From assembly GCA_022563395.1 (NCBI GenBank), contig JADFNM010000001.1:526342-590341 (forward strand): DNA of 64,000 nucleotides. The letters run 5' to 3'. Every line of letters starts with the position of its first letter. Positions within the stretch are counted from its first letter, which is position 1. This document shows, in pieces, positions 1 through 64,000 of the stretch. This DNA is from Patescibacteria group bacterium. Lineage in GTDB: Bacteria > Patescibacteriota > Minisyncoccia > Minisyncoccales > UBA10102. The position numbers and the translations under genes are program-made. The notes beneath the pieces are model-generated. The model saw nothing but the letters and a program-made list of their open reading frames with translations, did not search any database and was not told where the DNA came from.

Positions 1-2
1 CC

Positions 3-269
3 CTAACCGCTGATTTTCTGGAGGAGCTTGGTCAGGCGCGACTTCTTTCTGGCAGCAGTGTTCTTTTTGATGATTCCCCGCTTTGCTGCCTTGTCAATTG
101 CTTTGTAGAGTTTGGGGAGAAGTTTTACTGCCTCCTCTTTTTTTTGTGCACTGGCCAGTTTCTTTGTTTGCTTCACCAGGGCCTTCATGGCGTTCTTTCG
201 TTTTAAGTTTCTGATTTTCCCCCTTACATTCTGGCGCAGCGCCTTTTTCGCAGACTTTGTTATTGGCAT
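3..269 (-). CDS. rpsT: 30S ribosomal protein S20
   Basis: 88-aa K/R-rich ORF with N-terminus MPITKSAKKALRQ and a length typical of bS20. It starts 3 nt after the uvrB stop. Confidence 0.9.
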   Translation of the reverse strand: MPITKSAKKALRQNVRGKIRNLKRKNAMKALVKQTKKLASAQKKEEAVKLLPKLYKAIDKAAKRGIIKKNTAARKKSRLTKLLQKISG

Positions 270-272
270 ATT

Positions 273-2234
273 TTACAAGGTAGCATCTTTCCTCTCCTTT
301 ATCAAGTCCCGAATCTCGGCTGCACGTTCAAAGTCCAGATTCCCTGCAGCAATCTTCATTTCTTTTTTAAGGAGCTGAGGGTCATCAAGACCCGCAAATT
401 CTGCTGCAACTTCTTTTTCTTTTTGCCCAATCTTCCAGTCTCGAATTTCTTTTACGATAGGCAAAGGGGTTATGGCATGTTCTTTGTTGTATTTCTCTTG
501 GATGGCCCGCCTTCGTTTTACTTCCTGTATGGCATTTTTCATAGACAGAGTTGTTTTGTCTGCGTACAAGATGACCCTTCCTTCCTGGTGTCTTGCTGCT
601 CTTCCCATGGTTTGAATTAAGGTGGTCTCGTTTCTCAAAAACCCTTCTTTGTCTGCATCCAAAATGGCAACCAGGGCAACCTCTGGGAGATCAAGGCCTT
701 CTCTTAAAAGGTTAATGCCGACAATGGCGTCGAGCTCTCCCTTTCTCAAACTCTGAAGAAAGGCAGGACGCTCCAAGGTTTTTACTTCTGAGTGGAGCCA
801 TTGGATTTTGAGGCCCTGCTCTGCAAGGAAACTTGCGATTTCCTCTGCCAACCTCTTGGTTAAGGTGATAACCAGGGCGCGCTGTCCCTTTGCTTTTAAC
901 TCTTTTAATTCTTTGGTCAGGTCTTTAAGCTGGTTCTTGGTTTTTTTGATTTCAATCTCTGGTTCCAAGAGGCCGGTGGGGCGGATGAGCTGCTCCACAA
1001 TATATTCCTGGCCACCCTCCTTAATGGCGAGATCCTGTTCAAACTCTCCCGGGGTGGCAGAAACATGGATTCTCTGTTTTGTTTTGCCAAAGAATTCCTT
1101 GAAGTTTAAAGGCCGATTATCCACCGCAGAAGGAAGGCGAAACCCAAAGTTAATCAACGATTCTTTTCTTGCCCTGTCTCCCACCGACATGGCGCGCAGT
1201 TGGGACAGAGTAAGATGGCTTTCGTCTAAAAATACAAGGAAGTCATCTGCGAAGTAATCGAGCAAGGTGAAAGGAGGCTCTCCCGGGGCGCGAAACTCCA
1301 TGTGCCGAGAGTAGTTCTCAATGCCGTGGCAGTACCCGGTTTCCTCAATCATTTCCAGGTCATAGTTTGTCCGTTGCTCCAAACGTTGTGCTTCTAGGAG
1401 CTTGTTTTGTTTTTTTAGTTCGGCCAACCTGTCTTGCAGCTCTTTTCTAATATTCTGCATTGCAATCTTGAGCTTGTCTTCTGAAGTAATCCAGAACTTT
1501 GCAGGATAGAGCTGGTAGGTTCCCTCCCACGCTTGGTATACTGGATTGAGATGGTCTTCGGCGGTTACAATACTCTCTATGGTGTCGCCGCCAAACTCCA
1601 CCTTGAGGACTTCTTTTCCTGTAACCAAGAAAACTTCAACAACTGGGCCACGGACCCGGAACTTGCCTGGGGTAAAGTCAATATCGTTTCTCTCATACTG
1701 TAGGGTTGTTAAAGCAAAGAGAAACTCTTTTCTTTTGAACCTTTGCCCCTGCGCAATGCCCAAGGAAACTTTTTGGTATTCTTCTGGGTTTCCAATGTTG
1801 TAGATGCAAGAGACCGAGGCCACTACGATAGAGTCGCGGCGACCCAAGAGATCCTGTACTGTCTCGTGTCGCATGCGATCTAGGGTTTCGTTAATCTGTG
1901 CGTCTTTTTCAATGTAGGTGTCGGTCTGGGGGATATATGCCTCGGGCTGGTAATAGTCATAGTAGGAAACAAAGTAATGGACTGCATTGTTGGGGAAGAA
2001 CTCTTTGAATTCTTGGTAGAGCTGGGCAGCCAAGGTCTTGTTGGGGGAGATGATAAGGGCGGGTCTTTTTGTTTTTGCAATAACATTTGACATGGTAAAG
2101 GTTTTGCCACTTCCTGTTACGCCCAAAAGCACCTGGTTTTTAGCGCCAGACTTAAGGTTCTTTGCCAGCTTTGCTATGGCTTGCGGCTGGTCGCCGGTCG
2201 GACGGAATGTTGATTGTAGGTTAAACTGTTGCAT
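273..2234 (-). CDS. uvrB: Excinuclease ABC subunit B
   Basis: 653 aa. Walker A GVTGSGKTF, helicase motifs (LDESH, QTMGRAAR) and C-terminal UVR motif DFERAAEIRDLI. Confidence 0.95.
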   Translation of the reverse strand: MQQFNLQSTFRPTGDQPQAIAKLAKNLKSGAKNQVLLGVTGSGKTFTMSNVIAKTKRPALIISPNKTLAAQLYQEFKEFFPNNAVHYFVSYYDYYQPEAYIPQTDTYIEKDAQINETLDRMRHETVQDLLGRRDSIVVASVSCIYNIGNPEEYQKVSLGIAQGQRFKRKEFLFALTTLQYERNDIDFTPGKFRVRGPVVEVFLVTGKEVLKVEFGGDTIESIVTAEDHLNPVYQAWEGTYQLYPAKFWITSEDKLKIAMQNIRKELQDRLAELKKQNKLLEAQRLEQRTNYDLEMIEETGYCHGIENYSRHMEFRAPGEPPFTLLDYFADDFLVFLDESHLTLSQLRAMSVGDRARKESLINFGFRLPSAVDNRPLNFKEFFGKTKQRIHVSATPGEFEQDLAIKEGGQEYIVEQLIRPTGLLEPEIEIKKTKNQLKDLTKELKELKAKGQRALVITLTKRLAEEIASFLAEQGLKIQWLHSEVKTLERPAFLQSLRKGELDAIVGINLLREGLDLPEVALVAILDADKEGFLRNETTLIQTMGRAARHQEGRVILYADKTTLSMKNAIQEVKRRRAIQEKYNKEHAITPLPIVKEIRDWKIGQKEKEVAAEFAGLDDPQLLKKEMKIAAGNLDFERAAEIRDLIKERKDATL

Positions 2235-2244
2235 GAAAGAAGCT

Positions 2245-2290
2245 ATGGACGGTTTGCCTGCCCGCCGAAGCCCGAGGGCGAAGGCGGGAA
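2245..2290. repeat. F2 GC-rich repeat copy (uvrB/ruvA divergent spacer)
   Basis: Contains CCCGCC...GGCGGG hairpin arms. The 11-mer GCGAAGGCGGG at 2278-2288 is identical to 41886-41896 and 59039-59049. Confidence 0.6.
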
Positions 2291-2313
2291 ATTGGAAACT
2301 AACTGAAAATCCA

Positions 2314-2322
2314 TGCTAGAAT
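2314..2322 (+). promoter_or_regulatory. Extended -10 box TGcTAGAAT, 6 nt upstream of the ruvA ATG
   Basis: TGCTAGAAT, then agaacc, then ATG at 2329. No SD is present. Confidence 0.5.
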
Positions 2323-2328
2323 AGAACC

Positions 2329-2904
2329 ATGATTTCTTACCTTAAAGGAAAAGTCATAGCCCAAGGCCCAGATTATATCATAACAGAGACCGGGGGGGTA
2401 GGGTACAAGGTTTATATAGCAGAGAGCCGCCTTTCTTCTTACCCCGTGGGCAAGGAGACGGAGCTGTACTGTCATTTGCATATGAAACGAGAAGAAACCT
2501 TAGAGCTTTACGGCGTGGAGTCGCCTCAGGCGTTGGAAGTGTTTGAAACTCTAAACAATATTTCTGGTATTGGGCCAAAAGCTGCTTTGAACATTGCTTC
2601 CTTGGGTACCATGGAGCAGTTAAGGGGGGCAGTTGAAAAAGGGGATGCAAGCTATTTTGCCAAGGTTCATGGGATAGGGCAAAAAAGGATACAAAAGATT
2701 ATCCTGGAGCTTACCGGAAAGCTAAAAAGCCTGGACCAACAAAAGAATGGCAGACCAGAAGAAAAAGAGGCAGTAGATGCCTTGGTTGCTTTGGGATTTT
2801 CTCGGAAAAAGGCAAAGGAAGCGCTCTCTGAGATTTCTTCTGAAATCTCCCCTGTGGAAGAACGGGTGAAACAGGCCTTACGCCACATTCGCATATCTCC
2901 TTAA
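2329..2904 (+). CDS. ruvA: Holliday junction DNA helicase RuvA
   Basis: 191 aa with N-terminus MISYLKGKV and HhH motifs ISGIGPKAA and VHGIGQKRIQKI. The last codons and stop (ATA TCT CCT TAA) lie inside an R1 repeat flank. Confidence 0.9.
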   Translation: MISYLKGKVIAQGPDYIITETGGVGYKVYIAESRLSSYPVGKETELYCHLHMKREETLELYGVESPQALEVFETLNNISGIGPKAALNIASLGTMEQLRGAVEKGDASYFAKVHGIGQKRIQKIILELTGKLKSLDQQKNGRPEEKEAVDALVALGFSRKKAKEALSEISSEISPVEERVKQALRHIRISP

Positions 2905-2936
2905 TGAGATTAAGGATGCCTTAACGAGAGTAAGGA
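2893..2936. repeat. R1 repeat copy (two direct half-sites)
   Basis: ATATCTCC-TTAATGAGATTAAGGA-tgcc-TTAACGAGAGTAAGGA. It overlaps the ruvA stop codon. Confidence 0.7.
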
Positions 2937-2945
2937 TAGCTTTGC

Positions 2946-4229
2946 ATGCTGAATATTCTTAGAAAAGTTACCCCAAAGTTTCTCTTGAGCTGGTACCATT
3001 TTGTGTGGGCGTTAGCCGGGGCTTTGGTGTTCCGCTTTCCTGCCCGTGGCATGGTTGTTATTGGTGTGACAGGAACCAATGGGAAGTCTACCACTGTGGA
3101 CATGATTTCCCGTATTTTTAAGGAAGCTGGTTTAAACAGCGCCTCCATGTCTTCGGTTCGTTTTCAACTGAAAGATACAGAGTGGCGAAATACCATGAAA
3201 ATGACCATGCCAGGGCGTTTTGTCATCCAACAGTTCTTGCGCCAGGCAAAGACTAAGGGATGCACTCACGTGGTTTTAGAAGTGACGTCAGAAGGAATGC
3301 TCCAACATCGCCACCGCTTCATACCCTTTCACACCGCCGTCTTTACCAATCTTTCGCCAGAACACATTGAACGTCATGGTTCTTTTGAAAACTACAAGAA
3401 AACAAAAGGCAAGCTCTTTTCTCTTGCACAGGGAGTGCATGTTATCAATATAGATGATAAGCATACCCCATTCTTTCTTAAGTTCCCCGCACAAGAGATA
3501 TATACCTATGGCATATATCCTAAACGAGATTTAGGAATTCCTAAATCTCGTTTGAGCACCACACATATTCAAGGAGAAGATGTGAGAGAAAATGGGGGGC
3601 TGGATTTTAAAGCGCTGGGAACTAAATTTCATTTAGGACTTCTTGGTAGGTTTAATGTGTACAATGCTTTAGCTGCAATTGCAGTGGCACGATCTCAGGG
3701 AATCTCTCTTAAAGTTTGCAAAAATGCCCTAGAGAAAATGCAGGTGGTTCCAGGAAGAATGGAAGAAGTGATTTCTTCCCCCTTTCGGGTGGTGGTAGAT
3801 TACGCCTTTACCCCGGCTGCCTTAGAAAAAGTATACGAAACGCTTAAGCCCGCTTCTGGAAAGTTGCTCTGTGTTTTGGGAGCAGCCGGCGGAGGACGGG
3901 ATGCTTGGAAACGCCCTATCTTGGGTAAGATTGCATTGCAACATTGCAACACAGTCATCGTAACAGATGAGGATCCGTATGAAGAAAACCCAGAGAAAAT
4001 CATGGATGAGGTGATTGCGGGGGCCAAGGGAGAAGCAGAGAAGGTGCAAGATAGAAGGCAAGCTGTTGCAAAGGCATTGAGCATGGCACAAGCGGGAGAC
4101 ACCGTTGTTATTACCGGAAAAGGGTCTGAGGATTCCATGGCAGTTAAGGGAGGAAAGAAAATTCCTTGGGATGATAGAGAAGTGGTTAAAGAGGAGTGGA
4201 CGAAACTCAAAGAACGTGGTACGCTTTGA
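2946..4229 (+). CDS. Mur ligase family protein (MurE-like, short, TM-anchored)
   Basis: 427 aa. N-terminal hydrophobic helix, then P-loop GVTGTNGKSTT and a C-terminal Mur ligase domain (VITGKGSE). It lacks the N-terminal UDP-binding domain of canonical MurE. Confidence 0.75.
   Translation: MLNILRKVTPKFLLSWYHFVWALAGALVFRFPARGMVVIGVTGTNGKSTTVDMISRIFKEAGLNSASMSSVRFQLKDTEWRNTMKMTMPGRFVIQQFLRQAKTKGCTHVVLEVTSEGMLQHRHRFIPFHTAVFTNLSPEHIERHGSFENYKKTKGKLFSLAQGVHVINIDDKHTPFFLKFPAQEIYTYGIYPKRDLGIPKSRLSTTHIQGEDVRENGGLDFKALGTKFHLGLLGRFNVYNALAAIAVARSQGISLKVCKNALEKMQVVPGRMEEVISSPFRVVVDYAFTPAALEKVYETLKPASGKLLCVLGAAGGGRDAWKRPILGKIALQHCNTVIVTDEDPYEENPEKIMDEVIAGAKGEAEKVQDRRQAVAKALSMAQAGDTVVITGKGSEDSMAVKGGKKIPWDDREVVKEEWTKLKERGTL
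3519..3556. repeat. R1 repeat copy, in frame within the Mur ligase gene
   Basis: CCTAAACGAGATTTAGGAATTCCTAAATCTCGTTTGAG is translated as PKRDLGIPKSRLS. The left flank GCATATATCC resembles the common GCATATCTCC flank. Confidence 0.85.
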
Positions 4230-4273
4230 AGGTATTATTATGCGAGAAATGATAATATTTGCCGCATTTTTCT

Positions 4274-4504
4274 ATGACAAAACCTCTCTTTTCAAAGAGC
4301 ATACGAAAGCATATTCGTTTTCAGAAGGCCCATATTCGGAGGGAGATTTTGGATTTTAAAAAGCAGCAAGAGCTTATACAAGAACTCTATCAGAGATTTG
4401 TTAGGAAACCCGAGAAGAAGGAAGAAAAGGTAAAAGAAGAACCCGCCTCATCGGCGGGGGTGCAAAAGAGGCGCAAAAAAGAAGCAGAAGCTGTTGTAAA
4501 ATGA
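4274..4504 (+). CDS. Hypothetical small basic protein
   Basis: 76-aa K/E/R-rich ORF whose stop overlaps the next gene start (ATGA). No recognisable domain. It contains the mini hairpin CCCGCC-N5-GGCGGG at 4441-4457. Confidence 0.3.
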   Translation: MTKPLFSKSIRKHIRFQKAHIRREILDFKKQQELIQELYQRFVRKPEKKEEKVKEEPASSAGVQKRRKKEAEAVVK

Positions 4505-5436
4505 AAATACAAGACATCTACAATAAAGCTATTCAAATGGGCATAGACGCTGACTTTCGCAGCAATGAGTACGTTGCTAAGCTTTTAGAAAGAAAAAAGC
4601 AGAAGTTTGAAAAGCTTTCTGACAAAGAAAAAGAAGAGTTTGACCGAGAGTCCTTAGCCAACCCCTATTCTGACACCAGAGTTTTACATATTGCAGACGA
4701 TAAGGAGATAAAGAAAGTTCTTGTCGGCATTGATATTGATGTAGCTGAACTTCTTTTAGCAAAAAAGTTGGGAGATATTGACCTTGTTATTTCGCACCAT
4801 CCAATGGGTAGGGCTCTATCTGATATGCATGAAGTAATGGAGCTTCAGGCAGATGTGTTTAACCAGTATGGAGTGCCTATTAATGTTGGTGAAGCTTTAA
4901 CGCGAGAAAGGATTGGAGAAGTTGAAAGAGGATTTAATCCGAGGAATAATTGGCGCGTTATTGACGCAGCAAAACTTCTAGGAATTAACCTTATATGCCT
5001 CCATACTGTTGCAGATAATATTTCTGCAAAGGTTGTGAGAGACAAGCTAGCTAAAAGCAATCCAGAACGTATAGAGGACTTGATGGGGGCCCTTGGAGAA
5101 ATTGGAGAATATAAAGAAGCAATATCGCGAGGAGTAGGTCCGAGGATTTTTGTCGGTAGCTCAGAAAACCGTTGTGGTAAGATTTTAGTTGAAATGACAG
5201 GTGGCACGGAACCTTCCCCAAAGGTGTTTGAAAAGATAGCGAGCGCTGGCATTGGCACCATTGTAGGCATGCATATCGCAGAAGAAGGGAAAAAAGAAGC
5301 TGAAGCAGTTTACCTCAATGTAGTTATTGCGGGGCACATGTCTTCTGATTCTATTGGAATGAATCTAATTTTAGATGAAATGCAAAAGCAGGGAGTTGAG
5401 ATTGTGTCTTGCGGAGGACTTTTTAGTGTTTCTTGA
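4501..5436 (+). CDS. NIF3 (NGG1p-interacting factor 3)/YbgI family dinuclear metal centre protein
   Basis: 311 aa. Motif DLVISHHP near the N-terminal third and AGHMSSDS near the C-terminus, as in the NIF3 family. Confidence 0.65.
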   Translation: MKIQDIYNKAIQMGIDADFRSNEYVAKLLERKKQKFEKLSDKEKEEFDRESLANPYSDTRVLHIADDKEIKKVLVGIDIDVAELLLAKKLGDIDLVISHHPMGRALSDMHEVMELQADVFNQYGVPINVGEALTRERIGEVERGFNPRNNWRVIDAAKLLGINLICLHTVADNISAKVVRDKLAKSNPERIEDLMGALGEIGEYKEAISRGVGPRIFVGSSENRCGKILVEMTGGTEPSPKVFEKIASAGIGTIVGMHIAEEGKKEAEAVYLNVVIAGHMSSDSIGMNLILDEMQKQGVEIVSCGGLFSVS

Positions 5437-5445
5437 GCGAAGTAA

Positions 5446-5520
5446 GCTCTCGTAGTTTAACGGATAGAACGCGGGCCTCCGGAGTTCGCGATACAGGTTC
5501 AATTCCTGTCGAGAGCACCA
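5446..5520 (+). tRNA. tRNA-Arg (anticodon CCG), encoded CCA
   Basis: Cloverleaf by hand: acceptor GCTCTCG/CGAGAGC, D stem GTTT/GAAC, anticodon stem CGGGC/GTTCG with loop CT-CCG-GA, T arm ACAGG-TTCAATT-CCTGT, discriminator A plus CCA. Confidence 0.9.
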
Positions 5521-5551
5521 TTGATGTTTCGTTTTTCCTTCTTTCCTGGTG

Positions 5552-5560
5552 TGGTATAAT
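5552..5560 (+). promoter_or_regulatory. Extended -10 box TGgTATAAT, 8 nt upstream of ATG 5569
   Basis: TGGTATAAT, then tggagtat, then ATG. No SD is present. Confidence 0.5.
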
Positions 5561-5568
5561 TGGAGTAT

Positions 5569-5985
5569 ATGAAAAAGAAAACAACAAGGGCAAAAAAGTC
5601 TACCAAAGTTGCCTCAACGGTGACCCGCCGAAGAGGCGGGAAGGTGGCGCCAAAGAAAAAGAAAAATCTAGGCCCGGGGCGCTCTTCGACCTCTCGCCGC
5701 GGAGGGCTCAAGGCACGCGCCCGCGAGAGACAAGCAGTTGTCTCTCGCCCCATCGGCAGGGTTTCTCATTATTTTGACAACATCAAGGTGGCAGCCATAA
5801 AACTCAAGGCCCCCCTAAAGAAAGGAGACACCATTCGTATTGAAGGGGGGACTACCCTGGTAAAAGTAAAGATTTCTTCAATGCAAAAGAACCACAAGCC
5901 CGTGGCCTCTGCCAAGGCCAGAGACGAGATTGGCATTAAGGTTTCAAAGAAAGTCCGTGAGGGGTACCGCGTCTTTAAGGTGTAA
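5569..5985 (+). CDS. Hypothetical protein, basic N-terminus plus C-terminal small beta-barrel (EF-Tu domain 2-like)
   Basis: 138 aa from the ATG. The C-terminal segment IGRVSHYFDNIKVAAIKLKAPLKKGDTIRIEG...GIKV..VREGYRVFKV resembles translation-factor-like barrel proteins. A GC-rich stretch with an 11-bp perfect hairpin (GCGAGAGACAA/TTGTCTCTCGC) lies in the N-terminal part. Confidence 0.55.
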   Translation: MKKKTTRAKKSTKVASTVTRRRGGKVAPKKKKNLGPGRSSTSRRGGLKARARERQAVVSRPIGRVSHYFDNIKVAAIKLKAPLKKGDTIRIEGGTTLVKVKISSMQKNHKPVASAKARDEIGIKVSKKVREGYRVFKV

Positions 5986-5986
5986 C

Positions 5987-6024
5987 TAAATCTCATTTAG
6001 TTGTTAACAACTAAATGAGATTTA
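5987..6024. repeat. R1 repeat copy (perfect 38-bp palindrome)
   Basis: CTAAATCTCATTTAGTTGT|TAACAACTAAATGAGATTTA(A)G has 19-bp perfect arms around GTTAAC. It lies between the stop at 5985 and the GTG start at 6031. Confidence 0.9.
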
Positions 6025-6030
6025 AGCAAC

Positions 6031-7176
6031 GTGAATCATTCTTTTGTTCTGGCGCTCTCTGTCCTGATGGGCACGATTATTGGAGCTGGTATTTTTGCTA
6101 TCCCTTTTGTGGTGGCAAAGAGCGGGTTTTTGCCCGCTATTTTTTATTTCCTTGTTTTGGGGGGAGCTGTTATGTTGTTGCACCTGTTCTTTGGGGAGGT
6201 TGTTTTAAGAACAGAGAAGAAAGCACGGCTTATTGGGTATTGCGCGACCTATCTTGGAAAACCAGGAAAGATTGCAGCTGTTTTTTCTACCCTTTTTGGC
6301 ATTGTTGGAGCTTTGCTTGCTTATACCATTATAGGGGGAAGCTTTTTGCACATTTTGTTCGGTGAGTTTTCTGGCATTTCTACAACTTGGTTTTCTATTC
6401 TGCTTTGGGCATTCCTATCGTTGTTTATCCTGCGTGGCATTCAGCTCATTGCCCGGGCTGAATTTTTCATGAACATTGCATTGTTTGCTGCGGTCTTTCT
6501 CATCTTTTTCTTTGCTGCTCCTCATGTAAAGTTAGAGAACTTTTCTCTCATTAACACAAGCAACCTCTTTTTGCCCTACGGCGTCATTTTGTTTGCTTTG
6601 GCTGGATGGACTGCCATTCCTGAGATTGCAGATTTCTTCAAGAGCAGCCGCGACAAGAGAACCTTAGACAACCTCATTGTCTGGGCTGGCATTATTACCA
6701 CCCTGCTCTTTCTTCTGTTTGCCTTCTTTGTGGTGGGAGTTTCAGGAGCGGCGACTTCTCCCGATGCCTTGCAAGGATTAATTCCTTTCTTGGGCAAGGG
6801 GGTGGTTGCCTTGGGAGCTGTGTTTGGGCTGGTTGCCATCGCAGCTTCCTTCTTGGTTTTGGGTAACTACCTAAAAAACTCTTTGCGATACGATTTTCGT
6901 CTTCCGTACCGTGTTGCAGCTGGCATTGCAATCTTTTTCCCCATAGTTTTGTTCTTGCTTGGGTTCCGAGAGTTCATTGTGGTGTTGGGTTTGGTGGGGA
7001 TTGTCATTGGGATAATTGAAGGGACTCTTATTGTATTGGTATACCACAAGGCAAAGCGCATGGGAGACAGGGCTCCCGAGTATAGTTTGCGCCTTCCCCG
7101 AGTTCTTCCCTACCTTGTTTTGTTTATCATTGTAGGGGGAGCCATGGCCGAACTCTTTTTCTCCTATGTTAGATAA
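6031..7176 (+). CDS. Amino acid permease (Trp/Tyr/Ser-type transporter family)
   Basis: 381 aa with about 11 hydrophobic segments. N-terminus LSVLMGTIIGAGIFAIPF is typical of amino acid/H+ symporters. GTG start. Confidence 0.65.
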   Translation: MNHSFVLALSVLMGTIIGAGIFAIPFVVAKSGFLPAIFYFLVLGGAVMLLHLFFGEVVLRTEKKARLIGYCATYLGKPGKIAAVFSTLFGIVGALLAYTIIGGSFLHILFGEFSGISTTWFSILLWAFLSLFILRGIQLIARAEFFMNIALFAAVFLIFFFAAPHVKLENFSLINTSNLFLPYGVILFALAGWTAIPEIADFFKSSRDKRTLDNLIVWAGIITTLLFLLFAFFVVGVSGAATSPDALQGLIPFLGKGVVALGAVFGLVAIAASFLVLGNYLKNSLRYDFRLPYRVAAGIAIFFPIVLFLLGFREFIVVLGLVGIVIGIIEGTLIVLVYHKAKRMGDRAPEYSLRLPRVLPYLVLFIIVGGAMAELFFSYVR

Positions 7177-7456
7177 CAAAAGAGTTCACCTCTTGATTTC
7201 AGGAAGGGTGCAGGGAGTATTATTTCGCCAGCATGCCAGAACAAAGGCGTTAGAGCTTGGTTTAGCGGGCTTTGCAAAGAATCTTATTGACGGCAAAGTG
7301 GAGATTATTGTTGAAGGCCCAAAAGGAAAAGTGGAGGAGTTTGTAGAGTGGGCAAAGAGCGGACCTTTACTCGCCAGGGTGGACAATGTGGAAATGGCAG
7401 AAGAGGAATATACCGGGGAGTTTGAGGATTTTGTTGTGCGTGAGTTTGGCTTTTAA
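7166..7456 (+). CDS. acyP: Acylphosphatase
   Basis: 96 aa with the signature ISGRVQGVLFR and the GFAKNL..G.VEI..EG pattern. Confidence 0.85.
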   Translation: MLDNKRVHLLISGRVQGVLFRQHARTKALELGLAGFAKNLIDGKVEIIVEGPKGKVEEFVEWAKSGPLLARVDNVEMAEEEYTGEFEDFVVREFGF

Positions 7457-7472
7457 CCAGAGAAACGCAGTT

Positions 7473-7513
7473 CTCCTAAATGAAATTAAAGAATCCTTAA
7501 TTTCATTTAGGAG
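7473..7513. repeat. R1 repeat copy
   Basis: CTCCTAAATGAAATTAAAGAATCCTTAATTTCATTTAGGAG has 17 perfect outer base pairs. It lies between the convergent acyP and pyrD genes. Confidence 0.9.
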
Positions 7514-7526
7514 GTATTGGCATAAA

Positions 7527-7568
7527 AAAAGAAGAGGGACGTGTTCTTATGGGAACATCCCTCTTTTC
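7527..7568. terminator. Bidirectional intrinsic terminator (acyP / pyrD)
   Basis: Stem GAAGAGGGACGTGTTC / GAACATCCCTCTT, preceded by an A-run and followed by TTTTCGTT. It is U-tailed on both strands. Confidence 0.7.
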
Positions 7569-7576
7569 GTTGCGCC

Positions 7577-8644
7577 CTAAAGACTCGGCGACGCGATTCT
7601 AGAAGGAGCAAACTTTACTCCCCGTGCTATCTTTCGCGGAAGGGAGGGCCCTTCGTAGATCAGCCCTGTGTAGAGTTGCACGAGGTCAGCTCCCGCAACT
7701 TCTATCATGCGTCGGGCATCGTCAATAGTGAAGATGCCCCCAACGCCAATGATGAGAAGATTGGGAGCTTGTCTCCGTACATGGCGCACTACCGAGAGTG
7801 CCTTGTCTGTGAGAGGTCTCCCGCTCAAGCCACCAGAAACGTCGGTTGGAGAACTGAGCCCTTCCCTGCTCAGGGTGGTATTGGTTGCGATTATTCCTGG
7901 AACGCTCTCATCCGCACACACCTGGAGCACATCGTCTATGGCATCTGGCGTGAGGTCAGGGGCAATCTTGACGAGCAAGGGCTTTGGCTGTTGTCCTTGC
8001 GCCAAGGCAATCAACTTCGCTTGGAGGGCTTTAAGGAGTGTTGAGAGCTGTTCTTTGCCCTGGAGTCCTCTTAAGCCCGGGGTGTTCGGAGAGCTGACGT
8101 TTAAAGCGAAGTAATCCCCGAACTGGTGGAGCAGCAGAAGCGAGTAGAGGTGGTCTTCGATAACTGCCCCCAGGTCTTCTGGGTCCACCACCTTTGACTT
8201 GCCCAAGCTGATGCCTATGGGAATGAGTGGTTTTCCCGAGCGAGACAAGGTTTGCATCATCTTTGCTGCTCCATGGTTGTTGAATCCCATGGCATTGATG
8301 AGTGCCTCGTCTTTCGGGAATCTAAAGATGCGTGGCCTCGGGTTCCCCGCCTGCTCCTTTGCAGTTACGGTGCCAACTTCCAAAAACCCAAACCCAAGAG
8401 CTGAGAGCGCCCATATGGCACGGGCGTCTTTGTCAAGACCCGCTGCCAGGCCCACGCGGTTCGGGAAGCGAATCCCGAGCAGCTCAACAGGGTCATCTAC
8501 CCTGAGGAAGTTTCCTACGGCCTGGGAGAGCACATGTGGCGTCCCAAGGTAGTGAAGCAGGGTGATGACCAGCTTGTGTGCCCTCTCTGCATCTCCTGTT
8601 GAGAGCGCAAATAGGAGCGGCCGGATCAGTAATTTGTACAGCAT
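7577..8644 (-). CDS. pyrD: Dihydroorotate dehydrogenase (quinone), class 2
   Basis: 355 aa with N-terminal membrane-association helix MLYKLLIRPLLF. Motifs GLAAGLDK, GF.EVGT, NVSSPNTPGLR and IIGVGGI. GC-rich, and preceded by the SD GAGAGGAGAG. Confidence 0.9.
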   Translation of the reverse strand: MLYKLLIRPLLFALSTGDAERAHKLVITLLHYLGTPHVLSQAVGNFLRVDDPVELLGIRFPNRVGLAAGLDKDARAIWALSALGFGFLEVGTVTAKEQAGNPRPRIFRFPKDEALINAMGFNNHGAAKMMQTLSRSGKPLIPIGISLGKSKVVDPEDLGAVIEDHLYSLLLLHQFGDYFALNVSSPNTPGLRGLQGKEQLSTLLKALQAKLIALAQGQQPKPLLVKIAPDLTPDAIDDVLQVCADESVPGIIATNTTLSREGLSSPTDVSGGLSGRPLTDKALSVVRHVRRQAPNLLIIGVGGIFTIDDARRMIEVAGADLVQLYTGLIYEGPSLPRKIARGVKFAPSRIASPSL

Positions 8645-8707
8645 GACTCTCCTCTCTATAGTTTTCAGGGTGCTTACTCTGTGATGGAGTTCTAGCAGGC
8701 GGCAAGG

Positions 8708-8736
8708 TTGCTGTCAACTTGACTATCTGGTACAAT
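8708..8736 (+). promoter_or_regulatory. Sigma70-like promoter TTGCTG-N17-TACAAT
   Basis: Read directly from the sequence. It lies upstream of ORF 8753. Confidence 0.45.
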
Positions 8737-8752
8737 AGGGGGTGCAGGAAAC

Positions 8753-9133
8753 ATGAGGAGGATTGTTGCGAAAATATCGCGAGGGCAGATTATGCAAACC
8801 GTTCCCAAGGCATCTTTGGGAGTTTTGCCCATGCTTATTTCCTTTGAGCTGGGGTTTGCGTTGTTTGCAGGATACTTTGCAGCGTACTTTTTTGCAGGGC
8901 AAAAGACCTCAGAGCAAGGACGCATTCCTTCACTGGTTTTTGACATGGGGGACTGGAGGGTGCACCTTCATCACTGGCTGGTGTTTTTAGGTATTTTTGT
9001 TGGAGCAGCCATAGCAAGCTTTTTCATTGTTTCTCCTTTTTTGTTCTACGGATTCTTGGGTGGAGTCATTGTGCAGGGGCTTTTGCACTACGATGACTGG
9101 CCTCGCATTGTGAGTAAGCAAGAAAAGACATAA
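8753..9133 (+). CDS. Hypothetical membrane protein
   Basis: 126 aa with 3-4 hydrophobic segments. No recognisable motif, and the start is uncertain. Confidence 0.45.
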   Translation: MRRIVAKISRGQIMQTVPKASLGVLPMLISFELGFALFAGYFAAYFFAGQKTSEQGRIPSLVFDMGDWRVHLHHWLVFLGIFVGAAIASFFIVSPFLFYGFLGGVIVQGLLHYDDWPRIVSKQEKT

Positions 9134-9135
9134 TC

Positions 9136-9927
9136 ATGGCGGGGGACAAAGACCAGCTTCGCTCCGAAGAAAAGAAAAAGAAGCAGTACTTTAAGTTAGT
9201 AGAGAACAAACAGTACCAGGAAGCAGAGAAGGTATGGCACAGATTGCACCAGGGTACCTATATTGGTGATCTGGTGTTTGGGGCCAATGACGGCATCATT
9301 ACCACCTTTGCTGTGGTTGCGGGAGCTGCGGGAGCCCTGCTTTCCCCGGGGATTATTATCATTCTTGGGTTGGCAAACCTCATTGCAGACGGGTTTTCCA
9401 TGGGAGCTTCAAATTTTCTTTCCCTGCGTTCACAGCGGGATTTTGTGAAGCTCCAGCGCAAAAAGGAAGAGTGGGAAGTGAAGCATTTCCCTGAGATTGA
9501 GCGGGAAGAAATTAGGAGCATCCTGCTCCACTGGGGGATTCCGAGAGAGCATGTGGAACCTGCCACGAACGCCATCACAAGAGACGAGAAACGCTGGGTT
9601 GATTTAATGATGCGAGAAGAGCTGGACCTCAAAGAAGAAGAGCCCGGTTCTCCTGCACAGCATGGGTTTGCAACTTTTCTTGCCTTTATCATTGCAGGAT
9701 TCTTTCCCCTAATCCCCTACCTTTTGCCGCAGGTTCCCAACCAGTTTTTGCTATCAAGTGTGGTAGCGGGAGTCGCCTTTTTTGGAGTGGGAGCTGCCAG
9801 GAGTTTGGTGACTGCAGCCCCACCCTTGAAAGCAGGATTGGAAATGCTTTTGATTGGAGGACTTGCCGCTGCCGTGGCATTCGGCATCGGGTTTGCGATA
9901 AAGACACTATTTGGCATTGTGGTATAA
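9136..9927 (+). CDS. VIT1/CCC1 family iron/manganese transporter
   Basis: 263 aa. Motif GDLVFGANDGIITTFAVVAGAAGA and C-terminal TM helices typical of the VIT family. Confidence 0.8.
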   Translation: MAGDKDQLRSEEKKKKQYFKLVENKQYQEAEKVWHRLHQGTYIGDLVFGANDGIITTFAVVAGAAGALLSPGIIIILGLANLIADGFSMGASNFLSLRSQRDFVKLQRKKEEWEVKHFPEIEREEIRSILLHWGIPREHVEPATNAITRDEKRWVDLMMREELDLKEEEPGSPAQHGFATFLAFIIAGFFPLIPYLLPQVPNQFLLSSVVAGVAFFGVGAARSLVTAAPPLKAGLEMLLIGGLAAAVAFGIGFAIKTLFGIVV

Positions 9928-9929
9928 CT

Positions 9930-10241
9930 ATGGAAGCTGTACTGCTTGCAGGATTTGGCGGAGGAGTGATAAGAGGATTGGTGGGATTCTTAAAACACAA
10001 GTATTCCTACAAAGAGACTTCTTTCTCTTTGCCAAGCTTTCTTTCCACCGTGTTGATTGCAGGAGGTATTGGTGTGGTAACAGCTATTACGGTTAGAGAA
10101 CTGGGATTAACCTTTCTTGGTTCTCCCCTGACTCCTGCCATGGCTCTTATCGTGGGCTATGCCGGAGGTGACTTTTTGCAAAACGTTTGGAAAATCATTA
10201 CCAAAAACCCAGAACTCTATTCCTTTTCAAAGAAGCAATAA
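9930..10241 (+). CDS. Hypothetical small membrane protein
   Basis: 103 aa with 3 hydrophobic segments. It starts 2 nt after the VIT1 stop. Confidence 0.45.
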   Translation: MEAVLLAGFGGGVIRGLVGFLKHKYSYKETSFSLPSFLSTVLIAGGIGVVTAITVRELGLTFLGSPLTPAMALIVGYAGGDFLQNVWKIITKNPELYSFSKKQ

Positions 10242-10260
10242 AATTTACTACATAAATTTT

Positions 10261-10404
10261 CAGTTTCCCCCGTGTAGGAAATTATTCAAAACCGAGGGGT
10301 CAGAGTGAACTACTTCACTCTGACGGGCGATTTCACGAGGCGTCCCTGCCGAGTGTTAAAAATCGCACCGGGTCTGGATAGTAAAGGGGGGTCGGGGGAA
10401 ACTG
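10261..10404 (+). ncRNA. Structured RNA element of unknown class (three-way junction) upstream of the nuclease gene
   Basis: P1 is 12 bp perfect (10261-10272 / 10393-10404). Hairpin A has an 11-bp stem (10299-10309 / 10314-10324). Hairpin B is closed by GCGATTT/AAATCGC with tandem G.A mismatches inside. The P1 3' strand covers the G-rich SD-like tract before ATG 10412. Confidence 0.4.
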
Positions 10405-10411
10405 TGTGACC

Positions 10412-11152
10412 ATGACTCTTGATTATTTCAAGCACAAGTATGGATACGAGGTGGAGGGCGTATGGATGCCAAGGGTGACCGCCATTACCTCGCTTACGTC
10501 CAGGCCTTTTTTTGTTGGAAGTTATCGTTCAGCCGACTGGGGGAACATGGTGCACTCTGCCATTGAGAAAATCTTAAAAGGAGAACCTCATGATGGTGAA
10601 AAGAAGATTGGGCCTTCCCTTCACGCTTTTGAGAAGTGGAGAAGGGCACACGCAGTACATATTACAAACCCCGCAGCAGACATTGAATGCAGGGTATATG
10701 ACTTTGAGAACGGGTATGCAGGAACCATAGACATGATAGCTGAGGTTAAGGGGAAAAGAGGTATTGTAGATTTGAAAACGGGAAATGGCATAAGAGACGA
10801 GTATTCTTTGCAGACCGCGGCTTATCTTAACGCGTATAACAAAGGGGCCTTAAAAAAGCTGCAGGCTACTACAAGATGGATTCTCAGAATTGATCAGTAC
10901 GAAGAATGCAAAGGATGTTTTGCAAAAAAGAAAGAAAAGGATGGGAAAGAGCGAATTTCCGGAGGAAATGAATGGTGTAATCATCAATGGTCTCTTCCAA
11001 CCGGAGAAGCCGAGTTTCTGGAACTGGAGGGGCAGGAAGAAGACCTTAAAGCATTTCTGGCAGCAAAGGAGGTATGGGAATGGTACCACCGCTCCTTCTT
11101 GAGAAAAGTTGCAAACTATCCAAAAAACAGCGTGCAAAAGGTACTAATATGA
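10412..11152 (+). CDS. PD-(D/E)XK nuclease superfamily protein (RecB/Cas4-like fold)
   Basis: Motifs GYAGTIDM...IVDLKTG (D..D-x-K) and SLQTAAYLNAY (QxxxY), plus a C-terminal Cys trio C-x2-C...C. A GTG at 10406 is an alternative start. Confidence 0.6.
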   Translation: MTLDYFKHKYGYEVEGVWMPRVTAITSLTSRPFFVGSYRSADWGNMVHSAIEKILKGEPHDGEKKIGPSLHAFEKWRRAHAVHITNPAADIECRVYDFENGYAGTIDMIAEVKGKRGIVDLKTGNGIRDEYSLQTAAYLNAYNKGALKKLQATTRWILRIDQYEECKGCFAKKKEKDGKERISGGNEWCNHQWSLPTGEAEFLELEGQEEDLKAFLAAKEVWEWYHRSFLRKVANYPKNSVQKVLI

Positions 11153-11496
11153 TAACGCAACGGATTCTTGGTTTTTTACTCCTTGCAGCAGGCCTTGCTA
11201 TTATCTTTGGCACCCTCTTTTTGTCCTACCAGATTTTCACGGGAGTGAGCCCCGCGCCAGAACTCTTTTCTCCTACTCAGACAGAACGCGAGGGTTCTTT
11301 GCCCCTTTTGCCCGGATCTCTTCAAGATTTGCAAAGACAACTGCCAGATCTTTTGGGAGAACAGTTGCAGGGGTTGCTGCCAGCTGACGTCATTCCACAA
11401 ATGCTCAACTTCGCTATCTGGTCTATGCTAGCAGGCCTCTTTTTGTTCGGCGGTTCTTTGGTTGCCGGCATTGGAGTAAGGTTGTTGAAGGGATGA
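11149..11496 (+). CDS. Hypothetical membrane protein
   Basis: 115 aa from the ATG that overlaps the upstream stop (ATGA). Two hydrophobic helices flank a soluble loop. Confidence 0.5.
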   Translation: MITQRILGFLLLAAGLAIIFGTLFLSYQIFTGVSPAPELFSPTQTEREGSLPLLPGSLQDLQRQLPDLLGEQLQGLLPADVIPQMLNFAIWSMLAGLFLFGGSLVAGIGVRLLKG

Positions 11497-11519
11497 GATT
11501 AAGAAACAATCCAATAGTT

Positions 11520-11563
11520 CTTAAATGAAATTAAGGAATCCTTAATTTCATTTAGGAGATATG
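11520..11563. repeat. R1 repeat copy with GGAGATATG flank
   Basis: CTTAAATGAAATTAAGGAATCCTTAATTTCATTTAGGAGATATG. A partial half-site GATGAGATTAAGA lies at 11492-11504. Confidence 0.9.
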
Positions 11564-11570
11564 TTGTAGT

Positions 11571-12830
11571 ATGCGAATTGTTGCTGATTTCCACATTCAC
11601 TCTCGTTTTGCGAGAGCCACCTCAAAGAGCATAAACCTGGAGAATCTTGACCTGTGGGCTAAAAAGAAGGGCATTTTAGTCATGGGGACTGGGGACTTTA
11701 CCCACCCCATGTGGATTAAAGAGTTAAAGGCAGAGCTGGAGCCAGCAGAGCAGGGTCTGCAGAAAAGAAAAGGAGGAGGAGAAACAAGGTTTGTCTTTTC
11801 TGCTGAAATCAGCTGCATCTACTCAAAGGGAGGACAGGTAAGAAAGATTCATCTTCTTTTGCTTGTTCCCTCGCTTTCTGCGGTAGAGAAAATCAACACG
11901 CAGCTTTCATGGATAGGGAATCTAAGGAGTGACGGCAGACCCATCTTGGGCATTGATGCAAAGGAAGTGGTAAAGATTGTCTTGGATGCTGACCCCTCTT
12001 CTTTGGTAGTTCCGGCTCACGCTTGGACCCCCTGGTTTTCGATATTTGGGTCAAAATCGGGATTTAACTCGCTTAGAGAATGTTTTGATGAATATACCAA
12101 GTATATCTATGCCATTGAGACCGGGCTTTCCTCAGATCCCGCAATGAATTGGAGGTTGTCTGCGTTGGATACTATCACCCTGCTTAGCAATTCAGATTCA
12201 CATTCCTTAGAAAAGATTGGAAGGGAGGTGAATGTTTTTGATACCGAACTAAGCTATCCTGCAATAAGGGAAGCTATTGTAAAGAAAGACCCAAAGAAAT
12301 TTTTGTTTACTGTTGAGTTTTTTCCCGAGGAAGGAAAATACCATTATGACGGACACCGTCTATGCAATGTTTCCCTGAGTCCAGAAGAGTCAAAAAAACA
12401 AGGAAACCAATGCCATGTATGCAAGAGGCCTTTAACCATTGGGGTATTGAACCGAGTGGCGGAGCTTGCTGATAGGCCCGCCTTCAATAAATCTTCGGCG
12501 GATAAACCAGAAGGTGCAATACCGTACAAATCCCTCATTCCTCTACAAGAAATTATTGCAGATGCACTGCACCAAGGGGTTGGCACCAAGCAAGGAAAGA
12601 CAGAGTATGAAAAGCTTATCTTGAGATTTCAAACCGAGTTTGCAGTGCTTTTAGATGCAAAGGCAGGGGAATTAAAAGAAGCAACGCTTCCTGAAATTGC
12701 AGAGGGCATTGTATGGGCGAGGGAAGGAAAGGTGCAAATTGAACCTGGGTATGACGGGGAGTTTGGCAAGATTAAGATTTTTAAAGATGACGAGCAAAAG
12801 GACAGTGCCATCCAAAAAAGTTTGTTTTGA
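11571..12830 (+). CDS. PHP-domain protein, endonuclease Q-like
   Basis: 419 aa. N-terminal PHP motif DFHIHSRFARATS...GTGDFTHP and an internal zinc-finger-like CNVS...CHVCKRPLTIGVLNRV. The architecture matches EndoQ/TIGR00375-type proteins, judged from memory. Confidence 0.6.
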   Translation: MRIVADFHIHSRFARATSKSINLENLDLWAKKKGILVMGTGDFTHPMWIKELKAELEPAEQGLQKRKGGGETRFVFSAEISCIYSKGGQVRKIHLLLLVPSLSAVEKINTQLSWIGNLRSDGRPILGIDAKEVVKIVLDADPSSLVVPAHAWTPWFSIFGSKSGFNSLRECFDEYTKYIYAIETGLSSDPAMNWRLSALDTITLLSNSDSHSLEKIGREVNVFDTELSYPAIREAIVKKDPKKFLFTVEFFPEEGKYHYDGHRLCNVSLSPEESKKQGNQCHVCKRPLTIGVLNRVAELADRPAFNKSSADKPEGAIPYKSLIPLQEIIADALHQGVGTKQGKTEYEKLILRFQTEFAVLLDAKAGELKEATLPEIAEGIVWAREGKVQIEPGYDGEFGKIKIFKDDEQKDSAIQKSLF

Positions 12831-12837
12831 GATTCTG

Positions 12838-12866
12838 TTGACAACGTTTTGCTTGCATAATATGAT
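12838..12866 (+). promoter_or_regulatory. Sigma70-like promoter TTGACA-N17-TATGAT (argG)
   Basis: Read directly from the sequence. Confidence 0.5.
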
Positions 12867-12902
12867 AAATGCGCCTTTTTAGTTTAAAAAAATAAACTCA
12901 TT

Positions 12903-14171
12903 ATGATAACGGTAGCGGATTTAAAGGGTAAAACAGTAGCAGCTGCGGTCTCCGGAGGGCTAGACTCCTGTACTTTAACCCGTTGGCTGACAGATAACAG
13001 TGTTACGGTTATCTGTTTTGTAGTTGATCTCGCGCAACCAGATGAGGTGAACTTTGATAACGCGAAAAAGAGACTGTTAATAGCGGGTGCCAAAGAAGTT
13101 GTAGTTGTAGATGGGAAAAATGATTTAGCGCACATTGGGATTTTGGGAGTACAAATGCAAGCAAAATATGAGGGGGGGTATTGGAATACCACAGGTTTAG
13201 CTCGCTATGTAATCACAGAACTGGTACTTCGGGAAATGAAAAAAAGAAGAATAACTATTCTTACCCATGGTGCAACTGGAAGAGGAAATGATCAAGTGAG
13301 ATTTCAACTTATCGCCAATATGCTTGACCCGAACATCGATGTTTATGCGCCCTGGAGAGACGATGCTTTTCTCGATGCCTTTGGGGGAAGAAAAGAAATG
13401 ATTGCCTTTTGTAAAAAGCGAAATATCCCAATTACAGCAACCATACACAAGTCCTATAGTACAGACGCCAATATGCTTGGCCTGACTCATGAGGCAGGAA
13501 AGTTAGAATCACTAGCTACCCCCGCTGACTTTGTTGTTCCCGAAATGGGAGTTCTTCCCCAAAATGCTCCAGACAGAGAGGAGAAGTTTTACGTGACATT
13601 TAAGAAAGGATTTCCGGTCAAAGTGAATGGCAAAAAAACAACGCTCCTTGAAGCATTTCTCCTGGCGAATAAAGTTGGGGGAAGAAATGGAGTAGGTATA
13701 GGAATTCATGTTGTAGAAAATAGGTTTGTGGGTATAAAATCGCGAGGGGTTTATGAAATGCCAGGCATGGAGCTCTTGGGGAATTGTTATGAATTTCTTC
13801 TGCAGCTTGTTTTAGAACGCCGTTCTCGAAAACTCTTTCAATCTCTTTCGGGATTCCTTTCTGAACAAATTTACCAAGGTTACTTTTACGACCCCGCATC
13901 TCAAGCTGCAATGTCTGCGGTCAAGTACATTTCCTCTCTTATCAGCGGCACTGTATACGTAAAGCTTTATAAGGGGAATGTTTTCTACCAAAAAATCGAA
14001 GATGCAAGGCACTCTCTTTACTCAGAAGAAACAGCCTCTATGGAAAAGATTGGGACCTTTAACCATGCTGATTCTGAAGGACTTTTGAATATACTCGGTA
14101 TTACTGCAAAGGCTCAGAGCGTGGCAAAACAGATTAATCTTACGCCCACAAAGGCAAAGCCCGGAGCTTAG
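12903..14171 (+). CDS. argG: Argininosuccinate synthase
   Basis: 422 aa. N-terminal PP-loop AAVSGGLDS plus the motifs GATGRGNDQVRF and STDANMLG. Confidence 0.9.
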   Translation: MITVADLKGKTVAAAVSGGLDSCTLTRWLTDNSVTVICFVVDLAQPDEVNFDNAKKRLLIAGAKEVVVVDGKNDLAHIGILGVQMQAKYEGGYWNTTGLARYVITELVLREMKKRRITILTHGATGRGNDQVRFQLIANMLDPNIDVYAPWRDDAFLDAFGGRKEMIAFCKKRNIPITATIHKSYSTDANMLGLTHEAGKLESLATPADFVVPEMGVLPQNAPDREEKFYVTFKKGFPVKVNGKKTTLLEAFLLANKVGGRNGVGIGIHVVENRFVGIKSRGVYEMPGMELLGNCYEFLLQLVLERRSRKLFQSLSGFLSEQIYQGYFYDPASQAAMSAVKYISSLISGTVYVKLYKGNVFYQKIEDARHSLYSEETASMEKIGTFNHADSEGLLNILGITAKAQSVAKQINLTPTKAKPGA

Positions 14172-14172
14172 A

Positions 14173-15672
14173 TTAGATTTGGTTTAGATAGTTAGTAACT
14201 ACTTGTTCGTCACTCCATTTAAATTGTTTATCTCTAATCTCAAGAAACTTTTCGTCACCCTTTCCCGTAATAACCACAAAATCTCCTTCTCTCGCATACT
14301 CTAAACCCTTTTGTATTGCTTTTTTTCTATCAATTTCTACCATGAAATTGTTCTTTTTTATTCCCCTCACTATCTCTTGAACGATCCTTCTTGGATTTTC
14401 ATTGCGGGGATCTTCAGATGTAATGATTGAAAAATCTGCTAATCTGGTAGCGACCCCTCCCATCTCTGCTCTTTTTTTAGGATCTCTATCGCCGGCACAA
14501 CCAAAAATTACTATCAAGCGCTTGGGAGAGTTCTTTTTCAGTGTTTTGAGACAAACCTCAAGGGATTCGGGCGTGTGGGCATAGTCTATTAGTACTCTGA
14601 ACCCCCTATTATTTTTGACTTCTTGTGCCCTACCTGGTACCCCAGAAAATCTCGCCAAGGAATTCTTGATTTTTTTGTAGGAGATTCCAAAATGAGAAGC
14701 AACGGCGATAGCAGCACATACGTTATAAACGTTATGCAGCCCAATCAAAGACGATTCGAATGTTTGGTTGCCTACTTTGAACACTGTTCTGTTGTTTTCT
14801 ATCTTAATCGATCTGGCGTTAATATCTGCGTGATTACGAACTCCGTAAGTTATTATTTTTGAGGTCACTCTCTTTTTTAGAAACTGGCAACTTTGCATGT
14901 CATTATTTATCACGGCACACTTTTCAAGGTTTTTGTTTTGGGACGTAGATAACAAATCAAAAAGTTTTGCCTTCGCGAGATAATAGTCCCTTTTGCTTTT
15001 ATGGAAGTCAAGATGTTCGCTTTGCAAGTTGGTTATGACGGCAACGTCATACTGGCACTCTTCAGCTGCTCTGCATAGTTTTAAGGCGTGCGAAGTAGCC
15101 TCGATTATGGCAACCTTTGTACCCAGCTCCACCATTCGTTTGAGGCTTTTTTGGAGCTCTGGTGCTTCGGGGCAGGTTAGGTGCGTTTCATTGACTTTGT
15201 CTGTGTAGTTTGAGATTGAATGTGCCCCTATTTTAAAATCAGCAGTTGAAAAAAACCCTGTCTTTATTCCTGCGTCTTCTAGCAGGTGACTTATTAAATA
15301 CACTGTTGTAGTTTTGCCTTTTGTTCCGGTTACACCTATCGTAAAGAGCTTTTTTGCTGGGTAAGAATAAAAGAAAGCAGAGAGTCTTTCTAAAACTTTT
15401 CTAGGGTTTGAGTTAATAATCTGACAAACATCTTCATTGATGTTCTGTCTCTTTTTGAGAATTAAAGCTTTTGCCCCATTTCTTATAGCTTTCCTAATGA
15501 ATACATGACCATCTCTTTCTTTCCCCTGATGGTTAAAAACGTCGATTGCGGCGTAAATATTATTGGGTCTTACTTTACGGTAATCATAACTCACCCCACT
15601 AACCCTGAAGTCTTTGTAGTTTAAAATTAAAGAGTCTTCTCTTAGAACAGATGACATGACGCTAAATCTCAT
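14173..15672 (-). CDS. murE: UDP-MurNAc-L-Ala-D-Glu:diamino acid ligase (full-length MurE-like)
   Basis: 499 aa. N-terminal domain (YDYRKV.PNNIY...DGH.FI..A..NGA), P-loop GVTGTKGKTTT, and C-terminal TSEDPRNENP (compare the DNPR motif). Very AT-rich, and convergent with argG with a 1-nt gap. Confidence 0.75.
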   Translation of the reverse strand: MRFSVMSSVLREDSLILNYKDFRVSGVSYDYRKVRPNNIYAAIDVFNHQGKERDGHVFIRKAIRNGAKALILKKRQNINEDVCQIINSNPRKVLERLSAFFYSYPAKKLFTIGVTGTKGKTTTVYLISHLLEDAGIKTGFFSTADFKIGAHSISNYTDKVNETHLTCPEAPELQKSLKRMVELGTKVAIIEATSHALKLCRAAEECQYDVAVITNLQSEHLDFHKSKRDYYLAKAKLFDLLSTSQNKNLEKCAVINNDMQSCQFLKKRVTSKIITYGVRNHADINARSIKIENNRTVFKVGNQTFESSLIGLHNVYNVCAAIAVASHFGISYKKIKNSLARFSGVPGRAQEVKNNRGFRVLIDYAHTPESLEVCLKTLKKNSPKRLIVIFGCAGDRDPKKRAEMGGVATRLADFSIITSEDPRNENPRRIVQEIVRGIKKNNFMVEIDRKKAIQKGLEYAREGDFVVITGKGDEKFLEIRDKQFKWSDEQVVTNYLNQI

Positions 15673-15673
15673 T

Positions 15674-16636
15674 CTAGAACGCAGGAATAAAAGCTCTTTT
15701 AAGGGACGATGACCTCCGAATTGCTTTTGAGAGCCCGAGATTAGCTATAAGACGCACAAAGGGAAGGACTTGTTTGCTATACCTTTTTGAGCATTTTAAT
15801 GGCGCAAGTCCTGGAAGGCTATATATGCACATGTGGTAAATTTCTCTTCCGTTAATACCCACAGAGTAATAAGGCTTATCGAGGGTGGTTGGCCTGCAGG
15901 TTTCAATACAGCTTATAGGGTCCGCAGAGAGGTCTAAGACCAAAGATTCTTTGTTTAAAAGCACGAGTTGCTCTTTTGTTATCAAGTATTTCCCAACTTC
16001 CTCTGCTTTTCTAAGAGTAGCGTTGACGACCACCTCTGCGTTTTTTAGGTGCTTGCCCATATTTTTCTTAGACGTTTGTTTTTCTCCAAGAACCGTTACT
16101 GAGGCCCCAAACTTACAAGCCGTTTGTATCGCTGGAATTGCCAAGTTGCCATACCCCATGATTACAATATTTTCAGGAGTTTTTTTATAGATTTTTTCAA
16201 AGAGTTTAAAGCCTGTTTTTATGCCTTCTGAACCAGAAATTTCAAAGGCTTCTACGAGCCTTTTCCCATCACTATTCTTAATCTCGTTTAATTCAATGAC
16301 GTTTATCCTTCTTTTTTTGAATTCTGCAACCATTTCTGGATGAGTGTCTCTATGAACCATGCAGATAAGGACACTATTTTTTTTCATGAGGTCTAATTCA
16401 TCAAGGGTAGGGATTCTTATTCTTAAAACAATATCTGAGGAATACACCTCTTTTTTTGAAGATATTATGGCCCCGGCCCTTTTATATTCTTCGTTTGTAA
16501 ACTTAAGTTTCCTGCCAGCATCTTTCTCTACTCTCACGGTATGGCCGTCTTTTACAAGACGTTGAACAAATTGGGGGAGTAAGAGTACTCTTTTTTCTGT
16601 TTTTTCTCTATTTTCTTTTGAAACACCAATAAGCAT
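15674..16636 (-). CDS. AlaDH/PNT-family NAD(P)-dependent dehydrogenase (CEOS-like in size)
   Basis: 320 aa. N-terminus IGVSKENREKTEKRVLLLP and Rossmann motif IVIMGYGNLAIPAIQ. Its stop is 1 nt from the murE start. Very AT-rich. Confidence 0.6.
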   Translation of the reverse strand: MLIGVSKENREKTEKRVLLLPQFVQRLVKDGHTVRVEKDAGRKLKFTNEEYKRAGAIISSKKEVYSSDIVLRIRIPTLDELDLMKKNSVLICMVHRDTHPEMVAEFKKRRINVIELNEIKNSDGKRLVEAFEISGSEGIKTGFKLFEKIYKKTPENIVIMGYGNLAIPAIQTACKFGASVTVLGEKQTSKKNMGKHLKNAEVVVNATLRKAEEVGKYLITKEQLVLLNKESLVLDLSADPISCIETCRPTTLDKPYYSVGINGREIYHMCIYSLPGLAPLKCSKRYSKQVLPFVRLIANLGLSKAIRRSSSLKRAFIPAF

Positions 16637-16764
16637 ATTAGTAACTCTAGTAAGGCCCCTATATCTCGTACTGTAAAGGCATGAATACTTTTGTCAATGC
16701 TGTACTTTAAGGCAAATTGACATTGCCCCCCTTTGCACATTAGAATGAAACGGTAGGAAGAATC

Positions 16765-17919
16765 ATGGCAAAGAAAAACAAGCTAAACTTTGGCTTTCCA
16801 TTTGGTGCGCTCCAAGATGAGATAATAGAGCTTTTTGAGGCCGCAGGGTACAAGGTAAAAGTTGATCAGACGCTCCAGAAGATTGAAATCAGCGACCCCG
16901 ACATCACATGCCTTTCTGCCCGTCCCATTGCCATATCCTCCATGGTTGAGAGGGGAATTTTGGATGTGGGCATTTCTACGGAAGCATCGGTCATAGAGGC
17001 AAAGACAAAAAGGGTGAAAGAAGTATGTGATCTTGAGTATGAAAAATCCCTTTGGGGAAAGACCAATGTGGTGTTGGCGGTCCCCAAGGATTCCAAGATT
17101 GCAAGCGTGAAAGGCCTTCGGGGCAAGAAAATCATCACCAGGATTCCCGAAATCACCAAAGAGTTTTTGCGAAAAAACAAGATTCAGGCTGAAATTCTGT
17201 ATTCTGACTCCCTGGTGAACGAATCTAAGGTTGGGGTGACTGCAGATGCCATTGTGGAGTTTTCCAGAAGGGGGGATGTGCTGGCAGCCTACAGCTTAAA
17301 AGTCCTCAAAACCCTGTTTGAGAGCTCGGTGATTTTGATTGCAAACCCAAAGGCGCTGCAGGATGCCACAAAGAAAAAGAAGATTCAAGAACTCGCAACC
17401 CGTCTCAGGAGAGCCCGTTCTCAGCAGGAGCAGATGGTGAGTCCCTACACTCCATCTGGGAGTACAACTCATCTTGATGATATTGACCTCAAGATTCTCC
17501 AGGAGCTTTTTGAAGATGGGAGAAAGTCCTTTGTGGAAATCGCCAAAGATACAAAACTGAGTTCGGTTGGTGTTAAAAAAAGAATAGAGAAACTGCTGCG
17601 AGAAGATATTGTACAGGTTCGGGGGTTCATGAACATTGAGAAGATGTATGCCATGAGTGCTGTAATCGGGGTGGAGGCAGACAGCAAGACTTTAGCAGAG
17701 CTTGTAGAGCGGTTCCAACGCTCTCACTTTGTATATATGCTTGTGAAAACTTCGGGGAGATACAACCTTGCTGTGGGAGTGCTTGCCTCAGACCTCGGGA
17801 GTCTTGAGAGTTTCATCACGAAAGAGATCCGGGAGAAGAAAGGAGTAAAACAAGTAGAGGTGAGTGTTGGAGAACTGCCCCTTATCCCCAAGTGGGTTTC
17901 CCCACCTTTTTATAAATAG
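16765..17919 (+). CDS. HisG-like domain fused to an Lrp/AsnC-type regulator (HTH plus RAM domain)
   Basis: 384 aa. Residues 1 to about 215 follow the ATP-phosphoribosyltransferase (short HisG) pattern (ARPIAISSMVERGILDVGIS..., ...VGVTADAIVEF..RGDVLAA). Residues from about 235 carry the AsnC HTH (DDIDLKILQELFEDGRKSFVEIAK) and a C-terminal RAM-like domain. Confidence 0.55.
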   Translation: MAKKNKLNFGFPFGALQDEIIELFEAAGYKVKVDQTLQKIEISDPDITCLSARPIAISSMVERGILDVGISTEASVIEAKTKRVKEVCDLEYEKSLWGKTNVVLAVPKDSKIASVKGLRGKKIITRIPEITKEFLRKNKIQAEILYSDSLVNESKVGVTADAIVEFSRRGDVLAAYSLKVLKTLFESSVILIANPKALQDATKKKKIQELATRLRRARSQQEQMVSPYTPSGSTTHLDDIDLKILQELFEDGRKSFVEIAKDTKLSSVGVKKRIEKLLREDIVQVRGFMNIEKMYAMSAVIGVEADSKTLAELVERFQRSHFVYMLVKTSGRYNLAVGVLASDLGSLESFITKEIREKKGVKQVEVSVGELPLIPKWVSPPFYK

Positions 17920-17930
17920 TAAGGCAGGGC

Positions 17931-17959
17931 TTGACAAGGATCCTTGCCACGAATATAAT
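17931..17959 (+). promoter_or_regulatory. Perfect consensus sigma70 promoter TTGACA-N17-TATAAT
   Basis: TTGACA at 17931-17936, a 17-nt spacer, and TATAAT at 17954-17959. Confidence 0.6.
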
Positions 17960-18060
17960 ATACTCTGGTAGCAAAGTCAGATATTGAACAGTATTTACAG
18001 GATTGGTTAATATTTTAAACTCTTTTAGAAGATTTGGTTCAGAAAGTAAACCGCTAGCCA

Positions 18061-18089
18061 TTGACAAGGTTGTTTGATAAACATACAAT
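18061..18089 (+). promoter_or_regulatory. Sigma70-like promoter TTGACA-N17-TACAAT
   Basis: TTGACA at 18061-18066 and TACAAT at 18084-18089. It lies about 195 nt upstream of greA. Confidence 0.55.
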
Positions 18090-18283
18090 AAACTCCCCAG
18101 GACTGGGAGAACTATAGAGAAAAAATATGAAATTTAAATATCAATTATTCGGAACCTTTGTAGGATTGATTTACGCCAAGAAGATTATTGGCCGGATTTA
18201 TTGACCCATTCAGCAGTTCAGTGGAGGAATGTCAATAAATCTGGTCCCCGCAAAGGACTAGTTTTCATCACAACAACATTACC

Positions 18284-18757
18284 ATGACAGAAACCAAATA
18301 CTACGTTACAAAGCAAGGGCTCCAGAAGATTGAGAAGGACTATCAGAATCTTTTGGAATTCAAGAAGAAAAAGACCACGGGAGAGGGGGTGCCGAGCATT
18401 TGGCATTCAGAGGAAGTAAATCCAGATTATCTTGCCTTCCAAGAAGACATGAGTCTTTTGGAGACAAAGCTGACAGAGCTTGAGGTTATCTTAAAGAATA
18501 TTGAAATCATTACAGTCCCCAAAGGGGAAGAACGTAACCTTGTTGGCCTGGGAGCTACCATTACCGTTGACCTAGGAGGAGAAATTGATGAGTTCACCAT
18601 TGTGGGGACTCTTGAAGCTGACCCTCTGCAAAAGAAAATCTCCAACGAGTCTCCTCTTGGAGGTGGGTTATTGGGAGCAGAAGTAGGAGACGTAGTGAAG
18701 GTGAAAACTACTCTGGTAAACCACGACTGCAAGATACTGAAGATTGTCTACCGTTGA
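18284..18757 (+). CDS. greA: Transcription elongation factor GreA
   Basis: 157 aa. N-terminal coiled-coil (YYVTKQGLQKIEKDYQNLLEFKK) and a C-terminal FKBP-like domain (SNESPLGGGLLGAEVGDVV). Confidence 0.85.
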   Translation: MTETKYYVTKQGLQKIEKDYQNLLEFKKKKTTGEGVPSIWHSEEVNPDYLAFQEDMSLLETKLTELEVILKNIEIITVPKGEERNLVGLGATITVDLGGEIDEFTIVGTLEADPLQKKISNESPLGGGLLGAEVGDVVKVKTTLVNHDCKILKIVYR

Positions 18758-18765
18758 TAGATAGA

Positions 18766-20163
18766 ATGAAGGCGTTTTTGCGGTTTTCAAAGGGGCACCC
18801 GAAACTCTCCCCGCAGGAGAGGAAAGTTGTTCAAAAACTTACCGAAGCGGCAAAGATCATATCTTCTCTCTATCTTATGCAAAAGAACCCCAGATACCTG
18901 GGGGCGAATTTTTATCCGCATGATGCAACAAAAAAGGAAATTCAAGAGGCAGCAAAGAACAATCCTGATATCCTCAGCCCCTACACCTTTGTGGAGCGGA
19001 AGAAAGGAAAACTTATTGCTGTTTTCTATCACGTAAAGTTCAAAAAGGAGGTTGGGCAGATTGCAAAGCTGCTTCGTGAAGCGGCCGCCTTGAGTTCTGA
19101 CAAAAAGCTTAAGGCGTACCTGAAAGCAAGAGCAGAGGATTTTCTGAAGGATAACTATGACAAGAGCAACATTTTGTGGTTGCAGACCGAGTACTCAAAA
19201 ATTGGTGTGGTGATTGGCCCTTTTGACCGATACCTTGACCAGCTCTTTTTTAAGAAGCGAGCCTATATGGCATGGGTTGGAGTGTTAGATGAGAAAACGA
19301 CCAATGATATGACAGCGTTCAAAGAACTCATTCTCACGAGTGAACGTATCTATCTCCCAGGTTCCAAACGTGTGAAGATTTCTCAGGTGAAGGTCCGAAT
19401 TGAGGATACTCTGCTGTTTTCCGGGCTTGTAGCAGACTTTGTTTTTGTTGGAAACAACCTCCCCTCTTCTGCCGACACCTCTCTTATTAAGAAATACGGC
19501 ACTATCTTTACAGTCTTTGAGCCGACGCTTGCGTGGCGTTTTGAGCAGTCGGTTCTCCCTATTTTTCGGCGGGTATTCGCTCCTGCAGTCCAGCAAAAAT
19601 ACTCGTCTGAAGAGATAAAGAAAGCATTCCTTCAGATTTCCGTGCTCCACGAGGCCTGCCATTCTTTGATGAGATACGAGGATGCCCCAGCGAGGCTCGA
19701 GGAACTCTTCCCGTACTTTGACGAGCTTTTTACGAATCTCCTGGGAATTAAGGGATGCGGTGCTCTTATTTTAAAAAATGCGCTCACCGAACGAGAGCTG
19801 GAACTCATTACGCTTGTTGCCATCTGTCAGAGTCTGTATTTTTATGCCTCTCTTCAAGAGCGACCCCATATTAAGGCTTATGCAACGGGTGGAGCCCTCA
19901 TGTTGGAATTTTTGCAAAAAGGGAAAGCGCTTTCGAAACGCCCCGACGGTTTTCACTTTGATCCCTACCGTGCCCTCATTGCGCTCAATCAGCTCACCTC
20001 AATCATTGAGTACTACATTGCCCTTGGGAATCACAACGAGGCGGAAGAATTCTTAAAGAAATTTCCTCTTGGCAGAATCTTTTCTCCCTTTAAACCATAC
20101 TTGAAAGGCATTCCAAGAAAGAAGATACTCTTGTTGACAAAAAAGAAAAGTGATATAAAGTAG
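18766..20163 (+). CDS. Putative zinc metallopeptidase (DPP III / M49-like)
   Basis: 465 aa from the ATG (a TTG at 18754 is possible). HExxH motif LHEACHSL. The N-terminal pattern FYP.D.TK.E...SPYT...R and ...WL....KIGVVIGP...Y.D resembles M49-like hydrolases, judged from memory. Confidence 0.5.
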   Translation: MKAFLRFSKGHPKLSPQERKVVQKLTEAAKIISSLYLMQKNPRYLGANFYPHDATKKEIQEAAKNNPDILSPYTFVERKKGKLIAVFYHVKFKKEVGQIAKLLREAAALSSDKKLKAYLKARAEDFLKDNYDKSNILWLQTEYSKIGVVIGPFDRYLDQLFFKKRAYMAWVGVLDEKTTNDMTAFKELILTSERIYLPGSKRVKISQVKVRIEDTLLFSGLVADFVFVGNNLPSSADTSLIKKYGTIFTVFEPTLAWRFEQSVLPIFRRVFAPAVQQKYSSEEIKKAFLQISVLHEACHSLMRYEDAPARLEELFPYFDELFTNLLGIKGCGALILKNALTERELELITLVAICQSLYFYASLQERPHIKAYATGGALMLEFLQKGKALSKRPDGFHFDPYRALIALNQLTSIIEYYIALGNHNEAEEFLKKFPLGRIFSPFKPYLKGIPRKKILLLTKKKSDIK

Positions 20164-20229
20164 CAACACCTTCAAGAAGAGAAGGAAACTAGCTCTTACA
20201 AAAGAGCAACAATAGAGGGGAGGGGAACT

Positions 20230-21147
20230 ATGAGATACGGCATCGTCGTTCATGGCGGTGCTGGCGGCATCTCTCCTCCAACAAGGAAGGGATGTCGTCA
20301 GGCTGCCGAGGTTGGTATGGAGACTCTCCGGCAAGGAGGTTCTTCCCTGGATGTTGCGGTGGCAGCGGTACGCTGGATGGAAGACAGCGGTCGTTTCAAT
20401 GCAGGCACGGGTTCTGTTCTCCGGATTGATGGAACCATTGAGATGGATGCAGTGGTCGCAACCTCCCAAGGACTTCAGGGAACGGTGAGCGCTGTGCCCG
20501 AAGTCAAGAACCCAGTACTGCTTGCCCTTGAGGTGGCTCGCAGCAACATGCGGCACATCAGTGGACCCGGAGGCAGTCGCTTCGCACAGGAACAGGGCTT
20601 GGAATCTCATCCAGGAGCAACCCGTAGGGCGCGACAGCGCTTGGGGGTGCTCAAGGCAGAAATCAGACAGGCCTTGGCCAAGGGCGAGGTTCCTCAGGGG
20701 TGGACAGAAGAGGAACTCCGAAGATTCGTTGGATCCGATGGGGCACATCCTTCCCGCTGTCTCCAGGCTGTAGAGATGCAGCACGATACCGTAGGCGCAA
20801 TTGCGCTTGACAGGAATGGTGTAGTTGCACTGGCAGCATCCACCGGCGGAAACGGTCTCATGCGGAGCGGAAGAACAGGAGACGTATCGCACCGAGGCGA
20901 TGGATGGGACATTAAACCAGAAGAAGGTGTCCTTGCCACCGGTGTTGGGGAGGCGATCATTGACGAAAGAGGTGCCGACGTCGTGCTAGGGCTCTTGGGT
21001 CTTGGCTTTACGCCACAGCAGGCGTGTGAACAGGCACTGGAGCGCTTTTCGCCCCAAACCAACGTTGGGTTCATCGCCCTCGCAAGGGATGCCATTGGGA
21101 TAGCAGCAAACTGCCCCATGGCGTCTCACAGCATAACAGAGGGATAA
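20230..21147 (+). CDS. iaaA: Isoaspartyl peptidase / L-asparaginase (Ntn hydrolase, plant type)
   Basis: 305 aa. Motifs HGGAG, FNAGTGS, and the autoprocessing site HDTVGAIALD. GC-rich with a strong SD GAGGGGAGGGG. Confidence 0.85.
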   Translation: MRYGIVVHGGAGGISPPTRKGCRQAAEVGMETLRQGGSSLDVAVAAVRWMEDSGRFNAGTGSVLRIDGTIEMDAVVATSQGLQGTVSAVPEVKNPVLLALEVARSNMRHISGPGGSRFAQEQGLESHPGATRRARQRLGVLKAEIRQALAKGEVPQGWTEEELRRFVGSDGAHPSRCLQAVEMQHDTVGAIALDRNGVVALAASTGGNGLMRSGRTGDVSHRGDGWDIKPEEGVLATGVGEAIIDERGADVVLGLLGLGFTPQQACEQALERFSPQTNVGFIALARDAIGIAANCPMASHSITEG

Positions 21148-21162
21148 CAACTCTGTGTGCTT

Positions 21163-21205
21163 AGGTCCTTACCTGCCAGGTAAGGACCTTTCTCTTTGTT
21201 TTTCT
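21163..21205 (+). terminator. Intrinsic terminator after iaaA
   Basis: Stem AGGTCCTTACC / GGTAAGGACCT followed by TTTCTCTTTGTTTTT. Confidence 0.75.
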
Positions 21206-21209
21206 TGCG

Positions 21210-21218
21210 TGATATAAT
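21210..21218 (+). promoter_or_regulatory. Extended -10 box TGaTATAAT, 8 nt upstream of ATG 21227
   Basis: TGATATAAT, then ggcagatt, then ATG. Confidence 0.5.
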
Positions 21219-21226
21219 GGCAGATT

Positions 21227-22216
21227 ATGAAACGGCTCCTGGCATTCGTTGTATTCCTTGTCTTGGGGATTATCCTTTTTTCAAGCGTGGTGCGGGCTGT
21301 AGGATGGAGTGAGGTGTGGAGTGCCGTTCAGGAGTTCTGGGGAGGAAAGGGGGTGCTGCTTTTAATTCTTACGTTTTTGATTCTCGCCTTGGGGAATTGG
21401 CGCTGGAAAGAAATCTTGAAGTCCCAAGGATATCACATTCCTTTCTTTTCTCTTTTTAAGGTATATCTTGGAGGGTTCTCCGTGGCTTTTTTTATCCCTA
21501 CGTTGCCTTTTGGATCAGATCTGCTCCGGGCGTATACCATACAAAAAACATATAACATCCCCTTTTCAAGGATTTTTGTTTCTGCTCTCATAGAACGAAT
21601 TTTAGAAATCACGGCATATCTTGTTGTGATTCTGGGAGGGGTTACCATTTTTCTCTTTTCCACGCAGATTTTCCATACCATGGTTTTGATTTTATTTGGG
21701 GCGGCTTTACTGTTTATAACAATTCTCTCTCTTTTTTATTTCAAAAGTTTCAAAAGAGAAAGCATTGTCAGAATGATTCTGCCAAGTATTAAAAAGACAA
21801 ACAACATTCTTGAGATAGAAAGGGGGGTATTTAATTTTTTTAAGTTGCGCAATTCTGCGCTATGGAAAGGATTCCTATTCTCTTTTCTTAAGAGCTTGAG
21901 TGCCTTGTTGCGTGCCTGGGTTCTGGTATTCTTTCTTTGGAAAACCATAGGATTTCTTCCCACCCTTTCTGTTTTAGGGTTTTCATACTTAGCTTTGTTG
22001 GTGCCCATTCCAGCTGCGCTCGGTTCTCATGATGCGCTTCAGGCCCTACTCTTTCAATCGTTGGGAGCGGGCGCTCATATGGGAGCTGCATTTGCTCTCC
22101 TCATTCGTGCAGCAGAATTCGCCTTTGCGCTGGTTGGCATACTCTTCCTTATATGGCTGGGTATAGTATTATTCAAAAACACAGTGGTAAAAAAAAGAGA
22201 GAGATTCCTCTCTTGA
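21227..22216 (+). CDS. Flippase-like / lysyl-PG synthase TM-domain family membrane protein (UPF0104)
   Basis: 329 aa with about 8 TM segments. N-terminal region ...WSEVWSAVQEFWGGKGVLLLIL...NWRWKEIL is typical of UPF0104. Confidence 0.6.
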   Translation: MKRLLAFVVFLVLGIILFSSVVRAVGWSEVWSAVQEFWGGKGVLLLILTFLILALGNWRWKEILKSQGYHIPFFSLFKVYLGGFSVAFFIPTLPFGSDLLRAYTIQKTYNIPFSRIFVSALIERILEITAYLVVILGGVTIFLFSTQIFHTMVLILFGAALLFITILSLFYFKSFKRESIVRMILPSIKKTNNILEIERGVFNFFKLRNSALWKGFLFSFLKSLSALLRAWVLVFFLWKTIGFLPTLSVLGFSYLALLVPIPAALGSHDALQALLFQSLGAGAHMGAAFALLIRAAEFAFALVGILFLIWLGIVLFKNTVVKKRERFLS

Positions 22217-22221
22217 GCTAT

Positions 22222-23949
22222 ATGAAAAACCAAGAACTCAGTCATCTTTTTTCTCAACTCGCAACGTACCTCAGAATGGATGAGGTTTCTTTCAAACCCC
22301 AGGCCTTTTTGAAAGTTGCAGAAACCCTAAAAGTTCTTGGAGAGGATGTGGGGGAGATATATGAAAAAGCAGGACTCAAGGGATTGGAAGATATCCCCGG
22401 TGTGGGGAAAGGCATTGCAGGGAAGATGGAAGAATATTTGAAGACCGGGAAAATCAGGGAACTTACGGCGTACAAAAGAAAGATGCCAGTGAATATTGAG
22501 GAGTTGACTCTCGTAGAGGGCATTGGCCCCAAAATGGTAAAGGAACTGTGGAAATACCTTAAGATAAAAAACCTCAAAGATTTAGAGAGAAAAGCGAAAG
22601 CAGGGAAGGTGGCAAAACTTTCCGGGTTTGGCGCAGTAAAGGAGCAAAATATTCTTGAGGCCATTACCTTTCTCAAGCGCTCTTCCGGAAGGGGGCTGCT
22701 CGGGGAAATCTATCCCATTGCGCAAAAGTACGCGGAAGAGCTGAAAGGTTCAGGGTTGGTGCAGCAGGCAATTCCTGCCGGCTCCCTTCGGCGTATGAAA
22801 GAAACTATTGGGGACATAGATATTCTGGTTACTACAAAGCAGCCAGAAAAGGTCATGGACTTTTTTGTGCACATGATCCCCCATGAGAAGGTGTGGGGCA
22901 AAGGAAAAACCAAGACGTCCTTGCGTAGCAAAGAAGGGTTTGACGTGGATGTGAGGGTGGTTGAAGAGAAAGTGTTTGGGGCCTCACTTCAATATTTTAC
23001 CGGCTCAAAGGAGCACAATGTGAAAATAAGAACCCTGGCTGCAAAGAAAGGGTTCAAGCTGTCTGAGTATGGATTATTCAAAGGCAAAAAGCTTATTGCC
23101 TGCAAAACTGAAGAGGCAATCTACAAGGCCCTGGGTATGGAATACATAGAGCCAGAACTCAGGGAAGACCGGGGAGAAGTGGAAGCTGCTCTCAAAGGAA
23201 ATCTTCCAAACCTCATTTTGTATGATTCCTTGAAAGGGGATCTTCAGGTGCAGACCAACTGGACCGACGGGAAACATTCCATTGAGGAAATGGCAAAAGA
23301 AGCAAAAAAGCAAGGGTTAGAATACATTGCCATTACCGACCACACCAGAGATCTTGCCATGGTAGGAGGGGCAGACGAGAAAAAGCTCATGGCGCAAATG
23401 GCAGAGATAGACAAGGTGCAAAAGAAGGTATCTGGCATCAAGATTTTGAAAGGGGCTGAGGTGAACATTCGAAAGGACGGCACCTTAGATATTGAAGACA
23501 AAGCACTAGCAAAGCTGGACGTGGTGGGAGTTGCTGTGCACTCATACTTTAAGATGGCAAGAAAAGATATGACCAAGAGGATCATTCAGGCAATGGAAAA
23601 CCCCAACGTGGATATTCTTTTTCACCCAACAGGAAGACGTCTACTCTTGCGCCAAGAATATGATATAGATATGGACAAGATTATTGCAGCGGCAAAAAAG
23701 ACTGGGACAATTCTTGAGGCGAACGCTTCCTCGCGCATGGACCTGAGTGATATCAACATTAAAAAGGCAACGTACGCCGGAGTAAAGCTCGCTATCAACA
23801 GTGACGCCCATGACAAAAGCCATTTTGCATTCCTTAAGTTTGGCATTGCACAGGCAAGGAGAGGCTGGGCAAGGCGGGAGGATATCATCAACACATGGTC
23901 TCTGGAGAAGATGCTGTCGTTTTTGAAAGACCGAAAAAATAAAAAGTAG
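22222..23949 (+). CDS. polX: DNA polymerase X family protein with C-terminal PHP domain
   Basis: 575 aa from ATG 22222. N-terminal HhH 8-kDa/fingers region (NQELSHLFSQLATYLRM), catalytic GSLRRMKETIGDIDILV, and PHP motifs ITDHT...HSYF...NSDAH. Confidence 0.85.
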   Translation: MKNQELSHLFSQLATYLRMDEVSFKPQAFLKVAETLKVLGEDVGEIYEKAGLKGLEDIPGVGKGIAGKMEEYLKTGKIRELTAYKRKMPVNIEELTLVEGIGPKMVKELWKYLKIKNLKDLERKAKAGKVAKLSGFGAVKEQNILEAITFLKRSSGRGLLGEIYPIAQKYAEELKGSGLVQQAIPAGSLRRMKETIGDIDILVTTKQPEKVMDFFVHMIPHEKVWGKGKTKTSLRSKEGFDVDVRVVEEKVFGASLQYFTGSKEHNVKIRTLAAKKGFKLSEYGLFKGKKLIACKTEEAIYKALGMEYIEPELREDRGEVEAALKGNLPNLILYDSLKGDLQVQTNWTDGKHSIEEMAKEAKKQGLEYIAITDHTRDLAMVGGADEKKLMAQMAEIDKVQKKVSGIKILKGAEVNIRKDGTLDIEDKALAKLDVVGVAVHSYFKMARKDMTKRIIQAMENPNVDILFHPTGRRLLLRQEYDIDMDKIIAAAKKTGTILEANASSRMDLSDINIKKATYAGVKLAINSDAHDKSHFAFLKFGIAQARRGWARREDIINTWSLEKMLSFLKDRKNKK

Positions 23950-23953
23950 GATT

Positions 23954-24400
23954 ATGCCAAAAGAACAATCAGCCGGAGCTGTCATATTCCGCATCGAAAA
24001 CAAAGAACCTCGTTATTTATTACTTCATTATCCTACGGGGGCACGCACCAAAAAAGAGTATTGGGATTTTCCCAAAGGACACCTAGAAAAAGGAGAAACC
24101 GAAAAACAGGCTGCGCTAAGAGAGGTTGCAGAAGAGACTGGGTTGCGCGACGTCTTCTTTGTACCTGGGTTCAAACAGCGCATTCAATACTACTTTCGTA
24201 TAGAGGGGAAAACCATATTTAAAACGGTGGTGTTCTTTCTTGCCTTTACCAAGAAAAAGAAGGTGAAGATTTCTTTTGAACACAAGGGATTTATATGGTT
24301 GCCTTTTGAGGAGGCAATGAAGAAACTCAAGTTTACCAATGCAAGAAGAATTCTTACCAGGGTGCACCACTTCTTGAAGAAGCAAAAACAGGACTTGTAA
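23954..24400 (+). CDS. NUDIX hydrolase
   Basis: 148 aa with the Nudix box GHLEKGETEKQAALREVAEETGL. Confidence 0.85.
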   Translation: MPKEQSAGAVIFRIENKEPRYLLLHYPTGARTKKEYWDFPKGHLEKGETEKQAALREVAEETGLRDVFFVPGFKQRIQYYFRIEGKTIFKTVVFFLAFTKKKKVKISFEHKGFIWLPFEEAMKKLKFTNARRILTRVHHFLKKQKQDL

Positions 24401-24412
24401 GTCCCGCTTTTG

Positions 24413-24763
24413 TTACTTCTCCTTTACCTGCTCCACAATCTTTTGGAAGACTTGAGGATGTTTTTCTCTGAGTTCTGCAAGTATCTTTCGGTCCAGGGCA
24501 ATACCCTGTTTTTTTAACAGAGGGAGGAATTTGCTATAGGTCAAGCCCTGCTCACGTACCCCTCCTGAAATCTTGGTTTCCCAGAGCTTTCGGTATGATC
24601 TCTTTTTGGTTTTTCGGTCGCGGAACGAATACACCCAGGCGTGACGGAGGGCGTCTTTTGCCAGACGGTACTTTTTGCTTCGGCCCCAGCGAAAACCCTT
24701 GGCCTTTTTTAAGATATTCTTTCTCCTCTTTTTTGCGGTGGTTCCTCGTTTTACCCGTGCCAT
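24413..24763 (-). CDS. rplT: 50S ribosomal protein L20
   Basis: 116 aa beginning MARVKRGTTAKKRRKNILKKAKGF. Confidence 0.95.
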   Translation of the reverse strand: MARVKRGTTAKKRRKNILKKAKGFRWGRSKKYRLAKDALRHAWVYSFRDRKTKKRSYRKLWETKISGGVREQGLTYSKFLPLLKKQGIALDRKILAELREKHPQVFQKIVEQVKEK

Positions 24764-24764
24764 G

Positions 24765-24965
24765 TTATGAAGTCAACAAGCTCTTGATTTTTTTTGCGTC
24801 AGGTTTACTTAAGGCTGTCCACTTTTTCATGTGACGCCGCTGCTTTCCGGTGCGTTTCATTCGGTAGTGGTCTTGTCCCGCAGAGCGCTTCAAAATCTTT
24901 CCACCTTTAGTGAACTTAAAACGTTTTATAATGGATTTCCTCGTTTTTGTCTTTTTCCTTGCCAT
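24765..24965 (-). CDS. rpmI: 50S ribosomal protein L35
   Basis: 66 aa, basic, and located between infC and rplT in the canonical operon order. Confidence 0.9.
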   Translation of the reverse strand: MARKKTKTRKSIIKRFKFTKGGKILKRSAGQDHYRMKRTGKQRRHMKKWTALSKPDAKKIKSLLTS

Positions 24966-24966
24966 A

Positions 24967-25476
24967 CTACTTTTTTGTGATAACCATGGTAAGTCCCCTT
25001 GGTTCCAACTTCATGTCGCGTTCCGTTCGAATGGGAATTAAGGCGTTGAGTTGTTCTGTGAACTTCAGGATCTTTTCTTTTGCGTGTTCCAGTAATGCTT
25101 TCTGTCGTCCCCTCAGCCTTAGGTTGATTCTGACGTTGTCCCCTCGCTTTAAAAACTTTGCTGCCTGTCTTACCCTTGTCTCAAGGTCGTGGTCTGAGAT
25201 GTTGAAAGTGAGACGGATTTCTTTTAAATCTCCCCCCGTGTGCTTTTTTGCCTCCCGTTCCTTCTTACCCTGCTGGTAGAGATACTTTCCGTAGTCTGCA
25301 ATTCTTACTACGGGAGGGGTTACCTTCTCGGTTACCTGAATGAGGTCGAGCCCAGCTGCCTCGGCCCGTTGTATGGCCTCCGCCAAGGGAACCATGCCTA
25401 CCTGAGTTCCTGCCTCGTCAATTAAGCGAACTTCGGTTGCCCGTATTTGGTTGTTTATGTATGTTTGTTTCGGCAA
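24967..25476 (-). CDS. infC: Translation initiation factor IF-3
   Basis: 169 aa: INNQIRATEVRLIDEAG...LDLIQV...PPVVRIADYGKY. There is no ATG at the 5' end. The frame opens with TTG, preceded by ATT ATA, so the start is non-canonical. Confidence 0.9.
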   Translation of the reverse strand: MPKQTYINNQIRATEVRLIDEAGTQVGMVPLAEAIQRAEAAGLDLIQVTEKVTPPVVRIADYGKYLYQQGKKEREAKKHTGGDLKEIRLTFNISDHDLETRVRQAAKFLKRGDNVRINLRLRGRQKALLEHAKEKILKFTEQLNALIPIRTERDMKLEPRGLTMVITKK

Positions 25477-25598
25477 TATAATTTGTCGCGAGTGTCAAAC
25501 TTGTTTTGCACGAGCGACACCTTGGTGTTCTTTTACGGTTGGAACTCCCCTCCAAATTTGCAAAAGCAAATTTGGAGAATAAAAAGGGTCCAAATTAG

Positions 25599-25951
25599 TG
25601 GAGGTGGGGGCGGTGAAGCCCCGTCTAGAAGATATTCTACCAGTACTTCTACAGGCATAGTCCCATTGAAAGAGAAAGAAGGCGGGAATGGGACGAAGTT
25701 CTTCTTTCTTATGATTCTGTTTGTGTCGCAGCGTTCCCGAATCGCGAAACGATGCCTTTCTCGATGGTTGACACCTGTTTTGCCTATCGAGAGTCAGCAA
25801 ACAGATGGCTTACGGTATTATGCGTAGGCAAACGCCGGTTGTGCCGGCTTGAAAACGTTGGCATTTGTGGTGCCCCAGGTTTTTTTATGAGGAGCCTGGA
25901 ACCTCAGCCTGCATACTGGTGTCCTTTCCTCTATCGAAACAATTCACCCCC
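25599..25951 (-). ncRNA. ssrA: tmRNA (SsrA), one-piece
   Basis: 5' end GGGGGTGAATTGTTTCGATAG. The 3' T arm is GGGGC-TTCACC-GCCCC, followed by acceptor strand CACCTCC and discriminator A. The 7-bp acceptor has a G3:U70 pair. The tag ORF GCC AAC GTT TTC AAG CCG GCA CAA CCG GCG TTT GCC TAC GCA TAA encodes ANVFKPAQPAFAYA*. It lies directly downstream of smpB on the same strand. Confidence 0.85.
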
Positions 25952-26042
25952 GTCCTTCGCTTTCCTTCGTCAAGCTTCGGACGGCAAGCCGTTCAATGCA
26001 TAAGGGCGAAGGACGCCCTTTCAAAGCTTTAGCGAAGGAGGG
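25952..26042. repeat. F2 GC-rich repeat copy (smpB-ssrA spacer)
   Basis: A 10-bp hairpin pairs CGTCCTTCGC (25951-25960) with GCGAAGGACG (26013-26022). The 14-mer AGCTTTAGCGAAGG at 26025-26038 is identical to 41879-41892. Confidence 0.65.
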
Positions 26043-26489
26043 CTATCTTCTTTTCAGTGCCCGTTCCATCTCTCTTTGGGCTTCTCTTTTTTTCAAGAGT
26101 TCTCGCTTGTCTCCTTTTCTCTTTCCTCTGGCAATACCAAAGGCAAGCTTAAGCTTTGCCTTGCTAGTATACACCCTTAAGGGCACAAAAGTCAATCCCT
26201 CCTGCTTTGATCTTCCGTACAAAGAGCGCAGCTCTTCTTTCTTCATTAAGAGCTTTCTTGCCCGGTCAGGATCGTAGTCAGACCCTGCGTTCTTTGGCTG
26301 GTACGGAGGTAGGGTAGAGCCCAAAAGATAGAGTTCTCCGCCCCGAAAGGAAACAAAAGAGCCCGCCAGCTGCAGCTTCCCTTGACGTATTGCCTTTACC
26401 TCTTGGCCTTTCAGCACCAACCCTGCCTCCAGGGTTTCAAGGATTTGGTAGTCGTGATGCGCCTTTCTGTTTTCAGCTAAAGTTGGCAT
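26043..26489 (-). CDS. smpB: SsrA-binding protein SmpB
   Basis: 148 aa: NRKAHHDYQILETLEAGLVLKGQEVK...KLLMKKEEL. Confidence 0.95.
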   Translation of the reverse strand: MPTLAENRKAHHDYQILETLEAGLVLKGQEVKAIRQGKLQLAGSFVSFRGGELYLLGSTLPPYQPKNAGSDYDPDRARKLLMKKEELRSLYGRSKQEGLTFVPLRVYTSKAKLKLAFGIARGKRKGDKRELLKKREAQREMERALKRR

Positions 26490-26530
26490 AGCTTCATTCT
26501 AAAGGAAAATGTGCTACATTAAAAACAGGT

Positions 26531-28288
26531 ATGATAGTTAAGCATCTAGAAAAACTTGTCCAGAGTGCGCTCAAATCCCTTAAAACCGAAGGTCTCCTTA
26601 ATGAGATTAAGGATTCCTTAATTTCGTTTGAGCATCCGGAGAACCCAGAACACGGGGATTATTCCACCAACGTTGCCCTGGTGCTAGGGAAGCAACTGAA
26701 CCAAAACCCAAGGAAAATTGCAGATTTAATACACTCAAGACTAAACATCAGAGACACAGGGTTTGTAAGCGAAATTAAGGCAGAAGGCCTCGGCTTCATC
26801 AACTTTTTCTTAAAGCAAGAGTACCTTATAGGAGAGTTGCAGGAAGTGATTAAGAAGAAAGAAAAGTATGGTCAAGGCGATGCTCAAAAGAAAAAGGTAA
26901 TGGTTGAGTTTACCGACCCCAACCCCTTCAAGGAGTTTCACATTGGGCATTTGTACAGCAATACCGTTGGGGAGAGTTTGTCTCGACTCCTTGAGGCGCA
27001 GGGAGCTCAGGTAAAGCGGGTGAACTATCAAGGAGATGTGGGGTTGCATGTTGCAAAGGCAGTCTGGGGCATGCAAAGGAATCTTGAAGAACAGCATCTC
27101 TCCCTAAAGGAGTTGGCGAAAAAAGATCTGTCAGTAAGGATGAAGTTTCTCGGGCAGTCATATGCAAAGGGGAACCAAGCGTATGAAACAGGAAACGCAA
27201 AAGAGGATATTGAAAGCTTGAATGCAAAAATCTTCGCCCTAGACAAAGAAATTAAGGAGCTTTATCAGCAAGGCAGAAAATGGAGTCTTGAATATTTTGA
27301 ACAAATCTACAAGCGCTTGGGAACCAAGTTTGACTATTACTACTTTGAAAGCGAAGTAGGAAAGGTAGGGGAAAAGCTTGTAGAAGAAGGAATGAAAAAA
27401 GGAATCTTTGAGAAAAGCCAGGGAGCAGTTATTTTTCCTGGAGAGAAATACGGCCTCCATAGCAGGGTATTCATTACTTCTCAGGGATTGCCAACCTATG
27501 AGGCAAAAGAGCTTGGGTTGGCTCCCACAAAATACAAAGACTTTAAGTATGATCTTTCCCTCATTATTACTGGGAATGAAATCATTGATTATTTTAAAGT
27601 ACTACTGGCCGCATTAAAGGAAATAAATCCAGAGCTTGGGAGAAAAACCAAGCATCTTTCCCACGGCATGGTACGTCTGCCAGAAGGCAAGATGTCGAGC
27701 CGTACCGGAAACGTTGTTACAGGGGAAGAGCTGATTGAAGAGGTAAAAGGCAGAGTACAAAAGATTATGAAGTCCTCGGGAAGCGAGATTCCCGAAAAGG
27801 AGCAGGAAGCTGCAACAGAAAGCATTGCAGTTGGGGCAGTAAAATATTCTTTGTTGAGGATCGGTCTTGGTAGAGATATCACTTTTGATTTTGATAAATC
27901 TCTGAGTTTAGAGGGGGAAAGTGGTCCATATCTTCAATACACGTATGCCAGATGCCGCAGCATCCTCCGCAAGGCAAACTTAAAGAGACTAAGTTATTCA
28001 CACCTTAAAGAAACTAAGTTGCTCCCAGAGGAGATGGCTTTGTTGAGGTTGCTGTATAGATTTCCAGAAATTGTTAGAGATGCAGCAGACAACTTTTCTC
28101 CTAATCTTGTTTGCAGCTTTGTGTTTGATATTGCCCAGGCCTACAACAACTTCTACAACACCCACCGGGTTTTGCAGGCAGAAATTGAGGAGCAAAAGAA
28201 CTTTCGCCTTGTGCTTACTGCAGCCACAGCCCAGATTATTCAGAATTCTCTCAAACTCTTGGGCATTAAAACCCCAGAGCGCATGTAA
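26531..28288 (+). CDS. argS: Arginine--tRNA ligase
   Basis: 585 aa. Motifs HGDYSTNVA, class I motif FHIGHLYS, and GKMSSRTGN, followed by a C-terminal DALR anticodon-binding domain. Confidence 0.95.
   Translation: MIVKHLEKLVQSALKSLKTEGLLNEIKDSLISFEHPENPEHGDYSTNVALVLGKQLNQNPRKIADLIHSRLNIRDTGFVSEIKAEGLGFINFFLKQEYLIGELQEVIKKKEKYGQGDAQKKKVMVEFTDPNPFKEFHIGHLYSNTVGESLSRLLEAQGAQVKRVNYQGDVGLHVAKAVWGMQRNLEEQHLSLKELAKKDLSVRMKFLGQSYAKGNQAYETGNAKEDIESLNAKIFALDKEIKELYQQGRKWSLEYFEQIYKRLGTKFDYYYFESEVGKVGEKLVEEGMKKGIFEKSQGAVIFPGEKYGLHSRVFITSQGLPTYEAKELGLAPTKYKDFKYDLSLIITGNEIIDYFKVLLAALKEINPELGRKTKHLSHGMVRLPEGKMSSRTGNVVTGEELIEEVKGRVQKIMKSSGSEIPEKEQEAATESIAVGAVKYSLLRIGLGRDITFDFDKSLSLEGESGPYLQYTYARCRSILRKANLKRLSYSHLKETKLLPEEMALLRLLYRFPEIVRDAADNFSPNLVCSFVFDIAQAYNNFYNTHRVLQAEIEEQKNFRLVLTAATAQIIQNSLKLLGIKTPERM
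26594..26632. repeat. R1 repeat copy, in frame within argS
   Basis: CTCCTTAATGAGATTAAGGATTCCTTAATTTCGTTTGAG is translated as LLNEIKDSLISFE (ArgS residues 22-34). Confidence 0.85.
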
Positions 28289-28346
28289 ACTTAGTTTAAC
28301 TAAGGACGCATTGAAAAGCGCCTCAAAAGGTGATACTTTACTATAT

Positions 28347-31226
28347 ATGGAAGTGAATTTTCCCAAGCTGGAAGAGCAAATCCTCAAGCGCTGGAGACGA
28401 GAAAAAACCTTTGTAAAATCCGTGGCAAGGAGAAAAAACTCTCCTCGCTTTGTGTTTTACGAAGGTCCTCCCACCGCCAACGGGAAACCAGGTTTGCACC
28501 ATGTGGAGTCCCGGTCTTTTAAAGACGTTGTGCTCCGCTACAAAACCATGCGGGGATTTTTTGTTCCGAGGCGTGCTGGGTGGGATACCCATGGTCTTCC
28601 TGTGGAGCTGGAGGTGGAAAAACAACTGGGGCTAAAGTCCAAAAAAGACATTGAAAAGTACGGCATAGCAAAGTTTAACGAGGAGTGCAGAAAGTCGGTG
28701 TGGAAATACAAGAAAGAGTGGGAAGAGCTCACAAACAGGGCGGGAGTATGGCTGGATACGGATAATGCGTATATTACCTATGAAACCCCGTACATTGAAA
28801 CCCTGTGGCAGATAATCAAAACCTGGTGGCAAAAAGGTCTCTTGTACAAAGACTACAAGGTAGTGCCTTTTTGCACGAGGTGCGGCACTCCCTTGTCTTC
28901 CCATGAGCTGGCCCAGGGGTACAAAACCGTAAAAGACCTTTCTGTCTATGTGAAGTTCAGGGCAAAAGGAAAGAAGCTTCCGCAAAAGACCTTCTTTCTT
29001 GCTTGGACCACCACGCCCTGGACCTTGCCTGGTAACGTTGCCTTGGCAGTAGGCAGGAATATTTCCTATGTCTTGGTAAAAAAAGACAATGAGCATTATC
29101 TCATGGCTAAAGGTTTGGCAGAGAAAGTGCTTCTAAAGTATGACGTTGTCAAAACGTTTTCTGGCAAAGACCTTGTGGGAATGAAATATGAGCCCCTGTT
29201 TTCTTTTAAAAAGCCAGAACAAGGAAAAAAGGCATGGGAAGTTGTTGCAGCAGACTTTGTTTCTACTAAGGAGGGAACCGGCATTGTGCATACCGCAGTT
29301 GCCTACGGAGTAGAGGACTTTGAGCTGGGGAAAAAAGAAAATCTTGCCATGCTCCACCTTGTGGACGAGCAAGGGAAGTTTGTAAAGGAAGCCACTCCTT
29401 TTAAAGGAAAGTTTGTAAAGGATGCTGACCCCTTGATTATAGCCGACCTGAAAAAGCGAAACCTCTTGTTCAAAGAGGAGTGGTATGAGCACGAGTATCC
29501 TTTTTGTTGGAGATGCTCCACACCATTGCTGTATTATGCAAAGGAAACATGGTTTATAAACATGCAGAAGGTGAAAAAACAACTCTTGGCAAACAACAGG
29601 AAGATAAACTGGATTCCAGGACACTTAAAGGAAGGCAGGATGGGAGAATGGCTAAAGGAGGTGAAGGACTGGGCGTTTTCCCGAGAACGGTACTGGGGAA
29701 CTCCATTGCCCATTTGGGAGTGCACCATGTGCGAAGAAAAAGAGGTTATCGGCTCTGTAAAAGAACTGCTTTCAAAGAAGCTTTTGCAAAACCCCTACAA
29801 AGGAAAGAAAGATATTGACTTGCACCGGCCGTATGTAGATGAAGTGGAGTTTCCTTGCACAAACTGCAAGGGAATCATGAAGAGGGTAAAGGATGTGGTG
29901 GATGTTTGGTATGATTCTGGTGCCATGCCCTTTGCCCAAAACCACTGGATGGGAGAAAAGAAACCAAAAGAGTTTCCTGCAGACTATATTGTAGAAGCCA
30001 TAGACCAGACCAGGGGTTGGTTCTATACCCTGCTTGCAGTATCCACGCTTCTTGGTTTTGGTCCCCCGTTCAAGAATGTTATCTCTTTGGGTCATCTGTT
30101 GGACGCAAAGGGAGAAAAGATGTCTAAGTCCAAGGGTAACGTGGTGAATCCTTGGGATGTGGCAGACAAATACGGCATGGATGCGGTGCGCTGGTACTTC
30201 TTTTCTGTAAATCATCCCTGGGACCCGAAGCTTTTTTCCGAGCGAGACCTTCAACAGACCTTAAGAAAGTTTATCTTAACCCTGTGGAATTCCCTGGCGT
30301 TCTATGAAACGTATAATCCTAAACGAGATTTAGGAGTTCCTAAATCTCGTTTAAGCGAGAATGTGCTGGATCAATGGATCGTGTCTCGCTTAAACACAAC
30401 CACAGCAGACATGACAAGGAAGATGGACGAATACGATATTACAGGAGCTGCCCGCGCCTTGGAATCTTTTGTTATTGAAAATCTTTCTCTGTGGTACATT
30501 CGAAGATCGAGAAGCAGGTTTCAGAACCCCAAAAGCAAGAAGGAATTGCAGGATGCGGTTTCAACCCTTGGATATGTACTTTTTCAGACAAGCTTGCTTT
30601 CTGCCCCGTTTATTCCTTTTTTGAGCGAGGTTGTGTTTGAGAAAAGCAATGGAAAAGGGAGCGTACACTTGCAGGATTGGCCCTTCGACCCAGCTCAGGA
30701 TAAACCAAAAGCCCCAAAACAAGATAAAAAATTAGAACAGGAGATGGAGAAAGTACGGCACATTGCAAGCAAAGGGCTGGCCTTGAGGGCAAAGGCGGGT
30801 CTTCGGGTGCGCCAACCCTTGGCAAAACTCACCATAAAAGAAAAACTTCAAAAAGAATTGCTGCTTTTGCTTCAAGATGAGTTAAACGTAAAAGAAGTGG
30901 TGGTGAGCTCAAAGCTTAAAGGGGATGTGCAGTTGGACACCAAACTTACGCCTCAATTAAGAGAAGAGGGGCTGGTGCGGGAGTTGTTGCGCCATATTCA
31001 GGGCATGAGAAAAGATGCAGGGTATAAGCCGCGCCATCGCGTTCGGTTGCGCTATGCCGGGACAGCCGACGTCAAAAATCTGTTTTCTCGCCACAAAGAA
31101 ACCCTTGTAAAGATTGGAGGCATCACAGAACTTTTGGAAGGAGACCGCCCCAAACAGGTGTTTGATATTGAGAAAACAATAAAGATTGGAGGAAAGAAGC
31201 TGTGGCTCGGCATCCGCAAGATTTGA
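28347..31226 (+). CDS. ileS: Isoleucine--tRNA ligase
   Basis: 959 aa from ATG 28347. The 1051-aa track ORF is an upstream extension that overlaps argS. Motifs PPTANGKPGLHH, an editing domain, and KMSKSKGN. Confidence 0.95.
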   Translation: MEVNFPKLEEQILKRWRREKTFVKSVARRKNSPRFVFYEGPPTANGKPGLHHVESRSFKDVVLRYKTMRGFFVPRRAGWDTHGLPVELEVEKQLGLKSKKDIEKYGIAKFNEECRKSVWKYKKEWEELTNRAGVWLDTDNAYITYETPYIETLWQIIKTWWQKGLLYKDYKVVPFCTRCGTPLSSHELAQGYKTVKDLSVYVKFRAKGKKLPQKTFFLAWTTTPWTLPGNVALAVGRNISYVLVKKDNEHYLMAKGLAEKVLLKYDVVKTFSGKDLVGMKYEPLFSFKKPEQGKKAWEVVAADFVSTKEGTGIVHTAVAYGVEDFELGKKENLAMLHLVDEQGKFVKEATPFKGKFVKDADPLIIADLKKRNLLFKEEWYEHEYPFCWRCSTPLLYYAKETWFINMQKVKKQLLANNRKINWIPGHLKEGRMGEWLKEVKDWAFSRERYWGTPLPIWECTMCEEKEVIGSVKELLSKKLLQNPYKGKKDIDLHRPYVDEVEFPCTNCKGIMKRVKDVVDVWYDSGAMPFAQNHWMGEKKPKEFPADYIVEAIDQTRGWFYTLLAVSTLLGFGPPFKNVISLGHLLDAKGEKMSKSKGNVVNPWDVADKYGMDAVRWYFFSVNHPWDPKLFSERDLQQTLRKFILTLWNSLAFYETYNPKRDLGVPKSRLSENVLDQWIVSRLNTTTADMTRKMDEYDITGAARALESFVIENLSLWYIRRSRSRFQNPKSKKELQDAVSTLGYVLFQTSLLSAPFIPFLSEVVFEKSNGKGSVHLQDWPFDPAQDKPKAPKQDKKLEQEMEKVRHIASKGLALRAKAGLRVRQPLAKLTIKEKLQKELLLLLQDELNVKEVVVSSKLKGDVQLDTKLTPQLREEGLVRELLRHIQGMRKDAGYKPRHRVRLRYAGTADVKNLFSRHKETLVKIGGITELLEGDRPKQVFDIEKTIKIGGKKLWLGIRKI
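30318..30355. repeat. R1 repeat copy, in frame within ileS
   Basis: CCTAAACGAGATTTAGGAGTTCCTAAATCTCGTTTAAG is translated as PKRDLGVPKSRLS. Confidence 0.85.
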
Positions 31227-31346
31227 CTTTTTAGGCAACTTGTGCTGTATATATTCTTGGATGCAGCAAATCTATAACATAGCTGCGCGAGCACCTAGCA
31301 AGGGCCCGCTGAAAGGCGACGCCCCAAAAGAAAGGGAGGACTTGCA

Positions 31347-31985
31347 ATGGAAATAGCAACCCTCGATCAGGCAACGAAGATACTAGCCCACTTTAAGGAT
31401 GAGCCAAGGGACCAAGTTCAGGCACTTATTGAGTCTGGACTTCTAGCTGACCTTCGGGATGCCAATTTCAACGAGGAGATTGACCGAGACGCAGTTCGGA
31501 AGCTTCTTGGCCTTAAGCCACTCAACCAGCCGTTTCTGGAGGAGGGCGGCACGGCCATGATTCCGGCGACTACTGAGCAGTTTGTGGTCCGAGAGAAGTT
31601 TGTGAGGGGCAATACCTTGTTTCTTGGCATGAATTTCGAGGGGTGGTTTGAAGGCAAGACCGAGGAAGCAGTCATGGAGACAGAGCTTCGCTACGCGACG
31701 CTTACAGGATCTTTGGTGGGCAGGCCAATTCTCGCCGAACTCGGCGACAAGGCCGAAACCACACTTGCCCAGATTTGGGCTCTCATGGAGCGCCAGCCCA
31801 ACGGCGAGGAAGGCGTTTTGCTCACCGGCGGGTGGGAGAATGTCTTCTATGTCCGTGATGTCAACGGCGAGCTCCGTGTGGTGTACGTCAGCCGGGGCGG
31901 TAGCAGCTGGCTCGTGGATGCTGACTTGGCCACGCGCATGCGTAGTTTGAGCGTTGGCTATCGGGTGTTCTCCCGCAATTCCTAG
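31347..31985 (+). CDS. Hypothetical protein (orphan, GC-rich islet)
   Basis: 212 aa with the strong SD AAGGGAGGA. No motif I can recognise. Composition is clearly GC-richer than the flanking ileS and recO. Confidence 0.6.
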   Translation: MEIATLDQATKILAHFKDEPRDQVQALIESGLLADLRDANFNEEIDRDAVRKLLGLKPLNQPFLEEGGTAMIPATTEQFVVREKFVRGNTLFLGMNFEGWFEGKTEEAVMETELRYATLTGSLVGRPILAELGDKAETTLAQIWALMERQPNGEEGVLLTGGWENVFYVRDVNGELRVVYVSRGGSSWLVDADLATRMRSLSVGYRVFSRNS

Positions 31986-32007
31986 AGCTTTGTCTCTTGG
32001 AACCTTT

Positions 32008-32050
32008 GCCCTCGGCTTGCGATTGTGCGAGCTGAGGGCATTTCTTTATC
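32008..32050 (+). terminator. Intrinsic terminator after the orphan gene
   Basis: 13-bp stem GCCCTCGGCTTGC / GCGAGCTGAGGGC (two G.U pairs) followed by ATTTCTTTAT. Confidence 0.65.
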
Positions 32051-32109
32051 TCATGGAAATACGAACAAATTAAGGCAAGAAATCGCAAAAATACTGCTGC
32101 TCTGCCAAG

Positions 32110-32138
32110 ATGACAAAGAGGGGACTGTAAGATATAAT
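32110..32138 (+). promoter_or_regulatory. Sigma70-like promoter ATGACA-N17-TATAAT (recO)
   Basis: Read directly from the sequence. Confidence 0.5.
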
Positions 32139-32164
32139 GGGGAACGTTAAGCGAATTTGAGCCA

Positions 32165-32626
32165 ATGGCATTTCATTACAAAACCCAAGGCATTATACTA
32201 AAGAAGCAAGATCAAGGTGAGGCAAACCGAATCTTTAAGGTGTTTTGCAAAGAGTACGGCAAACTTACGATGTTTGCGGTATCAGAGCGAAAGATCACCT
32301 CAAAGCTAAGAGGCGGATTGGAGCTCTTTTCTCTTTCGTACTTAGAGTTTGTGCAAGGGAAACAAAAAAAGGTACTGGTGGAAGCAATTTCACTCAGACA
32401 GTATCTCGCTTCCCCTCAGGATCTTTCTTACTTGCGCTCGGCCTTGCAAATTGCAAAACTTGTTGATCAACATATGGCAGAACAAGAAAGAGACGAGAAG
32501 GTGTGGGATTTGCTTCTCCAATCTTTTTCTGAACTTAAAGAGGGCACTGCTCCAGAAAAGGCATACCAGTCATTTGTGCCCCGGTTCATGACCTTGGCAG
32601 GATATGGAAAAGAAGTTGTTGTATGA
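32165..32626 (+). CDS. recO: DNA repair protein RecO (short form, OB-fold N-domain)
   Basis: 153 aa. The segment TQGIILKKQDQGEANRIFKVFCKEYGKLTMFAVSERK..SKLRGGLELFS matches the RecO N-terminal pattern. The zinc-finger/C-terminal domain is absent. Confidence 0.65.
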   Translation: MAFHYKTQGIILKKQDQGEANRIFKVFCKEYGKLTMFAVSERKITSKLRGGLELFSLSYLEFVQGKQKKVLVEAISLRQYLASPQDLSYLRSALQIAKLVDQHMAEQERDEKVWDLLLQSFSELKEGTAPEKAYQSFVPRFMTLAGYGKEVVV

Positions 32627-34287
32627 GAATCTCTCGATTTCAATTAATTATTATCTTTATCGCAGTTCTCGTGGGAATAGCCGGGTTTTGGCTGTGGCAG
32701 AAAAATAGCTACTCAAAGGAAATCTTAAAACTGGAGATTATAGCTCCTTCTGAAGCAACAATGGGAGAGGAGATTACCTATGTTGTGAAATACAAAAACA
32801 ACGGAAATGTGCGTTTGCAAAACCCCGTCTTAATCTTTGAGTATCCAGCGGGAGCTGTGCCGACAACAGACCAAAACACCAGAATCACTCAGTCCTTAGA
32901 TGATATCTATCCGGGGCAGGAGAGAAACTCCTCTTTTTCCTCTAGGCTTTTTGGCAAGGAGGGAGAGATAAAAGAGGCAAAGGTACTGCTGCAATACACC
33001 CCAAGAAATCTCAATGCCCAGTTTGAGTCCGAAACCACTGCAACCACGCTCATTTCCCACGTTCCCTTGACCTTTGAGCTGGACCTGCCTTCTCGCATGG
33101 AAGCCGGCCAGGAGTTTTCTTTTGCCTTAAACTACTTTTCCAACTCAGAATATCCCTTATCTGACCTTAGAATTACCATAGAGTATCCAGAAGGGTTTTT
33201 CTTTACTAAAGCTACTCCTTCTCCCATTGGTGAGTCGGAATGGAACGTTGGTCTTTTAAACAAGGCAGAAGGGGGCCGCATTTCTATTACAGGCTCTTTG
33301 GAAGGAGAGGTTCAGGAAGCCAAGATTTTCAAGGCGACCCTGGGAACCTGGAAGGAAGGTAAGTTTACCCTGCTCCGTGAAGCAATCAAAGGAATTGAGA
33401 TTACAAGGACCCGTATCTTAATCTCCCAAGAGGTCAATGGCGTTGCAGATTATGTTGCCTCACCCAAAGATACCCTTCACTACGTTATCTCTTTTAAAAA
33501 TGTTTCAGAAAAGACCTTGGAAAACCTGTTTTTGGTGGTTTCTCTGGAAGGGCGCCCCTTTGATTTAACAAGTATAAAATCAGATTTTGGGACCTTCCAG
33601 CTAGGAGACAATTCCATCATCTTTGAATCAAAGAAGGTTTCAAGACTGCGGTTTCTTGGGAAGGGTGAGGAAGGAAAGGTAGAGTTTTGGGTGAATGTAA
33701 AAGAAGAATGGGAAACCTTTAGTTCCCAAGACAAGAGTTTTGTTGCACGAAACCGCATTATTCTTTCTGACGTTACCGAAGAGTTTGAGCTCAAGGTGAA
33801 CTCAAAGCTAGAAATTGGCCAGGCAGCCTATTTTCAAGACGAGGTGTTTGGCAATCAAGGCCCCTTGCCCCCGCAGGTTGGAGTACCCACAACGTACACC
33901 GTAGTATGGCAGGTAAAGAACCTGTACAATGACGTTCAAAACGCAAAGGTGAGAGCGGTTCTTCCTCTGGGAATAAGTTTAACTGGAAGTGTGTTCAAAG
34001 AAGGAGAATCCCTAACCTTTGACCAGGTATCCCGGGAGGTGGTATGGGAAGTGGGAGATCTTTCAGCTGGTACAGGACCCTTTGAAACTGCCCCTTCAGT
34101 GGCTTTTCAGATACGCTTGACCCCTTCAGAATCCCAACAAGGAAATGTTGTCCAGTTAATTGGTGAAGCAAACATACAGGCAGACGACCTGTTTACCGAG
34201 CAATCTTTGTCTGCCGCCGACTCTCCTATTAATACCACGCTCCCAGACGACGATTCCGTTACAGCTCAAATGGGAGTGATACAATAA
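32623..34287 (+). CDS. Membrane-anchored surface protein with DUF11/CARDB-like beta-sandwich repeats
   Basis: 554 aa with an N-terminal TM helix. It has repeated segments of the type EITYVVKYKNNGNVRLQNPVL... Its start overlaps the recO stop (ATGA). Confidence 0.45.
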   Translation: MRISRFQLIIIFIAVLVGIAGFWLWQKNSYSKEILKLEIIAPSEATMGEEITYVVKYKNNGNVRLQNPVLIFEYPAGAVPTTDQNTRITQSLDDIYPGQERNSSFSSRLFGKEGEIKEAKVLLQYTPRNLNAQFESETTATTLISHVPLTFELDLPSRMEAGQEFSFALNYFSNSEYPLSDLRITIEYPEGFFFTKATPSPIGESEWNVGLLNKAEGGRISITGSLEGEVQEAKIFKATLGTWKEGKFTLLREAIKGIEITRTRILISQEVNGVADYVASPKDTLHYVISFKNVSEKTLENLFLVVSLEGRPFDLTSIKSDFGTFQLGDNSIIFESKKVSRLRFLGKGEEGKVEFWVNVKEEWETFSSQDKSFVARNRIILSDVTEEFELKVNSKLEIGQAAYFQDEVFGNQGPLPPQVGVPTTYTVVWQVKNLYNDVQNAKVRAVLPLGISLTGSVFKEGESLTFDQVSREVVWEVGDLSAGTGPFETAPSVAFQIRLTPSESQQGNVVQLIGEANIQADDLFTEQSLSAADSPINTTLPDDDSVTAQMGVIQ

Positions 34288-34290
34288 TCT

Positions 34291-35628
34291 ATGGATGATC
34301 TTATGCAAAAAGTCATATCTTTGGCAAAGCGCAGGGGCTTTGTGTTTCCTTCTTCTGAAATCTATGGAGGCGTGGAAGCTTTGTATGACTACGGCCCCCT
34401 GGGTTCTTTGTTTAAAAACAACATCAAGCGAGAGTGGCTCAAGAGATTCGTGCAGCAAAGAGAAGAAGTAGCCCTGATTGATGCCTCCATTTTAATGAGC
34501 CCCAAGGTGTGGGAAGCCTCAGGACACTTGGAAAACTTTACCGACCCTTTAGTTGAATGCAAAAAGTGCAATACCAGACTCAGAGAAGATTACATACAAG
34601 ATGGCAAGTGTCCCAGTTGCGGAGGCAAAGATTTTACACAGCCCAAAAACTTCAACCTCATGTTCAAGACCTTTTTGGGTCCGGTTGAGGATGAAAAGAA
34701 CGCAACTTATCTTCGTCCTGAAACCGCCCAAGCCATGTTTACCAACTTTCGTCTGGTACAAGAATCCCAGCGTCTGCAGGTTCCCTTTGGGATAGCTCAA
34801 GTTGGCAAAGCATTTCGAAATGAGATTACCACGGGAAATTATCTGTTTCGCTTAAGGGAGCTGGAACAAATGGAGATTGAGTACTTTGTAAAGCCCGGTG
34901 AAGACGAGAAGTGGTTTGACTATTGGGCAAAACAGTGGTGGCAGTTCTTTTTGGACATGGGGCTCAAAGAAAGGAATATGCGGTTGTACGAGCACCCAAA
35001 AGAATCTTTGTCCCACTACTCAAAGCGAACCGTGGACATTGAGTACAAGTTTCCTTTTGGATGGGGAGAGCTGGCAGGTATTGCCAATAGAACCGACTTT
35101 GATTTAAAACAGCACGCTGAACATTCCGGCCAAGACTTAAGGTATACAGATCCTGAAACCAAAGAAAAATATTATCCTTTTGTAATAGAACCCACCATGG
35201 GTGTGGATAGGCTGTTTTTGGCTTTGTTGCTTGAAGGTTATGAAGAGGTAAAAGGGGCAAGGACCAAAACTACAGAGGCTACAAAGGAGGTGGAGACGGT
35301 TTTGAAACTAAAACCCTCCTTAGCTCCTGTGCAGGTTGCAGTATTCCCCTTGGTGAAAAACAAAGAAGAGCTGATAAAGAAAGCGCGAGAGGTCTTTGAC
35401 TCGCTCAAGATGCACTTTTCCTGCCAGTACGATGAAGCTGGAGCTATTGGAAGAAGATACCGGCGCCAAGATGAGATTGGTACGCCCTTTTGTGTGACTG
35501 TTGATTTTGATACCGCCAAAGAAAACTCAGTTACTTTGCGCGACCGAGATACCATGGAGCAAGAGCGAGTTTCTTTGGATTCTCTTGCAATAACTATTAG
35601 GAAGCAGTTGGATGATAAAGACAACTAA
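34291..35628 (+). CDS. glyQS: Glycine--tRNA ligase (dimeric class II type)
   Basis: 445 aa. Motifs GFVFPSSEIYGG..ALYDYGPLG, FRNEITTGNYLFRLRE, and the zinc-binding CKKCNTR...CPSCG. Confidence 0.93.
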   Translation: MDDLMQKVISLAKRRGFVFPSSEIYGGVEALYDYGPLGSLFKNNIKREWLKRFVQQREEVALIDASILMSPKVWEASGHLENFTDPLVECKKCNTRLREDYIQDGKCPSCGGKDFTQPKNFNLMFKTFLGPVEDEKNATYLRPETAQAMFTNFRLVQESQRLQVPFGIAQVGKAFRNEITTGNYLFRLRELEQMEIEYFVKPGEDEKWFDYWAKQWWQFFLDMGLKERNMRLYEHPKESLSHYSKRTVDIEYKFPFGWGELAGIANRTDFDLKQHAEHSGQDLRYTDPETKEKYYPFVIEPTMGVDRLFLALLLEGYEEVKGARTKTTEATKEVETVLKLKPSLAPVQVAVFPLVKNKEELIKKAREVFDSLKMHFSCQYDEAGAIGRRYRRQDEIGTPFCVTVDFDTAKENSVTLRDRDTMEQERVSLDSLAITIRKQLDDKDN

Positions 35629-36874
35629 ACTCAAAAGTGGACTTAGGGTCCTTACCATTCCCCAGCAGAATACCAGGACCGTGACGGTGTTGGTATTGGT
35701 GGGAACCGGTTCCAAATACGAGGAAAAGAGGGTGAACGGCGTGTCTCACTTTTTGGAGCATATGTTTTTCAAGGGGACAAAGAAGCGCCCCACCCCCTTG
35801 AAAATTGCAGGCCCCATTGAGAATGTTGGAGGAGCCCTTAACGCTTTCACATCCCAAGACCTTACCGGGTACTATATTAAAGTTGATGCCTCGCACCTTA
35901 AGTTGGCATTGGATATGGTGGCAGACATATTCTTAAACTCTTTGCTTGCCCAAAAAGAAATTACAAAAGAGAAAGGGGTGGTGATAGAAGAAATCAACAT
36001 GAGGAAAGACATCCCCATGATTCATGTGGCAGACCTGCTGGAGCAGTTCTTGTACGGAGACCAGCCAGCTGGCTGGGATACGGCCGGAACAAAAGAAACG
36101 GTTCAAGGTCTTTCTCAAGCTGACCTCCTCTCCTACATGCAAAGCCAGTATGTTGCATCAAACACGGTGGTGTGCGTGGCAGGAAACATAAAAGAAGAGA
36201 AGGTAAAGGAAAGAGTGGGAAAGCTCTTTTCTTCTATCTCCTTAAAGAACTTCAAAGATAAGGTTGCGGTACATGAGTCACAAGAGAAGCCCAAAGTGCT
36301 CTTGGAACATCGAGCAACCGACCAGACTCACCTTGCGTTTGCAGCACGCGGTTTTAACCTTTCCCATAAAGACAGGTTCGTGCAGGAGATTATTGCCGCA
36401 ATCTTAGGGGGAGGAATGAGTTCCCGCTTGTTCACTGAGGTCAGGGAGAAGCTTGGCCTTGCCTACTACATTTCAACTTCTAGCGAGTCAAACCCGGACA
36501 CCGGCTTTCTTGCAACCTTTGCTGGGGTTAAAAACGAGAACGCACAAAAGGTTGTGGGGATCATTGCCAAAGAATACAAGAAGCTGGCAGTCACCAAGAT
36601 TACCTCCACACAACTGCGCAACGCAAAAGACCGCATCAAGGGAAGAATGGCGTTGTCTTTGGAATCTTCAGATGCCAAGGCCGAGTTTTACGGCATGCAG
36701 GAGATTTTAGAGCACCGATTTTTCACCCCAGAGCAACTTTATGATAAAATAGAGAAGGTGAAGGTTTCAGACATTCAGAGGGTGGCAAAAAATATGTTCA
36801 CGCCCAAAAATCTCAACCTTGTAATACTGGGACCTTTTACACATAAGCAGAGATTTCAAAAGTTTCTCTCATGA
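35612..36874 (+). CDS. M16 family zinc peptidase (insulinase-like)
   Basis: 420 aa with the inverted zinc motif HFLEHMFFKGT. Confidence 0.85.
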   Translation: MIKTTKLKSGLRVLTIPQQNTRTVTVLVLVGTGSKYEEKRVNGVSHFLEHMFFKGTKKRPTPLKIAGPIENVGGALNAFTSQDLTGYYIKVDASHLKLALDMVADIFLNSLLAQKEITKEKGVVIEEINMRKDIPMIHVADLLEQFLYGDQPAGWDTAGTKETVQGLSQADLLSYMQSQYVASNTVVCVAGNIKEEKVKERVGKLFSSISLKNFKDKVAVHESQEKPKVLLEHRATDQTHLAFAARGFNLSHKDRFVQEIIAAILGGGMSSRLFTEVREKLGLAYYISTSSESNPDTGFLATFAGVKNENAQKVVGIIAKEYKKLAVTKITSTQLRNAKDRIKGRMALSLESSDAKAEFYGMQEILEHRFFTPEQLYDKIEKVKVSDIQRVAKNMFTPKNLNLVILGPFTHKQRFQKFLS

Positions 36875-36914
36875 TCCTTTGACAGACTCAGGGTCATGGT
36901 GAACAAGTTGAACC

Positions 36915-37946
36915 ATGAACAATCAAGGAAAAATGTTGGATATTTCCTGGGGCACCATTTTAAAGCTTGCGGTGGCAGGTCTTGTGGTCTATGTTTTGTT
37001 CTTGGTTAAGGATATTTTGGTATGGGTCCTGTTTGGCTTGATTATCTCTATTCTCTTTGACCCTGCCATTGATTTTCTGCAGCGAAGACGAGTCCCCAGA
37101 GTGCTGGGAACTATTGGAGTGTACTCGGTTATTTTTGGCATTTTGGCCTTTATCATCTGGAGCATAGCACCCTTCTTTGTAAGCGAGATTCAGAGATTCT
37201 CCCAGCTTTTCCCTCAGTACTTTGAGACGTTTTCTCCTGTTCTGCGAGGCCTTGGCATTGCGGCTTTTAGCGACGTTCAGACCTTCTTTGATGCCTTGAG
37301 CTTGGGGGTGGAAAAGCTTGCAGGCAACATCTTTTCCGCCTTATTTGTGGTGTTTGGTGGAATCTTCTCTACCATATTCGTTCTTTCTATTGCCATTTTC
37401 CTTTCCATTGAAGAAAAATCCATTGAAAAGACCATAGGGCTTTTGTTCCCTAAAAAGTACGAGGCGTTCGCTTTAGATTTGTGGGCACGCTCTCAACGCA
37501 AGGTTTCAGGCTGGTTCGCCGCAAGGCTCATTACCTCCATTTTTGTTGGTGTTGCAACCTACCTTACCTTGTTTTTGTTCAATGTGCAGTACCCCTTCTC
37601 TTTGGGACTTTTGGCAACCATCTTAAACTTTGTTCCCATTATTGGCCCCTTGGTGACAGGCCTCCTGCTGTTTATCATTGTTGCCCTGGATTCTACCTTA
37701 AAGGCAGTCTTTATCCTCCTTGCCTTTACCTTAATCCAGCAGATTGAGGGGAACATCTTAACTCCCTTGCTCACCAAGAGATTTTTGGGCATTCCCCCCG
37801 CCCTGGTGTTAATAGCTCTGGCCGTGGGGCTGCAACTTTGGGGGATTATGGGAGCCATTTTGGCAATCCCCTTGGCCGGAATCCTCTTTGAGTTCCTGCG
37901 GGATTTCTTAAAGAAGCGTAAGGAAGAAAACAATACCATTGTTTAA
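36915..37946 (+). CDS. AI-2E family transporter (PerM/UPF0118)
   Basis: 343 aa with about 8 TM segments. C-terminal pattern NFVPIIGP...QQIEGNILTP is typical of the family. Confidence 0.75.
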   Translation: MNNQGKMLDISWGTILKLAVAGLVVYVLFLVKDILVWVLFGLIISILFDPAIDFLQRRRVPRVLGTIGVYSVIFGILAFIIWSIAPFFVSEIQRFSQLFPQYFETFSPVLRGLGIAAFSDVQTFFDALSLGVEKLAGNIFSALFVVFGGIFSTIFVLSIAIFLSIEEKSIEKTIGLLFPKKYEAFALDLWARSQRKVSGWFAARLITSIFVGVATYLTLFLFNVQYPFSLGLLATILNFVPIIGPLVTGLLLFIIVALDSTLKAVFILLAFTLIQQIEGNILTPLLTKRFLGIPPALVLIALAVGLQLWGIMGAILAIPLAGILFEFLRDFLKKRKEENNTIV

Positions 37947-37949
37947 TTG

Positions 37950-38019
37950 TTGATATTGCCTAAACGTGTTGATATTGCCTAAACGAGATTTAAGCATGAG
38001 TGCTTAAATCTCGTTTAGG
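37950..38019. repeat. R1 repeat copy with a tandemly duplicated left edge
   Basis: TTGATATTGCCTAAACG occurs twice, 19 bp apart (37950-37966 and 37969-37985). It is followed by the palindrome CCTAAACGAGATTTAAGCA-tgag-TGCTTAAATCTCGTTTAGG (37978-38019). Confidence 0.85.
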
Positions 38020-38036
38020 AGAACTTCGGTAGAACT

Positions 38037-38717
38037 ATGGGGACTCTGTATATTGTTGCGACCCCGATTGGGAATTTGGGGGATATAACTTTGAGAGCGC
38101 TTGAAACCTTAAAAGAGGTTGATTTTGTCTTGGCAGAAGACACCAGGGTGACAAAGAAACTCTTATCCCATTACACTATCCAGACACCGTTAATGAGTTA
38201 TCACCAGCACAGCAAAGAAAGTGTGACGGAGAAAGTGTTTCAACTTCTTTTGGAAGGAAAGAATCTTGCCCTGGTCACGGATGCTGGCACTCCAGGAATT
38301 TCTGACCCAGGAAATGAGCTTGTTTCTTTTCTCGTAAAAAAGAATCCTGAGATATCTGTTGTGCCCATTCCAGGCCCCTCGGCCCTCACTACTTTAGCGA
38401 GCATTGCAGGTATTCCAATGGATAAGTTCTTGTTCTTGGGATACCCGCCCCACAAGAAGGGAAGAAAGAAGTTTTTTCAAGAAGTTGTTTCCAGTAAACA
38501 TCCCGTATTATTCTATGAATCCCCCCACCGTATTATCAAAAGCTTACAGGAATTGGAAACACTGGATAGTAACCTTTCTCTTGTTGTGGGACGAGAGCTT
38601 ACCAAGAAATTTGAGACCATATATCGGGGGGCTCTTGACGAAGTTCTGAAAATGTTAGAGAAAGGGAATACAAAAGGTGAGTTTGTAGTACTCGTGAATC
38701 CAAGCAAAGTTCCTTGA
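38037..38717 (+). CDS. rsmI: 16S rRNA (cytidine1402-2'-O)-methyltransferase
   Basis: 226 aa: GTLYIVATPIGNLGDITLRALETLKEVDFVLAEDTR. Confidence 0.9.
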   Translation: MGTLYIVATPIGNLGDITLRALETLKEVDFVLAEDTRVTKKLLSHYTIQTPLMSYHQHSKESVTEKVFQLLLEGKNLALVTDAGTPGISDPGNELVSFLVKKNPEISVVPIPGPSALTTLASIAGIPMDKFLFLGYPPHKKGRKKFFQEVVSSKHPVLFYESPHRIIKSLQELETLDSNLSLVVGRELTKKFETIYRGALDEVLKMLEKGNTKGEFVVLVNPSKVP

Positions 38718-39008
38718 GGAGATGTGACGTGTATATACCCAAAGTAGAAGAGGCTCGGAATTCTCTCGTGACCGGCAGTGCGGTCTATTGGCGAGAGGCT
38801 GGAAGGGGTGAGTTGTACAGGGGCGTACTGAAGAAGGAGAGGCAGGGAGGGAGAGATCCGGAGTTCTACTTTGAGAGCACCGAAGACAGAAGGGGAGCTC
38901 ATGTGTGGGCCCAACTCTCACATCTCCTCATCGAGGTTGAGGTAAGGAGTCCTACAGCATGAACTGCTTAGGGACTTCCAGGACTTCGTTTTGTGCGGAG
39001 TCTTTTTT
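38715..39008 (+). ncRNA. Structured purine-rich RNA candidate of unknown class, ending in an intrinsic terminator
   Basis: P1 is 13 bp perfect (38715-38727 / 38918-38930). P2 is 9 bp perfect (38741-38749 / 38864-38872). Inner hairpins include CTCTCG/CGAGAG. No convincing ORF. A terminator lies at 38982-39008. Confidence 0.4.
38982..39008 (+). terminator. Intrinsic terminator
   Basis: Stem GACTTCG / CGAGTC-type (CGGAGTC) of 7 bp including a G.U pair, followed by TTTTTTATT. Confidence 0.65.
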
Positions 39009-39009
39009 A

Positions 39010-39038
39010 TTGGAAAAGCAAGGATTTTGTGCTACAAG
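39010..39038 (+). promoter_or_regulatory. Promoter TTGGAA-N17-(TGc)TACAAG, 6 nt upstream of the metG ATG
   Basis: Read directly from the sequence. No SD lies before ATG 39045. Confidence 0.5.
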
Positions 39039-39044
39039 AACAGC

Positions 39045-40487
39045 ATGGCAAAGTTTTATATTACAACCGCAATCCCTTATGTGAATGCAAAGCCGCACAT
39101 TGGCCATATTTTGGATTTTGTGCAGGCAGACGTGGTTGCACGTTCTCATCGCCAGAAAGGCGAGGAGGTTTTGTTGTTGTCTGGAAGCGATGAGAATGCC
39201 TTAAAAAACGTGCAGGCAGCAGAACAGGCTGGCGTGCCAATACAACAGTTTATTGATGAGAATGCCGAGCTGTTCCGCAAACTGGCTGAAGCCCTAGGCG
39301 TGCAGTTTGATGTGTTTCAAAAAGGCAGCAATCCAAAGCACCATGAGTCCAGCCAGAAGTTATGGGAGTTGTGCAATAAGGCAGGAGATATTTACAAGAA
39401 GTCCTATGAAGGCCTCTATTGTGTTGGGTGCGAAACCTTTTATAGCCCAAACGAACTCACAGAAAATCTGGAGTGCAAAGAACATCCGGGCAAAAAGCTT
39501 GAGACTGTTTCTGAAGAAAACTACTTTTTTAAGCTCTCAAAGTATCAAGATGTATTGGTGCAACTTATTGAAAAAGATGAGCTTAAGGTTATCCCTGTTT
39601 CAAAAAAGAATGAGGTACTAGCTTTCTTAAAGCAGCCTTTACAGGATATTAGTATTTCCCGTTCCAACGAACGAGCCAAAAACTGGGGAGTTCCTGCTCC
39701 CGGAGACGATTCTCAGAGAATGTATGTTTGGTTTGATGCACTCAATATCTACCAGTCAGGCATAGGTTTCGGGTTTGATGAACAAACATACAAAAAGTGG
39801 TGGCCAGCAGATGTTCATGTGATAGGCAAGGGCATTACTCGTTTTCATGCCATTTATTGGCCGGCCTTTCTATTGTCTGCAGGCCTATCTCTTCCTAAAA
39901 CCATTTTTGTGCATGGATATATCACGGTAGATGGGCAGAAGATGTCCAAATCCTTGGGTAATGTTATCGACCCTTTTGAGTTGGTAGAAAAGTATGGCAC
40001 CGATGCCGTACGCTACTTTTTCTTGCGAGAAATTCCTTCTACGGAGGATGGCGACTTTAGCTATGAGAAGTTTGAGACTAGGTATAATGCAGACTTGGCA
40101 GGAGGATTGGGTAACCTGGTAGCAAGAGTTCTTACTATGGCAGAAAAGGCTGAGCTTAAGACTCCAGATGAGTTTTACGGCAAGGATTTCAAAGAACTTT
40201 TGTCAAAGAAAGAACAGGAAGTTTCAGAGCTTCTTGGTGATTTTCAGTTCAGCCAGGCTTTGGAGCGGATCTGGGAGGTGATTCAGTTTTGTGACAGATA
40301 CATTGAAAAGAAACGCCCCTGGGAAGAGTCTGAGAGACAGAAGGAAGTAATAGGGGATTTACTTCTTGCAGTTTCCCACATAGTTGAGCTTTTGCAGCCC
40401 TTTCTTCCCGAAACCTCAAAGAAAATCATCCAGCAACTTGAGCAAGGCAAAGGAGAGTCTCTCTTTCCCCGTCTTCGCGGGACATAG
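39045..40487 (+). CDS. metG: Methionine--tRNA ligase
   Basis: 480 aa from ATG 39045. Motifs AIPYVNAKPHIGH, the zinc knuckle CVGCETF...C, and KMSKSLGN. Confidence 0.95.
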   Translation: MAKFYITTAIPYVNAKPHIGHILDFVQADVVARSHRQKGEEVLLLSGSDENALKNVQAAEQAGVPIQQFIDENAELFRKLAEALGVQFDVFQKGSNPKHHESSQKLWELCNKAGDIYKKSYEGLYCVGCETFYSPNELTENLECKEHPGKKLETVSEENYFFKLSKYQDVLVQLIEKDELKVIPVSKKNEVLAFLKQPLQDISISRSNERAKNWGVPAPGDDSQRMYVWFDALNIYQSGIGFGFDEQTYKKWWPADVHVIGKGITRFHAIYWPAFLLSAGLSLPKTIFVHGYITVDGQKMSKSLGNVIDPFELVEKYGTDAVRYFFLREIPSTEDGDFSYEKFETRYNADLAGGLGNLVARVLTMAEKAELKTPDEFYGKDFKELLSKKEQEVSELLGDFQFSQALERIWEVIQFCDRYIEKKRPWEESERQKEVIGDLLLAVSHIVELLQPFLPETSKKIIQQLEQGKGESLFPRLRGT

Positions 40488-40510
40488 CCCGCTTCAGCGG
40501 GCGACGGCCC

Positions 40511-40554
40511 GCATATCTCCTAAATGAAATTAAAGAATCCTTAATTTCATTAAG
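40511..40554. repeat. R1 repeat copy with GCATATCTCC flank
   Basis: GCATATCTCCTAAATGAAATTAAAGAATCCTTAATTTCATTAAG. It is preceded by the small GC hairpin GCCCGC-TTCA-GCGGGC (40487-40502). Confidence 0.9.
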
Positions 40555-40566
40555 TTTTTATAGGGC

Positions 40567-40595
40567 TTGACGTATTTCTTTGTATGGTGTATATA
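40567..40595 (+). promoter_or_regulatory. Sigma70-like promoter TTGACG-N17-TATATA
   Basis: Read directly from the sequence. The ATG of a 26-codon ORF follows 8 nt after the -10 box. Confidence 0.5.
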
Positions 40596-40603
40596 GTTTT
40601 ATT

Positions 40604-40684
40604 ATGAACAATTTTCCAGCCAGGAAGTTTATTAGCATCTTGGTCTTGGACCTCCGTAAACGGTTGGGAGATTTTGTTGCATAG
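40604..40684 (+). CDS. Candidate leader peptide (26 aa, MNNFPARKFISILVLDLRKRLGDFVA)
   Basis: Short ORF between a promoter and a terminator. It covers the 5' strand of a putative antiterminator. Confidence 0.3.
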   Translation: MNNFPARKFISILVLDLRKRLGDFVA

Positions 40685-40706
40685 ATTCACCTCTTTGAAA
40701 ACAAAC

Positions 40707-40739
40707 GAAACCTCCCAACCACGGGAGGTTTCTTCTTTT
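40707..40739 (+). terminator. Intrinsic terminator with a competing upstream antiterminator
   Basis: 10-bp stem GAAACCTCCC / GGGAGGTTTC followed by TTCTTTT. GGTTGGGAG (40662-40670) is perfectly complementary to CTCCCAACC (40712-40720). Confidence 0.7.
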
Positions 40740-40828
40740 GCCCTGAAAATTGTTTATTGCGACGTAGATAATTTTCAGGCCAAAACAGTGGTCTGAGAAA
40801 AACTGTACCTTCAAGGAGAGGGAAAGCG

Positions 40829-41017
40829 ATGGAGTCTAGGGATCCCGTTCTTATACAGAGGTTTGGTAATCAAGTCTCAGAGGTTGAAAGTCTTCGGCGT
40901 AAATCACAACGCCCAGGACTCTCTCTTCATCAACGGAAAGGCCTTGGGTTTCACTTACAACGCGCAGAAAGAAACATGCAACACACCAGAGACCTGCTGG
41001 GGTCTAGTCTTCCTTAG
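40829..41017 (+). CDS. Orphan 62-aa basic ORF (doubtful)
   Basis: The SD AAGGAG lies 11 nt upstream, and a terminator lies at 41045-41075. No recognisable motif. The region could instead be non-coding RNA. Confidence 0.25.
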   Translation: MESRDPVLIQRFGNQVSEVESLRRKSQRPGLSLHQRKGLGFHLQRAERNMQHTRDLLGSSLP

Positions 41018-41044
41018 GGGCATGTTTTTTCTCCTTACGAGGAA

Positions 41045-41075
41045 GGGCTCGCCTAAAAAGCGAGCCCACTTTTTT
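41045..41075 (+). terminator. Intrinsic terminator
   Basis: Stem GGGCTCGC / GCGAGCCC with loop CTAAAAA, followed by ACTTTTTT. Confidence 0.75.
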
Positions 41076-41081
41076 AGCTCA

Positions 41082-41090
41082 TGGTACAAT
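41082..41090 (+). promoter_or_regulatory. Extended -10 box TGgTACAAT, 6 nt upstream of the tatD ATG
   Basis: TGGTACAAT, then gtggat, then ATG at 41097. Confidence 0.5.
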
Positions 41091-41096
41091 GTGGAT

Positions 41097-42035
41097 ATGC
41101 TAATAGATACCCACGGACACGTCAACTTTGCCGCTTTCAAGAATGACGCAAAAGAGGTTCTGCACCGTACCTTGAAAGGAGATACCTGGGTTATAATGCC
41201 AGGCACCCAGTATGCTACCTCAAAGAAAGCAGTAGAAATGGCAGAGCAGTATAGAGAAGGAGTGTATGCCGCAATTGGTCTGCACCCTATTCATCTTTCA
41301 GAAAAGCGCAAGGTTGATGTATTGGAAGTGCAGTCAGAAAACACCAAGGAGGAAGAATGGATGACCTTTGAAACACAAGAGGAGGAGTTTTTGTATGAAA
41401 AGTACAAAGAATTGGGACAAAGCAAAAAGGTGGCGGCAGTCGGTGAGTGCGGCCTGGATTATTACTATGAACCAAAGAGCAAAGAAAGAAGAGAAGCTCA
41501 ACGGCGTAAACAAAAGGCAGCGCTTGCCTTGCAACTGAAGTTGGCAGACGAGCTAAACTTGCCGATTATTTTCCATTGCCGCAAGGCACATGATGATTTG
41601 ATTGAATTTCTAACAAACTACAAACTACAAACTAAAAATTTGAGAGGTGTCGTGCACTGCTACACTGGAGACTTAAAACAGGCAGAGCAGTTCTACAATA
41701 TTGGCCTCTCTTTTGGGTTTAACGGCCTTATTTTCAAAGATGTTCCTGCGCTTCCCAATCCAAAGGAGATTATTGGAGCTTTACCCTTGGAGCGAATTGT
41801 TCTGGAAACTGATTCTCCCTACTTACTGCCGCCCTTGCCCGCCGACCCGGCCTCCGTAGCCACTTCGGCGAAGGGGGCAGCTTTAGCGAAGGCGGGACAG
41901 GCAGGACGCAACGAACCCCTGTTTGTAAAATATGTAGCAGAGGAGATAGCTCGTATTAAAGGTATCTTAGTAGACGAAGTTTCCTCTGCGACAACCAAAA
42001 ACGCCAAAGCCTTATTTCGCTTAAATGAGATTTAG
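41097..42035 (+). CDS. tatD: TatD family metal-dependent deoxyribonuclease/hydrolase
   Basis: 312 aa from ATG 41097 (the track ORF from 40863 is an upstream extension). Motifs IDTHGH, GECGLDYY, HCR, VHCYTG and ETDSPYL. It contains an F2 insertion, and its stop codon lies in an R1 copy. Confidence 0.9.
   Translation: MLIDTHGHVNFAAFKNDAKEVLHRTLKGDTWVIMPGTQYATSKKAVEMAEQYREGVYAAIGLHPIHLSEKRKVDVLEVQSENTKEEEWMTFETQEEEFLYEKYKELGQSKKVAAVGECGLDYYYEPKSKERREAQRRKQKAALALQLKLADELNLPIIFHCRKAHDDLIEFLTNYKLQTKNLRGVVHCYTGDLKQAEQFYNIGLSFGFNGLIFKDVPALPNPKEIIGALPLERIVLETDSPYLLPPLPADPASVATSAKGAALAKAGQAGRNEPLFVKYVAEEIARIKGILVDEVSSATTKNAKALFRLNEI
41832..41906. repeat. F2 GC-rich repeat copy, in frame within tatD (75 nt)
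   Basis: Encodes PLPADPASVATSAKGAALAKAGQAG between the conserved SPYLLP and RNEP. It contains GCGAAGGCGGG (41886-41896) and AGCTTTAGCGAAGG (41879-41892). Confidence 0.7.
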
Positions 42036-42061
42036 GTGTGGATAACTAAATCTCGTTTAAG
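42020..42061. repeat. R1 repeat copy (tatD / mutY-like convergent junction)
   Basis: CTTAAATGAGATTTAGG-tgtggataa-CTAAATCTCGTTTAAG. The tatD stop TAG (42033-42035) lies inside the left arm. Confidence 0.85.
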
Positions 42062-42066
42062 CGAGA

Positions 42067-42876
42067 TTAGAGGGAATAGAAGTTTCTTTTCTTTTTTATG
42101 AGGCCATCTTTTTCTAAAGAGGCAAGAATCTTTTCTGGCACATAGGGGCTCTTCGCTTTTTTGAGCAGTCGCTGGATTTTGCTTGCAGTGGCAGTTTGAT
42201 TTGGCTGGTCTAAGAGAAAGCGCATTACTTTGGTGCGAAACGAGCGGAGAGAACCTTCAAATCTGCTTTGCTTTGCATAGTGCTTGCTTTGCTTGTTTAT
42301 CTTTTTGTCTTTGAGAACCGTTGCCCCGTAGTCAAAGAGGGCATAGTGCCATTGTCGAGGATTCTTTTTCCACACTGCCTTTTCTGCAATATGCAGAATC
42401 TCTTTGTCTGACACGTCTTTCTTTTTTGGAAAGAAAAAGTGCAGGTATACTCTTCTGATGTTTGTATCTAAGAATGCGTCTTTGTTTTGAAAAGCAAAGC
42501 AGGCGATAGCCCCAGCAGTGTAAGGACCAATGCCAGGGAGTTTTTGTAAGTCCTTAGGGTTTTCAGGAAACTTTTCTTCATGACTCTTTATTATCTCCTT
42601 TGCAGCTTTCTTTAAAGAAAGGGCACGTTTCCAGTATCCAAGGCCTCGCCAAACTTTAAGGAGTTTTCCATCTGGAGTTTTTGCAAGAGATTGCAAGGTT
42701 GGGAACTCTTTGAGAAACTCTTTGTATTTGGGAAGGACTCTTGCAACCTGGGTCTGTTGAAGCATGACCTCAGACACCAATATCTTGTAGGGGTTGTCGG
42801 TTTCTCTCCAGGGCATATCCCTTTGGTTCTTTTTGCGGGAATCTAAGATGAGTTTTTGGAACTTGGGAATGGTCAT
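42067..42876 (-). CDS. HhH-GPD DNA glycosylase, MutY/Nth-like, without a recognisable Fe-S cysteine cluster
   Basis: 269 aa. Motifs PWRET.NPYKILVSEVMLQQTQV, HhH-GPD LPGIGPYTAGAI, and catalytic-region DTNIRRV. No C-x6-C-x2-C-x5-C motif is seen. Confidence 0.65.
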   Translation of the reverse strand: MTIPKFQKLILDSRKKNQRDMPWRETDNPYKILVSEVMLQQTQVARVLPKYKEFLKEFPTLQSLAKTPDGKLLKVWRGLGYWKRALSLKKAAKEIIKSHEEKFPENPKDLQKLPGIGPYTAGAIACFAFQNKDAFLDTNIRRVYLHFFFPKKKDVSDKEILHIAEKAVWKKNPRQWHYALFDYGATVLKDKKINKQSKHYAKQSRFEGSLRSFRTKVMRFLLDQPNQTATASKIQRLLKKAKSPYVPEKILASLEKDGLIKKKRNFYSL

Positions 42877-42932
42877 GAACCCATTTTAGCACAATGGACA
42901 AATAAGGGGGGATTGGCTACAATCTGTGTATT

Positions 42933-45344
42933 ATGACGCGCTACGAGCATGAGAAAATAGAGGCAAAGTGGCAGAAACGCTGGGAGAAAAAGAAGGCCTG
43001 GGAGGTGGATTTGGACAAGGCAAAAAAGCCCTACTATAACTTAATGATGTTCCCCTATCCTTCAGCAGAGGGGCTGCATGTAGGGAATGTCTATGCCTTT
43101 ACCATCTCTGACATTCATGGAAGGTTCCGCAGAATGCAGGGATATGATGTGTTTGAGCCCATGGGGTTTGATGCCTTTGGCATTCATTCAGAAAACTTTG
43201 CCATTAAACAGGGGACGCACCCAAAAGAGCAGACTGCAAAGAACATTACGCACTTCACAAAACAGCTCAAGCAATTGGGAGCTCTTTTTGATTGGCAAAG
43301 AGCAGTTATTACCAGTGACCCCGAATACTACAAATGGACCCAGTGGCTGTTTGTGCAACTCTACAAAGCAGGTCTGGCATATAAGGGGAAAGCCCCTGTT
43401 GACTGGTGTCCTTCTTGCAAGACCGTGCTGGCAGATGAGCAGGTTATAGAAGGGCAATGCGAACGATGTGACACTCAGGTTGTGCAAAAGGAATTGGAGC
43501 AGTGGTTTTTTCGCATTACCAAGTATGCGGACCGCCTATTAAAAAACTTGGAGTGGATTGACTGGACCGAAAAGACCAAACTCGCGCAAAGAAACTGGAT
43601 TGGAAAGGCAGAAGGCACAACCATAAAATTCAAAGTTCCCAATTCCAAGCATGAGGTTGAAGTCTTTACGACGCGTGCCGATACGCTTTACGGCGCAACG
43701 TTTATTGTTTTAGCACCAGAACACCCCATGGTAGCTTCCCTCCAAAACTCAAAAGAGGTTCAAAAGTATGTAGAGAAATCAAAGCAGAGAACCGAACTGG
43801 AAAGAAAAGCCGAGGAAAAAGAAAAAACAGGCGTTTTCTCGGGCCTGTACGCGATAAACCCGCTCAACAAGGAAAAAATTCCTGTTTGGATTGCTGATTA
43901 TGTGTTAATGGGTTATGGAACAGGTGCCTTGTTTGGAGATGCTCACGACGAGCGTGATGTCGAATTTGCTAGAAAGTATAACATTCCACTCAAACCCACC
44001 GTAATCACAGGAGATAAAGAGAAAGACCGGAAGATCTTAAGCCTTGAAGAATGTTTTACAGGTTATGGCACCTTAGTGGACTCTGGTCCATTTACAGGCT
44101 TGACCTCAAAGGAAGCAATAGCAAAAGTGATGGAGTGGCTTATCAGGAAAGGACAGGGCGGGCGGAAAGTAACGTACCACCTCAGAGATTGGCTTATCTC
44201 TCGTCAGCGCTACTGGGGGTCTCCCATCCCTATTATCTATTGCGCAAAATGCGGCACGGTTCCGGTTCCAGAAAAAGACCTTCCGGTAAAGTTACCCGAG
44301 GTAAAGGATTTTCGACCTTCTGGCACGGGTAAGTCGCCCTTGGCTTCCGTTGCGAGCTTTGTGAAAACCAAGTGCCCTCAATGTAAAGGGCCAGCTGAGA
44401 GGGAAACAGATGTTTCAGACACGTTTTTAGATTCAGCCTGGTATTTTTTCCGCTATCCCTCAACCGAGTTTAAAACAAAACCTTTTGATAAGGTAAGGGT
44501 AAAGAAGTGGCTTCCTGTGAATATGTACATTGGAGGGCACGAGCACGCTGTCTTGCACCTCTTGTACACCAGATTCATTACTATGGCCCTAAAAGACATG
44601 GGACACATTTCTTTTGAGGAACCCTTTGAGAAATTCCGCGCCCACGGTTTAATCACCAAAGGCGGGGTAAAGATGTCCAAATCCAGAGGGAACGTGGTGA
44701 ACCCAGACGAGTACTTTGTAAAGTACGGCGCAGACACGGTGCGTACCTATTTAATGTTTCTGGGTCCTCTGGCAGATGGGGGAGGTTGGTCAGACAGGGG
44801 AATCGTTGGCATCTCCCGGTTTTTCAACCGTCTCTGGGTATTTGTGCCTAAATCTCGTTTAGGAGATCCTAAACGAGATTTAGGAAATGAGGCCTTGCGG
44901 CATAGAACAATCAAGAAAGTTACTGAAGACCTAGAGAATCTGCGATATAACACCGCAATTGCAGCTTGCATGGAATATTTTAATGCCCTTCAAAAATCCA
45001 GCAATCCAACAAAAGAAGAGACAGATACTTTACTCATTCTTCTTTCGCCTTTTGCCCCTCATTTAACGCAAGAACTCTGGGAAAAACTTGGCAACAAGGG
45101 AAGTGTGCATGACCAACCTTGGCCAAAGCATGACCCAAAGGCATTGCAGGAAAAAGTTGTTCGGCTTGTGGTACAGGTGAATGGAAGAGTCAGAGAAGTT
45201 CTTTTAGTTTCTCCCGGCATTTCAGAAAAGGAGGCTGTTGCTCGGGCGCTGCAGCAAGAAAAGGTAAAGAAATGGTTCCCCACGGGAAAGCCAAAGAACG
45301 TGGTGTTTGTGAAAGGAAGATTACTAAATCTTGTATCGTATTAA
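42933..45344 (+). CDS. leuS: Leucine--tRNA ligase
   Basis: 803 aa. Motifs MFPYPSAEGLHVGN, a CP1 editing domain, and VKMSKSRGN. Confidence 0.95.
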   Translation: MTRYEHEKIEAKWQKRWEKKKAWEVDLDKAKKPYYNLMMFPYPSAEGLHVGNVYAFTISDIHGRFRRMQGYDVFEPMGFDAFGIHSENFAIKQGTHPKEQTAKNITHFTKQLKQLGALFDWQRAVITSDPEYYKWTQWLFVQLYKAGLAYKGKAPVDWCPSCKTVLADEQVIEGQCERCDTQVVQKELEQWFFRITKYADRLLKNLEWIDWTEKTKLAQRNWIGKAEGTTIKFKVPNSKHEVEVFTTRADTLYGATFIVLAPEHPMVASLQNSKEVQKYVEKSKQRTELERKAEEKEKTGVFSGLYAINPLNKEKIPVWIADYVLMGYGTGALFGDAHDERDVEFARKYNIPLKPTVITGDKEKDRKILSLEECFTGYGTLVDSGPFTGLTSKEAIAKVMEWLIRKGQGGRKVTYHLRDWLISRQRYWGSPIPIIYCAKCGTVPVPEKDLPVKLPEVKDFRPSGTGKSPLASVASFVKTKCPQCKGPAERETDVSDTFLDSAWYFFRYPSTEFKTKPFDKVRVKKWLPVNMYIGGHEHAVLHLLYTRFITMALKDMGHISFEEPFEKFRAHGLITKGGVKMSKSRGNVVNPDEYFVKYGADTVRTYLMFLGPLADGGGWSDRGIVGISRFFNRLWVFVPKSRLGDPKRDLGNEALRHRTIKKVTEDLENLRYNTAIAACMEYFNALQKSSNPTKEETDTLLILLSPFAPHLTQELWEKLGNKGSVHDQPWPKHDPKALQEKVVRLVVQVNGRVREVLLVSPGISEKEAVARALQQEKVKKWFPTGKPKNVVFVKGRLLNLVSY
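44847..44885. repeat. R1 repeat copy, in frame within leuS (perfect 17-bp arms)
   Basis: CCTAAATCTCGTTTAGG-agat-CCTAAACGAGATTTAGG is translated as PKSRLGDPKRDLG. Confidence 0.9.
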
Positions 45345-45345
45345 A

Positions 45346-45380
45346 CTTAATGAAATTAAGGAATCCTTAATTTCATTAAG
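45346..45380. repeat. R1 repeat copy (perfect 35-bp palindrome), flank supplies the glmS SD
   Basis: CTTAATGAAATTAAGGAATCCTTAATTTCATTAAG is followed by GAGATATTCAT-ATG. The sequence AAGGAG ends 8 nt before ATG 45392. Confidence 0.9.
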
Positions 45381-45391
45381 GAGATATTCAT

Positions 45392-47224
45392 ATGTGTGGA
45401 ATTGTTGGTTACATTGGTCACAGCACAGATATTCGCATTGGCATGGAGGCTTTAAAGCGCCTGGAGTACCGGGGGTATGATTCAGCTGGCATGGCGGTGT
45501 ACAACAAAGACAGAAAAGAGGTGGATTCGGTAAAAGCGGTAGGAAAGGTGGCGAACCTTGAAGAAAAGCTCCAGGGAATGAATCTGAAAGGCAGCCCTTT
45601 TCTCTTCTATACCAGGTGGGCCACCCACGGGGGAGTGACAGAAGAAAACTGTCATCCTCACACTGACTGTAAGCAAAATATATGGGTGGCGCACAACGGA
45701 ATTATTGAGAACTACCGCCAGCTCAAAGAAGAGCTTTCAAAAGAAGGCCATGTTTTTGTTTCTGAAACAGACACCGAAGTAATTCCTCACTTAATAGAAA
45801 AGTTCTTTGAAGGAAATCTGGAAGAAGCAACAAGAAAAGCCTTGTCTTCGGTTCGGGGAGCGTACGCCTTGGCAATCATTGCAAAAGACGATCCAGAAAA
45901 ACTGGTCTTAGCAAAATACTCCGCCCCCCTGCTCATTGGCCTGGGAAAAGACGAGTATCTGGCAGCCTCCGACCCTTCTGCGGTCATTACCCATACCAAC
46001 AAGGTGGTGTATTTGGAAGATGGTGAGCTTGCGGTATTGACCCCAGAAAGCTTCTCTATTCAGGACTACCGACAAAACCATGTATCAAGGCAAGCAGAAA
46101 AGATTGATTGGAGCTTGGAGGATGCCAAAAAGGGCGGATATGCGCATTTCATGCTCAAAGAAATTATGGAGCAGCCAGAGAGCATTCAAAATGCCTTACG
46201 AGGGAGAATGGTTGCACAAGAGGGTACTGCAAAGCTTGGTGGGCTTGAGGATATGGAAGAAAAGCTCAGAGAAATTGAGCGCGTACAGATTTTAGCTTGT
46301 GGCACTGCTTCTTTTATGGGGAGAGTTGGGGAGTACATGATTGAAGAGTATGTAGGCTTATCCTGTGAGGTGGACATTGGTTCTGAGTTTCGGTATCGAA
46401 AACCAGTTATCGACAAGAGAACACTTACCATTGCTATCTCTCAGTCTGGGGAAACAGCAGACACGCTAGCTGCCCTTAAAGAAGCAAAGCGGAAAGGGAG
46501 CCCTACGGTGGGAATCGTAAACGTGGTGGGCTCTTCTGTTGCAAGAGAGGTGGATGTAGGCGTGTACACTCATGCTGGACCAGAAGTTGCAGTTGCCTCT
46601 ACCAAGGCCTCTACTGCCCAGCTTGCGGTTCTTTCCCTTCTTACTTTGTTTTTGGGAAGACAGCGCCAGCTTTCTCTTGTGATGGGACAACGCATTGCAA
46701 AGGAACTTTCTCGCATACCCGAACTTGTCAAAAGTATTCTGGAGCGAGACGAGGAAGTAAAAAGAATCGCAGAAAAATACAAAGAGGTAACGAACCTTTG
46801 GGTTATAGGACGCAAGTACAATTATCCTATTGCCTTGGAAGGCGCTTTGAAAATCAAGGAAACCTCTTATGTACACGCAGAAGGCATAGCTGGAGGAGAG
46901 CTGAAACATGGCGCCTTGGCTTTGGTTGATGAAGATTTTCTCACCATAGCCATTGTTCCCTCAGATTCTGTGTATGAAAAGATGATTTCTAATATTCAAG
47001 AAATAAAAGCAAGAAAGGGGCCGGTGGTTACAATTGCCACTGAAGGCAACAAAGATATTGCATCCATTGCAGATGACGTAATCTATATCCCAAAAACCCT
47101 AGAAATGCTTACCCCTATTCTTTCTGTTATTCCCTTACAGCTCTTTGCCTATTATATGGGAGTATTGAAAGGATACGATGTAGACAGGCCAAGGAACCTT
47201 GCAAAGTCAGTGACGGTAGAGTAA
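45392..47224 (+). CDS. glmS: Glutamine--fructose-6-phosphate aminotransferase
   Basis: 610 aa. N-terminal nucleophile MCGIVGY, two SIS domains, and C-terminal KSVTVE. Confidence 0.95.
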   Translation: MCGIVGYIGHSTDIRIGMEALKRLEYRGYDSAGMAVYNKDRKEVDSVKAVGKVANLEEKLQGMNLKGSPFLFYTRWATHGGVTEENCHPHTDCKQNIWVAHNGIIENYRQLKEELSKEGHVFVSETDTEVIPHLIEKFFEGNLEEATRKALSSVRGAYALAIIAKDDPEKLVLAKYSAPLLIGLGKDEYLAASDPSAVITHTNKVVYLEDGELAVLTPESFSIQDYRQNHVSRQAEKIDWSLEDAKKGGYAHFMLKEIMEQPESIQNALRGRMVAQEGTAKLGGLEDMEEKLREIERVQILACGTASFMGRVGEYMIEEYVGLSCEVDIGSEFRYRKPVIDKRTLTIAISQSGETADTLAALKEAKRKGSPTVGIVNVVGSSVAREVDVGVYTHAGPEVAVASTKASTAQLAVLSLLTLFLGRQRQLSLVMGQRIAKELSRIPELVKSILERDEEVKRIAEKYKEVTNLWVIGRKYNYPIALEGALKIKETSYVHAEGIAGGELKHGALALVDEDFLTIAIVPSDSVYEKMISNIQEIKARKGPVVTIATEGNKDIASIADDVIYIPKTLEMLTPILSVIPLQLFAYYMGVLKGYDVDRPRNLAKSVTVE

Positions 47225-47257
47225 GCTGATATATCCAAAAGAAAGGGGGGACACTTA

Positions 47258-47743
47258 ATGTTTACCGTGAGGTCAATGCGGAAAGAAGACCTTGGCATCG
47301 TCGCCCAGCTGAACAAAGAGTGCTTCCCCGAGGATAACAGCACCTTGACGGATGCACGAGAGTGGATTGAGGCCAATTGGAAAGCTGCGCCCCGGACCTC
47401 CTACTTTGTTCTTATAGACGAAGAGGGGCAGGTTGAAGGATACATCCTCTGGTTGGAAAAGGGAGGATTCCGCAAGGAGGCAGTGCTCGAGCTTGAGCAG
47501 ATAGCGGTTATACCCTCTCAGAGAGGAAGGGGTGGAGGTAGGACACTTATCCAGCAAACCCTTCCCCAGCTCAAGGAGAGGCTTGCGCTCCAAGGGCGCA
47601 CCATCAAGCTCATTGAGGTGACTACAGCCGCAGACAACGAGGCGCAACGCCTCTATCGTGATACTCTTGGGGCTGAGGTAGAGGCTACGATTCACGACCT
47701 ATTTAGGGGAAACGAAGTCATCATGGTCGCGAGAAATCTGTAG
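47258..47743 (+). CDS. GNAT family N-acetyltransferase
   Basis: 161 aa with the acetyl-CoA motif IAVIPSQRGRGGGRTLI. GC-richer than its neighbours, with the SD AAAGGGGGG. Confidence 0.8.
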   Translation: MFTVRSMRKEDLGIVAQLNKECFPEDNSTLTDAREWIEANWKAAPRTSYFVLIDEEGQVEGYILWLEKGGFRKEAVLELEQIAVIPSQRGRGGGRTLIQQTLPQLKERLALQGRTIKLIEVTTAADNEAQRLYRDTLGAEVEATIHDLFRGNEVIMVARNL

Positions 47744-47804
47744 TTGTTTCGCATAAAGAACTGGGGCCCCCCACCCCAGTTCTCATTCTATCTGGGTATT
47801 TTTC

Positions 47805-48920
47805 ATGATTACTCCAAATCTCAGGAAAGTTATCGCAAAGCTTGGCTTCCAGGACGCATACATTCAAAGAAAAGCTGAAGAGGTTTTATCTATTGCACGT
47901 ACAAAGGGGTTGCACATAGAGCACGATGCTCTCATACTTGTTTGTTATGATATGAATGGTCCCCTGACAAGTACGCGAGATACGGCGCTCCATCCAATTA
48001 CGGGAATCCAGGAAGCAATCGGCGTACTTGAAAAAGACAACATACAAAAAGCTTTGGTGTCTGGTTGGGACATGACGACTCTTGCGCGTTTTCGCGACCA
48101 ACGCCTCCAGGCTCCTTATTTGCATATTGTTGGGGAGCTTGGCATGGTATGGGACTGGAAGGGAGAAGTACAAGAAGTAAGCCCCATTGCAATGCAGGAG
48201 GTGTATCGCATGAAGGAAATCCTTTATCGGGAAGTGGCACGAGAAAATTTAAAGATTGGGGTACAGGGAAATAAATCCTCAAGAATTACCGGTGTTTTTT
48301 TTGAAGCGGAAGGTTTTCGGCGTGCGAATCTCGTAAACCATCTTTTGCTCAAGGGCAAGAAAATTACGACTAAGGATATCTTCCAATCTTTGCAAAACGA
48401 GCAGGATTTTGTCTGGGATGACGACAGGATCATATTTCCCTGCAAGCAACCATATATTCAAGAAATTGATAGAGTCCTTCGCACTGTGTTCACACTGCAT
48501 TCGGTGAGGCTGGCGCTTGAAAAAGACAGGATCGCACTTTGGGTTGATCACATTGATAAAGAAGATTACTCACCTAAAGACATGAAGAGTTTTTTCAGTA
48601 AGATTCTGCCAGCTCCATGGGAAGTTTTTGTTCACGATGACTTTGGGGCAGAAATTATGTTCCGCGACGAAGAAGGGAAGAAAATTAGTAAGGAATCAAC
48701 CGCGCATCTTTTAGGGGAGAGATTATTCAATGACAAACCCTTCATACTGACCCATGTTGGGGATAGGTCCTCTGACGTATTCATCGGAGATGACAGCATC
48801 TTTTTTGCACAAAAAGGCACCTCAGCTGAAATGTATTGTATAGAAAACAACATTCCTTATATATCAGTCATGCACGGTGGAGATTATAGCTTAATCCTTG
48901 CGGCGTTGCTAAAAATATGA
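47805..48920 (+). CDS. HAD superfamily-like hydrolase (atypical motif I)
   Basis: 371 aa. A motif I-like YDMNGPLT (DxN instead of DxD) and C-terminal THVGDRSSDVFIGDD (motif III/IV-like). The assignment is tentative. Confidence 0.45.
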   Translation: MITPNLRKVIAKLGFQDAYIQRKAEEVLSIARTKGLHIEHDALILVCYDMNGPLTSTRDTALHPITGIQEAIGVLEKDNIQKALVSGWDMTTLARFRDQRLQAPYLHIVGELGMVWDWKGEVQEVSPIAMQEVYRMKEILYREVARENLKIGVQGNKSSRITGVFFEAEGFRRANLVNHLLLKGKKITTKDIFQSLQNEQDFVWDDDRIIFPCKQPYIQEIDRVLRTVFTLHSVRLALEKDRIALWVDHIDKEDYSPKDMKSFFSKILPAPWEVFVHDDFGAEIMFRDEEGKKISKESTAHLLGERLFNDKPFILTHVGDRSSDVFIGDDSIFFAQKGTSAEMYCIENNIPYISVMHGGDYSLILAALLKI

Positions 48921-49891
48921 AAGAAGAGGTTGCAGTGCAATTTGGGTTGACACCGCCCCTTGGAGTGATTTCTGCTCCCCCTGGCTTACTTCATCAAACG
49001 TTTTTTGTACAGGCAAAAGAGGGAGATTTTGTCTTTCAGCGATTGCATCAGATCATAAAGCCAGAAACTTGCCAAGATGCAAAAGTAATCACTGATTACG
49101 TGAGGGTGCGGGGAATGGCGGTGCCAGAGTTTTTTGTAACAAAGGAAGGGAATCCATGGTATAGGACCTCTGATGGTTCCTTGTGGCGCGCAATGTCACG
49201 TTTGCCAGGTTCCAGTCACTCTAAAGTTCAGTCTGCAGAGGAGGCCTATGCGGCAGCGCAGTTCTTGGGAGGGTTTCATACATCCCTTGCGGAATTCTCT
49301 TACGAATGCAGTGGAGCAATTCCTCGTTTTCATGACACCCCCTACCTTTTTGAGCAATTCAATGAAGTTGTTTTGAAATACAAAGAGACTCCGCTCTTTG
49401 TACCTGTTGCCAAAGACACAGCATACATTACAGAGCATATGCCCAAAGAGTTCCTGCCGTCCAATCTTCCTCGCCAGATTGTGCATGGAGACCCCAAGAT
49501 CTCCAACTTTCTCTTTGATAAAGATAGTGTGTGTGGTCTTATTGATTTTGACACTTGCATGAATCACACCAAATTGGTAGATATAGGGGATGCGCTGCGG
49601 AGCTGGTGTAACCGAGAAGACGAAGATACCAAGCCTGTCTTTGACCGCACTTTCTACAATGCTGCCGTGGAAGGATATAGGAGTTCTGCAATACTTACCG
49701 AGATGGAACGCCAGCTTATCCCTCAGGCATTGAGGTTGATTACAACTGAGCTTGCAATGCGTTTTTTGCAAGATTATTTTGAGGATTCCTATTTTGGCTG
49801 GGATGCAGCGCACTTTGCAACAAGACGAGAACACAATCTTACGCGCGCCCGAAACCAAATAGAACTACACCACCAGATTATGCAGTCATGA
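48917..49891 (+). CDS. APH-fold sugar anomeric kinase (NahK/AmgK-like N-acetylhexosamine 1-kinase family)
   Basis: 324 aa. Catalytic loop IVHGDPKISNFLFD, DFD metal motif GLIDFDT, and a C-terminal ELAMRFLQDYF..SYF......HNLTRARNQ pattern recalled from the NahK family. Its start overlaps the HAD stop (ATGA). Confidence 0.6.
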   Translation: MKEEVAVQFGLTPPLGVISAPPGLLHQTFFVQAKEGDFVFQRLHQIIKPETCQDAKVITDYVRVRGMAVPEFFVTKEGNPWYRTSDGSLWRAMSRLPGSSHSKVQSAEEAYAAAQFLGGFHTSLAEFSYECSGAIPRFHDTPYLFEQFNEVVLKYKETPLFVPVAKDTAYITEHMPKEFLPSNLPRQIVHGDPKISNFLFDKDSVCGLIDFDTCMNHTKLVDIGDALRSWCNREDEDTKPVFDRTFYNAAVEGYRSSAILTEMERQLIPQALRLITTELAMRFLQDYFEDSYFGWDAAHFATRREHNLTRARNQIELHHQIMQS

Positions 49892-49922
49892 GTTACTAGA
49901 TCCAAAAAGCTAATTACAAACT

Positions 49923-50615
49923 ATGCAAGCAGTAATTCTGGCAGCAGGAAAGGGTACGCGCATGCGGCCCTTAACCTCAAAGCTTCCAAAACCTCTTCTG
50001 CAAATTGGGGGGCAAAGAATTTTAGAGCACACCATTGACCAGCTGCAAGGCATTGTGGACGAAGTGATTCTTGTGGTGGGATACAGGGGTAAGCTCATCC
50101 AGAAATCTTTTCGGGACAATTACAAGGGGATAAAGATTACCTATGCGTGGCAAAAAGAGCAACTGGGCACGGGGGACGCTGCGCAAAAAGCCCTTCCGTA
50201 TCTCAAAGGCCCTTTTCTCTTATTATATGGAGATGATATGTATTATAGGCGCGATATTCTTGAGGTTATAAAATACTGTCCTTCCCTATTGTTGGGGAAG
50301 ATGAAAAATGCTTCTCAATTTGGAGTGGTTCAAACAAAGGGCAAATGGGTTACGGGTATTGTAGAGAAGCCAAAAAATCCCAAGAGTAGTTTTGTGAACG
50401 CAGGCATGTATTTTTTAAATCCTTCTGTTTTTCGCACAAAGTTAAGGAAATCAAAAAGAGGAGAATATGAGTTTACCGACTACATCAAACACCTTTTAAA
50501 AAAGGGCAAGCGCCTTGCGTTTCATGTAACCGACCGTTGGCAGCCCATTTCCAACCCAGAGAATCTGCGTGAAGCCCGTCTTACGCTCAACCCGAGCAAA
50601 CAAAGATTGATATAG
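49923..50615 (+). CDS. Sugar-1-phosphate nucleotidyltransferase
   Basis: 230 aa with N-terminal signature MQAVILAAGKGTRMRPLT, plus GTGDA and YGDD. Confidence 0.8.
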   Translation: MQAVILAAGKGTRMRPLTSKLPKPLLQIGGQRILEHTIDQLQGIVDEVILVVGYRGKLIQKSFRDNYKGIKITYAWQKEQLGTGDAAQKALPYLKGPFLLLYGDDMYYRRDILEVIKYCPSLLLGKMKNASQFGVVQTKGKWVTGIVEKPKNPKSSFVNAGMYFLNPSVFRTKLRKSKRGEYEFTDYIKHLLKKGKRLAFHVTDRWQPISNPENLREARLTLNPSKQRLI

Positions 50616-50684
50616 TTTGTCAGGGGGTATCTTTGATCTTAAGCCCTATGAAGGGCCCTTATTTTGCCTAAAAGTTTTCCACCA

Positions 50685-50712
50685 TTGACAGGGTTATTTA
50701 CTACGGTAAAGT
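50685..50712 (+). promoter_or_regulatory. Sigma70-like promoter TTGACA-N16-TAAAGT
   Basis: Read directly from the sequence. It precedes a GC-rich, ORF-poor region. Confidence 0.5.
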
Positions 50713-50719
50713 GATATAA

Positions 50720-50962
50720 CGCTTGTTCACTTGATTAGTTTCTGAGATGGCCCCTGGCCGCGAGTCCTTTCCACCTTCCAGACAGGCCAGGTCGGATGTT
50801 TGAGTTCCCGTTCGTTTGGCGGGGGCCATCTCTCGTCCCTTTGAAGGCGCGCACAGGTGTGCGCCGTATAGAGCCCCGCTGCAAAGCGTCCGCGCGGGGC
50901 CCCCGATCCCGGGCGTCGTTTCTCTCGCTCCCCCGAGCGCAGACGACGCCCCTTTTTCTTTT
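50720..50962 (+). ncRNA. GC-rich structured RNA candidate of unknown class (promoter to terminator)
   Basis: 11-bp helix 50744-50754 / 50822-50832. Hairpins at 50846-50865 and at GCCCCGC/GCGGGGC (50873-50879 / 50894-50900). Terminator GGGCGTCGT / ACGACGCCC (50911-50951) followed by CTTTTTCTTTT. No credible ORF. Confidence 0.45.
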
Positions 50963-50994
50963 CCAAAGAAAACTGATATACTAAAAAAGAAATC

Positions 50995-51043
50995 ATCGCA
51001 TATCTCCTAAACAAAATTAAGGAAAACCTTAATTTTGTTCAGG
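50995..51043. repeat. R1 repeat copy (variant) with GCATATCTCC flank
   Basis: ATCGCATATCTCCTAAACAAAATTAAGGAAAACCTTAATTTTGTTCAGG. Confidence 0.85.
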
Positions 51044-51052
51044 AACTACTGT

Positions 51053-51643
51053 ATGCAATCCTCCTTACTTTCTCAACAGGATTTTCCAAGAGTAGTCAAG
51101 AAAGCAACAGCGGCGCTTTTGAAAGGAAAGGTGCTTGTTTGCCCCACGGATACGGTCTATGGTTTGTTGGCAGACGCCACGAGCAGGAAAGCTGTACAAA
51201 AGGTGTTTTTAGTGAAGGGAAGAGAGAAGGGAAAACCTCTGCCCATCTTTGTAAAGGACATTGCCATGGCAAAGACCCTTGCAAAGGTCTCTTTCTTGCA
51301 AGAAAAGTATATGAGAAGAGTGTGGCCGGGAAAGGTGACTCTTGTGCTGAAAAGCAGGGGAAAGCTGCCCAGAGAAACTGGGACTGCAGAGCGTATTGGT
51401 CTTCGCATTCCAAAGTATGCCTTTGTTCAGCAGCTTTTAGCGAACCTTAGTAGACCTCTTACCGGGACTTCAGCCAACCTTGCAGGGAAACCTTCTTTGT
51501 TTGAGAGCAAGAAGGTGATAGTGCAGTTTCAAAAAAGAAGGCAGCAGCCAGATATAATGTTTGATGCCGGTAAACTCTCTCGTTCTCACCCCTCAAAAGT
51601 GCTCGATATTACAGGAATAAAGCCAAAAGTCTTACGTAAATAG
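51053..51643 (+). CDS. tsaC: L-threonylcarbamoyladenylate synthase (YrdC/TsaC domain)
   Basis: 196 aa from the ATG: LKGKVLVCPTDTVYGLLADA, ...RVWPGKVTLVL, GLRIP, TSANLAGKP. Confidence 0.85.
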   Translation: MQSSLLSQQDFPRVVKKATAALLKGKVLVCPTDTVYGLLADATSRKAVQKVFLVKGREKGKPLPIFVKDIAMAKTLAKVSFLQEKYMRRVWPGKVTLVLKSRGKLPRETGTAERIGLRIPKYAFVQQLLANLSRPLTGTSANLAGKPSLFESKKVIVQFQKRRQQPDIMFDAGKLSRSHPSKVLDITGIKPKVLRK

Positions 51644-51649
51644 TTTCTT

Positions 51650-52852
51650 ATGGTTCTTCCTTTAGATTTCCATCATTACTTTGAGTACCTCTTAAAGCGC
51701 GACGTTACGAAGCTCTACATTGCTATTGCTATTCGCAACCTGGCTTTGGGCATGGTGCTTTTGTTTGAGCCAATTTATATCTATCTGTTTTTTGGAGAAT
51801 CCTTGCCCCTTACCATTTTGTTTTTTGCCGTTATCTATGGCATGTATGGAGTATTAGCTCCGTTTAGTGGAATGATTATGGGAAAAATAGGGCCCACCAA
51901 GACTATTCTTATCAGTCTCTTTTTATACTTTAGCTATTACCTTGCTTTGTTTTTCTTGCCGCAGTCCTTATGGCTTCTGCCCCTTGCCATCATTTTGGCG
52001 GTTTTCGCCATGCTTTTGTTTTGGACTGCCTTTGATACGGACTTTGCCAGGTTTTCCTCAAGGCAGAGCAGAGGAGGGGATGTGGGAAAGCTCAACGTCA
52101 TGAAACTGTTTCCCATGATTGTAGCTCCTGTTATTGGAGGATGGATACTTGTTGTGTTCGGGTACCCCGTGCTTTTTATGATGGTTCTTGTAGTACTTTT
52201 GGCTTCTACTATTCCCCTGTTTTACTCTAAGGAAACCCATGAGGTATACACCGATTCTTACAAAGAAGCCTGGAAAAGGATGTGGAAAAAAGAGAATGTA
52301 CTTCCCAGTATTGGATTTGCGGCAAACTCAGTGGAGACTGTCATTGCCTTTTTATTCTGGCCCTTGTTTATGTTTCTTTTGGCAACCTCTTTTGATGCAA
52401 TGGGAGCTATTTCCTCCTTTGCCTTGGTTATCTCGGCCCTGTTTATGTTATATGTTGGCAAGGTGTCAGACACACAAGAGCGCCCCTGGCTCTTGAACGT
52501 TGGAGCTTTGTGGACTGGGATTTCTTGGGTTATTAAGTTCTTTGTGGGTACCACTTTCGATGCCCTCCTTGCGCACACCCTCTATCGCATTTCCAGGTCC
52601 GCTGCCGCTGTGCCCTTTGGAACCTTCTTTTACGAACGAGCTGCAGCAAAGGGACCGGAGACAGATGAGTTTGTGGTGAATAGACAAATCATACAGGGCG
52701 TCTCCAGGGGAGTATTTTTGCTTCTTGCCGCCGCCGCGTTTTGGATTGTTCCGAACCTCCCTCTTCAGGCTGTGTTCTTTGTAGCAGCAGTTTTGTCTCT
52801 TGGGTTCATGTTTTCTGGAAAGCTCCCATTTTCTTTTAATCGCCATGGATAA
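51650..52852 (+). CDS. MFS-type transporter
   Basis: 400 aa with about 12 TM segments. No specific substrate motif is recognised. Confidence 0.55.
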   Translation: MVLPLDFHHYFEYLLKRDVTKLYIAIAIRNLALGMVLLFEPIYIYLFFGESLPLTILFFAVIYGMYGVLAPFSGMIMGKIGPTKTILISLFLYFSYYLALFFLPQSLWLLPLAIILAVFAMLLFWTAFDTDFARFSSRQSRGGDVGKLNVMKLFPMIVAPVIGGWILVVFGYPVLFMMVLVVLLASTIPLFYSKETHEVYTDSYKEAWKRMWKKENVLPSIGFAANSVETVIAFLFWPLFMFLLATSFDAMGAISSFALVISALFMLYVGKVSDTQERPWLLNVGALWTGISWVIKFFVGTTFDALLAHTLYRISRSAAAVPFGTFFYERAAAKGPETDEFVVNRQIIQGVSRGVFLLLAAAAFWIVPNLPLQAVFFVAAVLSLGFMFSGKLPFSFNRHG

Positions 52853-54179
52853 AAAAAACTTACAACAACAAGACCCAAAAATTGCAGGATTCATTAAAGA
52901 AGAGCTGCAGCGGAGAAGAGACGGCTTGGAAATGATTCCTTCAGAAAACCATACCTCGCTTGCGGTGCTGGAGGCTTTAGGTTCCATACTTACCGACAAG
53001 TATTCAGAAGGATACCCTGGTAAGAGATACTACGCGGGAAACGAGATTATAGACAAGGTGGAGAGCTTGGCCCAAGAGAGAGCAAAAAAGGCCTTTGGTG
53101 TGCCCCATGCTAATGTGCAGCCTTTGTCTGGGGCTCCTGCAAACAGCGCCGTATATCTTGCGGTATGTGAGCCAGGAGACGTTATTATGGGCCAGAACTT
53201 GGCTGACGGAGGTCACCTTACGCATGGAGCAAAAGGCACCTTTTCCGCACGATTCTACAAAAGTGTCCCATACTATGTTGAGCAGGATGGCTCTATTGAT
53301 TTTGAGAGAGTTCGCAGCGCAGCTTTAAAGAATAAGCCAAAGTTAATATGGGTGGGAGCTTCTGCCTACCCCAAGCTCTTTCCTTTTAAAGAAATGGCAG
53401 AGATTGCAGATGAAGTGGGAGCGTATTTGGTAGCCGACATTGCTCACGTTGCAGGGTTGGTTCTCGCTGGGGCTCATCCAAGTCCCGTTCCTTTTGTGCA
53501 TATCATTACCACCACCACGCACAAGACCCTGCGTGGTCCTAGGGGTGCCATTATTATGGTGACCCAGAAGGGGTTGGATAAGGATGCAGATTTGGCAAAG
53601 AAGGTGGATAAAGCAGTGTTTCCGGCTGGTATTCAGGCCGGTCCCCACAACCACCAGACAGCAGCCATTGCCGTTGCCTTGAAAGAAGCAATGACCCCGG
53701 AGTTTAAAGAGTACGGCCAGCAGATTGTGAGAAATGCAAAGGCGTTAGCTGAATCCTTAAAAGAAGAAGGGCTGCACCTGGTTTCCGGAGGGACAGACAA
53801 CCACATGATACTCGTTGACCTTACCCCATTTGGAAAGGGGACTGGGGTGTTTGCGCAAGATGCCTTAGATAAGGCCGGAATCACAGTAAACAAGAACACC
53901 ATTCCCAAAGATCCTTCCTCTCCCTTTTATCCAAGCGGTGTTCGTTTGGGCACTCCTGCCATTACGACAAGAGGCATGAAAGAAAAAGAGATGGCACAGA
54001 TTGGAAAATGGATTGCAGAGGTTATCCATGAAGTAAAAGGTTATCAGCTTCCAGAAACAAAAGAAGAACGCATTGCGTATCTCAAGCAGTTCAAGAAAGA
54101 CATTGCAGAGAACCAAAAGCTTAAGGATGTAAAAAAGCAGGTAAAGAAACTTTGCAGCAAGTTTCCCCTTCCATATTAA
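52845..54179 (+). CDS. glyA: Serine hydroxymethyltransferase
   Basis: 444 aa from ATG 52845 (8-nt overlap with the MFS gene). Motifs LEMIPSENHTS, YPGKRYYAGNE, and the PLP site TTTTHKTLRGPRG. Confidence 0.95.
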   Translation: MDKKNLQQQDPKIAGFIKEELQRRRDGLEMIPSENHTSLAVLEALGSILTDKYSEGYPGKRYYAGNEIIDKVESLAQERAKKAFGVPHANVQPLSGAPANSAVYLAVCEPGDVIMGQNLADGGHLTHGAKGTFSARFYKSVPYYVEQDGSIDFERVRSAALKNKPKLIWVGASAYPKLFPFKEMAEIADEVGAYLVADIAHVAGLVLAGAHPSPVPFVHIITTTTHKTLRGPRGAIIMVTQKGLDKDADLAKKVDKAVFPAGIQAGPHNHQTAAIAVALKEAMTPEFKEYGQQIVRNAKALAESLKEEGLHLVSGGTDNHMILVDLTPFGKGTGVFAQDALDKAGITVNKNTIPKDPSSPFYPSGVRLGTPAITTRGMKEKEMAQIGKWIAEVIHEVKGYQLPETKEERIAYLKQFKKDIAENQKLKDVKKQVKKLCSKFPLPY

Positions 54180-54183
54180 TTCT

Positions 54184-54262
54184 TTAATCTCGTTTAGTTA
54201 TCCACGCCCCTTCGGGTCTGAAGCCCTTCAGGGTCTGAACGACTTAATGAGATTAAGTTTAG
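54184..54262. repeat. Composite: R1 arms separated by a GC-rich F2-like insert
   Basis: The left arm TTAATCTCGTTTAG (54184-54197) and right arm CTTAATGAGATTAAG (54243-54257) are split. The insert is GCCCCTTCGGGTCTGAAGCCCTTCAGGGTCTGAACGA, itself an imperfect direct duplication. Confidence 0.7.
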
Positions 54263-54273
54263 GATACTGCATT

Positions 54274-55110
54274 ATGGTCCACATTCTTTCTGGTGAAACA
54301 ATAGCTCGGCGGATTCTCAGTAATCTGAAAAAGAAGAAAACGAGGGAAAGACTCTCTCTTGTTGTAGTTCAGGTTGGGGGGAATCCAGTGTCTTTAAAGT
54401 ATGTGGAAGAGAAGCGAAAGGTTGCCAAAGAGCTTGGTGTTACATTCCATTTCGTTGTTCTCCCCTCAAATGTCTCTCAAACGAAATTTGAGCAACAGAT
54501 AAAAAAGATGGGCAAAGACAAAAAGGTTTCTGGCATGATAGTGCAGCTTCCTCTGCCAAGGCGGTTGAATACCCAGCGTGTTTTAGACTGTATCCCCATA
54601 GAAAAAGATGTGGATGTGCTGTCTTCAGCTTCCTTCTCGGATTTTGTCCTGGGAACTCTGCCCATTTTGCCTCCCACAGTTGCTGCAATTGGTTTATTGC
54701 TTAAAAAAGCCAAGAAAAACCTGGAGAGTACAAAGGTTGCCGTGGTGGGAGTTGGCAGGTTGGTGGGCTTGCCTACTGCTCTGTGGCTGGTTCAACAGGG
54801 AGCCACCATTTCTTTGGTTCAGAAAGGGACAAGGAACGCTTCCCAGTTGATTTCAAAAGCGGACATCGTCATTTCCGGAGTAGGAAAGCCAGGTTTGATA
54901 ACAGGCAAGATGATAAAAAAGGGAGCTGTGGTGATTGATGCTGGAACCTCGGTGGAATATGTTAGACCTCCGAGGTCTAACATGATAAAGGGGGATATAG
55001 ATTTTGAGAGTGTTTCAAAAAAGGCAAGCTTCCTGAGCCCTGTCCCGGGAGGCGTTGGCCCTTTGACCGTTGCTTGTTTATTTAAAAATCTTTTCTTACT
55101 CAATGACTGA
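54274..55110 (+). CDS. folD: Bifunctional methylene-THF dehydrogenase / methenyl-THF cyclohydrolase
   Basis: 278 aa from ATG 54274. Motifs VQVGGNPVS..YV, IVQLPLP, VVGVGRLVG.P, and PVPGGVGPLTVA. Confidence 0.9.
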   Translation: MVHILSGETIARRILSNLKKKKTRERLSLVVVQVGGNPVSLKYVEEKRKVAKELGVTFHFVVLPSNVSQTKFEQQIKKMGKDKKVSGMIVQLPLPRRLNTQRVLDCIPIEKDVDVLSSASFSDFVLGTLPILPPTVAAIGLLLKKAKKNLESTKVAVVGVGRLVGLPTALWLVQQGATISLVQKGTRNASQLISKADIVISGVGKPGLITGKMIKKGAVVIDAGTSVEYVRPPRSNMIKGDIDFESVSKKASFLSPVPGGVGPLTVACLFKNLFLLND

Positions 55111-55558
55111 TATCATCGTTTTTCTTGGAGAATATCTTTCACATATCCTCATTGCCGGGATTTTGGTGTTTTGGTGGGAGAATAAAAAGAGATACCCCAA
55201 ATTTTTGTGGGAGTCTTTTCTTGCAGCCTTACTTTCCAGAGGCATTATCACCGAGCTCATACGGTTCTTTTGGGAAAGACCAAGGCCGTTTGTTGAACAA
55301 AACATTACTCCCTTAATTGAACACGCAGCTTCTGCTTCTTTTCCCTCTGGCCACGCAACCTTCTTTTTTGCGCTTGGAACCATTCTCTTTTTCTATAACA
55401 AAACAGCAGGAGCTTTGTTCCTACTGGGAGCCGCAGTTCTTACTTCAGCTCGGGTATTTGCCTTTCTCCACTGGCCCTCTGATATTATTGGAGGAGCTGT
55501 AATCGGGATTGCCTCAGCATTTCTCGTTGTTCAGCTCTCTCGGAGGTTTTTTAAATAG
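55103..55558 (+). CDS. PAP2 family phosphatase (undecaprenyl-diphosphatase-like)
   Basis: 151 aa. Motifs RPRP, SFPSGHA and HWPSD, with 4 TM segments. It overlaps the folD stop by 8 nt. Confidence 0.75.
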   Translation: MTDIIVFLGEYLSHILIAGILVFWWENKKRYPKFLWESFLAALLSRGIITELIRFFWERPRPFVEQNITPLIEHAASASFPSGHATFFFALGTILFFYNKTAGALFLLGAAVLTSARVFAFLHWPSDIIGGAVIGIASAFLVVQLSRRFFK

Positions 55559-55823
55559 TGCAGTATTCATTGCTCAACCGAGTCTAGCAATCTATAACCC
55601 CTAAAAAATAAGGTCCTGATAAAAGTTACCACGACCAAGTGAGGAACGAGGAAGGGTTGAGACAAATAAGGGACCGATTGTTTCCACCGGGATCCCCATC
55701 ATAATGTCAACCATCAGGATATTCAAACCCAACCCCCTTGTTTTTATACGTTTTCCAATTTGCGGTTTTATCTTTCACTCTCTTTTCTGCCTTCGGAAAC
55801 TCTACGGGAGTTGTTACTGTTGG

Positions 55824-57863
55824 CTACTCCTGTGTTGGTGGATCAGAAGGTTTGTTTCGGAGTATTCGATATGCCAACGCCGCTCCAGCAACTAAAATTA
55901 TAATCACAATACTAATGCCGATGATTGTCGGCAGCCAGCGACGCAAAGGAGATTGGGCTGGCTGGGATTGATTGGATTGCTGGGGCTGAGTATTCAATTG
56001 TGGATCTTGGTTGATTGTGGGCGTAGGTGCAGGCGTAGGTGTGGATGTAGGTGTGGTCGTATCATATCCTGCAGAGGAGGTAGCTGCTACGGAGAATGAA
56101 ATAGAATAATCACTTGTATTTTTGTTGCCCGCTGTGTCTTTGCAGCGTACATAGAAAGTGTAAGAACTTTTGTCGGTAAGGCTGGTGATGAGAGTTGAAT
56201 AGATATTCCCCCAATGCCTGCGAAAAGTATTTGTCATTGAATCATATGCTGTGCCTGCGGCTGCTGAATATCGGCAGGTTGCTGATTCATTGGTTGTAAG
56301 GGAAATATTTGTCTGTGTAATTCCAGAAGTCAGTGTTCCCGATGGTAATGCACTTGAGCGCACCGGAGGAAGAATGTCTTGGGGAGGAGGAACTGCAGCC
56401 GTCTTAAATGTTTGTGTTGTGCTTATAATAAGGTTTCCCGCGGTATCCTTTGATTTAATCCTGTAGTAATAGGTTGTGTTTGCGGTGAGAGTGAAGAGAT
56501 TGATGACATGGGTTGTGATGAGACTTGAAACAAGGGGTGTGTTGTTTGAGCAGGGACAGGGAGAAGTGCTAAATTCAATTTGGCCATCTGCGGGCTCATT
56601 GGTACTCCAGTTAATACTTGCAGTAGATTCTGTAAGATTGGAAATACTGATGTTGGAGATTGAGTCGATGGTGAATGGGTCTACGGTCGGAGCGGGAGGA
56701 GGGGGAGGAGGAGCATTTGGATCAACTAATGGATTTGTACCGTTTTGTATTTCAGTTAAATCATCTACTCCATCGCCATCAGTATCGGCGGTTAAAAAGT
56801 TCGTTTTGTATCCTAACACACCCTGTAATTCAGCCCAGTTCAATATACCATCTCTATCGCTATCATGATTACTAGGAAGTACTCCTTCTTTCATTAGTGC
56901 ATTGTCTTTAGGAAAAACCTCGTCAATTGTGAATGATTCAAAAGAGCAGCCCGTTAAGTCGCATGTAGTTACTTTATCTATTGCACTTACTTGGCCTCTG
57001 TCTATTAGACCCATCTGGAACAGAGTCATATCATGCCAGCTGGCAGCTTCAAAGAACTGTTGGTAAGTTAGCCCAAGATTTTCATATTTTCCATTTGTAT
57101 TCTTTAAATAAAAATCTTTACCTAGATTTAAAAAGTCATTTGCGACTGTATTACGACCATAATGAGAACCCAAGCTATCCGTAAGTCCAAGAGGATTAGA
57201 ATTTGAAAAATCCCCCATAATTACACCCCATTGGTGGACAGTTTCCCGCATTAAAACGCTGGCTTTCCAATAAATATCTTGGACTAATGCACCACACAGC
57301 TTATTTATGTTCGCTAGCCAGTTCAGCCCCTTAAATCTACACGTGTTTACACCGTCACCGCAAAAGTTTTCTGAAGATATCTCGACGTCAAGACGATGAG
57401 GTATAATCTTATGGTCGCAAAACCATGTTCCTTCTGTCCAAGTGTCTGCAATAGTTATGAAATCATAAGTATCTTTTTTGTCTGGATTCTCTCTGTAAAA
57501 CTGGGGGATTGCAGCACGCCAGTATCCAGGACCTGTACCACGTTCAGGAGTCGGTTTATATTCAAACTGATAAAAGTCTGTTGCATCTATTTGACTTCCG
57601 GGAGTTATGCTGTTCCATTTACCTTCAAACAAATTTACAGCTGTTTTCAAATCTTGAATATTGCCCTCTGTTGCTGGAAAACCAGGAATACTAATCAACA
57701 AAGTAGCCATCTTGAATTTGCAAGTGCCAGTTTCGCATTGTGTTTTTGGGGCAATGGCATAAACACTTGATGGCGACAAGCTAGTAAATATAAATCCCAG
57801 AGCACCCGCCAACACGACGATCAAAATAATGAACGCTATGTTTACAAATCCTTTTTGATTCAT
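55824..57863 (-). CDS. Large surface protein: signal/TM anchor, unknown N-domain, TSP3-type Ca-binding repeats, 2x FN3-like, P/T/Q-rich stalk, C-terminal TM
   Basis: 679 aa from ATG 57863 (the track ORF start at 57914 overlaps the tRNA). Features include DSDRDGILNWAE and DTDGDGVDDLTE, a PPPPPPAP linker, two Ig-like repeats, and TTTPTSTPTPAPTPT. The C-terminus is LPTIIGISIVIIILVAGAALAYRILRNK. Confidence 0.7.
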   Translation of the reverse strand: MNQKGFVNIAFIILIVVLAGALGFIFTSLSPSSVYAIAPKTQCETGTCKFKMATLLISIPGFPATEGNIQDLKTAVNLFEGKWNSITPGSQIDATDFYQFEYKPTPERGTGPGYWRAAIPQFYRENPDKKDTYDFITIADTWTEGTWFCDHKIIPHRLDVEISSENFCGDGVNTCRFKGLNWLANINKLCGALVQDIYWKASVLMRETVHQWGVIMGDFSNSNPLGLTDSLGSHYGRNTVANDFLNLGKDFYLKNTNGKYENLGLTYQQFFEAASWHDMTLFQMGLIDRGQVSAIDKVTTCDLTGCSFESFTIDEVFPKDNALMKEGVLPSNHDSDRDGILNWAELQGVLGYKTNFLTADTDGDGVDDLTEIQNGTNPLVDPNAPPPPPPAPTVDPFTIDSISNISISNLTESTASINWSTNEPADGQIEFSTSPCPCSNNTPLVSSLITTHVINLFTLTANTTYYYRIKSKDTAGNLIISTTQTFKTAAVPPPQDILPPVRSSALPSGTLTSGITQTNISLTTNESATCRYSAAAGTAYDSMTNTFRRHWGNIYSTLITSLTDKSSYTFYVRCKDTAGNKNTSDYSISFSVAATSSAGYDTTTPTSTPTPAPTPTINQDPQLNTQPQQSNQSQPAQSPLRRWLPTIIGISIVIIILVAGAALAYRILRNKPSDPPTQE

Positions 57864-57873
57864 ATGGTAGTTG

Positions 57874-57957
57874 TGCCCGGGGTGGGAGTTGAACCCACAC
57901 GGTGTTGCCACCACGGGATTTTGAGTCCCGCATGTCTGCCAGTTCCATCACCCAGGC
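57874..57957 (-). tRNA. tRNA-Leu (anticodon CAA), class II long variable arm
   Basis: Minus-strand cloverleaf: acceptor GCCTGGG/CCCGGGC, anticodon stem CGGGA/TCCCG with loop CT-CAA-AA, variable arm TGGTGGCAACACCGT, T arm GTGGG-TTCAACT-CCCAC. CCA is not encoded. Confidence 0.9.
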
Positions 57958-57969
57958 ATTTTCTTACAA

Positions 57970-60066
57970 TTATACTGATTTTTTCTTTTTTTGCAAACCA
58001 GAACACCCTTTATTAGAGCACTTAATTGTGTCTTTTGTGCCTTGTACCAGCAAACTTCCACAGTTTTTGCATATTTCTCCCGTGGGTTTGTACCATAGGG
58101 CATAATCGCAGTCAGGATACTGATTACAGGCATAGAATATCTTGCCTCGACGAGTTCGTTTTTCCACTAATTCACCCTTCTTACACTTGGGACAAATAAT
58201 GTCTAGAGACCTTGGTTTGTTCTTTTCTAAGGGCTCCGTGTGCCGGCATTCAGGGAACTTAGAGCAGGCATAGAACTTGCCGTACCTACCAAAACGTATC
58301 ACTATAGGGGCTCCACACTCTGGGCAGTCCTTGTCTTTAACAACTTCCACCAGGTCTTTTTTTTGAACCTCCTCATACTTTTTTTGAAGGTTCACGTCAA
58401 AGGGCTTGTAGAATTCTTGTAGCATGGGAACCCAGTCTTTTTTTCCCTCTGCAATATCGTCTAAGCCCTCTTCCATATTTGCAGTAAACTTTAGGTCCAC
58501 GATGTCGGGGAAATGTTGCATTAAGAGATCGTTAACTGTAGTTCCAAGCTCGGTGGGAAACAGTCTTCTTTTCTCGTCTTTTTCCACATATCCTCTTTCT
58601 TGAATGGTAGAGAGAGTAGGAGCGTAGGTTGAGGGTCTTCCGATGCCGTGTTCTTCCAAGATTTTAATTAAAGAGGCCTCCGTGTATCTTGCAGGGGGTT
58701 GGGTGAAGTGCTGCAAGGAAAGCAGTTCTTTTAAAGAAAGGATATCTCCTTTTTGCATTGTGGGGAGGTCTGCTTCCTCAAACTTCATTTCATATACCTT
58801 AAGATATCCTTCAAATTTCAACATCTGTCCTGTTACGCGAAAGATGTAATTACCCCCTCCAGAGGCGGGTCCGCCTTTGGCAGAAGCCAGAATATCTATA
58901 CTGGTAGCATCTACCAGCGCAGAAGACATTTGAGAAGCAATGAACCTTTGCCAAACAAGTTCATACAGTTTTAACTTGGGGCCCACGAGACCCGAGGATT
59001 CAAGAGTTGCAAAGGCGGGCTTGCCCGTCGAAGCCTTGGCGAAGGCGGGGCGTATTGCTTCATGCGCTTCTTGGGCACCCCGGGATTTGGTTTTGAAGGT
59101 TCTCTGAAAGCCTGGCCAGTAATTTTTACCGTAGGTTTTCTGGATAAACGCTTTTGCAGAACTCAAAGAAAGTTGGGATAGATTCAAAGAGTCTGTTCTA
59201 TGATAGGTAATGAGTCCTTGCTCGTATAACTGCTGGGCAAGCTGCATGGTAAACTTTGCTGGGAAATGGAACTTTTGTCCCGCGGCCTGTTGCAGTGTGG
59301 AGGTGGTAAAAGGAGGCAGGGGATTTCGTTTCACTTCTTTTCGCTCAACTTCCTGGACCTTGTATTCTGCTTTTTTGAGATCCTTTAAAATTGCATCTGC
59401 TTCTTTCTTGTCTTGGATGCCGAGCTTTTCGAAGATTTTTTCTCCTCTTTTTTGCAATATGGCTCTGAACACTTTCTTTTCTTTTTGAAGGTCAGCTTCA
59501 ATGCTCCAATATTCTTGCGCCTTGAATTTTTTAATTTCCTGTTCTCGGTCAGCTAAAATTCTGACTGCAACAGACTGTACCCTTCCGGCTGATAATCCTC
59601 TTGAAACCTTTTTCCAAAGAAAAGGAGAAAGTTTGTATCCTACCAGTCTATCTAATATTCTCCTTGCCTGCTGGGCATTTACTCGGTCTTCATCAATTTT
59701 CCGCGGGTTTTTTAGTGCTTCCTGAATGGCGGGTTTGGTAATCTCATGGAACACAATACGTTCTGGCTCTTTTAACTCCAGGATTTCAGCCAAATGCCAG
59801 GCAATGGCTTCACCTTCTCGGTCTTCATCTGTTGCCAGGATTACCTTTTTTGCCTTCTTTGCAGCATTTTTTAAAGAGGTGACTGTCTTTCTTGCCTTGG
59901 TGGGGATGACATAGGTTGGCTCAAAGTCTTTTTCAACATCAATGCCAAGCTTCCCTTTTGGAAGGTCTCTTATGTGTCCAAACGAAGACTGCACGTTATA
60001 TTCTTTTCCCAAGAAGCCCTCCAAGGTTCTCGCTTTTGTTGGTGATTCTACTATGACAAGGCGCAT
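57970..60066 (-). CDS. topA: DNA topoisomerase I
   Basis: 698 aa. Toprim MRLVIVESPTKA...DEDREGE, active-site region TYHRTDS, and C-terminal Cys4 zinc ribbons (CPECG..C, CPKC..C, C.NCG..C). Confidence 0.95.
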   Translation of the reverse strand: MRLVIVESPTKARTLEGFLGKEYNVQSSFGHIRDLPKGKLGIDVEKDFEPTYVIPTKARKTVTSLKNAAKKAKKVILATDEDREGEAIAWHLAEILELKEPERIVFHEITKPAIQEALKNPRKIDEDRVNAQQARRILDRLVGYKLSPFLWKKVSRGLSAGRVQSVAVRILADREQEIKKFKAQEYWSIEADLQKEKKVFRAILQKRGEKIFEKLGIQDKKEADAILKDLKKAEYKVQEVERKEVKRNPLPPFTTSTLQQAAGQKFHFPAKFTMQLAQQLYEQGLITYHRTDSLNLSQLSLSSAKAFIQKTYGKNYWPGFQRTFKTKSRGAQEAHEAIRPAFAKASTGKPAFATLESSGLVGPKLKLYELVWQRFIASQMSSALVDATSIDILASAKGGPASGGGNYIFRVTGQMLKFEGYLKVYEMKFEEADLPTMQKGDILSLKELLSLQHFTQPPARYTEASLIKILEEHGIGRPSTYAPTLSTIQERGYVEKDEKRRLFPTELGTTVNDLLMQHFPDIVDLKFTANMEEGLDDIAEGKKDWVPMLQEFYKPFDVNLQKKYEEVQKKDLVEVVKDKDCPECGAPIVIRFGRYGKFYACSKFPECRHTEPLEKNKPRSLDIICPKCKKGELVEKRTRRGKIFYACNQYPDCDYALWYKPTGEICKNCGSLLVQGTKDTIKCSNKGCSGLQKKKKSV
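58985..59055. repeat. F2 GC-rich repeat copy, in frame within topA
   Basis: The plus-strand text contains GCGAAGGCGGG (59039-59049). On the coding strand it encodes PAFAKASTGKPAFATLESSG, just after the conserved EAHEAIRP. Confidence 0.6.
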
Positions 60067-60201
60067 AATGGTTTTAGTATAGTATCATTTTATCCTTGTT
60101 GACAAATCAGAGGGTTCTCGGTAAGCTTCAACCAGTTTTGGTTCGTTGTCAACTGAATACAGAAAGGGAAGCTTCGAAAAGAACATTCTGGAGGTGCAAC
60201 G

Positions 60202-61395
60202 ATGACCCAAAAGACTATTGAACGGCGGTCATGGCTGCCCGAAGGAAAACAAAATCTCTTTCAGGCAGTCAAGGCCAAGCGGGCCGAGGCTGAAGCGCGC
60301 GGGATTAAGGTGTTGAACCTTGCCATTGGGCAGCCCACGGGTCCTGCGTTTTTGGTTGCTAGGATGGTGGCGGCCCAGGCGGTGATGAGCAAGGAAGAGT
60401 CCATGCACGAGTACCAAGACAACGGAAGTCCTGGTGTGCCGGACTTTGCCAGGAAGTTTGTTCAGCTCCACGTCAAGCGAGATCTAGGCGGAGAGGACGT
60501 CACGTTCCTTCCAATCCCTGGTATCAAACCCATGCTTGGGCTCATTCCATTGGCATGCGGCGCTGCCGGACGCGATATCAATGTGGGCACCATGACCAGA
60601 CCTGGGTACCCAACGCCTGCTGACTGGTGTTCCTACCTTGGTGTGGAAACTACGCAGCTTCTCCTGACTCCCGAGAACGAGTTTCGGTTCGCTTCCGAGG
60701 ACATCACAGCGGAGCTCTTGATGCTCAACTATCCGCATAACCCGTCAGGGCAGGTGGCGACCCGCGAGTGGTGGCAGGAGATCTGCGCCTCTTGTCAGAA
60801 GAACGGTATACGCATCTTCAACGATGCTGCATACGCCATGCTGGCCCACACCAAGGAAGCGTGCACGCTCTCTGAGGTGGCGCCTGACTACCCGGACCTT
60901 TCGTGGGCGGAGGCGTTCTCTGCTTCCAAGGCAATCGGCAACGGCACGGGGTGGCGAGTTGGGGCCATCGCGGGGTCCCCGGATTTTGTTAAGGATATTG
61001 CCACCATCAAGGGGAATACAGATAGCGGGTTTGTGGCCCCTATGGCAGCGGGCGCGCTGGCCGCCCTTCAAGACGGCATGGCGAGCGTGGTCTCGGTTCG
61101 TGAGACCTATGCCAGACGTATCTCTCTGCTCATCTCCGCACTCAAAGCACAGGGCATGGAGCTGGCGGTGCAGCCAGGAGCCGGGTTCTTCACTCTATGG
61201 AAAGTGCCCAAGATAGCGTTCGGAGAACCGGTGCTGGATGCAGAACAGTTCAACTTCCACATGATCGAGGAGACAGGCGTCACCGGAGTGCACTTCAACC
61301 CCGACTATATCCGCTATGCGGTGTGCGGGGATGTGGAGGCGATGCTCCCCGACATCGTGAGGGGATTCCAAAAGGCCGCTGTTTCCTACGAGTAG
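60202..61395 (+). CDS. PLP-dependent aminotransferase, class I/II (DapL/AspC-like)
   Basis: 397 aa. Motifs LNYPHNPSG, the PLP-lysine context FSASKAIG, and RVG. GC-rich with the SD GGAGGT. Confidence 0.8.
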   Translation: MTQKTIERRSWLPEGKQNLFQAVKAKRAEAEARGIKVLNLAIGQPTGPAFLVARMVAAQAVMSKEESMHEYQDNGSPGVPDFARKFVQLHVKRDLGGEDVTFLPIPGIKPMLGLIPLACGAAGRDINVGTMTRPGYPTPADWCSYLGVETTQLLLTPENEFRFASEDITAELLMLNYPHNPSGQVATREWWQEICASCQKNGIRIFNDAAYAMLAHTKEACTLSEVAPDYPDLSWAEAFSASKAIGNGTGWRVGAIAGSPDFVKDIATIKGNTDSGFVAPMAAGALAALQDGMASVVSVRETYARRISLLISALKAQGMELAVQPGAGFFTLWKVPKIAFGEPVLDAEQFNFHMIEETGVTGVHFNPDYIRYAVCGDVEAMLPDIVRGFQKAAVSYE

Positions 61396-61439
61396 CACAC
61401 TCGTCGGCACGGCTATCGACACAATGGGCAACCAGCGTA

Positions 61440-63404
61440 CTACGTTGGCTGCCCTTTTCTTTTGAGTTTTTCTACCGCATCACTCAACATTTGGCAATAT
61501 AAGTTTAAACCGACGGCGTTCATGTTGCCGGATTGTTCCTTTCCCAGAATGTTTCCTGCTCCTCTAATCTCCATGTCCCGCAGGGCAATCTTGTACCCAG
61601 AACCAAGCTCTCCTGCCTCTTTTAAAGCTTGCAATCTGAGCTTTGCCTTGTCTGTGAGTTTTGCGCCGTGCAGGAAGTAAGCAAAAGATTCTGTGTGTGA
61701 CCTTCCAATGCGTCCCCTAATCTGGTAGGCCTGGGAAAGCCCCAACTTTGTTGCGTCTTCCACAATTAAGGTATTCACATTGGGAAGATCCAGCCCATTT
61801 TCAATAATGGTGGTGGCAAGCAGAATATCATATTTCCTTTGCTGGAAATCCTCCATGACGCGTACCATTTCTTTTTCTGGAAGCCTGCCGTGTATAATTC
61901 CAATCTTTGCTTTGGGCAGAAGCTTTTGCAAAGCTTTCTTTACCATGCCAATGGTCCCAACCCGGTTGTGGAGGTAATAGACCTGCCCGCCTCGCTTAAG
62001 CTCTCTTTCTATTGCTTCTTTTACGATCTTGCTGTTCCTTTTTTGCACAGACATTTGAACCGGAAACCTTCCCTCGGGGGGCGTCTGTACCATACTCATA
62101 CCTTTCAAAGAAGACAAAGACATATACAGGGTTCTTGGGATGGGGGTTGCAGAAAGGGAGAGTACGTCCAGAGAAGTTCTAAGTTCTCGCAGCTTTTCTT
62201 TTTGCTTCACCCCAAATCTTTGCTCGTCGTCAATGATAAGAAGGCCGAGGTTTTTGAACTTCACGTCCGAGGAAAGAAGCCGGTGAGTCCCAACAATAAT
62301 GTCTACCTTCCCCTCCTGTATTTCCTGCAGAATCTCTTCTTGTTCTTTTTTTGTTTGCAGGCGCGAGAGCAACTGCACTTTTAAGGGAAGATCTTTTAAA
62401 CGTTCTTTGAAGTTCTGGAAATGTTGGTGAGCCAAAATGGTGGTAGGGGAAAGCATTGCTGCTTGGTACCCTTGTTCTGTTGCATGGACCATGGTGCGCA
62501 AGGCAATCTCTGTTTTGCCAAACCCTACGTCTCCCAATACGATTCTGTCCATGGGTTCTTCTTTTGAGAGGTCTTGCTCAATATCCTTTAGTGCTTGGAG
62601 CTGGTCTGGCGTTTCTTGGTAGGGGAAAGAAGACGCCACCCTGCGCGAAAGTTCGTCTGGAGGATTGTAGGAAGGCCTTAAAGAAACCTCCCTTGCGGCA
62701 TACAGCTCTAAGAGTTCTCTTGCGAGTTTCTCTACCTCTTCTCTGATTCTTCGTTTGGTCTTTATCCAAAAAGGAGAACCCAGACGGGATACCTTGGGTT
62801 CTCTGAAGCCAACATATCTTGAGAGCTTTTTTTCCAATCCTTTGGGCAAAAAGAGCTTGTCTCCTGCTGCATATTCAAGAATATAGTAGGGCTGTTCTCG
62901 TATTTCTGTAATGCCTGTGAACTTTGCTACCCCATGGTCTAGGTGCACCACGTACTCATTTTCTTTAAGTCCGGTAATGTCTGAAAATGCCCTTTGGGAC
63001 TGGAGGCGCTTTTTGAGAACTGCGAGGGAAGATTTTTCCTCTGTGGTAACGGGAAGTTCTTCTATCTCTTCAATCTTGTTTCCTATAAACTCAATTCGCA
63101 GGGCATTCTTTCTGCTTAAAGGGAATACCTCTACGGTTCCACCCTGGTGTGAAAACTCTCCGGGATCTCTAACCCCAAACACCTTCTCATATCCCAGTTC
63201 GTCCAACCGCCTCAAAAGGGGGGTCAGACCCCCCTTTGAGCCTTGTTCTAGGAGCAGGGTGTTTTCCTGGAAAAAGGGTTGGGTCTGTCGTGCCTTGAGA
63301 ATGCGAGAAAAGTTTTCTTCAAACCAAAGCCACCCCTTTTCTACAAAGTATGGGGTGATAGCTACTATTAATACTCTATTGATTGATTTGGATGTTAGTG
63401 GCAT
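61440..63404 (-). CDS. mfd: Transcription-repair coupling factor Mfd (shortened form)
   Basis: 654 aa from ATG 63404 (a GTG at 63464 is possible). RNAP-interacting domain EYVVHLDHGVAKFTGI, SF2 helicase motifs GDVGFGKTE, DDEQRFG, SATPIPRT, and the TRG region. The protein ends soon after the translocase module, so there is no D7. Confidence 0.85.
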   Translation of the reverse strand: MPLTSKSINRVLIVAITPYFVEKGWLWFEENFSRILKARQTQPFFQENTLLLEQGSKGGLTPLLRRLDELGYEKVFGVRDPGEFSHQGGTVEVFPLSRKNALRIEFIGNKIEEIEELPVTTEEKSSLAVLKKRLQSQRAFSDITGLKENEYVVHLDHGVAKFTGITEIREQPYYILEYAAGDKLFLPKGLEKKLSRYVGFREPKVSRLGSPFWIKTKRRIREEVEKLARELLELYAAREVSLRPSYNPPDELSRRVASSFPYQETPDQLQALKDIEQDLSKEEPMDRIVLGDVGFGKTEIALRTMVHATEQGYQAAMLSPTTILAHQHFQNFKERLKDLPLKVQLLSRLQTKKEQEEILQEIQEGKVDIIVGTHRLLSSDVKFKNLGLLIIDDEQRFGVKQKEKLRELRTSLDVLSLSATPIPRTLYMSLSSLKGMSMVQTPPEGRFPVQMSVQKRNSKIVKEAIERELKRGGQVYYLHNRVGTIGMVKKALQKLLPKAKIGIIHGRLPEKEMVRVMEDFQQRKYDILLATTIIENGLDLPNVNTLIVEDATKLGLSQAYQIRGRIGRSHTESFAYFLHGAKLTDKAKLRLQALKEAGELGSGYKIALRDMEIRGAGNILGKEQSGNMNAVGLNLYCQMLSDAVEKLKRKGQPT

Positions 63405-63537
63405 CCGTACCATGTATAACAAAAACCCCCATATTTTCATAGAGGGGCTGGTTGACAATCCCACACATCTCTAGTGTAATAAAAGAGCAAGGGAAGTCAA
63501 TTGCACCTTGAAAATCACAACGGAAAGGAGGAAAGGC

Positions 63538-64000
63538 ATGAGCAACAGAATACTTGTTTTCAGTGGATCCAACTCTCCCCGCGTACGCCGAGCCTTCCTC
63601 CTTATTGCTGCAATTGCAAAAACGCAATGGGAGATAATAGGAGAAAGCTTCTACGTCTGGGTGGGAGACGATACGAGAACATCAGTGAAACAGCTTGCAG
63701 ACCAGTTCCAACTACAAAGTAGACTGCCAAGCAGAAAAACAGAACAGGGAGGCACAGCCCTTCAGCTTTTGCCGACTCCTGAGCAACGAAAGCTTTCGTT
63801 CAATCTTGACCACCCAGTTTCTCTAGCAATTCCTGTCGCAAAAGAAACAAGAAGGAGGAAAGTCCATTCTTATCTTGGCAAACCAATTCCCATTAAGTCT
63901 CTTCTGGAGGAGGAGAAAAGAGGAAGGAGCAAGAAGCTATCTGATGGCGACTTGCGTAAATCTCTGCGAAAACGTGGGCTTGAGGGAACTGCTAAACATT
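63538..64000 (+). CDS. Hypothetical protein, 5' partial view (runs off the window)
   Basis: Hand translation from ATG 63538 (MSNRILVFSGSNSPRVRRAFLLIAAIAK...) stays open to position 64000. A strong SD AAAGGAGGAAAGG lies directly upstream. It is absent from the ORF track because no stop lies in the window. Confidence 0.55.
   Translation, partial: MSNRILVFSGSNSPRVRRAFLLIAAIAKTQWEIIGESFYVWVGDDTRTSVKQLADQFQLQSRLPSRKTEQGGTALQLLPTPEQRKLSFNLDHPVSLAIPVAKETRRRKVHSYLGKPIPIKSLLEEEKRGRSKKLSDGDLRKSLRKRGLEGTAKH

Follow-up and report, generated by a model that had tools for sequence, protein, structure and literature searches.

A conserved dehydrogenase–MurE gene pair beside arginine/ornithine genes in Patescibacteria, with a tentative role in building the peptidoglycan stem peptide

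In the vancomycin-resistance operon, VanH and VanA join a 2-oxo-acid dehydrogenase to an ATP-dependent ligase, a partnership that reprograms the peptidoglycan stem peptide. Within the superfamily of alanine dehydrogenase (AlaDH), N5-(carboxyethyl)ornithine synthase (CEOS) catalyses the NADPH-dependent condensation of ornithine or lysine with pyruvate. The MurE ligases bind UDP through domain 1 in the known enzymes. In those MurEs that add meso-DAP the Asn and Arg of the DNPR motif bind the distal carboxylate, and an acidic MurE pocket favours a cationic side chain of the Lys/Orn type (PMC3829189). Cross-linking of peptidoglycan, and its recognition by enzymes, phages and host immunity, are governed by the residue at position 3 of the stem peptide; little is understood of how this residue is supplied in CPR bacteria, most amino acids being beyond their own synthesis.

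What, then, is to be made of a MurE gene that is tied to a dehydrogenase of its own? Such a pair is found in the window analysed here, a 64,000-nucleotide stretch of a Patescibacteria contig (JADFNM010000001.1), the relevant features of which are the following.

2946..4229, plus strand: short MurE of 427 amino acids without domain 1, with EDPY and GKGSE motifs (TIGR01085, 351 bits)
12903..14171, plus strand: argG (argininosuccinate synthase), convergent with the MurE gene across a 1-nt gap (profile searches)
14173..15672, minus strand: accessory three-domain MurE paralog of 499 amino acids (ORF list, Pfam, curated models, AF2)
15674..16636, minus strand: AlaDH/PNT-superfamily dehydrogenase of 320 amino acids, gene 1 of the cassette (ORF list, Pfam, curated models)
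16637..16764, no strand: 128-nt intergenic region, two sigma-70-like sites lying back to back (consensus matches only)
16697-16670, minus strand: putative sigma-70-like site towards the cassette, TTGACA-16-TACAGT (consensus match only)
16717-16746, plus strand: putative sigma-70-like site towards the regulator gene, TTGACA-18-TAGAAT (consensus match only)
16765..17919, plus strand: divergent HisG-domain::AsnC/Lrp fusion (profile searches)

Both cassette genes and the single nucleotide between them, as described in the initial annotation, are present in the ORF list and at the junction, which reads TAG-a-ATG; the MurE gene is translationally coupled to the dehydrogenase gene, and an alternative start would give a MurE of 494 amino acids. 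The convergent argG and the divergent HisG-like::AsnC gene of that annotation are equally real, the argG and MurE stops lying 1 nt apart and the fusion being recovered by profile searches. This fusion might sense amino acids and regulate the cassette, and it is kept only in the closest relative, locus L034 (71% identity).

The pair had also been called far more AT-rich than the window and, on that account, a recent horizontal acquisition. The hand count given (17 G+C in 14173-14232) is exact and, at 0.388 and 0.389, the two genes do have the lowest GC among the window's 49, but against a mean of 0.459 (sd 0.042) the departure is modest (z about -1.65), the GC3 of the pair is not the lowest in the window and its codon usage is no outlier. 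The same offset below the flanks recurs in 5/5 MurE-bearing loci tested, where GC tracks each host, and both proteins have diverged together, down to 56-60% identity. Composition therefore fails as a sign of recent transfer, and the acquisition of the pair is, judging from these comparisons, old.

Fundamental to any functional reading is the identity of the dehydrogenase. The AlaDH/PNT fold that had been proposed for the 320-residue protein is borne out by Pfam, which finds AlaDh_PNT_N/C (PF05222, PF01262) and hence both domains, and the best structural matches in the PDB are the AlaDHs 1pjb and 2vhw (Foldseek, TM 0.84). Identity to the L-alanine dehydrogenase structures 1pjb, 2vhw and 2eez is 28-31%, the AlaDH equivalog TIGR00518 is failed with 111.5 bits against a cut-off of 391.85, and the PntA models TIGR00561 and NF006942 give 74-96 bits against cut-offs of 383-444, with a match to the N-terminal domain only; no pntB lies near the cassette. 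The subclade is monophyletic in 100/100 bootstraps of a neighbour-joining tree whose deep nodes are unresolved, and the protein clusters with neither AlaDH nor PntA. As judged from models, tree and residues, the enzyme is not an ordinary AlaDH, not a transhydrogenase subunit and, as detailed further below, not a CEOS.

The active site is a mixture of the retained and the altered. R16, H95, D235, D239 and E245 are kept, D239 being absent from the PNT-like long relatives. The full AlaDH catalytic and pocket set (Arg15, Lys74, His95, Asp269, Tyr/Phe93, Asn300) is not found, since the catalytic Lys74 is Arg in 7/7 proteins, Glu117 is Asn, and the pocket carries Y/F93M and N300S. The residues specific to the subclade are K72R, K74R, E117N, H99 and R209, and the basic residues gained in its active site are R72, R74, R96, H99 and R209. 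The dehydrogenase retains a 2-oxo-acid/imine catalytic set and its role is probably biosynthetic; given K74R and E117N, the reaction may be something other than reductive amination. Where AlaDH has its NAD-specifying Asp, after beta-2, the cassette enzymes read G-(R/E)-K, and because the window protein has Glu (G-E-K) its cofactor preference is ambiguous. R126 was considered as a new carboxylate-binding residue and rejected, as it is common to the PNT-like relatives and all sister proteins; we take it to correspond to Arg127 of R. rubrum dI. PylD, an ArgZ/AgrE-type cyclodeaminase and the LysX/LysW systems were also discarded as identities, with no curated-model matches to support them.

The 499-residue partner has Mur_ligase_M/C by Pfam and passes both TIGR01085 (murE; 457.6 bits, cut-off 257.3, model positions 2-471 of 472) and the DAP-ligase equivalog NF001126 (454.3 bits, cut-off 373), with the Pfam N-domain PF01225 at 18.7, below its cut-off of 21. 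Its AF2 model has a pLDDT of 92.7, with 82-98 over the N-terminal 100 residues, and is matched by Foldseek to the S. aureus and T. maritima MurEs over all three domains (TM 0.86-0.87), which upholds the earlier description of a full-length, three-domain MurE. The alignments show the P-loop GTKGKTT, DYAHTP and GDRDxxKR, and on motifs and model the enzyme looks competent.

The clade has, in addition, peculiarities of its own. GKGHE has become GKGDE in 7/7 clade MurEs, and DNPR itself is missing, its position reading EDPR (4), DDPH (2) or EDSR (1), such that the Arg is kept in 5/7 members and is His in two; in the accessory MurE the Asn is replaced by Asp. The predicted amino-acid pocket is more acidic than that of DAP-type enzymes (E420, D421, D473, E474). 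Beyond GKGDE and the DNPR position, ten more columns that are near-invariant in the outgroup are altered, and the changes in columns near-invariant among 113 outgroup MurEs include S31Y/F and F40Y in domain 1 and T167C in TTPE. EDPR, highlighted initially, is indeed present in the accessory MurE, but it is not diagnostic of specificity, occurring also in ordinary outgroup MurEs and drifting to DDPH and EDSR within the clade. The loss of the S31/DSR serine was likewise considered as a sign of lost UDP binding, a case weakened by the M. tuberculosis and T. maritima MurEs, which also do without it.

The partner MurEs group in a clade of their own, outside which the best-matching MurEs reach no more than 41% identity and are not from Patescibacteria; accessory and short MurE are 36% identical. 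The full-length protein had been taken for the genome's second MurE. There are indeed two, with the correction that the lineage-typical MurE is the domain-1-less gene at 2946-4229, the full-length enzyme being a rare extra. The short MurE is a genuine member of the family, but the TM anchor ascribed to it is unproven, the Kyte-Doolittle maximum being 1.58 in a segment that lies partly over the first beta-strand before the P-loop.

The pair is not confined to this contig. In public data the dehydrogenase–MurE adjacency, the conservation of which had been put forward as a check, is kept in 7/8 distinct loci, the remaining subclade member (L007) having no adjacent MurE. Neither of the outcomes that the initial annotation had named as refuting, a firm grouping with AlaDH or PntA and an adjacency seen nowhere else, has thus come about. 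The gaps between the genes in the seven are 1, 1, 1, 7, -4, 3 and 3 nt, a tight spacing that persists while flanking gene order varies, and the pairwise identities of one protein mirror those of the other (54-92% and 56-90%). The MurE-linked dehydrogenase subclade fits into a single cluster at 50% identity in a set of 1.84 billion representatives, has no member among GTDB representative genomes and gained one new locus only from a metagenome scan; no description of the pairing was found in the searchable literature.

Arginine/ornithine genes lie no more than two genes from the cassette in 8/8 CPR loci. For instance, L035 has the order ArgE/DapE-family deacylase, dehydrogenase, MurE and ornithine--oxo-acid transaminase (TIGR01885, 422.7 bits, cut-off 378.4), and the neighbours in L007 are N-acetylornithine carbamoyltransferase (400 bits, cut-off 288), ArgG, ArgH and two M20 deacylases. 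ArgE/DapE-family deacylases adjoin the dehydrogenase in both of these loci, and score about equally on the DapE and ArgE models. Neither the window nor any locus holds dapA, dapB, asd, dapF or lysA.

The nearest relatives of the dehydrogenase are mostly from DPANN archaea, and also from Methanosarcinales, Omnitrophota and others. In 16/18 GTDB sister loci, and in L011, the next gene on the same strand encodes an ATP-grasp ligase; all-against-all clustering and a Pfam census of 105 flanking proteins gave no other recurrent partner. In three sister loci there is a second ATP-grasp, which matches best to the G domain of cyanophycin synthetase (223 bits). The 'long' relatives were considered as Rosetta-stone ligase fusions and rejected, as they have AlaDh_PNT domains only, one with a TIR insert. 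The dehydrogenase family thus has an ATP-dependent amide ligase as its partner in nearly every case, in Bacteria and Archaea alike, and in the Patescibacteria cassette the ligase type has been exchanged from ATP-grasp to Mur ligase. The earlier idea of a dedicated amino-acid-making enzyme that feeds an amide ligase is reinforced by this coupling. As the sister cassettes occur mostly in archaea that lack murein, the product of the dehydrogenase is not intrinsically a cell-wall component.

The reading we prefer, tentatively and with somewhat less than even confidence, is that the cassette is old and inherited and serves to load ornithine, or a residue derived from it, onto the stem peptide of peptidoglycan. 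It would be a vertically inherited, operon-like module of a small Patescibacteria lineage, working by 'make or modify, then attach': the dehydrogenase would supply or modify an amino acid from the adjoining arginine/ornithine pathway, with L-ornithine or an ornithine derivative as the leading candidate, and the accessory MurE would provide an alternative to the position-3 residue added by the short MurE. The data establish the gene structure and its coupling, the conservation and family placement of the pair, its ornithine/arginine setting and the partnership with ligases throughout the dehydrogenase family; which acceptor is used, which amino acid is attached and in what order the two steps run is inferred. 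A cationic residue of the Lys/Orn type would agree with the acidic pocket of the accessory MurE. Several points count against the ornithine proposal, in that an ornithine-adding MurE has no obvious need for a dehydrogenase, the accessory MurE passes a DAP-ligase equivalog and L007 has no adjacent MurE; the neighbourhood could also be inherited synteny in close genomes, though gene orders differ. Whatever the residue, the locus offers a directly testable case, with two MurE paralogs in one minimal genome and one of them tied to a dedicated dehydrogenase in an ornithine/arginine island. It also exposes an uncharacterised dehydrogenase family, in which the exchange of ATP-grasp for Mur ligase is a natural experiment in pathway evolution.

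How far might the chemistry extend beyond ornithine itself? A new CPR peptidoglycan chemotype, with a related sister pathway, seems to us unlikely. Here the dehydrogenase would reductively condense ornithine with a 2-oxo acid, the accessory MurE would install the product (an N5-carboxyalkyl-ornithine-like DAP mimic or other non-proteinogenic residue) at position 3, and the sister cassettes would make a related amino acid that their ATP-grasp ligase attaches to a non-murein acceptor. The ornithine gene context and the lost NAD-specifying Asp are indirect hints, in sequence, at a CEOS-type condensation, and if true this would be an undescribed, widespread dehydrogenase and amide ligase pathway of ultra-small symbiotic microbes. 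The acceptor of the accessory MurE might also lie outside peptidoglycan, the enzyme having taken over the role of the sister ATP-grasp and, together with the dehydrogenase, making a small amide-linked metabolite or modifying another acceptor, for instance an arginine/ornithine-containing conjugate, much as cyanophycin synthetase does with its Mur-ligase-like M domain. The murein-poor distribution of the sister family, its cyanophycin-synthetase-G-like ATP-grasps, the changed near-invariant MurE columns and the low N-domain score all suit such a role, which is nonetheless rather doubtful given that the accessory MurE scores 457 bits as MurE against 125 as cyanophycin synthetase, that a confidently folded domain 1 is kept, and that the DSR serine change is weak for the reason given above.

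If the equivalog match of the MurE is taken at face value, together with the DNPR Arg kept in most members, the enzyme would be an ordinary DAP-adder in a DAP-type wall, and the dehydrogenase, as a meso-DAP dehydrogenase analogue or DapC replacement, would reductively aminate an (acyl-)2-amino-6-oxopimelate-type 2-oxo acid. The gained basic residues would suit a polycarboxylate 2-oxo acid and the deacylases of L007 and L035 could be of the DapE as well as the ArgE kind, but the DAP-pathway genes sought are missing from the window and all loci, those neighbours that could be identified belong to arginine/ornithine metabolism, a bona fide ornithine aminotransferase among them, and the carboxylate-binding Asn is Asp here, with the Arg lost to His in two members; such a supply route is very unlikely. 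Nor does it seem at all probable that the pair is nothing special, that is, a diverged alanine or simple amino-acid dehydrogenase beside a redundant MurE, adjacent by shared ancestry in a few close genomes. The carriers are related enough for synteny by descent, the enzyme resembles AlaDH in fold and in most of its catalytic residues, and one locus lacks the MurE; against this, the genes stay 1-7 nt apart, or overlap by 4 nt, despite changing flanks, coupling to a ligase holds across domains of life even where the ligase is of another family, and the dehydrogenase misses the AlaDH cut-off and departs from AlaDH in length and at four active-site positions.

The closest functional parallel to the preferred reading is VanH-VanA, a likeness of analogy and not homology, in which an NAD(P)H enzyme acting on a pyruvate-type substrate stands beside a ligase that installs a non-standard cell-wall block. 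VanA is moreover an ATP-grasp, as are the sister-cassette ligases. VanH, however, is a D-2-hydroxyacid dehydrogenase and does not have the AlaDH fold, VanA acts at positions 4-5 whereas the cassette MurE would be expected to act at position 3, and the cassette has no VanX-like or resistance context. To MurE, as defined by TIGR01085, the ligase is alike in its scores, three-domain fold, P-loop and Mur-ligase motifs, and it differs from ordinary MurEs in that the accessory paralog is always preceded by the dehydrogenase. The latter shares with AlaDH (TIGR00518; 1pjb, 2vhw, 2eez) the conserved equivalents of R15, H95 and D269, but falls about 50 residues short of it in length and is coupled to a ligase. 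The initial comparison with CEOS stands as regards size (309-334 aa), to which may be added the common superfamily, the want of an acidic NAD-specifying residue and the link to ornithine. It does not extend to kinship, as CEOS, represented here by the cluster of P0431/P0524 so named in NCBI, is a separate clade (98/100 bootstraps) no closer to the cassette dehydrogenase than is AlaDH; with the clade profile, CEOS-type proteins reach 156-166 bits, no more than AlaDHs do, and the CEOS pocket differs, its signature W93, R124, F127, W128, R129, N130 and N131 being absent from the cassette enzyme. Finally, CphA1 combines an ATP-grasp G domain with a Mur-ligase-like M domain and uses arginine as substrate. 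The cassette ligase is set apart from it as a true MurE by score, with a UDP-binding-type domain 1 and no polymerase architecture, but a CphA-G-like ATP-grasp is found in three sister loci, an arginine-metabolism context is found here, and the same two ligase types that CphA1 unites alternate as partners of the dehydrogenase.

The best-supported reading of the coupled dehydrogenase and MurE genes, which is held tentatively, is that they form an inherited two-gene module drawing on the ornithine/arginine pool. The two genes meet at a TAG-a-ATG junction, the MurE gene is convergent with argG, with stops 1 nt apart, and a 128-nt spacer with back-to-back promoter-like sites parts the pair from a divergent regulator gene. 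The window's genes in question are:

15674-16636, minus strand: dehydrogenase, 320 aa
14173-15672, minus strand: full-length MurE, 499 aa
16765-17919, plus strand: HisG domain fused to an AsnC/Lrp regulator (HTH and ligand-binding domain), divergent from the pair
2946-4229, plus strand: second Mur ligase, MurE family, 427 aa (TIGR01085, 351 bits)

The HisG::AsnC/Lrp fusion is unusual, and is kept, at 71% identity, only in the closest relative (L034, 216-1379, minus strand; L numbers denote public loci carrying dehydrogenase relatives). Its HisG domain lies above the TIGR00070 hisG cut-off (97.6 vs 75.75 bits).

Close relatives of the dehydrogenase (P0001-P0007, 54-100% identity) are very rare: they fell into one 50% cluster when 1.84 billion cluster representatives were searched exhaustively with an HMM, and a metagenome scan yielded only one new locus. 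Across the eight distinct loci (the window, which equals L001-3, L034, L031, L004, L005, L012, L035 and L007) the dehydrogenase is followed by MurE in seven, with gaps of 1, 1, 1, 7, -4, 3 and 3 nt, so that the adjacency first remarked on in the window is conserved; in L007 an M20 deacylase occupies the MurE position. Pairwise identities rise and fall together in the two proteins (54-92% and 56-90%), which are therefore co-inherited. The initial annotation had taken the low GC of the pair as a sign of recent horizontal acquisition. Its hand count of 17 G+C at 14173-14232 is exact, and the two genes have the lowest GC (0.388 and 0.389) of the 49 in the window (mean 0.459, sd 0.042; z about -1.65), with no outlying GC3 or codon usage relative to the window's genes. 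The GC of the pair falls below that of its flanks by 0.023-0.074 in all five MurE-bearing loci tested and tracks the GC of each host, and the acquisition is therefore old rather than recent. Four other genes deviate more strongly, towards high GC (0.55-0.58, z +2.2 to +2.9), and are given here with two further features of the window:

60202-61395: high-GC outlier gene
20230-21147: high-GC outlier, Asparaginase_2 family protein
7577-8644: high-GC outlier, dihydroorotate dehydrogenase
31347-31985, plus strand: high-GC outlier, ORF of 212 aa with no Pfam match
47805-48920, plus strand: ORF of 371 aa with no Pfam or NCBIfam match, running 4 nt into the beginning of an APH-family kinase gene (48917-49891)
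25596-25951, minus strand: tmRNA gene (Rfam RF00023, 107 bits), unreported by ARAGORN, about 1.2 kb from a 148-aa gene annotated smpB on matching contigs

What kind of dehydrogenase is this? The protein, an identical copy of which is annotated on a 671-kb contig of 'Patescibacteria group bacterium', has AlaDh_PNT_N and AlaDh_PNT_C domains and an AlaDH-like fold (pLDDT 90.1; TM 0.84 to 1pjb and 2vhw). An ordinary AlaDH identity was rejected, as the score is far under the alaDH equivalog cut-off (111.5 vs 391.85), and likewise for pntA (96 vs 383). Nor does the kinship to N5-(carboxyethyl)ornithine synthase (CEOS) proposed at the outset hold, since the cluster with a member so named by NCBI is a separate clade in 98/100 bootstraps and CEOS-type proteins score no higher than AlaDHs on the clade profile. 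The CPR (Patescibacteria) subclade is monophyletic in 100/100 bootstraps. By column analysis R16, H95, D235, D239 and E245 are retained, the AlaDH pocket residues Y/F93 and N300 become M and S, and the subclade-specific changes are K72R, K74R and E117N (each 7/7) as well as H99 and R209; as E115 and E118 lie on either side of position 117, a shift may compensate there. Overall, the pocket is more basic than that of the sister dehydrogenases. In the subclade G-R-K takes the place of the NAD-specifying Asp after beta-2; the window protein has G-E-K there, so its cofactor preference is uncertain. The exhaustive search also returned P0508 (561 aa), an alanine dehydrogenase whose N- and C-terminal domains are separated by an inserted TIR domain.

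The nearest relatives outside the CPR subclade, the sister family, are 32-40% identical and 308-343 aa long and come from DPANN archaea (Undinarchaeales, Aenigmatarchaeota, Nanoarchaeia, Woesearchaeota and Micrarchaeota), Methanosarcinales, Omnitrophota, Clostridia and a gammaproteobacterium. In 16 of 18 GTDB loci and in L011 the dehydrogenase gene is followed on its own strand by that of an ATP-grasp ligase, which in most cases overlaps it or starts no more than about 150 nt away, and one locus without it stops at a contig edge. The dehydrogenase family as a whole is therefore partnered with an ATP-dependent carboxylate-amine ligase, for which a Mur ligase has been substituted in the CPR subclade. 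The sister ligase matches Pfam ATPgrasp_YheCD and resembles the RimK, MptN and STM4014 models under their cut-offs; the short dehydrogenase and YheCD/RimK-like ligase make a self-contained cassette in L011, L014-L022 and L024-L030 (for instance L014 1992-4023 and L019 8001-10074). Three archaeal loci insert a second, stand-alone ATP-grasp, resembling the cyanophycin-synthetase (CphA) G domain (223 bits), between dehydrogenase and YheCD-type ligase:

L016, 8975-10027
L022, 1028-2065
L026, 3800-4855

A class-I GATase lies near two sister loci, and no other recurring neighbours of the sister dehydrogenases were found.

The two MurE paralogs of the window are 36% identical. The short enzyme lacks the entire N-terminal (UDP-binding-type) domain 1, and its opening segment is weakly hydrophobic (Kyte-Doolittle maximum 1.58). 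It has thousands of homologues, the best 120 being all at least 56% identical, mostly about 390-450 aa and, where named, from Wildermuthbacteria, Parcubacteria or Patescibacteria, which makes it the standard MurE of the lineage. Absence of domain 1 is common to these thousands of Patescibacteria homologues, as are the motifs EDPY and GKGSE. The 499-aa protein (TIGR01085 murE, 457.6 vs cut-off 257.3) is one of about seven sequences in its clade, beyond which identity to the next-best MurEs drops to at most 41%; those of them that carry a name are from Chloroflexota (Ktedonobacteria), Elusimicrobia and groups of that kind. Its AF2 model is confident along the whole length (pLDDT 92.7, pTM 0.91) and aligns with structures of full-length MurE at TM 0.86-0.87; it is therefore a genuine three-domain MurE and an accessory copy.

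The EDPR motif, singled out initially, is not diagnostic, as ordinary MurEs of the outgroup also have it and the clade itself is mixed at this position: four members read EDPR, two DDPH and one EDSR. GKGDE replaces GKGHE in 7/7 clade members, the outgroup having H in 112/113, and the short CPR MurE reads GKGSE here. With E420, D421, D473, E474 and GKGDE, the accessory pocket is more acidic than that of DAP-type enzymes. A study of Staphylococcus aureus MurE associates an acidic pocket with cationic side chains of the Lys/Orn type, and assigns the distal carboxylate of DAP to the Asn and Arg of DNPR (PMC3829189). This comparison points, weakly, to a cationic residue of Orn/Lys type rather than to one resembling DAP.

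Arginine/ornithine genes lie at most two genes from the cassette in 8/8 CPR loci:

argG: window, L031, L004, L005, L007
argH over the TIGR00838 cut-off: L034, L004, L005
argH-like lyases, by Pfam domains and similarity only: L007, L031
divergent arginine deiminase (ADI)-like enzymes, 70-88 bits vs cut-offs of 414-489: L004 8534-9805; L007 4645-6012; L012 1178-2314
argS: L004, L007, L012
N-acetylornithine carbamoyltransferase (NF003384, 400 vs 288 bits): L007 12720-13751, minus strand
ArgE/DapE-family M20 deacylases: L007 (two), L035

The ADI-like neighbours are only distant arginine deiminase relatives within the guanidino-modifying superfamily. L035 runs, on one strand, M20, dehydrogenase, MurE and ornithine--oxo-acid transaminase (TIGR01885, 422.7 vs 378.4 bits, despite truncation). 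Among sister loci, argH and argD are nearby in L028 only. The L007 set, carbamoyltransferase with ArgG, ArgH and the two deacylases, is the variant of arginine synthesis that runs through acetylated intermediates, here on a Patescibacteria contig, from a lineage usually regarded as lacking amino-acid biosynthesis.

What might the pair make? Its tight coupling, its persistence across loci, the family to which each protein belongs and the gene context are established; the substrates, putatively drawn from the ornithine/arginine pool, and the order of the steps are inferred. The dehydrogenase might catalyse a CEOS- or saccharopine-type N5-carboxyalkylation of ornithine, regenerate the amino donor for ornithine aminotransferase, or act as an ornithine-forming or ornithine-consuming dehydrogenase. 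That the pair supplies DAP is the least probable alternative: the accessory MurE does exceed the DAP-ligase equivalog cut-off (454.3 vs 373), but its acidic pocket points weakly elsewhere, and the window has no genes that would supply DAP, lysine or ornithine. It is very unlikely that these are ordinary enzymes adjacent by coincidence; L007 departs from the arrangement, and the other seven loci keep it.

A ligation outside murein is unlikely; the ATP-grasp partners of the sister family speak for it, the genuine three-domain architecture of the accessory MurE against it. A minority reading, to which we give equally little credence, would have the module define both a novel peptidoglycan chemotype and an unknown pathway of wider reach. 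In the literature that could be searched, no paper described the pairing of the dehydrogenase with either MurE or ATP-grasp. The favoured module, drawing on ornithine/arginine, would couple a MurE paralog to a dedicated supplying enzyme, a dehydrogenase-plus-ligase logic similar to that of VanH-VanA.

Follow-up and report, generated by a model that had tools for sequence, protein, structure and literature searches.

A palindromic repeat read in frame within arginyl-tRNA synthetase of a Patescibacteria bacterium probably overlies a loop of normal length

The argS gene of a Patescibacteria group bacterium contains, near its 5′ end, a 39-nt segment that resembles a palindromic repeat, R1, present between genes of the same genome, which raises the question of whether a repeat has added residues to an essential enzyme or overlies a part of the protein that was already there. 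We examined this locus in a 64,000-nt stretch of the genome (the window), whose numbering is used throughout. That the host gene encodes an arginine--tRNA ligase was supported by all three domains of an arginyl-tRNA synthetase, namely the N domain (Arg_tRNA_synt_N, residues 5–94, 3.8e-19), the class-I catalytic domain (tRNA-synt_1d, 103–453, 5.1e-36) and the DALR anticodon-binding domain (DALR_1, 468–585, 2.2e-31). The protein also matched ArgRS entries in the PDB down to 4.7e-62, and its orthologues in Wildermuthbacteria/Parcubacteria are 60–85% identical. The segment, CTCCTTAATGAGATTAAGGATTCCTTAATTTCGTTTGAG, was found on the + strand at 26594–26632 as a single exact match; the offset from the gene start (26594−26531 = 63) places it at ArgS codons 22–34, in agreement with the first-pass annotation. 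Allowing up to 3 mismatches, there was no second match to this 39-mer in the window and none in 100 shuffles of the window.

When nhmmer was run with a profile of six copies, all of them intergenic, it recovered the ArgS copy at 26587–26628 with E=1.2e-10 (37 bits), and to judge from this match the segment clearly belongs to the R1 nested-palindrome repeat family of this genome. R1 is a lineage-specific family whose members, 39–41 nt in size, consist of two ~17-nt mini-palindromes that jointly make a ~40-nt hairpin; the two arms of the ArgS copy also pair in this way. The 15-nt left unit of the ArgS copy, CTTAATGAGATTAAG, is identical at 2900 and 54243, the exact match to the copy at 2895 extends to 22 nt, and small palindromic units of this kind occur 12 times in the window versus 0.75 expected. 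The units differ from one another, with no exact 9–12-nt core common to all, and the left flank reads CGCATAT-CTCC... in intergenic copies and CGAAGGT-CTCC in argS. R1 density is ~1 per 5 kb (~2 per 10 kb). Copies lie in frame within the unrelated genes argS, ileS, leuS and a Mur-ligase gene, those in ileS and the Mur-ligase gene being 95% identical; intergenic copies occupy short spacers between cistrons, where their 3′ arms often bear the Shine-Dalgarno sequence of the downstream gene, and in the copy between ruvA and the Mur-ligase gene the stop codon of the upstream gene falls in the left unit. In 681 kb of relatives searched with an A-type profile, the sole matches were the argS copy and ileS. 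The second pair of small units in argS lies in linker codons about 483–497, preceding the DALR domain, a low-confidence block in the AF2 model; according to the codon alignment, most aligned relatives carry paired palindromes there, differing in sequence between them, and L001/L003, L006, L010 and L064 do not (Table 1).

Table 1. Positions of argS, its palindromic segments and other R1 copies in the window
Feature	Position	Strand	Remarks
argS, arginine--tRNA ligase	26531..28288	+	585 aa; host gene; basis: Pfam N-domain, catalytic and DALR domains
R1 copy, A-type variant, argS codons 22–34, LLNEIKDSLISFE	26594..26632	+	Profile match; most nucleotide-conserved 13-codon window
Small palindromic unit CTTAATGAGATTAAG, left half of ArgS copy	26597..26611	+	7-bp-type stem, 3-nt loop
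13-bp RNA stem (predicted)	26600..26628	+	26600–26612 pairs with 26616–26628, loop 26613–26615; two pairs G·U
Second pair of small palindromic units in argS, AACTTAAAGAGACTAAGTT ... CTTAAAGAAACTAAGTT	27977..28021	+	Codon alignment
Intergenic R1 copy between ruvA and Mur-ligase gene	2897..2936	+	Left unit identical to that of ArgS copy
B-type R1 copy in frame inside Mur-ligase gene, PKRDLGIPKSRLS	3517..3557	+	
Intergenic perfect 19-bp palindrome of R1 family	5987..6024	+	Arm-swapped form
Intergenic A-type R1 copy	7473..7513	+	20-nt arms; reads LLNEIKESLISF in spurious ORF
Intergenic R1 copy	11514..11562	+	Right arm ends AGGAG 12 nt before ATG at 11571
B-type R1 copy in frame inside ileS, PKRDLGVPKSRLS	30316..30356	+	Loop of ancestral length
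Intergenic R1 copy in ~90-nt spacer	37978..38019	+	Spacer missing at orthologous junction of L062
Intergenic R1 copy downstream of metS	40519..40555	+	
R1-family palindrome between convergent tatD and HhH-GPD genes	42011..42070	+	
B-type R1 copy in frame inside leuS, PKSRLGDPKRDLG	44847..44885	+	Perfect 18-bp palindrome
Intergenic R1 copy, leuS–glmS	45345..45382	+	Right arm gives AAGGAG 8 nt before ATG at 45392
Intergenic R1 copy upstream of Sua5/YrdC gene	51005..51044	+	Orthologous copy in L187 (12746–12796)

Over wider genome contigs, the degenerate pattern CCTWAAYGARATTWAGGA gave single chance matches in unrelated phyla; its several matches in the rumen MAG RUG13580 were simple terminator-like hairpins followed by A-runs. 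We also considered, and set aside, the idea that coding R1 copies mark former gene or domain boundaries, the Mur-ligase copy being inside a domain.

The ArgS variant had been described as read in another phase than the B-type copies, and translation in all frames agrees: it is open solely in the frame used (frame 2 gives ...IP-stop and frame 3 P-stop-stop), and the B-type copies are open solely in the CCT AAA CGA frame, the ArgS frame there giving ILNEI-stop. The accompanying statement that each variant occurs in its one open phase is true, but for a copy within an intact essential gene it is a logical necessity. Since each variant has only a single open frame out of three, the phase rule is survivorship, not evidence of adaptation. 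An intergenic copy at 7473, reported as near-identical, does exist and reads LLNEIKESLISF, but with an identity of 32/39 it is similar rather than near-identical. Its spurious ORF (64 aa, 7386–7580) runs in another frame and overlaps the 3′ end of ORF 7166–7456, which by eye we take to be acylphosphatase-like. The reverse complement of this copy reads LLNEIKDSLISFR.

The first-pass annotation implied that the 13 residues are an addition to the enzyme, and proposed checking whether they form an extra surface helix or hairpin. Sequence alignment does not bear out an addition, as the segment has the same length in sisters whose fetched loci lack the repeat and in distant Parcubacteria. In a 120-homologue alignment it is ungapped relative to ArgS of P0003 and P0008 and to 13 distant long-form ArgS of Parcubacteria, which have an equally long connector, 'EGxLPxFxIPxFSVE'. 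The P0003 and P0008 segments (the former one codon longer) read G[LV]L..AKE..[LV].FEH; no R1 copy was found in the fetched loci of P0003 (13.7 kb) and P0008 (9.8 kb), nor are these segments repeated elsewhere in their own loci. The segment corresponding to query residues 13–35 is 23 aa long in 19/111 homologues, with a mode of 16 aa and a maximum of 24 aa, and the nearest short-form ArgS (P0009, P0010 and P0019) are exactly 11 aa shorter at this point. The ISFE of the ArgS copy aligns with the conserved β1 strand of the N domain (xIxLEHPEN), and PDB ArgRS homologues start aligning at residue 31, ISFEHPEN. Conservation of these residues in organisms free of R1 had been named as the observation that would speak against an added element; the length and the ISFE strand are indeed kept there, but the peptide varies. 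The AlphaFold prediction is likewise of an ordinary helix-to-strand connector: the model (pLDDT 91.5) has helix 2–19, coil 20–27, turn 28–30 and a strand bridge at 33–34, with a pLDDT of 72 for block 21–30. The R1 copies of ileS and leuS also lie in loops of ancestral length. A bootstrapped NJ tree of ArgS resolved shallow clades alone. The R1-like state is distributed patchily and TCGCCAAGGA is common to P0003 and P0008, which makes the ancestral state of the segment ambiguous; the ArgS copy may have been inserted into a loop that had become shorter, or may have arisen through conversion at constant length.

At the nucleotide level, the 39 nt form the most conserved 13-codon window of argS, with a mean pairwise identity of 93% versus a median of 77% among five orthologues. 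Among codons for invariant amino acids, 1/10 showed a synonymous change inside the segment (7.5 expected), compared with 76% outside; the binomial P of this deficit at codons 22–34 was 2.2e-5, the lowest of 344 windows, the tests being not fully independent in that the copy-bearing orthologues are only five and phylogenetically related. The loop peptide varies freely in R1-free relatives. Conservation of the ileS copy is not exceptional (top 13–21% of windows). With synonymous sites frozen and the same peptide also read from a non-coding copy, it is the nucleotide sequence rather than the protein that appears to determine the peptide at codons 22–34, in support of the earlier proposal that the repeat gives rise to the peptide as a by-product. 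We infer that the constraint on argS is functional, acting on a hairpin or a binding site, rather than the result of repeated conversion from other copies.

The GAG variant of the window's ArgS copy is common to two other units of the same genome, and conversion from other family copies could likewise freeze synonymous sites. A correlation between presence of the R1 family and conservation of the ArgS copy was dropped as a firm claim: the P0001 and P0002 loci are uninformative in coverage, spanning only a stretch that is without intergenic copies even in the window, and L187, from the same sample as P0002, carries orthologous intergenic R1 copies, its origin from one genome with P0002 being presumed.

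Folded as RNA, region 26585–26641 reached −19.2 kcal/mol (z=−3.3), versus a small left hairpin only (−7.5 kcal/mol, z=−1.9) when folded as DNA. The orthologous argS segments of L059, L060, L065 and L066 also fold (z −3.5 to −5.7), giving an RNA hairpin in five orthologues; no fold was obtained at this segment in L061, L062, L063, L064, L001 and L002, the hairpin being essentially lost in L062. Pairing in the ArgS copy is the weakest in the family, with 13–14 Watson-Crick and 2–3 G·U of 18 pairs, whereas the arms at the orthologous leuS and ileS sites are near-perfect (16–18/18 Watson-Crick, at most one G·U). Comparison of orthologues revealed no two-sided compensatory change within the ArgS copy: its changes are one-sided, two improving pairs and four or five breaking them (L065 and L066). 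By contrast, the leuS coding copy has 7/18 pairs changed across three genomes, all on both sides and all still Watson-Crick, and L002 has 8 pairs changed on both sides in its ileS copy; the leuS–glmS spacer copy differs from its L187 orthologue by 1 compensatory pair. An Rfam scan of the window assigned no family to any hairpin, detecting a tmRNA and two tRNAs only, and no trans-acting factor or processing signal was found for R1.

We favor the reading, to which we assign a probability of roughly 0.55, that the 39 nt of argS constitute a vertically inherited, in-frame R1 element with dual use, coding and hairpin, that overlays a loop of normal length. The copy would overlay the α1–β1 connector of the Arg_tRNA_synt_N domain and add no module. 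Its 3′ end would be pinned by the conserved F-E-H of β1, which would explain why its palindrome is less perfect than any other in the family. Codons 22–34 would be translated as a tolerated loop while the nucleotide sequence itself stays constant, and the peptide LLNEIKDS would therefore be dictated by the nucleic-acid element. Its molecular form would most likely be a stem-loop of the sense-strand mRNA (13 bp with G·U pairs, −15 to −19 kcal/mol), which would play the same role as the intercistronic copies of the family.

Could mutation alone, without any function, have produced the same picture? Intrastrand template switching, or conversion between arms or copies, would make and perfect palindromes, which tolerant loops would gather at unchanged length; synonymous sites would look frozen, any change in one arm being either lost again or transferred to the opposite arm and there altering an amino acid. 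That template switching gives rise to hairpins and maintains them has been documented (PMC8794818); it makes or re-perfects inverted repeats in one step, with length unchanged, and mimics compensatory substitution (PMC8794818, PMC5453318). Correction of quasipalindromes has been described in E. coli (PMC7202029). The near-perfect Watson-Crick arms and multiple two-sided changes at the orthologous leuS (7/7 changed pairs) and ileS sites, and the same-length replacement in three aaRS loops, are all consistent with such a process. Coding palindromes of nematomorph mitochondria, whose arms both encode conserved protein sequence (PMC6649704), offer a precedent and resemble R1 as perfect or near-perfect inverted repeats that lie in functional coding sequence and have each arm translated; unlike R1, they are mitochondrial, reach 284 bp and are not of a dispersed family common to intergenic sites. 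Template switching is a mutational mechanism rather than a class of elements, however, and leaves unexplained why distant, unrelated loci have a common sequence (95% for ileS and the Mur-ligase gene, E=1e-10 for ArgS). Moreover, arm homogenization predicts the opposite of the ArgS copy, which is imperfect and yet the most conserved. We consider a purely mutational origin unlikely.

Among the known systems closest to R1 in argS are the Rickettsia palindromic elements (RPE), in-frame palindromic repeats of protein-coding genes (PMC10969869), and our best reading is that R1 in argS resembles these elements but is not an insertion. Like RPE, R1 is a genome-specific palindromic family found between genes and in frame in several unrelated housekeeping genes, and it is translated as part of its host proteins, at positions that their folds can accommodate. 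Whereas RPE are insertions of ~100–150 bp that add a conserved peptide module, R1 measures ~40 nt and, in argS, ileS and leuS, adds no residues relative to R1-free orthologues, ArgS being longer only than the P0009/P0010/P0019 sister group; its synonymous sites in argS are frozen rather than decaying, and the two have no sequence relationship. A neutral, selfish insertion of the RPE type, in which a mobile ~40-nt palindrome landed in frame by luck, added about 11–13 residues to a permissive loop and was tolerated, would account for the presence of R1 in unrelated genes and spacers, for the 11-aa deficit of the short-form ArgS and for the lower model confidence of the loop. It would also fit the presence/absence polymorphism at the spacer copy at 37978, a ~90-nt spacer in the window versus overlapping genes in L062. 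Yet relative to P0003/P0008 and to distant long-form ArgS there is no net gain in length, loops of ancestral length also hold the ileS and leuS copies, and a neutral insert should decay, whereas this segment is the most conserved of its gene at synonymous sites. The ArgS copy is flanked by neither a target-site duplication nor a terminal tag, and the 35 window proteins scanned with Pfam included no transposase, nor a RAYT (Y1 transposase) of the kind associated with REP/REPIN; the window covers 64 kb, the genome at least 671 kb. Such an insertion seems to us rather improbable, somewhat more so than mutation alone. MITEs, too, are marked by terminal inverted repeats lying within a target-site duplication; the ArgS copy has no duplication at its flanks, and at 37948–37985 a 19-nt tandem duplication overlaps the left arm of the copy at 37978. 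R1 also recalls REP/REPIN sequences (PMC3733652), which are multi-copy, imperfect palindromes of 20–40 nt with species-specific sequences, mostly in short spacers between same-strand genes. It is without their GTAG or CGTC tag, having a CGCATAT-like left flank instead, and differs in its architecture of two nested mini-palindromes; it also has clear coding copies in frame, whereas REPs have none by definition.

It is very improbable that R1 spreads in the manner of DNA uptake sequences (DUS/USS), as a preferentially imported mini-palindrome propagated by point mutation and homologous recombination. Uptake sequences are over-represented, enter coding regions in permitted frames and without length change, favor less constrained parts of proteins and form lineage-specific dialects (PMC2817400, PMC3630211), and R1 is similar in each respect: its coding copies sit in variable protein regions in the only open frame, and L002 and L189 have their own CCTAGG forms. 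Inverted pairs located between genes are a further likeness. However, R1 copies are too variable to have the exact 9–12-nt core that uptake sequences carry at high density on both strands, their density is ~1 per 5 kb rather than ~1 per kb, an insertion-type polymorphism of ~90 nt exists, and palindromy at two nested levels is foreign to uptake sequences. Finally, the idea that LLNEIKDSLISFE is no more than ancestral ArgS sequence with a fortuitous likeness to the repeat, for which its canonical length and the EG..L....[IV]..F/L-E-x-P pattern also seen in R1-free ArgS could be cited, is effectively refuted by the match to the intergenic-only profile and the frozen synonymous sites, and is further opposed by the uniqueness of the 39-mer in the window and its shuffles and by the free variation of the peptide in R1-free relatives.

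On the dual-use reading, one 39-base stretch of an essential gene would serve both a nucleic-acid element and a protein, with the nucleic acid winning: a loop that is hypervariable across the ArgS family is frozen down to its synonymous sites in the five copy-bearing orthologues. Because the ileS and leuS copies stay near-perfect through many two-sided changes, our results suggest that in-frame palindromes of bacteria need not be insertions and can overwrite loops at constant length, which bears on how repeats shape proteins, on gene annotation and dN/dS analyses in CPR genomes, and possibly on the discovery of regulatory or processing signals of a new, embedded kind among organisms for which very few regulators are known. 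A broader and doubtful extension is that R1 forms a conserved class of cis-acting elements, held at orthologous positions across lineages by selection, with compensatory evolution, and recognized by one trans-acting factor or RNase, located in variable loops of core translation genes of Wildermuthbacteria and between cistrons (counting argS twice, ileS, leuS and the Mur-ligase gene). If true, it would represent a coordinated, coding-embedded layer of control over aminoacyl-tRNA synthetase expression in a minimal-genome CPR bacterium.

R1 is a nested palindrome with about 14 copies in the window, each made up of two mini-palindromes of ~17 nt (e.g., CCTTAAT-GAG-ATTAAGG or CCTAAA-CGAGA-TTTAGG) whose centers lie 20–21 nt apart and which together form a ~40-nt hairpin. 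We counted 12 mini-units where 0.75 were expected. Most copies occupy short spacers between same-strand genes, and four are clearly in frame within coding sequence, in argS, ileS, leuS and a Mur-ligase gene. The left unit of the ArgS copy recurs exactly (CTTAATGAGATTAAG, 54243-57) as a mini-unit that holds the predicted ATG start of the gene at 54247-55110. Using a profile built solely from six intergenic copies, we recovered the ArgS copy at E=1.2e-10, above every other coding copy. The 39-mer coincides exactly with argS codons 22–34 (peptide LLNEIKDSLISFE), and its coordinates and the three-domain ORF (Arg_tRNA_synt_N, residues 5–94; catalytic, 103–453; DALR, 468–585) bear out the location proposed in the first-pass annotation. 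Judged from the ArgS and LeuS relatives, the host belongs to Candidatus Wildermuthbacteria (Parcubacteria/CPR). The homologue P0014, a 398-aa product from an ENA record of a 106-kb contig, matches the window ArgS over its first two thirds at 100% identity, an indication that the gene was called too short, or is frameshifted, in a different assembly of this organism. Divergent from argS, a tmRNA gene (25596-25951, −; Rfam, 107 bits) directly adjoins smpB (26043-26489, −), and the smpB and argS start codons are only 41 nt apart. Elsewhere, ORF 16765-17919 joins a HisG (ATP phosphoribosyltransferase) domain to an AsnC/Lrp-type HTH and ligand-binding domain, an unusual fusion.

Palindromic features in the window and in aligned loci of relatives (L numbers)
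Feature	Position	Strand	Details
R1 A-type 39-mer	26594-26632	+	CTCCTTAATGAGATTAAGGATTCCTTAATTTCGTTTGAG; sequence search of window
argS ORF	26531-28288	+	585-aa arginyl-tRNA synthetase; all three expected domains present
argS-linker mini-palindrome pair	27977-28021		second pair; codons ~483–497, before DALR
argS-linker counterparts	L059 2517-2552; L060 5172-5207; L061 11446-11485; L062 11466-11507; L063 6878-6917; L002 11424-11463
ileS coding palindrome	window 30316-30356; L002 15199-15238; L062 13818-13855		copy PKRDLGVPKSRLS
leuS coding palindrome	window 44847-44885; L187 4880-4917; L189 2213-2252
Intergenic R1 copy	7473-7513		32/39 identical to ArgS copy; within 64-aa ORF
Intergenic R1 copies, right arm ending AGGAG/AAGGAG	45345-45382; 11539-11562; 2919-2936; 38001-38022

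To compare orthologous loci, we fetched them and aligned them codon by codon. The same 39-mer, with 0–4 differences, was present in the window, L059, L060, L065 and L066, and L062 carried a diverged copy. Compared across the five close copies, no other 13-codon window in the 585 codons of the gene was as conserved at the nucleotide level (93% mean pairwise identity vs a median of 77%), the HIGH-motif region included. Where the amino acid was invariant (353 codon columns), synonymous variation was seen in 74% of columns, but inside the segment in only 1 of 10 such columns against 7.5 expected (binomial P=2.2e-5; lowest of 344 windows). On this alignment evidence, it appears to be the DNA rather than the protein that is conserved, in support of the earlier view that the peptide is a by-product of the repeat. 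The profile match and the frozen synonymous sites together rule out a chance resemblance to R1. Translation of all frames further confirmed that each variant sits in its only open phase, the ArgS and B-type variants each having one open frame per strand; this rule is correct yet forced for copies inside essential genes, because any copy surviving there must use that frame. The 7473 copy, described earlier as near-identical, is indeed similar and its peptide (LLNEIKESLISF; reverse complement, LLNEIKDSLISFR) is read in an ORF overlapping the end of ORF 7166-7456, but its identity is only that given in the table.

The first-pass annotation had raised the possibility of an extra 13-residue surface element, which our results did not support. 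When 120 homologues were aligned, the segment had the same length in the sister proteins P0003 (GVLNFAKEPPLVVFEH) and P0008 (GLLSLAKETLVLFEH), which both have TCGCCAAGGA and in whose fetched loci no R1 copy was found, and an equally long 'EGxLPxFxIPxFSVE' connector was present in 13 distant Parcubacteria. This canonical length speaks against a 13-residue insertion. The stretch matching residues 13–35 was 23 aa long in 19/111 homologues (mode 16 aa, maximum 24 aa), and the short-form sister group (P0009, P0010, P0019) was the only one 11 aa shorter. The AlphaFold model (pLDDT 91.5) predicts a helix at 2–19, coil at 20–27, a one-turn helix at 28–30 and a strand bridge at 33–34, an ordinary helix-to-strand connector; residues 21–30 (pLDDT 72) are among its lowest-confidence blocks, and ISFE followed by HPEN forms the conserved first beta-strand, where solved ArgRS structures start aligning. 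The repeat thus lies on top of a connector that is itself ordinary and permissive. Neighbor-joining bootstraps supported (P0004,P0006)+P0008 (1.0) and (query,P0001,P0002)+P0003 (0.82) but no deeper nodes, so that R1-like sequences are patchy on the ArgS tree; the copy may have arisen either through insertion, into a loop that had become shorter, or through conversion at constant length.

The other synthetase genes showed similar occupation of loops. The ileS copy aligned gap-free with relatives lacking it, in a loop of ancestral length; at this site L002 holds a perfect 18-bp palindrome of another sequence (CCTAGGCTCGGCCTAGG...), in which 8 pairs have changed on both sides in a compensatory way, and L062 holds a third palindrome. 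In L059, the ileS palindrome is decaying (−13 vs −20.6 kcal/mol), and ileS (2845-5746) is called as two overlapping genes with many stops in single-frame translation, a frameshift or an assembly error. The leuS copy is perfect or near-perfect in the window, L187 and L189 (17–18 Watson-Crick pairs of 18) with differing sequences: the 7/18 pairs that changed did so on both sides, and each remains a Watson-Crick pair. In other relatives the loop there is unstructured and roughly equal in length, and PK..LG.PK..LG-type peptides occupy the site in many other Wildermuthbacteria LeuS proteins. Most aligned relatives also carry a palindrome pair in the argS linker, a region of low confidence in the AF2 model, each different in sequence (e.g., AACTTACTCTCGGTAAGTTTAAACTTAGTGAGAGTAAGTT in L063); it was absent in L001/L003, L006, L010 and L064. 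Among spacers, the leuS-glmS copy is orthologous in L187, with one compensatory pair differing. L187 has a perfect 20-bp palindrome upstream of leuS (2887-2927; GTCCTTAGCGAGACTAAGGA/TCCTTAGTCTCGCTAAGGAC), whereas none was detected in the 57-nt spacer of the window (42877-42932), a further case of presence in one genome and absence in the other. The ~90-nt spacer at 37947-38036, which holds an R1 copy and a 19-nt sequence duplicated in tandem (TGTTGATATTGCCTAAACG; 37948-37966, 37967-37985), is missing at the same junction in L062 (~21160), where the stop and start codons of the two genes overlap (TAATG); insertion/deletion turnover therefore also occurs.

As RNA, the ArgS region folds into a 13-bp stem (−19.2 kcal/mol, z=−3.3), and as DNA into a small left hairpin only. 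The L059, L060, L065 and L066 segments fold alike (z −3.5 to −5.7); no comparable fold was found in those of L061, L062, L063, L064, L001 and L002. Changes among ArgS orthologues were one-sided and so give no proof of covariation for this copy: pairing is strengthened by two of them (G.U to A-U, U.G to C-G) and disrupted by several. No member of the family is a less perfect palindrome than this copy (13–14 Watson-Crick pairs of 18), plausibly because F-E-H fixes its right end. Since G.U pairs work only in sense RNA, the active form is most likely a predicted mRNA stem-loop. In several intergenic copies, the right arm ends in AGGAG/AAGGAG 8–15 nt before the next start codon and the left arm starts with CTCCT, like an anti-Shine-Dalgarno sequence, so that the hairpin would sequester the downstream ribosome-binding site. 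In two, the left arm contains or adjoins the upstream stop codon.

The best-supported reading is that the ArgS segment would be a dual-use coding and nucleic-acid element, a vertically inherited family palindrome overlaying a permissive ArgRS loop, with its nucleotide sequence under constraint. The main rival is mutational drive, through template switching or through conversion from arm to arm and from copy to copy (PMC8794818, PMC7202029). Such a drive would account for the constant length and, at leuS and ileS, for the near-perfect arms, but is a poorer explanation of why the ArgS copy, imperfect as it is, should be the most frozen and of why distant loci share sequence. Uptake-sequence-like drive (PMC2817400) partly fits, in that length is constant, but not with the sequence variability and density of R1, and neutral insertion in the manner of Rickettsia palindromic elements (RPEs; PMC10969869) is at odds with both the canonical length and the freezing of synonymous sites.

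In-frame palindromic repeats are already known as RPEs and as nematomorph mitochondrial coding palindromes (PMC6649704), as are REP families (PMC3733652); our literature search found no account of elements of this sort in CPR bacteria. R1 differs from these systems in its small size, its nested architecture, its presence in loops of several aminoacyl-tRNA synthetase genes without a change in loop length, and the evidence of nucleotide-level constraint.

What the first reader, a model, noticed from the sequence alone, without database searches (positions are those of the whole stretch)
30318..30355. R1 palindrome translated in frame inside IleS (PKRDLGVPKSRLS)
The copy sits at in-frame offset 1971 from ATG 28347, just upstream of the conserved LDQWIVSRL helix that starts the anticodon-binding region. 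It has the same arm order, phase and 21-nt arm period as the Mur ligase copy. The left flank GTATAATCC resembles the GCATATCTCC flank of the intergenic copies.
Basis: seen in the sequence. Interest (0 to 1): 0.7.

Follow-up and report, generated by a model that had tools for sequence, protein, structure and literature searches.

The report
Palindromic repeat translated inside IleS
A 38-base palindrome from a repeat family scattered through this tiny candidate-phyla bacterium's genome sits in frame in a flexible surface loop of isoleucyl-tRNA synthetase, and relatives carry their own genome's version of the palindrome at the same spot, so it is kept as DNA/RNA rather than as a useful peptide.

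Summary
Confirmed. Window 30318-30355 is a near-perfect palindrome (16+16 nt perfect arms, 2-nt centre), in frame in IleS as residues 658-670, PKRDLGVPKSRLS. It belongs to a real dispersed family: 13 doublets in 64 kb, four of them inside genes (IleS, LeuS, ArgS, a Mur ligase).

The IleS and Mur copies share 37/39 nt and 11/12 codons (P about 6e-6 given the shared residues), so the identity is at nucleotide level. The shared phase is forced, because the other two frames contain TAA/TAG.

Each element is two inverted 17-nt mini-palindromes (CCTAAA-N5-TTTAGG), a miniature REPIN-like layout.

The main new result concerns relatives (Parcubacteria near Wildermuthbacteria). They carry a palindrome at the same IleS codons but with their own genome's sequence. 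The changes are compensatory in the DNA and non-synonymous in the protein. The same holds at LeuS, Mur ligase and TsaD sites and at two intergenic sites. One relative shows a decayed remnant; others have short linkers.

An AlphaFold model puts the peptide in a low-confidence coil between two helices.

Best reading: a tolerated in-frame copy of a REP/REPIN- or RPE-like element, maintained at nucleic-acid level. The mobilising machinery is unknown. It is a new member of a known kind, of moderate interest.

The parts
28347..31226 (+). IleS gene (type-2 isoleucyl-tRNA synthetase, 959 aa), host of the element
   Evidence: Pfam tRNA-synt_1, Anticodon_1 and DUF5915. Best PDB matches are 8c8w and 1ile.
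30318..30355 (+). The element under study: two inverted 17-nt units, CCTAAACGAGATTTAGG (30318-30334) and CCTAAATCTCGTTTAAG (30339-30355), with spacer AGTT. It encodes PKRDLGVPKSRLS (aa 658-670).
   Evidence: RNA hairpin of -32.7 kcal/mol over 30290-30385, z = -4.8.
30356..30363 (+). Right flank, seen as AAGCGAGA spanning 30353-30360. It is shared with the TatD-3' copy (42057-42064), so family identity may extend past the palindrome.
   Evidence: Flank comparison, (weak; a single comparison).
3519..3556 (+). In-frame copy in a Mur ligase (ORF 2946-4229), encoding PKRDLGIPKSRLS. It shares 37/39 nt with the IleS copy.
   Evidence: The orthologous site in L087 carries another dialect.
44845..44886 (+). 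In-frame copy in LeuS (ORF 42933-45344, aa 639-651, PKSRLGDPKRDLG). The unit order is reversed. It lies in the linker just before Anticodon_1 (657-766), at the same relative position as in IleS.
   Evidence: (I7).
26598..26630 (+). Subfamily-b copy in frame in the ArgS N-terminal domain (LNEIKDSLISF). This segment is 11 codons (33 nt) longer in window, L001 and L005 than in L002, L003, L008 and L009, where the 6 native codons also differ.
16276..16290 (-). Single unit (half copy, 2 mismatches) inside the alanine dehydrogenase/PNT-family ORF (15674-16636).
2901..2936 (.). Intergenic copy between RuvA and the Mur ligase. The two units are in direct rather than inverted order. The first unit overlaps the RuvA stop codon.
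5985..6026 (.). Intergenic copy (19+19 perfect, reversed unit order) between ORF 5560-5985 and a permease gene.
   Evidence: (I5).
7473..7513 (.). Intergenic subfamily-b copy between convergent genes (permease on +, dihydroorotate dehydrogenase on -).
   Evidence: (I6).
11514..11562 (.). Intergenic subfamily-b copy with extended arms (...TAAATGAAATTAAGGA / TCCTTAATTTCATTTAGGAGATAT).
   Evidence: (I2).
37978..38019 (.). Intergenic copy between the AI-2E transporter and TP_methylase genes. L003 holds its own dialect in the same spacer. The left end plus flank, TTGATATTGCCTAAACG, is duplicated at 37950-37966 and 37969-37985.
   Evidence: (I4).
40520..40554 (.). Intergenic subfamily-b copy downstream of MetG.
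   Evidence: (I12).
42011..42070 (.). Copy at the 3' end of TatD, between convergent genes. The TatD stop codon lies inside the element. L074 has its own dialect at the same site.
   Evidence: (I1).
45346..45380 (.). Intergenic subfamily-b copy between LeuS and GlmS. The right end, TTAAGGAG, lies 7 nt before the GlmS ATG and looks like a Shine-Dalgarno sequence.
   Evidence: (I9).
51005..51044 (.). Degenerate intergenic copy upstream of the Sua5/YrdC gene.
54182..54258 (.). Two half copies separated by 47 nt (split or long-loop copy) between SHMT and FolD.

Best explanation
The IleS segment is an intragenic copy of a small, dispersed palindromic repeat. The repeat consists of two inverted 17-nt mini-palindromes, CCTAAA-N5-TTTAGG, separated by 4 nt. 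This is a miniature REPIN-like doublet that behaves like Rickettsia RPEs when it lands in genes.

The copy survives in IleS for three reasons. (i) It is in the only stop-free frame. (ii) Its 21-nt unit period keeps both units in that frame. (iii) It lies in a variable, exposed coil between the last helix of the catalytic body and the first helix of the anticodon-binding domain. It is therefore translated as a neutral 13-residue loop.

The element is old at this site. What is maintained is the nucleic-acid palindrome, not the peptide. In related genomes the same codons carry each genome's own variant of the repeat, with both arms changed together.

Shown: the anatomy, family membership, translation-compatible configuration, orthologous persistence, compensatory change, and loop location.

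Inferred: that copies spread and are homogenised by a structure- or sequence-specific DNA process. Candidates are transposition by a Y1/RAYT-type enzyme, gene conversion from a master copy, or hairpin template-switch repair. It is also inferred that the intergenic copies act as 3'-end or terminator-like hairpins.
For: Family and anatomy:
- There are 22 arm matches against 0.54 expected.
- The window holds 13 doublets in 64 kb, about 1 per 4.9 kb.

Nucleotide-level identity:
- The IleS and Mur copies share 37/39 nt and 11/12 identical codons, P about 6e-6.
- Only one frame is open.
- In the metagenome sample, 15/15 intragenic copies have spacers of 4 or 7 nt that keep both units in frame, against 9/30 noncoding copies (Fisher 4e-6).

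Orthologous persistence with genome-specific sequence at the IleS site:
- window: CGAGA/TCTCG
- L008: CAAGA/TCTTG plus AAA>AAG
- L005: CCCGG/CCGGG
- L003: CTTAG/CTAAG
The peptides differ accordingly (KRDLG, KQDLG, KPGLG, KLSLG).
- At the LeuS site, L073 shows a four-way coordinated AAA>AGG / TTT>CCT change, and L074 another dialect.
- At the Mur site, L087 carries another dialect.
- At the TsaD site, L108, L145 and L152 carry three dialects.
- Intergenic spacers in L003 and L074 carry the dialect of their own genome.

Covariation: 96.3% of cells are paired, 9 of 17 pairs show double changes, and 0 of 500 shuffles reach this.

Gain, loss and decay:
- The ArgS segment is 11 codons longer where the element is present and shorter where it is absent.
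- L075 LeuS has no element.
- L009 and L201 IleS carry decayed remnants.

Loop location:
- The AF2 model shows helix 632-656, coil 657-672, helix 673-694, with pLDDT about 60 in the coil.
- The solved type-2 IleRS 8c8w has an unrelated linker of the same length there.

Intergenic copies lie only in same-direction or convergent spacers, never in the roughly 6 divergent spacers (gene map).
Against: - No transposase or other candidate trans-acting gene lies in the 64-kb window, and the rest of the genome could not be read.
- No target-site duplication or clean empty site was defined. In IleS and LeuS the element-bearing linker is about as long as element-free linkers of other bacteria or close relatives. 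Simple insertion is therefore not demonstrated at this site.
- Genome-specific variants at orthologous sites fit a trans-acting recognition system (uptake or binding) as well as a selfish element.
- Some spacers that hold an element in one genome hold an unrelated hairpin in another (L005 and L074). Recurrent insertion at favoured sites cannot be separated from in-situ homogenisation.
- The covariation set was partly ascertained by a pattern requiring CCTAA/TTAGG, and the decayed L009 copy was left out.
Confidence: 0.7

Rival explanations
1. Recognition-signal model. The 17-nt unit is a binding or uptake signal for a sequence-specific protein, for example a DNA-uptake sequence for the competence machinery or a nucleoid/segregation protein. 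Lineage-specific 'dialects' arise by co-evolution with that protein. Copies in genes are simply signals that happen to be tolerated.
For: - The core is conserved (CCTAA...TTAGG) while the centre is lineage-specific.
- Orthologous coding and intergenic sites switch dialect together within a genome, as described for uptake-sequence dialects (own knowledge of Neisseriaceae and Pasteurellaceae).
- Density is about one unit per 2 kb.
- The 21-bp unit period equals two helical turns.
- One direct-order doublet and a few single units exist.
- Host genes include repair and translation genes.
Against: - More than 80% of units occur as fixed-spacing inverted doublets rather than singletons.
- The centres of the two units are strictly reverse-complementary (54 perfect cases). 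A per-unit binding signal explains this only if the whole 17-mer is read.
- No competence or candidate binding gene was examined, and there is no experimental support.
Confidence: 0.13
2. Functional mRNA hairpin. The 18-bp stem inside the IleS (and LeuS) message is selected to pause ribosomes at the boundary before the anticodon-binding domain, or to serve as an RNase III or attenuation site controlling synthetase levels.
For: - The predicted hairpin is very stable (-32.7 kcal/mol, z = -4.8).
- It sits at the same domain boundary in two paralogous synthetases.
- Palindromy is kept by compensatory, non-synonymous changes.
Against: - The same element occurs in intergenic DNA and at non-boundary positions of unrelated proteins: ArgS residues 22-33, mid Mur ligase, two sites in UvrC, TsaD and a P-type ATPase.
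- Close relatives lack it in LeuS (L075) or let it decay in IleS (L009, L201).
- Almost no G-U pairs are seen (3 of 187 cells), which fits DNA-level complementarity better than RNA-only selection.
Confidence: 0.1
3. Protein-level motif. The tandem P-K-x-x-L-G heptads are a selected peptide feature, for example a basic tRNA-contacting loop.
For: The loop precedes the anticodon-binding domain and carries K/R residues in this genome.
Against: - Only P-K and L-G, which are encoded by the conserved CCTAAR/TTAGG, are kept. The variable residues go from R/D/S/R to P/G/P/G or L/S/L/S.
- The motif is absent or decayed in relatives.
- Codon identity with an unrelated protein is far above the level the peptide would require.
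- The region is a low-confidence coil.
Confidence: 0.03
4. Chance palindrome in a fast-evolving linker, or an assembly artefact.
For: The linker is hypervariable in length and sequence.
Against: - There are 22 arm matches against 0.54 expected.
- Identity to the Mur copy is 37/39 nt.
- Distant IleS genes show no palindrome at this site. About 50 control loci were checked; most controls fall within background, though a few have low control counts.
- The LeuS, TatD-3' and LeuS-GlmS copies are identical in five independent assemblies of the same species.
Confidence: 0.01

Closest known systems
REP / REPIN elements (repetitive extragenic palindromes; REP doublets forming hairpins, mobilised by RAYT Y1 transposases)
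   Same: - A short palindromic unit is repeated many times.
- Units are paired in inverted orientation with a short spacer, forming a hairpin.
- Compensatory changes occur across the hairpin.
- Copies lie downstream of genes, in same-direction and convergent spacers.
- Element ends supply stop codons.
- Occasional intragenic copies occur, sometimes at the same site in related species (PMC3116915, PMC3733652).
- Lineage-specific master sequences exist (bioRxiv 10.1101/2021.07.10.451892).
   Different: - The element is much smaller: a 38-42 nt doublet, against spacings of 71 and 110 bp given for REP doublets in P. fluorescens (PMC3116915).
- The terminal tag is TTAG/CTAG, not GTAG or CGTC.
- About a quarter to a third of the copies here are inside genes, whereas REPINs are almost exclusively extragenic.
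- No cognate RAYT was identified.
- The host is a Patescibacteria (CPR) genome. I found no paper describing such repeats in that group.
Rickettsia palindromic elements (RPE)
   Same: Palindromic repeats inserted in frame into many unrelated, functional housekeeping genes, at positions compatible with the fold, in a reduced genome (PMC10969869, PMC3733652).
   Different: - RPEs are about 150 bp, encode a conserved peptide far longer than 13 residues, and carry a CGTC tag.
- Here the element is 38 nt, encodes 13 residues, and the peptide is not conserved between species.
- No sequence similarity was tested or is expected.
DNA uptake sequences (DUS/USS) arranged as inverted pairs
   Same: Dense short motif. 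Inverted pairs downstream of genes. Copies tolerated in coding regions. Lineage-specific dialects (own knowledge).
   Different: Here the fixed-spacing doublet, not the single motif, is the predominant form. No link to competence has been shown.

Membership tests
REP/REPIN | Short (about 20-40 bp) palindromic unit present in many copies per genome | tested here: met
   22 arm matches against 0.54 expected; 13 doublets in 64 kb.
REP/REPIN | Units organised as inverted doublets with a spacer that fold into a hairpin, with compensatory changes | tested here: met
   10-12 of the roughly 14 loci are inverted doublets. 96.3% of cells are paired, and 9 of 17 pairs show double changes.
REP/REPIN | Almost exclusively extragenic, downstream of genes in unidirectional or convergent spacers | tested here: inconclusive
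   Intergenic copies fit: none lies in a divergent spacer. However, 4 of 13 doublets are intragenic.
REP/REPIN | GTAG (or CGTC) tetranucleotide at one end of the unit | tested here: not met
   Units end in TTAGG here, CTAGG in L073, and GTAGG only in the decayed L201 remnant.
REP/REPIN | Cognate single-copy RAYT (Y1 transposase) in the same genome, flanked by the repeats | not testable with these tools
   None is present in the window, and the rest of the 671-kb contig could not be read. A Y1_Tnp ORF (PF01797, 43.7 bits) occurs in metagenome loci L148 and L177 that also carry family copies, but it is flanked by a different hairpin.
Rickettsia palindromic elements (RPE) | In-frame insertion into unrelated functional ORFs | tested here: met
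   IleS, LeuS, ArgS and a Mur ligase here. TsaD, UvrC (two copies), MurD-like ligases and a P-type ATPase in metagenome loci.
Rickettsia palindromic elements (RPE) | About 100-150 bp element encoding a conserved peptide; CGTC tag | tested here: not met
   The element is 38 nt and encodes 13 aa. The peptide varies with the dialect, and there is no CGTC end.
Rickettsia palindromic elements (RPE) | Insertion at surface positions compatible with the fold | tested here: met
   Coil 657-672 between helices, pLDDT about 60. The linker is variable in orthologues.
MITE | Terminal inverted repeats plus target-site duplication | tested here: inconclusive
   The whole element is an inverted repeat. No TSD could be defined from the ArgS filled/empty comparison. 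A 17-nt left-end duplication is present at 37950-37985.
DNA uptake sequence | Short motif, mostly as single copies in either orientation at about 1 per kb | tested here: not met
   Only 2-3 single units against 10-12 fixed-spacing doublets.
DNA uptake sequence | Lineage-specific dialects with a shared core | tested here: met
   The CCTAA/TTAGG core is kept and the centres differ by genome.
DNA uptake sequence | Preferential uptake by the competence machinery | not testable with these tools
   This requires experiment.
Rfam RNA families | Match to a curated covariance model | tested here: not met
   Only tmRNA and two tRNAs reach gathering scores in the window.

The most novel reading that the evidence does not exclude
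Parcubacteria carry a previously undescribed, phylum-wide REPIN-like system (CCTAA-N7-TTAGG doublets). Its copies are vertically inherited at fixed positions, including inside essential genes such as IleS, LeuS, the Mur ligases, TsaD and UvrC. They are actively rewritten genome-wide to a lineage-specific master sequence. This would imply a dedicated trans-acting machinery in roughly 0.7-Mb genomes: a Y1/RAYT-type enzyme, or an uptake- or recombination-driven molecular drive. The palindromes may be host-useful signals (uptake, termination) rather than junk.
Probability: 0.3. Interest if true: 0.75.

Novelty: new member of a known kind. Interest (0 to 1): 0.5.

Why it matters
Small palindromic repeats that colonise coding sequence are known from Rickettsia (RPE) and, more rarely, from REP families. 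The paper library I searched returned no description of them for candidate-phyla-radiation bacteria.

Here they occupy essential genes of a genome that is otherwise extremely streamlined. Orthologous copies change both arms together, at the cost of amino-acid changes. That is a clean natural example of selection or drive acting on DNA/RNA structure inside a protein-coding gene.

Practical consequences:
- P-K-x-x-L-G-x-P-K-x-x-L-G peptides in CPR proteins should be read as repeat-derived loops, not as motifs.
- The hairpins can break assemblies and gene calls.
- The dialects could serve as lineage markers.
- If a cognate enzyme or uptake function exists, it would be a new handle on genome dynamics in uncultivated bacteria.

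Tried and rejected
1. A word-indexed protein search with a concatenated repeat peptide, meant to census host proteins, returned 7 candidates and 1 irrelevant hit. This wasted the last homologue search.

2. The search for related loci with the single IleS protein on genome contigs chose query-specific peptides. It returned only three close relatives plus about 60 distant IleS genes. The distant ones were still useful as negative controls.

3. My first full-length MAFFT run timed out and my first palindrome finder had a bug. Both were redone.

4. The generic metagenome pattern also picked up unrelated tandem TTAGG-type repeats. About two thirds of the 162 matches were filtered out by requiring complementary centres.

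5. Within-species comparison (L196-L200, 99-100% identical) showed no polymorphism in the elements, so it gave no information on mobility.

6. A regex screen of 1.95 Mb of fetched loci for HUH...Y..NP transposases found Y1_Tnp ORFs only in L122, L148 and L177. Their flanking hairpins are not the CCTAA family, so no RAYT link was established.

7. Considered and rejected:
- CRISPR, integron attC, dif/parS-type sites: wrong copy number and context.
- Intein, intron or translational bypass: every intragenic copy obeys frame and stop constraints, so the copies are translated.
- A known RNA family: no Rfam hit.
Full report
**1. Observation**

Window 30318-30355 reads CCTAAACGAGATTTAGGAgtTCCTAAATCTCGTTTAAG. 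The arms 30320-30335 and 30338-30353 are perfectly complementary with 2 nt between them.

The ORF starting at ATG 28347 is a 959-aa IleS, with Pfam tRNA-synt_1, Anticodon_1 (675-825) and DUF5915. Position 30318 is codon 658, so the element is translated as PKRDLGVPKSRLS, ending four residues before LDQWIVSRL.

**2. The repeat family**

The 16-nt arm occurs 22 times with up to 3 mismatches, against 0.54 expected. Reading each hit with its flanks gives 13 doublets in 64 kb, about one per 4.9 kb, plus a few half copies.

There are two subfamilies:
- CCTAAACGAGATTTAGG
- CCTAAATGAAATTAAGG

Each 17-nt unit is itself a mini-palindrome (CCTAAA-N5-TTTAGG). A doublet is a unit, a short spacer, and the reverse complement of the unit.

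Both unit orders occur. IleS and Mur have CGAGA...TCTCG. LeuS and 5985-6026 have TCTCG...CGAGA. One locus (2901-2936) has the units in direct order.

Intergenic copies often extend to ...ATATCTCC / GGAGATAT.... They lie in same-direction or convergent spacers and never in the roughly six divergent spacers (gene map). Two of them overlap the upstream stop codon (RuvA, TatD).

Four doublets are inside genes:
- IleS
- LeuS (44845-44886, aa 639-651), immediately before its Anticodon_1 domain, which is the same relative position as in IleS
- ArgS (26598-26630)
- a Mur ligase (3519-3556)

No Rfam family matches the elements. No transposase is encoded in the window.

**3. Nucleotide versus peptide constraint**

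The IleS and Mur copies share 37 of 39 nt. At the 12 positions with the same amino acid they use the same codon 11 times, including rare CGA, CGT and TTA. The probability is about 6e-6 given the window's codon usage. The identity is therefore a shared DNA origin, not convergence on a peptide.

The common phase carries no information. Frames 2 and 3 of the element contain TAG and TAA on either strand.

In a metagenome sample, all 15 distinct intragenic doublets had spacers of 4 or 7 nt, which keep both units in the open frame. Only 9 of 30 noncoding doublets did (Fisher 4e-6). This is a survival filter. It shows that intragenic copies are read through by ribosomes.

The TAT codon of Tyr656 is invariant in 40 orthologues, including several whose linkers show no palindromic peptide.

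**4. Orthologues of IleS**

The organism is a Patescibacteria/Parcubacteria bacterium near Candidatus Wildermuthbacteria.

In an alignment of 120 IleS homologues:
- The closest (86-89% identity) have near-identical peptides.
- More distant ones have other 'palindromic' peptides at the same place: PKLSLGAPKLSLG, PKPGLGVPKPGLG, PRLGLGAPRPSLG and others. Twelve sequences, counting the query, match the signature.
- Others have short, unrelated linkers.

DNA fetched for relatives shows the cause:

| Locus | Sequence at the IleS site |
|---|---|
| L008 (86%) | CCTAAGCAAGACTTAGGCGCGCCTAAGTCTTGCTTAAG |
| L005 (77%) | CCTAAACCCGGTTTAGGtgttCCTAAACCGGGTTTAGG |
| L003 (77%) | a perfect 24+24 palindrome around CCTAAGCTTAGCTTAGG |
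| L001, L002 | slightly decayed |
| L009 (79%) | linker of the same length with no palindrome (SIKQKPGSLKVPVSKNV) |
| L201 (76%) | 14/17 remnant with CCTAC...GTAGG ends |

The differences are paired across the arms and are non-synonymous (R>Q with R>C; RD/SR > PG/PG > LS/LS).

About fifty distant IleS genes serve as controls. They show no palindrome at the site, and most fall within background.

**5. The same behaviour elsewhere**

LeuS:
- L073 (86%) has TCCTAGGTCTCGCCTAGGAgtTCCTAGGCGAGACCTAGGA. This is a four-way coordinated change (AAA>AGG and TTT>CCT in both units) relative to the window.
- L074 has CCTAAACTCGG.../...CCGAGTTTAGG.
- L075 (82%) has no element, in a linker of the same length.

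Mur ligase: L087 (69% identical) has its own dialect at the orthologous site.

ArgS: where the element is present (window, L001, L005), this segment is 11 codons (33 nt) longer than in L002, L003, L008 and L009, and the flanking native codons also differ. This distribution does not follow IleS similarity.

Intergenic sites:
- The AI-2E/TP_methylase spacer carries the window dialect here and the L003 dialect in L003.
- The TatD 3' end carries the window dialect here and the L074 dialect in L074.
- L005 and L074 have unrelated sequence in the first spacer.

Within L003 and L074 the coding and intergenic copies share one genome-specific core.

**6. Breadth**

A scan of metagenome contigs was run with CCTAA-N7-TTAGG-N(0-8)-CCTAA-N7-TTAGG. 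This pattern does not require complementary centres.

Of 162 matches, 54 have perfectly complementary centres, in many dialects (GCGAAGC, GCTAAGC, ACCAGGT, ACTCGGT, GCTCGGC, GTCTCGC and others). The rest are unrelated tandem repeats.

Spanning ORFs identified by Pfam:
- TsaD: the same site in three genomes with three dialects, and a decayed copy at that site in a fourth
- UvrC: two copies in one gene
- two Mur ligases
- a heavy-metal P-type ATPase

**7. What is constrained**

The test set was 11 elements from the IleS, LeuS and Mur sites. The long-hairpin model pairs 96.3% of cells. Nine of 17 pairs show changes on both sides (34 cells). No shuffle of 500 reaches this, and slid registers collapse.

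The central five positions covary only under the long hairpin. The outer stems also fit the two mini-hairpins.

Only 3 of 187 cells are G-U. This fits DNA-level complementarity, or recent copying, better than RNA-only selection.

As RNA, 30290-30385 folds at -32.7 kcal/mol (z = -4.8).

Caveats: some sequences were found with a CCTAA/TTAGG pattern, the decayed L009 copy was left out, and arm-to-arm template switching can restore palindromes without selection.

**8. Protein context**

The IleS is a type-2 enzyme; the best PDB matches are 8c8w and 1ile. The solved homologue has an unrelated linker of the same length at this point.

An AlphaFold2 model built on 40 sequences (mean pLDDT 84) shows helix 632-656, coil 657-672 and helix 673-694. 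The 661-670 block has pLDDT 60, against 78 and 87 on either side. The element-encoded residues are therefore a flexible connecting loop.

**9. Explanation**

The simplest account is a REP/REPIN-like palindromic repeat. Its copies persist wherever they are harmless: downstream of genes, and in frame in exposed linkers of proteins. The nucleic-acid palindrome, not the peptide, is propagated or corrected.

Genome-specific variants at orthologous sites require one of three things:
- homogenisation from a master copy
- repeated replacement at favoured sites
- co-evolution with a trans-acting recogniser

I could not separate these.

Partial extra units next to the element hint at repeated events at the same place. 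Examples are PKLL before PKLSLG in L003, KLG after the doublet in L005, and the 17-nt duplication at 37950-37985.

Rivals are a recognition or uptake signal, a functional mRNA hairpin, a peptide motif, and chance. They are weighed in the rival section.

**10. Comparison with known systems**

The element shares several features with REPINs: the inverted-doublet hairpin, compensatory change, and a downstream-of-gene location (PMC3116915, PMC3733652). It shares in-frame residence in housekeeping genes with RPEs (PMC10969869).

It fails the GTAG/CGTC tag test and the RPE size test. Its RAYT dependence could not be tested. A Y1_Tnp ORF does occur in metagenome loci that also carry family copies (L148, L177), but it is flanked by a different hairpin.

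Literature searches found no description of such elements in candidate-phyla-radiation bacteria.

**11. Verdict**

It is a new member of a known kind (intragenic palindromic repeats). Its most interesting aspect is persistence at orthologous sites with genome-specific rewriting, across several essential genes.

Noticed in passing
window 31347-31985: A 212-aa ORF with no Pfam match and 55.9% G+C (window 45.5%) sits between IleS and RecO. In L002, RecO follows IleS directly. In L003 and L201, other small genes (DUF5674 and others) occupy this spot. It looks like a variable islet of foreign composition.
   Followed up: partly
IleS homologues P0009-P0120; alignment A1 columns after query residue about 480: Most Parcubacteria IleS relatives are 1130-1240 aa and carry a histidine-phosphatase domain (PF00300) inside the synthetase. 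The window's IleS and its closest relatives lack it.
   Followed up: no
LeuS homologues P0142, P0146, P0158, P0176, P0191: Some Wildermuthbacteria LeuS proteins are fused to NUDIX (PF00293) or alpha/beta-hydrolase domains.
   Followed up: no
L148 733-1419 and L177 5478-6164: An IS200-like Y1 transposase ORF (PF01797, 43.7 bits; HFHLL...YIHRNP). It is flanked, and interrupted once, by a different hairpin repeat (TGTTAGACACCGAGTGTTTAACA). It lies about 5 kb from a UvrC gene that carries two in-frame CCTAAGCGAAGCTTAGG doublets.
   Followed up: partly
window 37950-37985: The 17-nt string TTGATATTGCCTAAACG (flank plus left end of the element) occurs twice in tandem just before the 37978-38019 doublet. 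This may be a footprint of a repeated insertion or of slippage.
   Followed up: no
window 54182-54258: Two complementary half units are separated by a 47-nt G+C-rich insert (GTTATCCACGCCCCTTCGGGTCTGAAGCCCTTCAGGGTCTGAACGAC) between SHMT and FolD. This is a split or long-loop copy.
   Followed up: no
window 25596-25951 (-), 26043-26489 (-): A tmRNA gene (Rfam 107 bits) lies next to SmpB. tRNA genes are at 5446-5517 (+) and 57874-57957 (-).
   Followed up: no
window 16765-17919: An ORF combines a HisG (ATP phosphoribosyltransferase) domain with an AsnC/Lrp-type HTH and ligand-binding domain. This is an unusual fusion.
   Followed up: no
window 45362-45391; L074 12494-12566; L075 2790-2861: The right end of subfamily-b elements (TTAAGGAG) lies 7 nt upstream of the GlmS start and looks like its Shine-Dalgarno sequence. 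The left arm would sequester it in the hairpin. L074 and L075 have a TTGACA promoter-like box and an imperfect version of the same palindrome in this spacer.
   Followed up: partly
window 10299-10324, 21163-21189, 40662-40785: Other perfect or near-perfect palindromes, unrelated to the family, in intergenic spacers. They are probably ordinary terminators.
   Followed up: no
IleS homologues P0036, P0044, P0054, P0069, P0096 and others: More distant IleS relatives have other repetitive-looking peptides at the same linker (KIQNPKSKI..., YKIQNTKYKIQN, YYKTFRKL..., NPPVGGP). Other repeat or hairpin sequences may also occupy this site. Their DNA was not examined.
   Followed up: no
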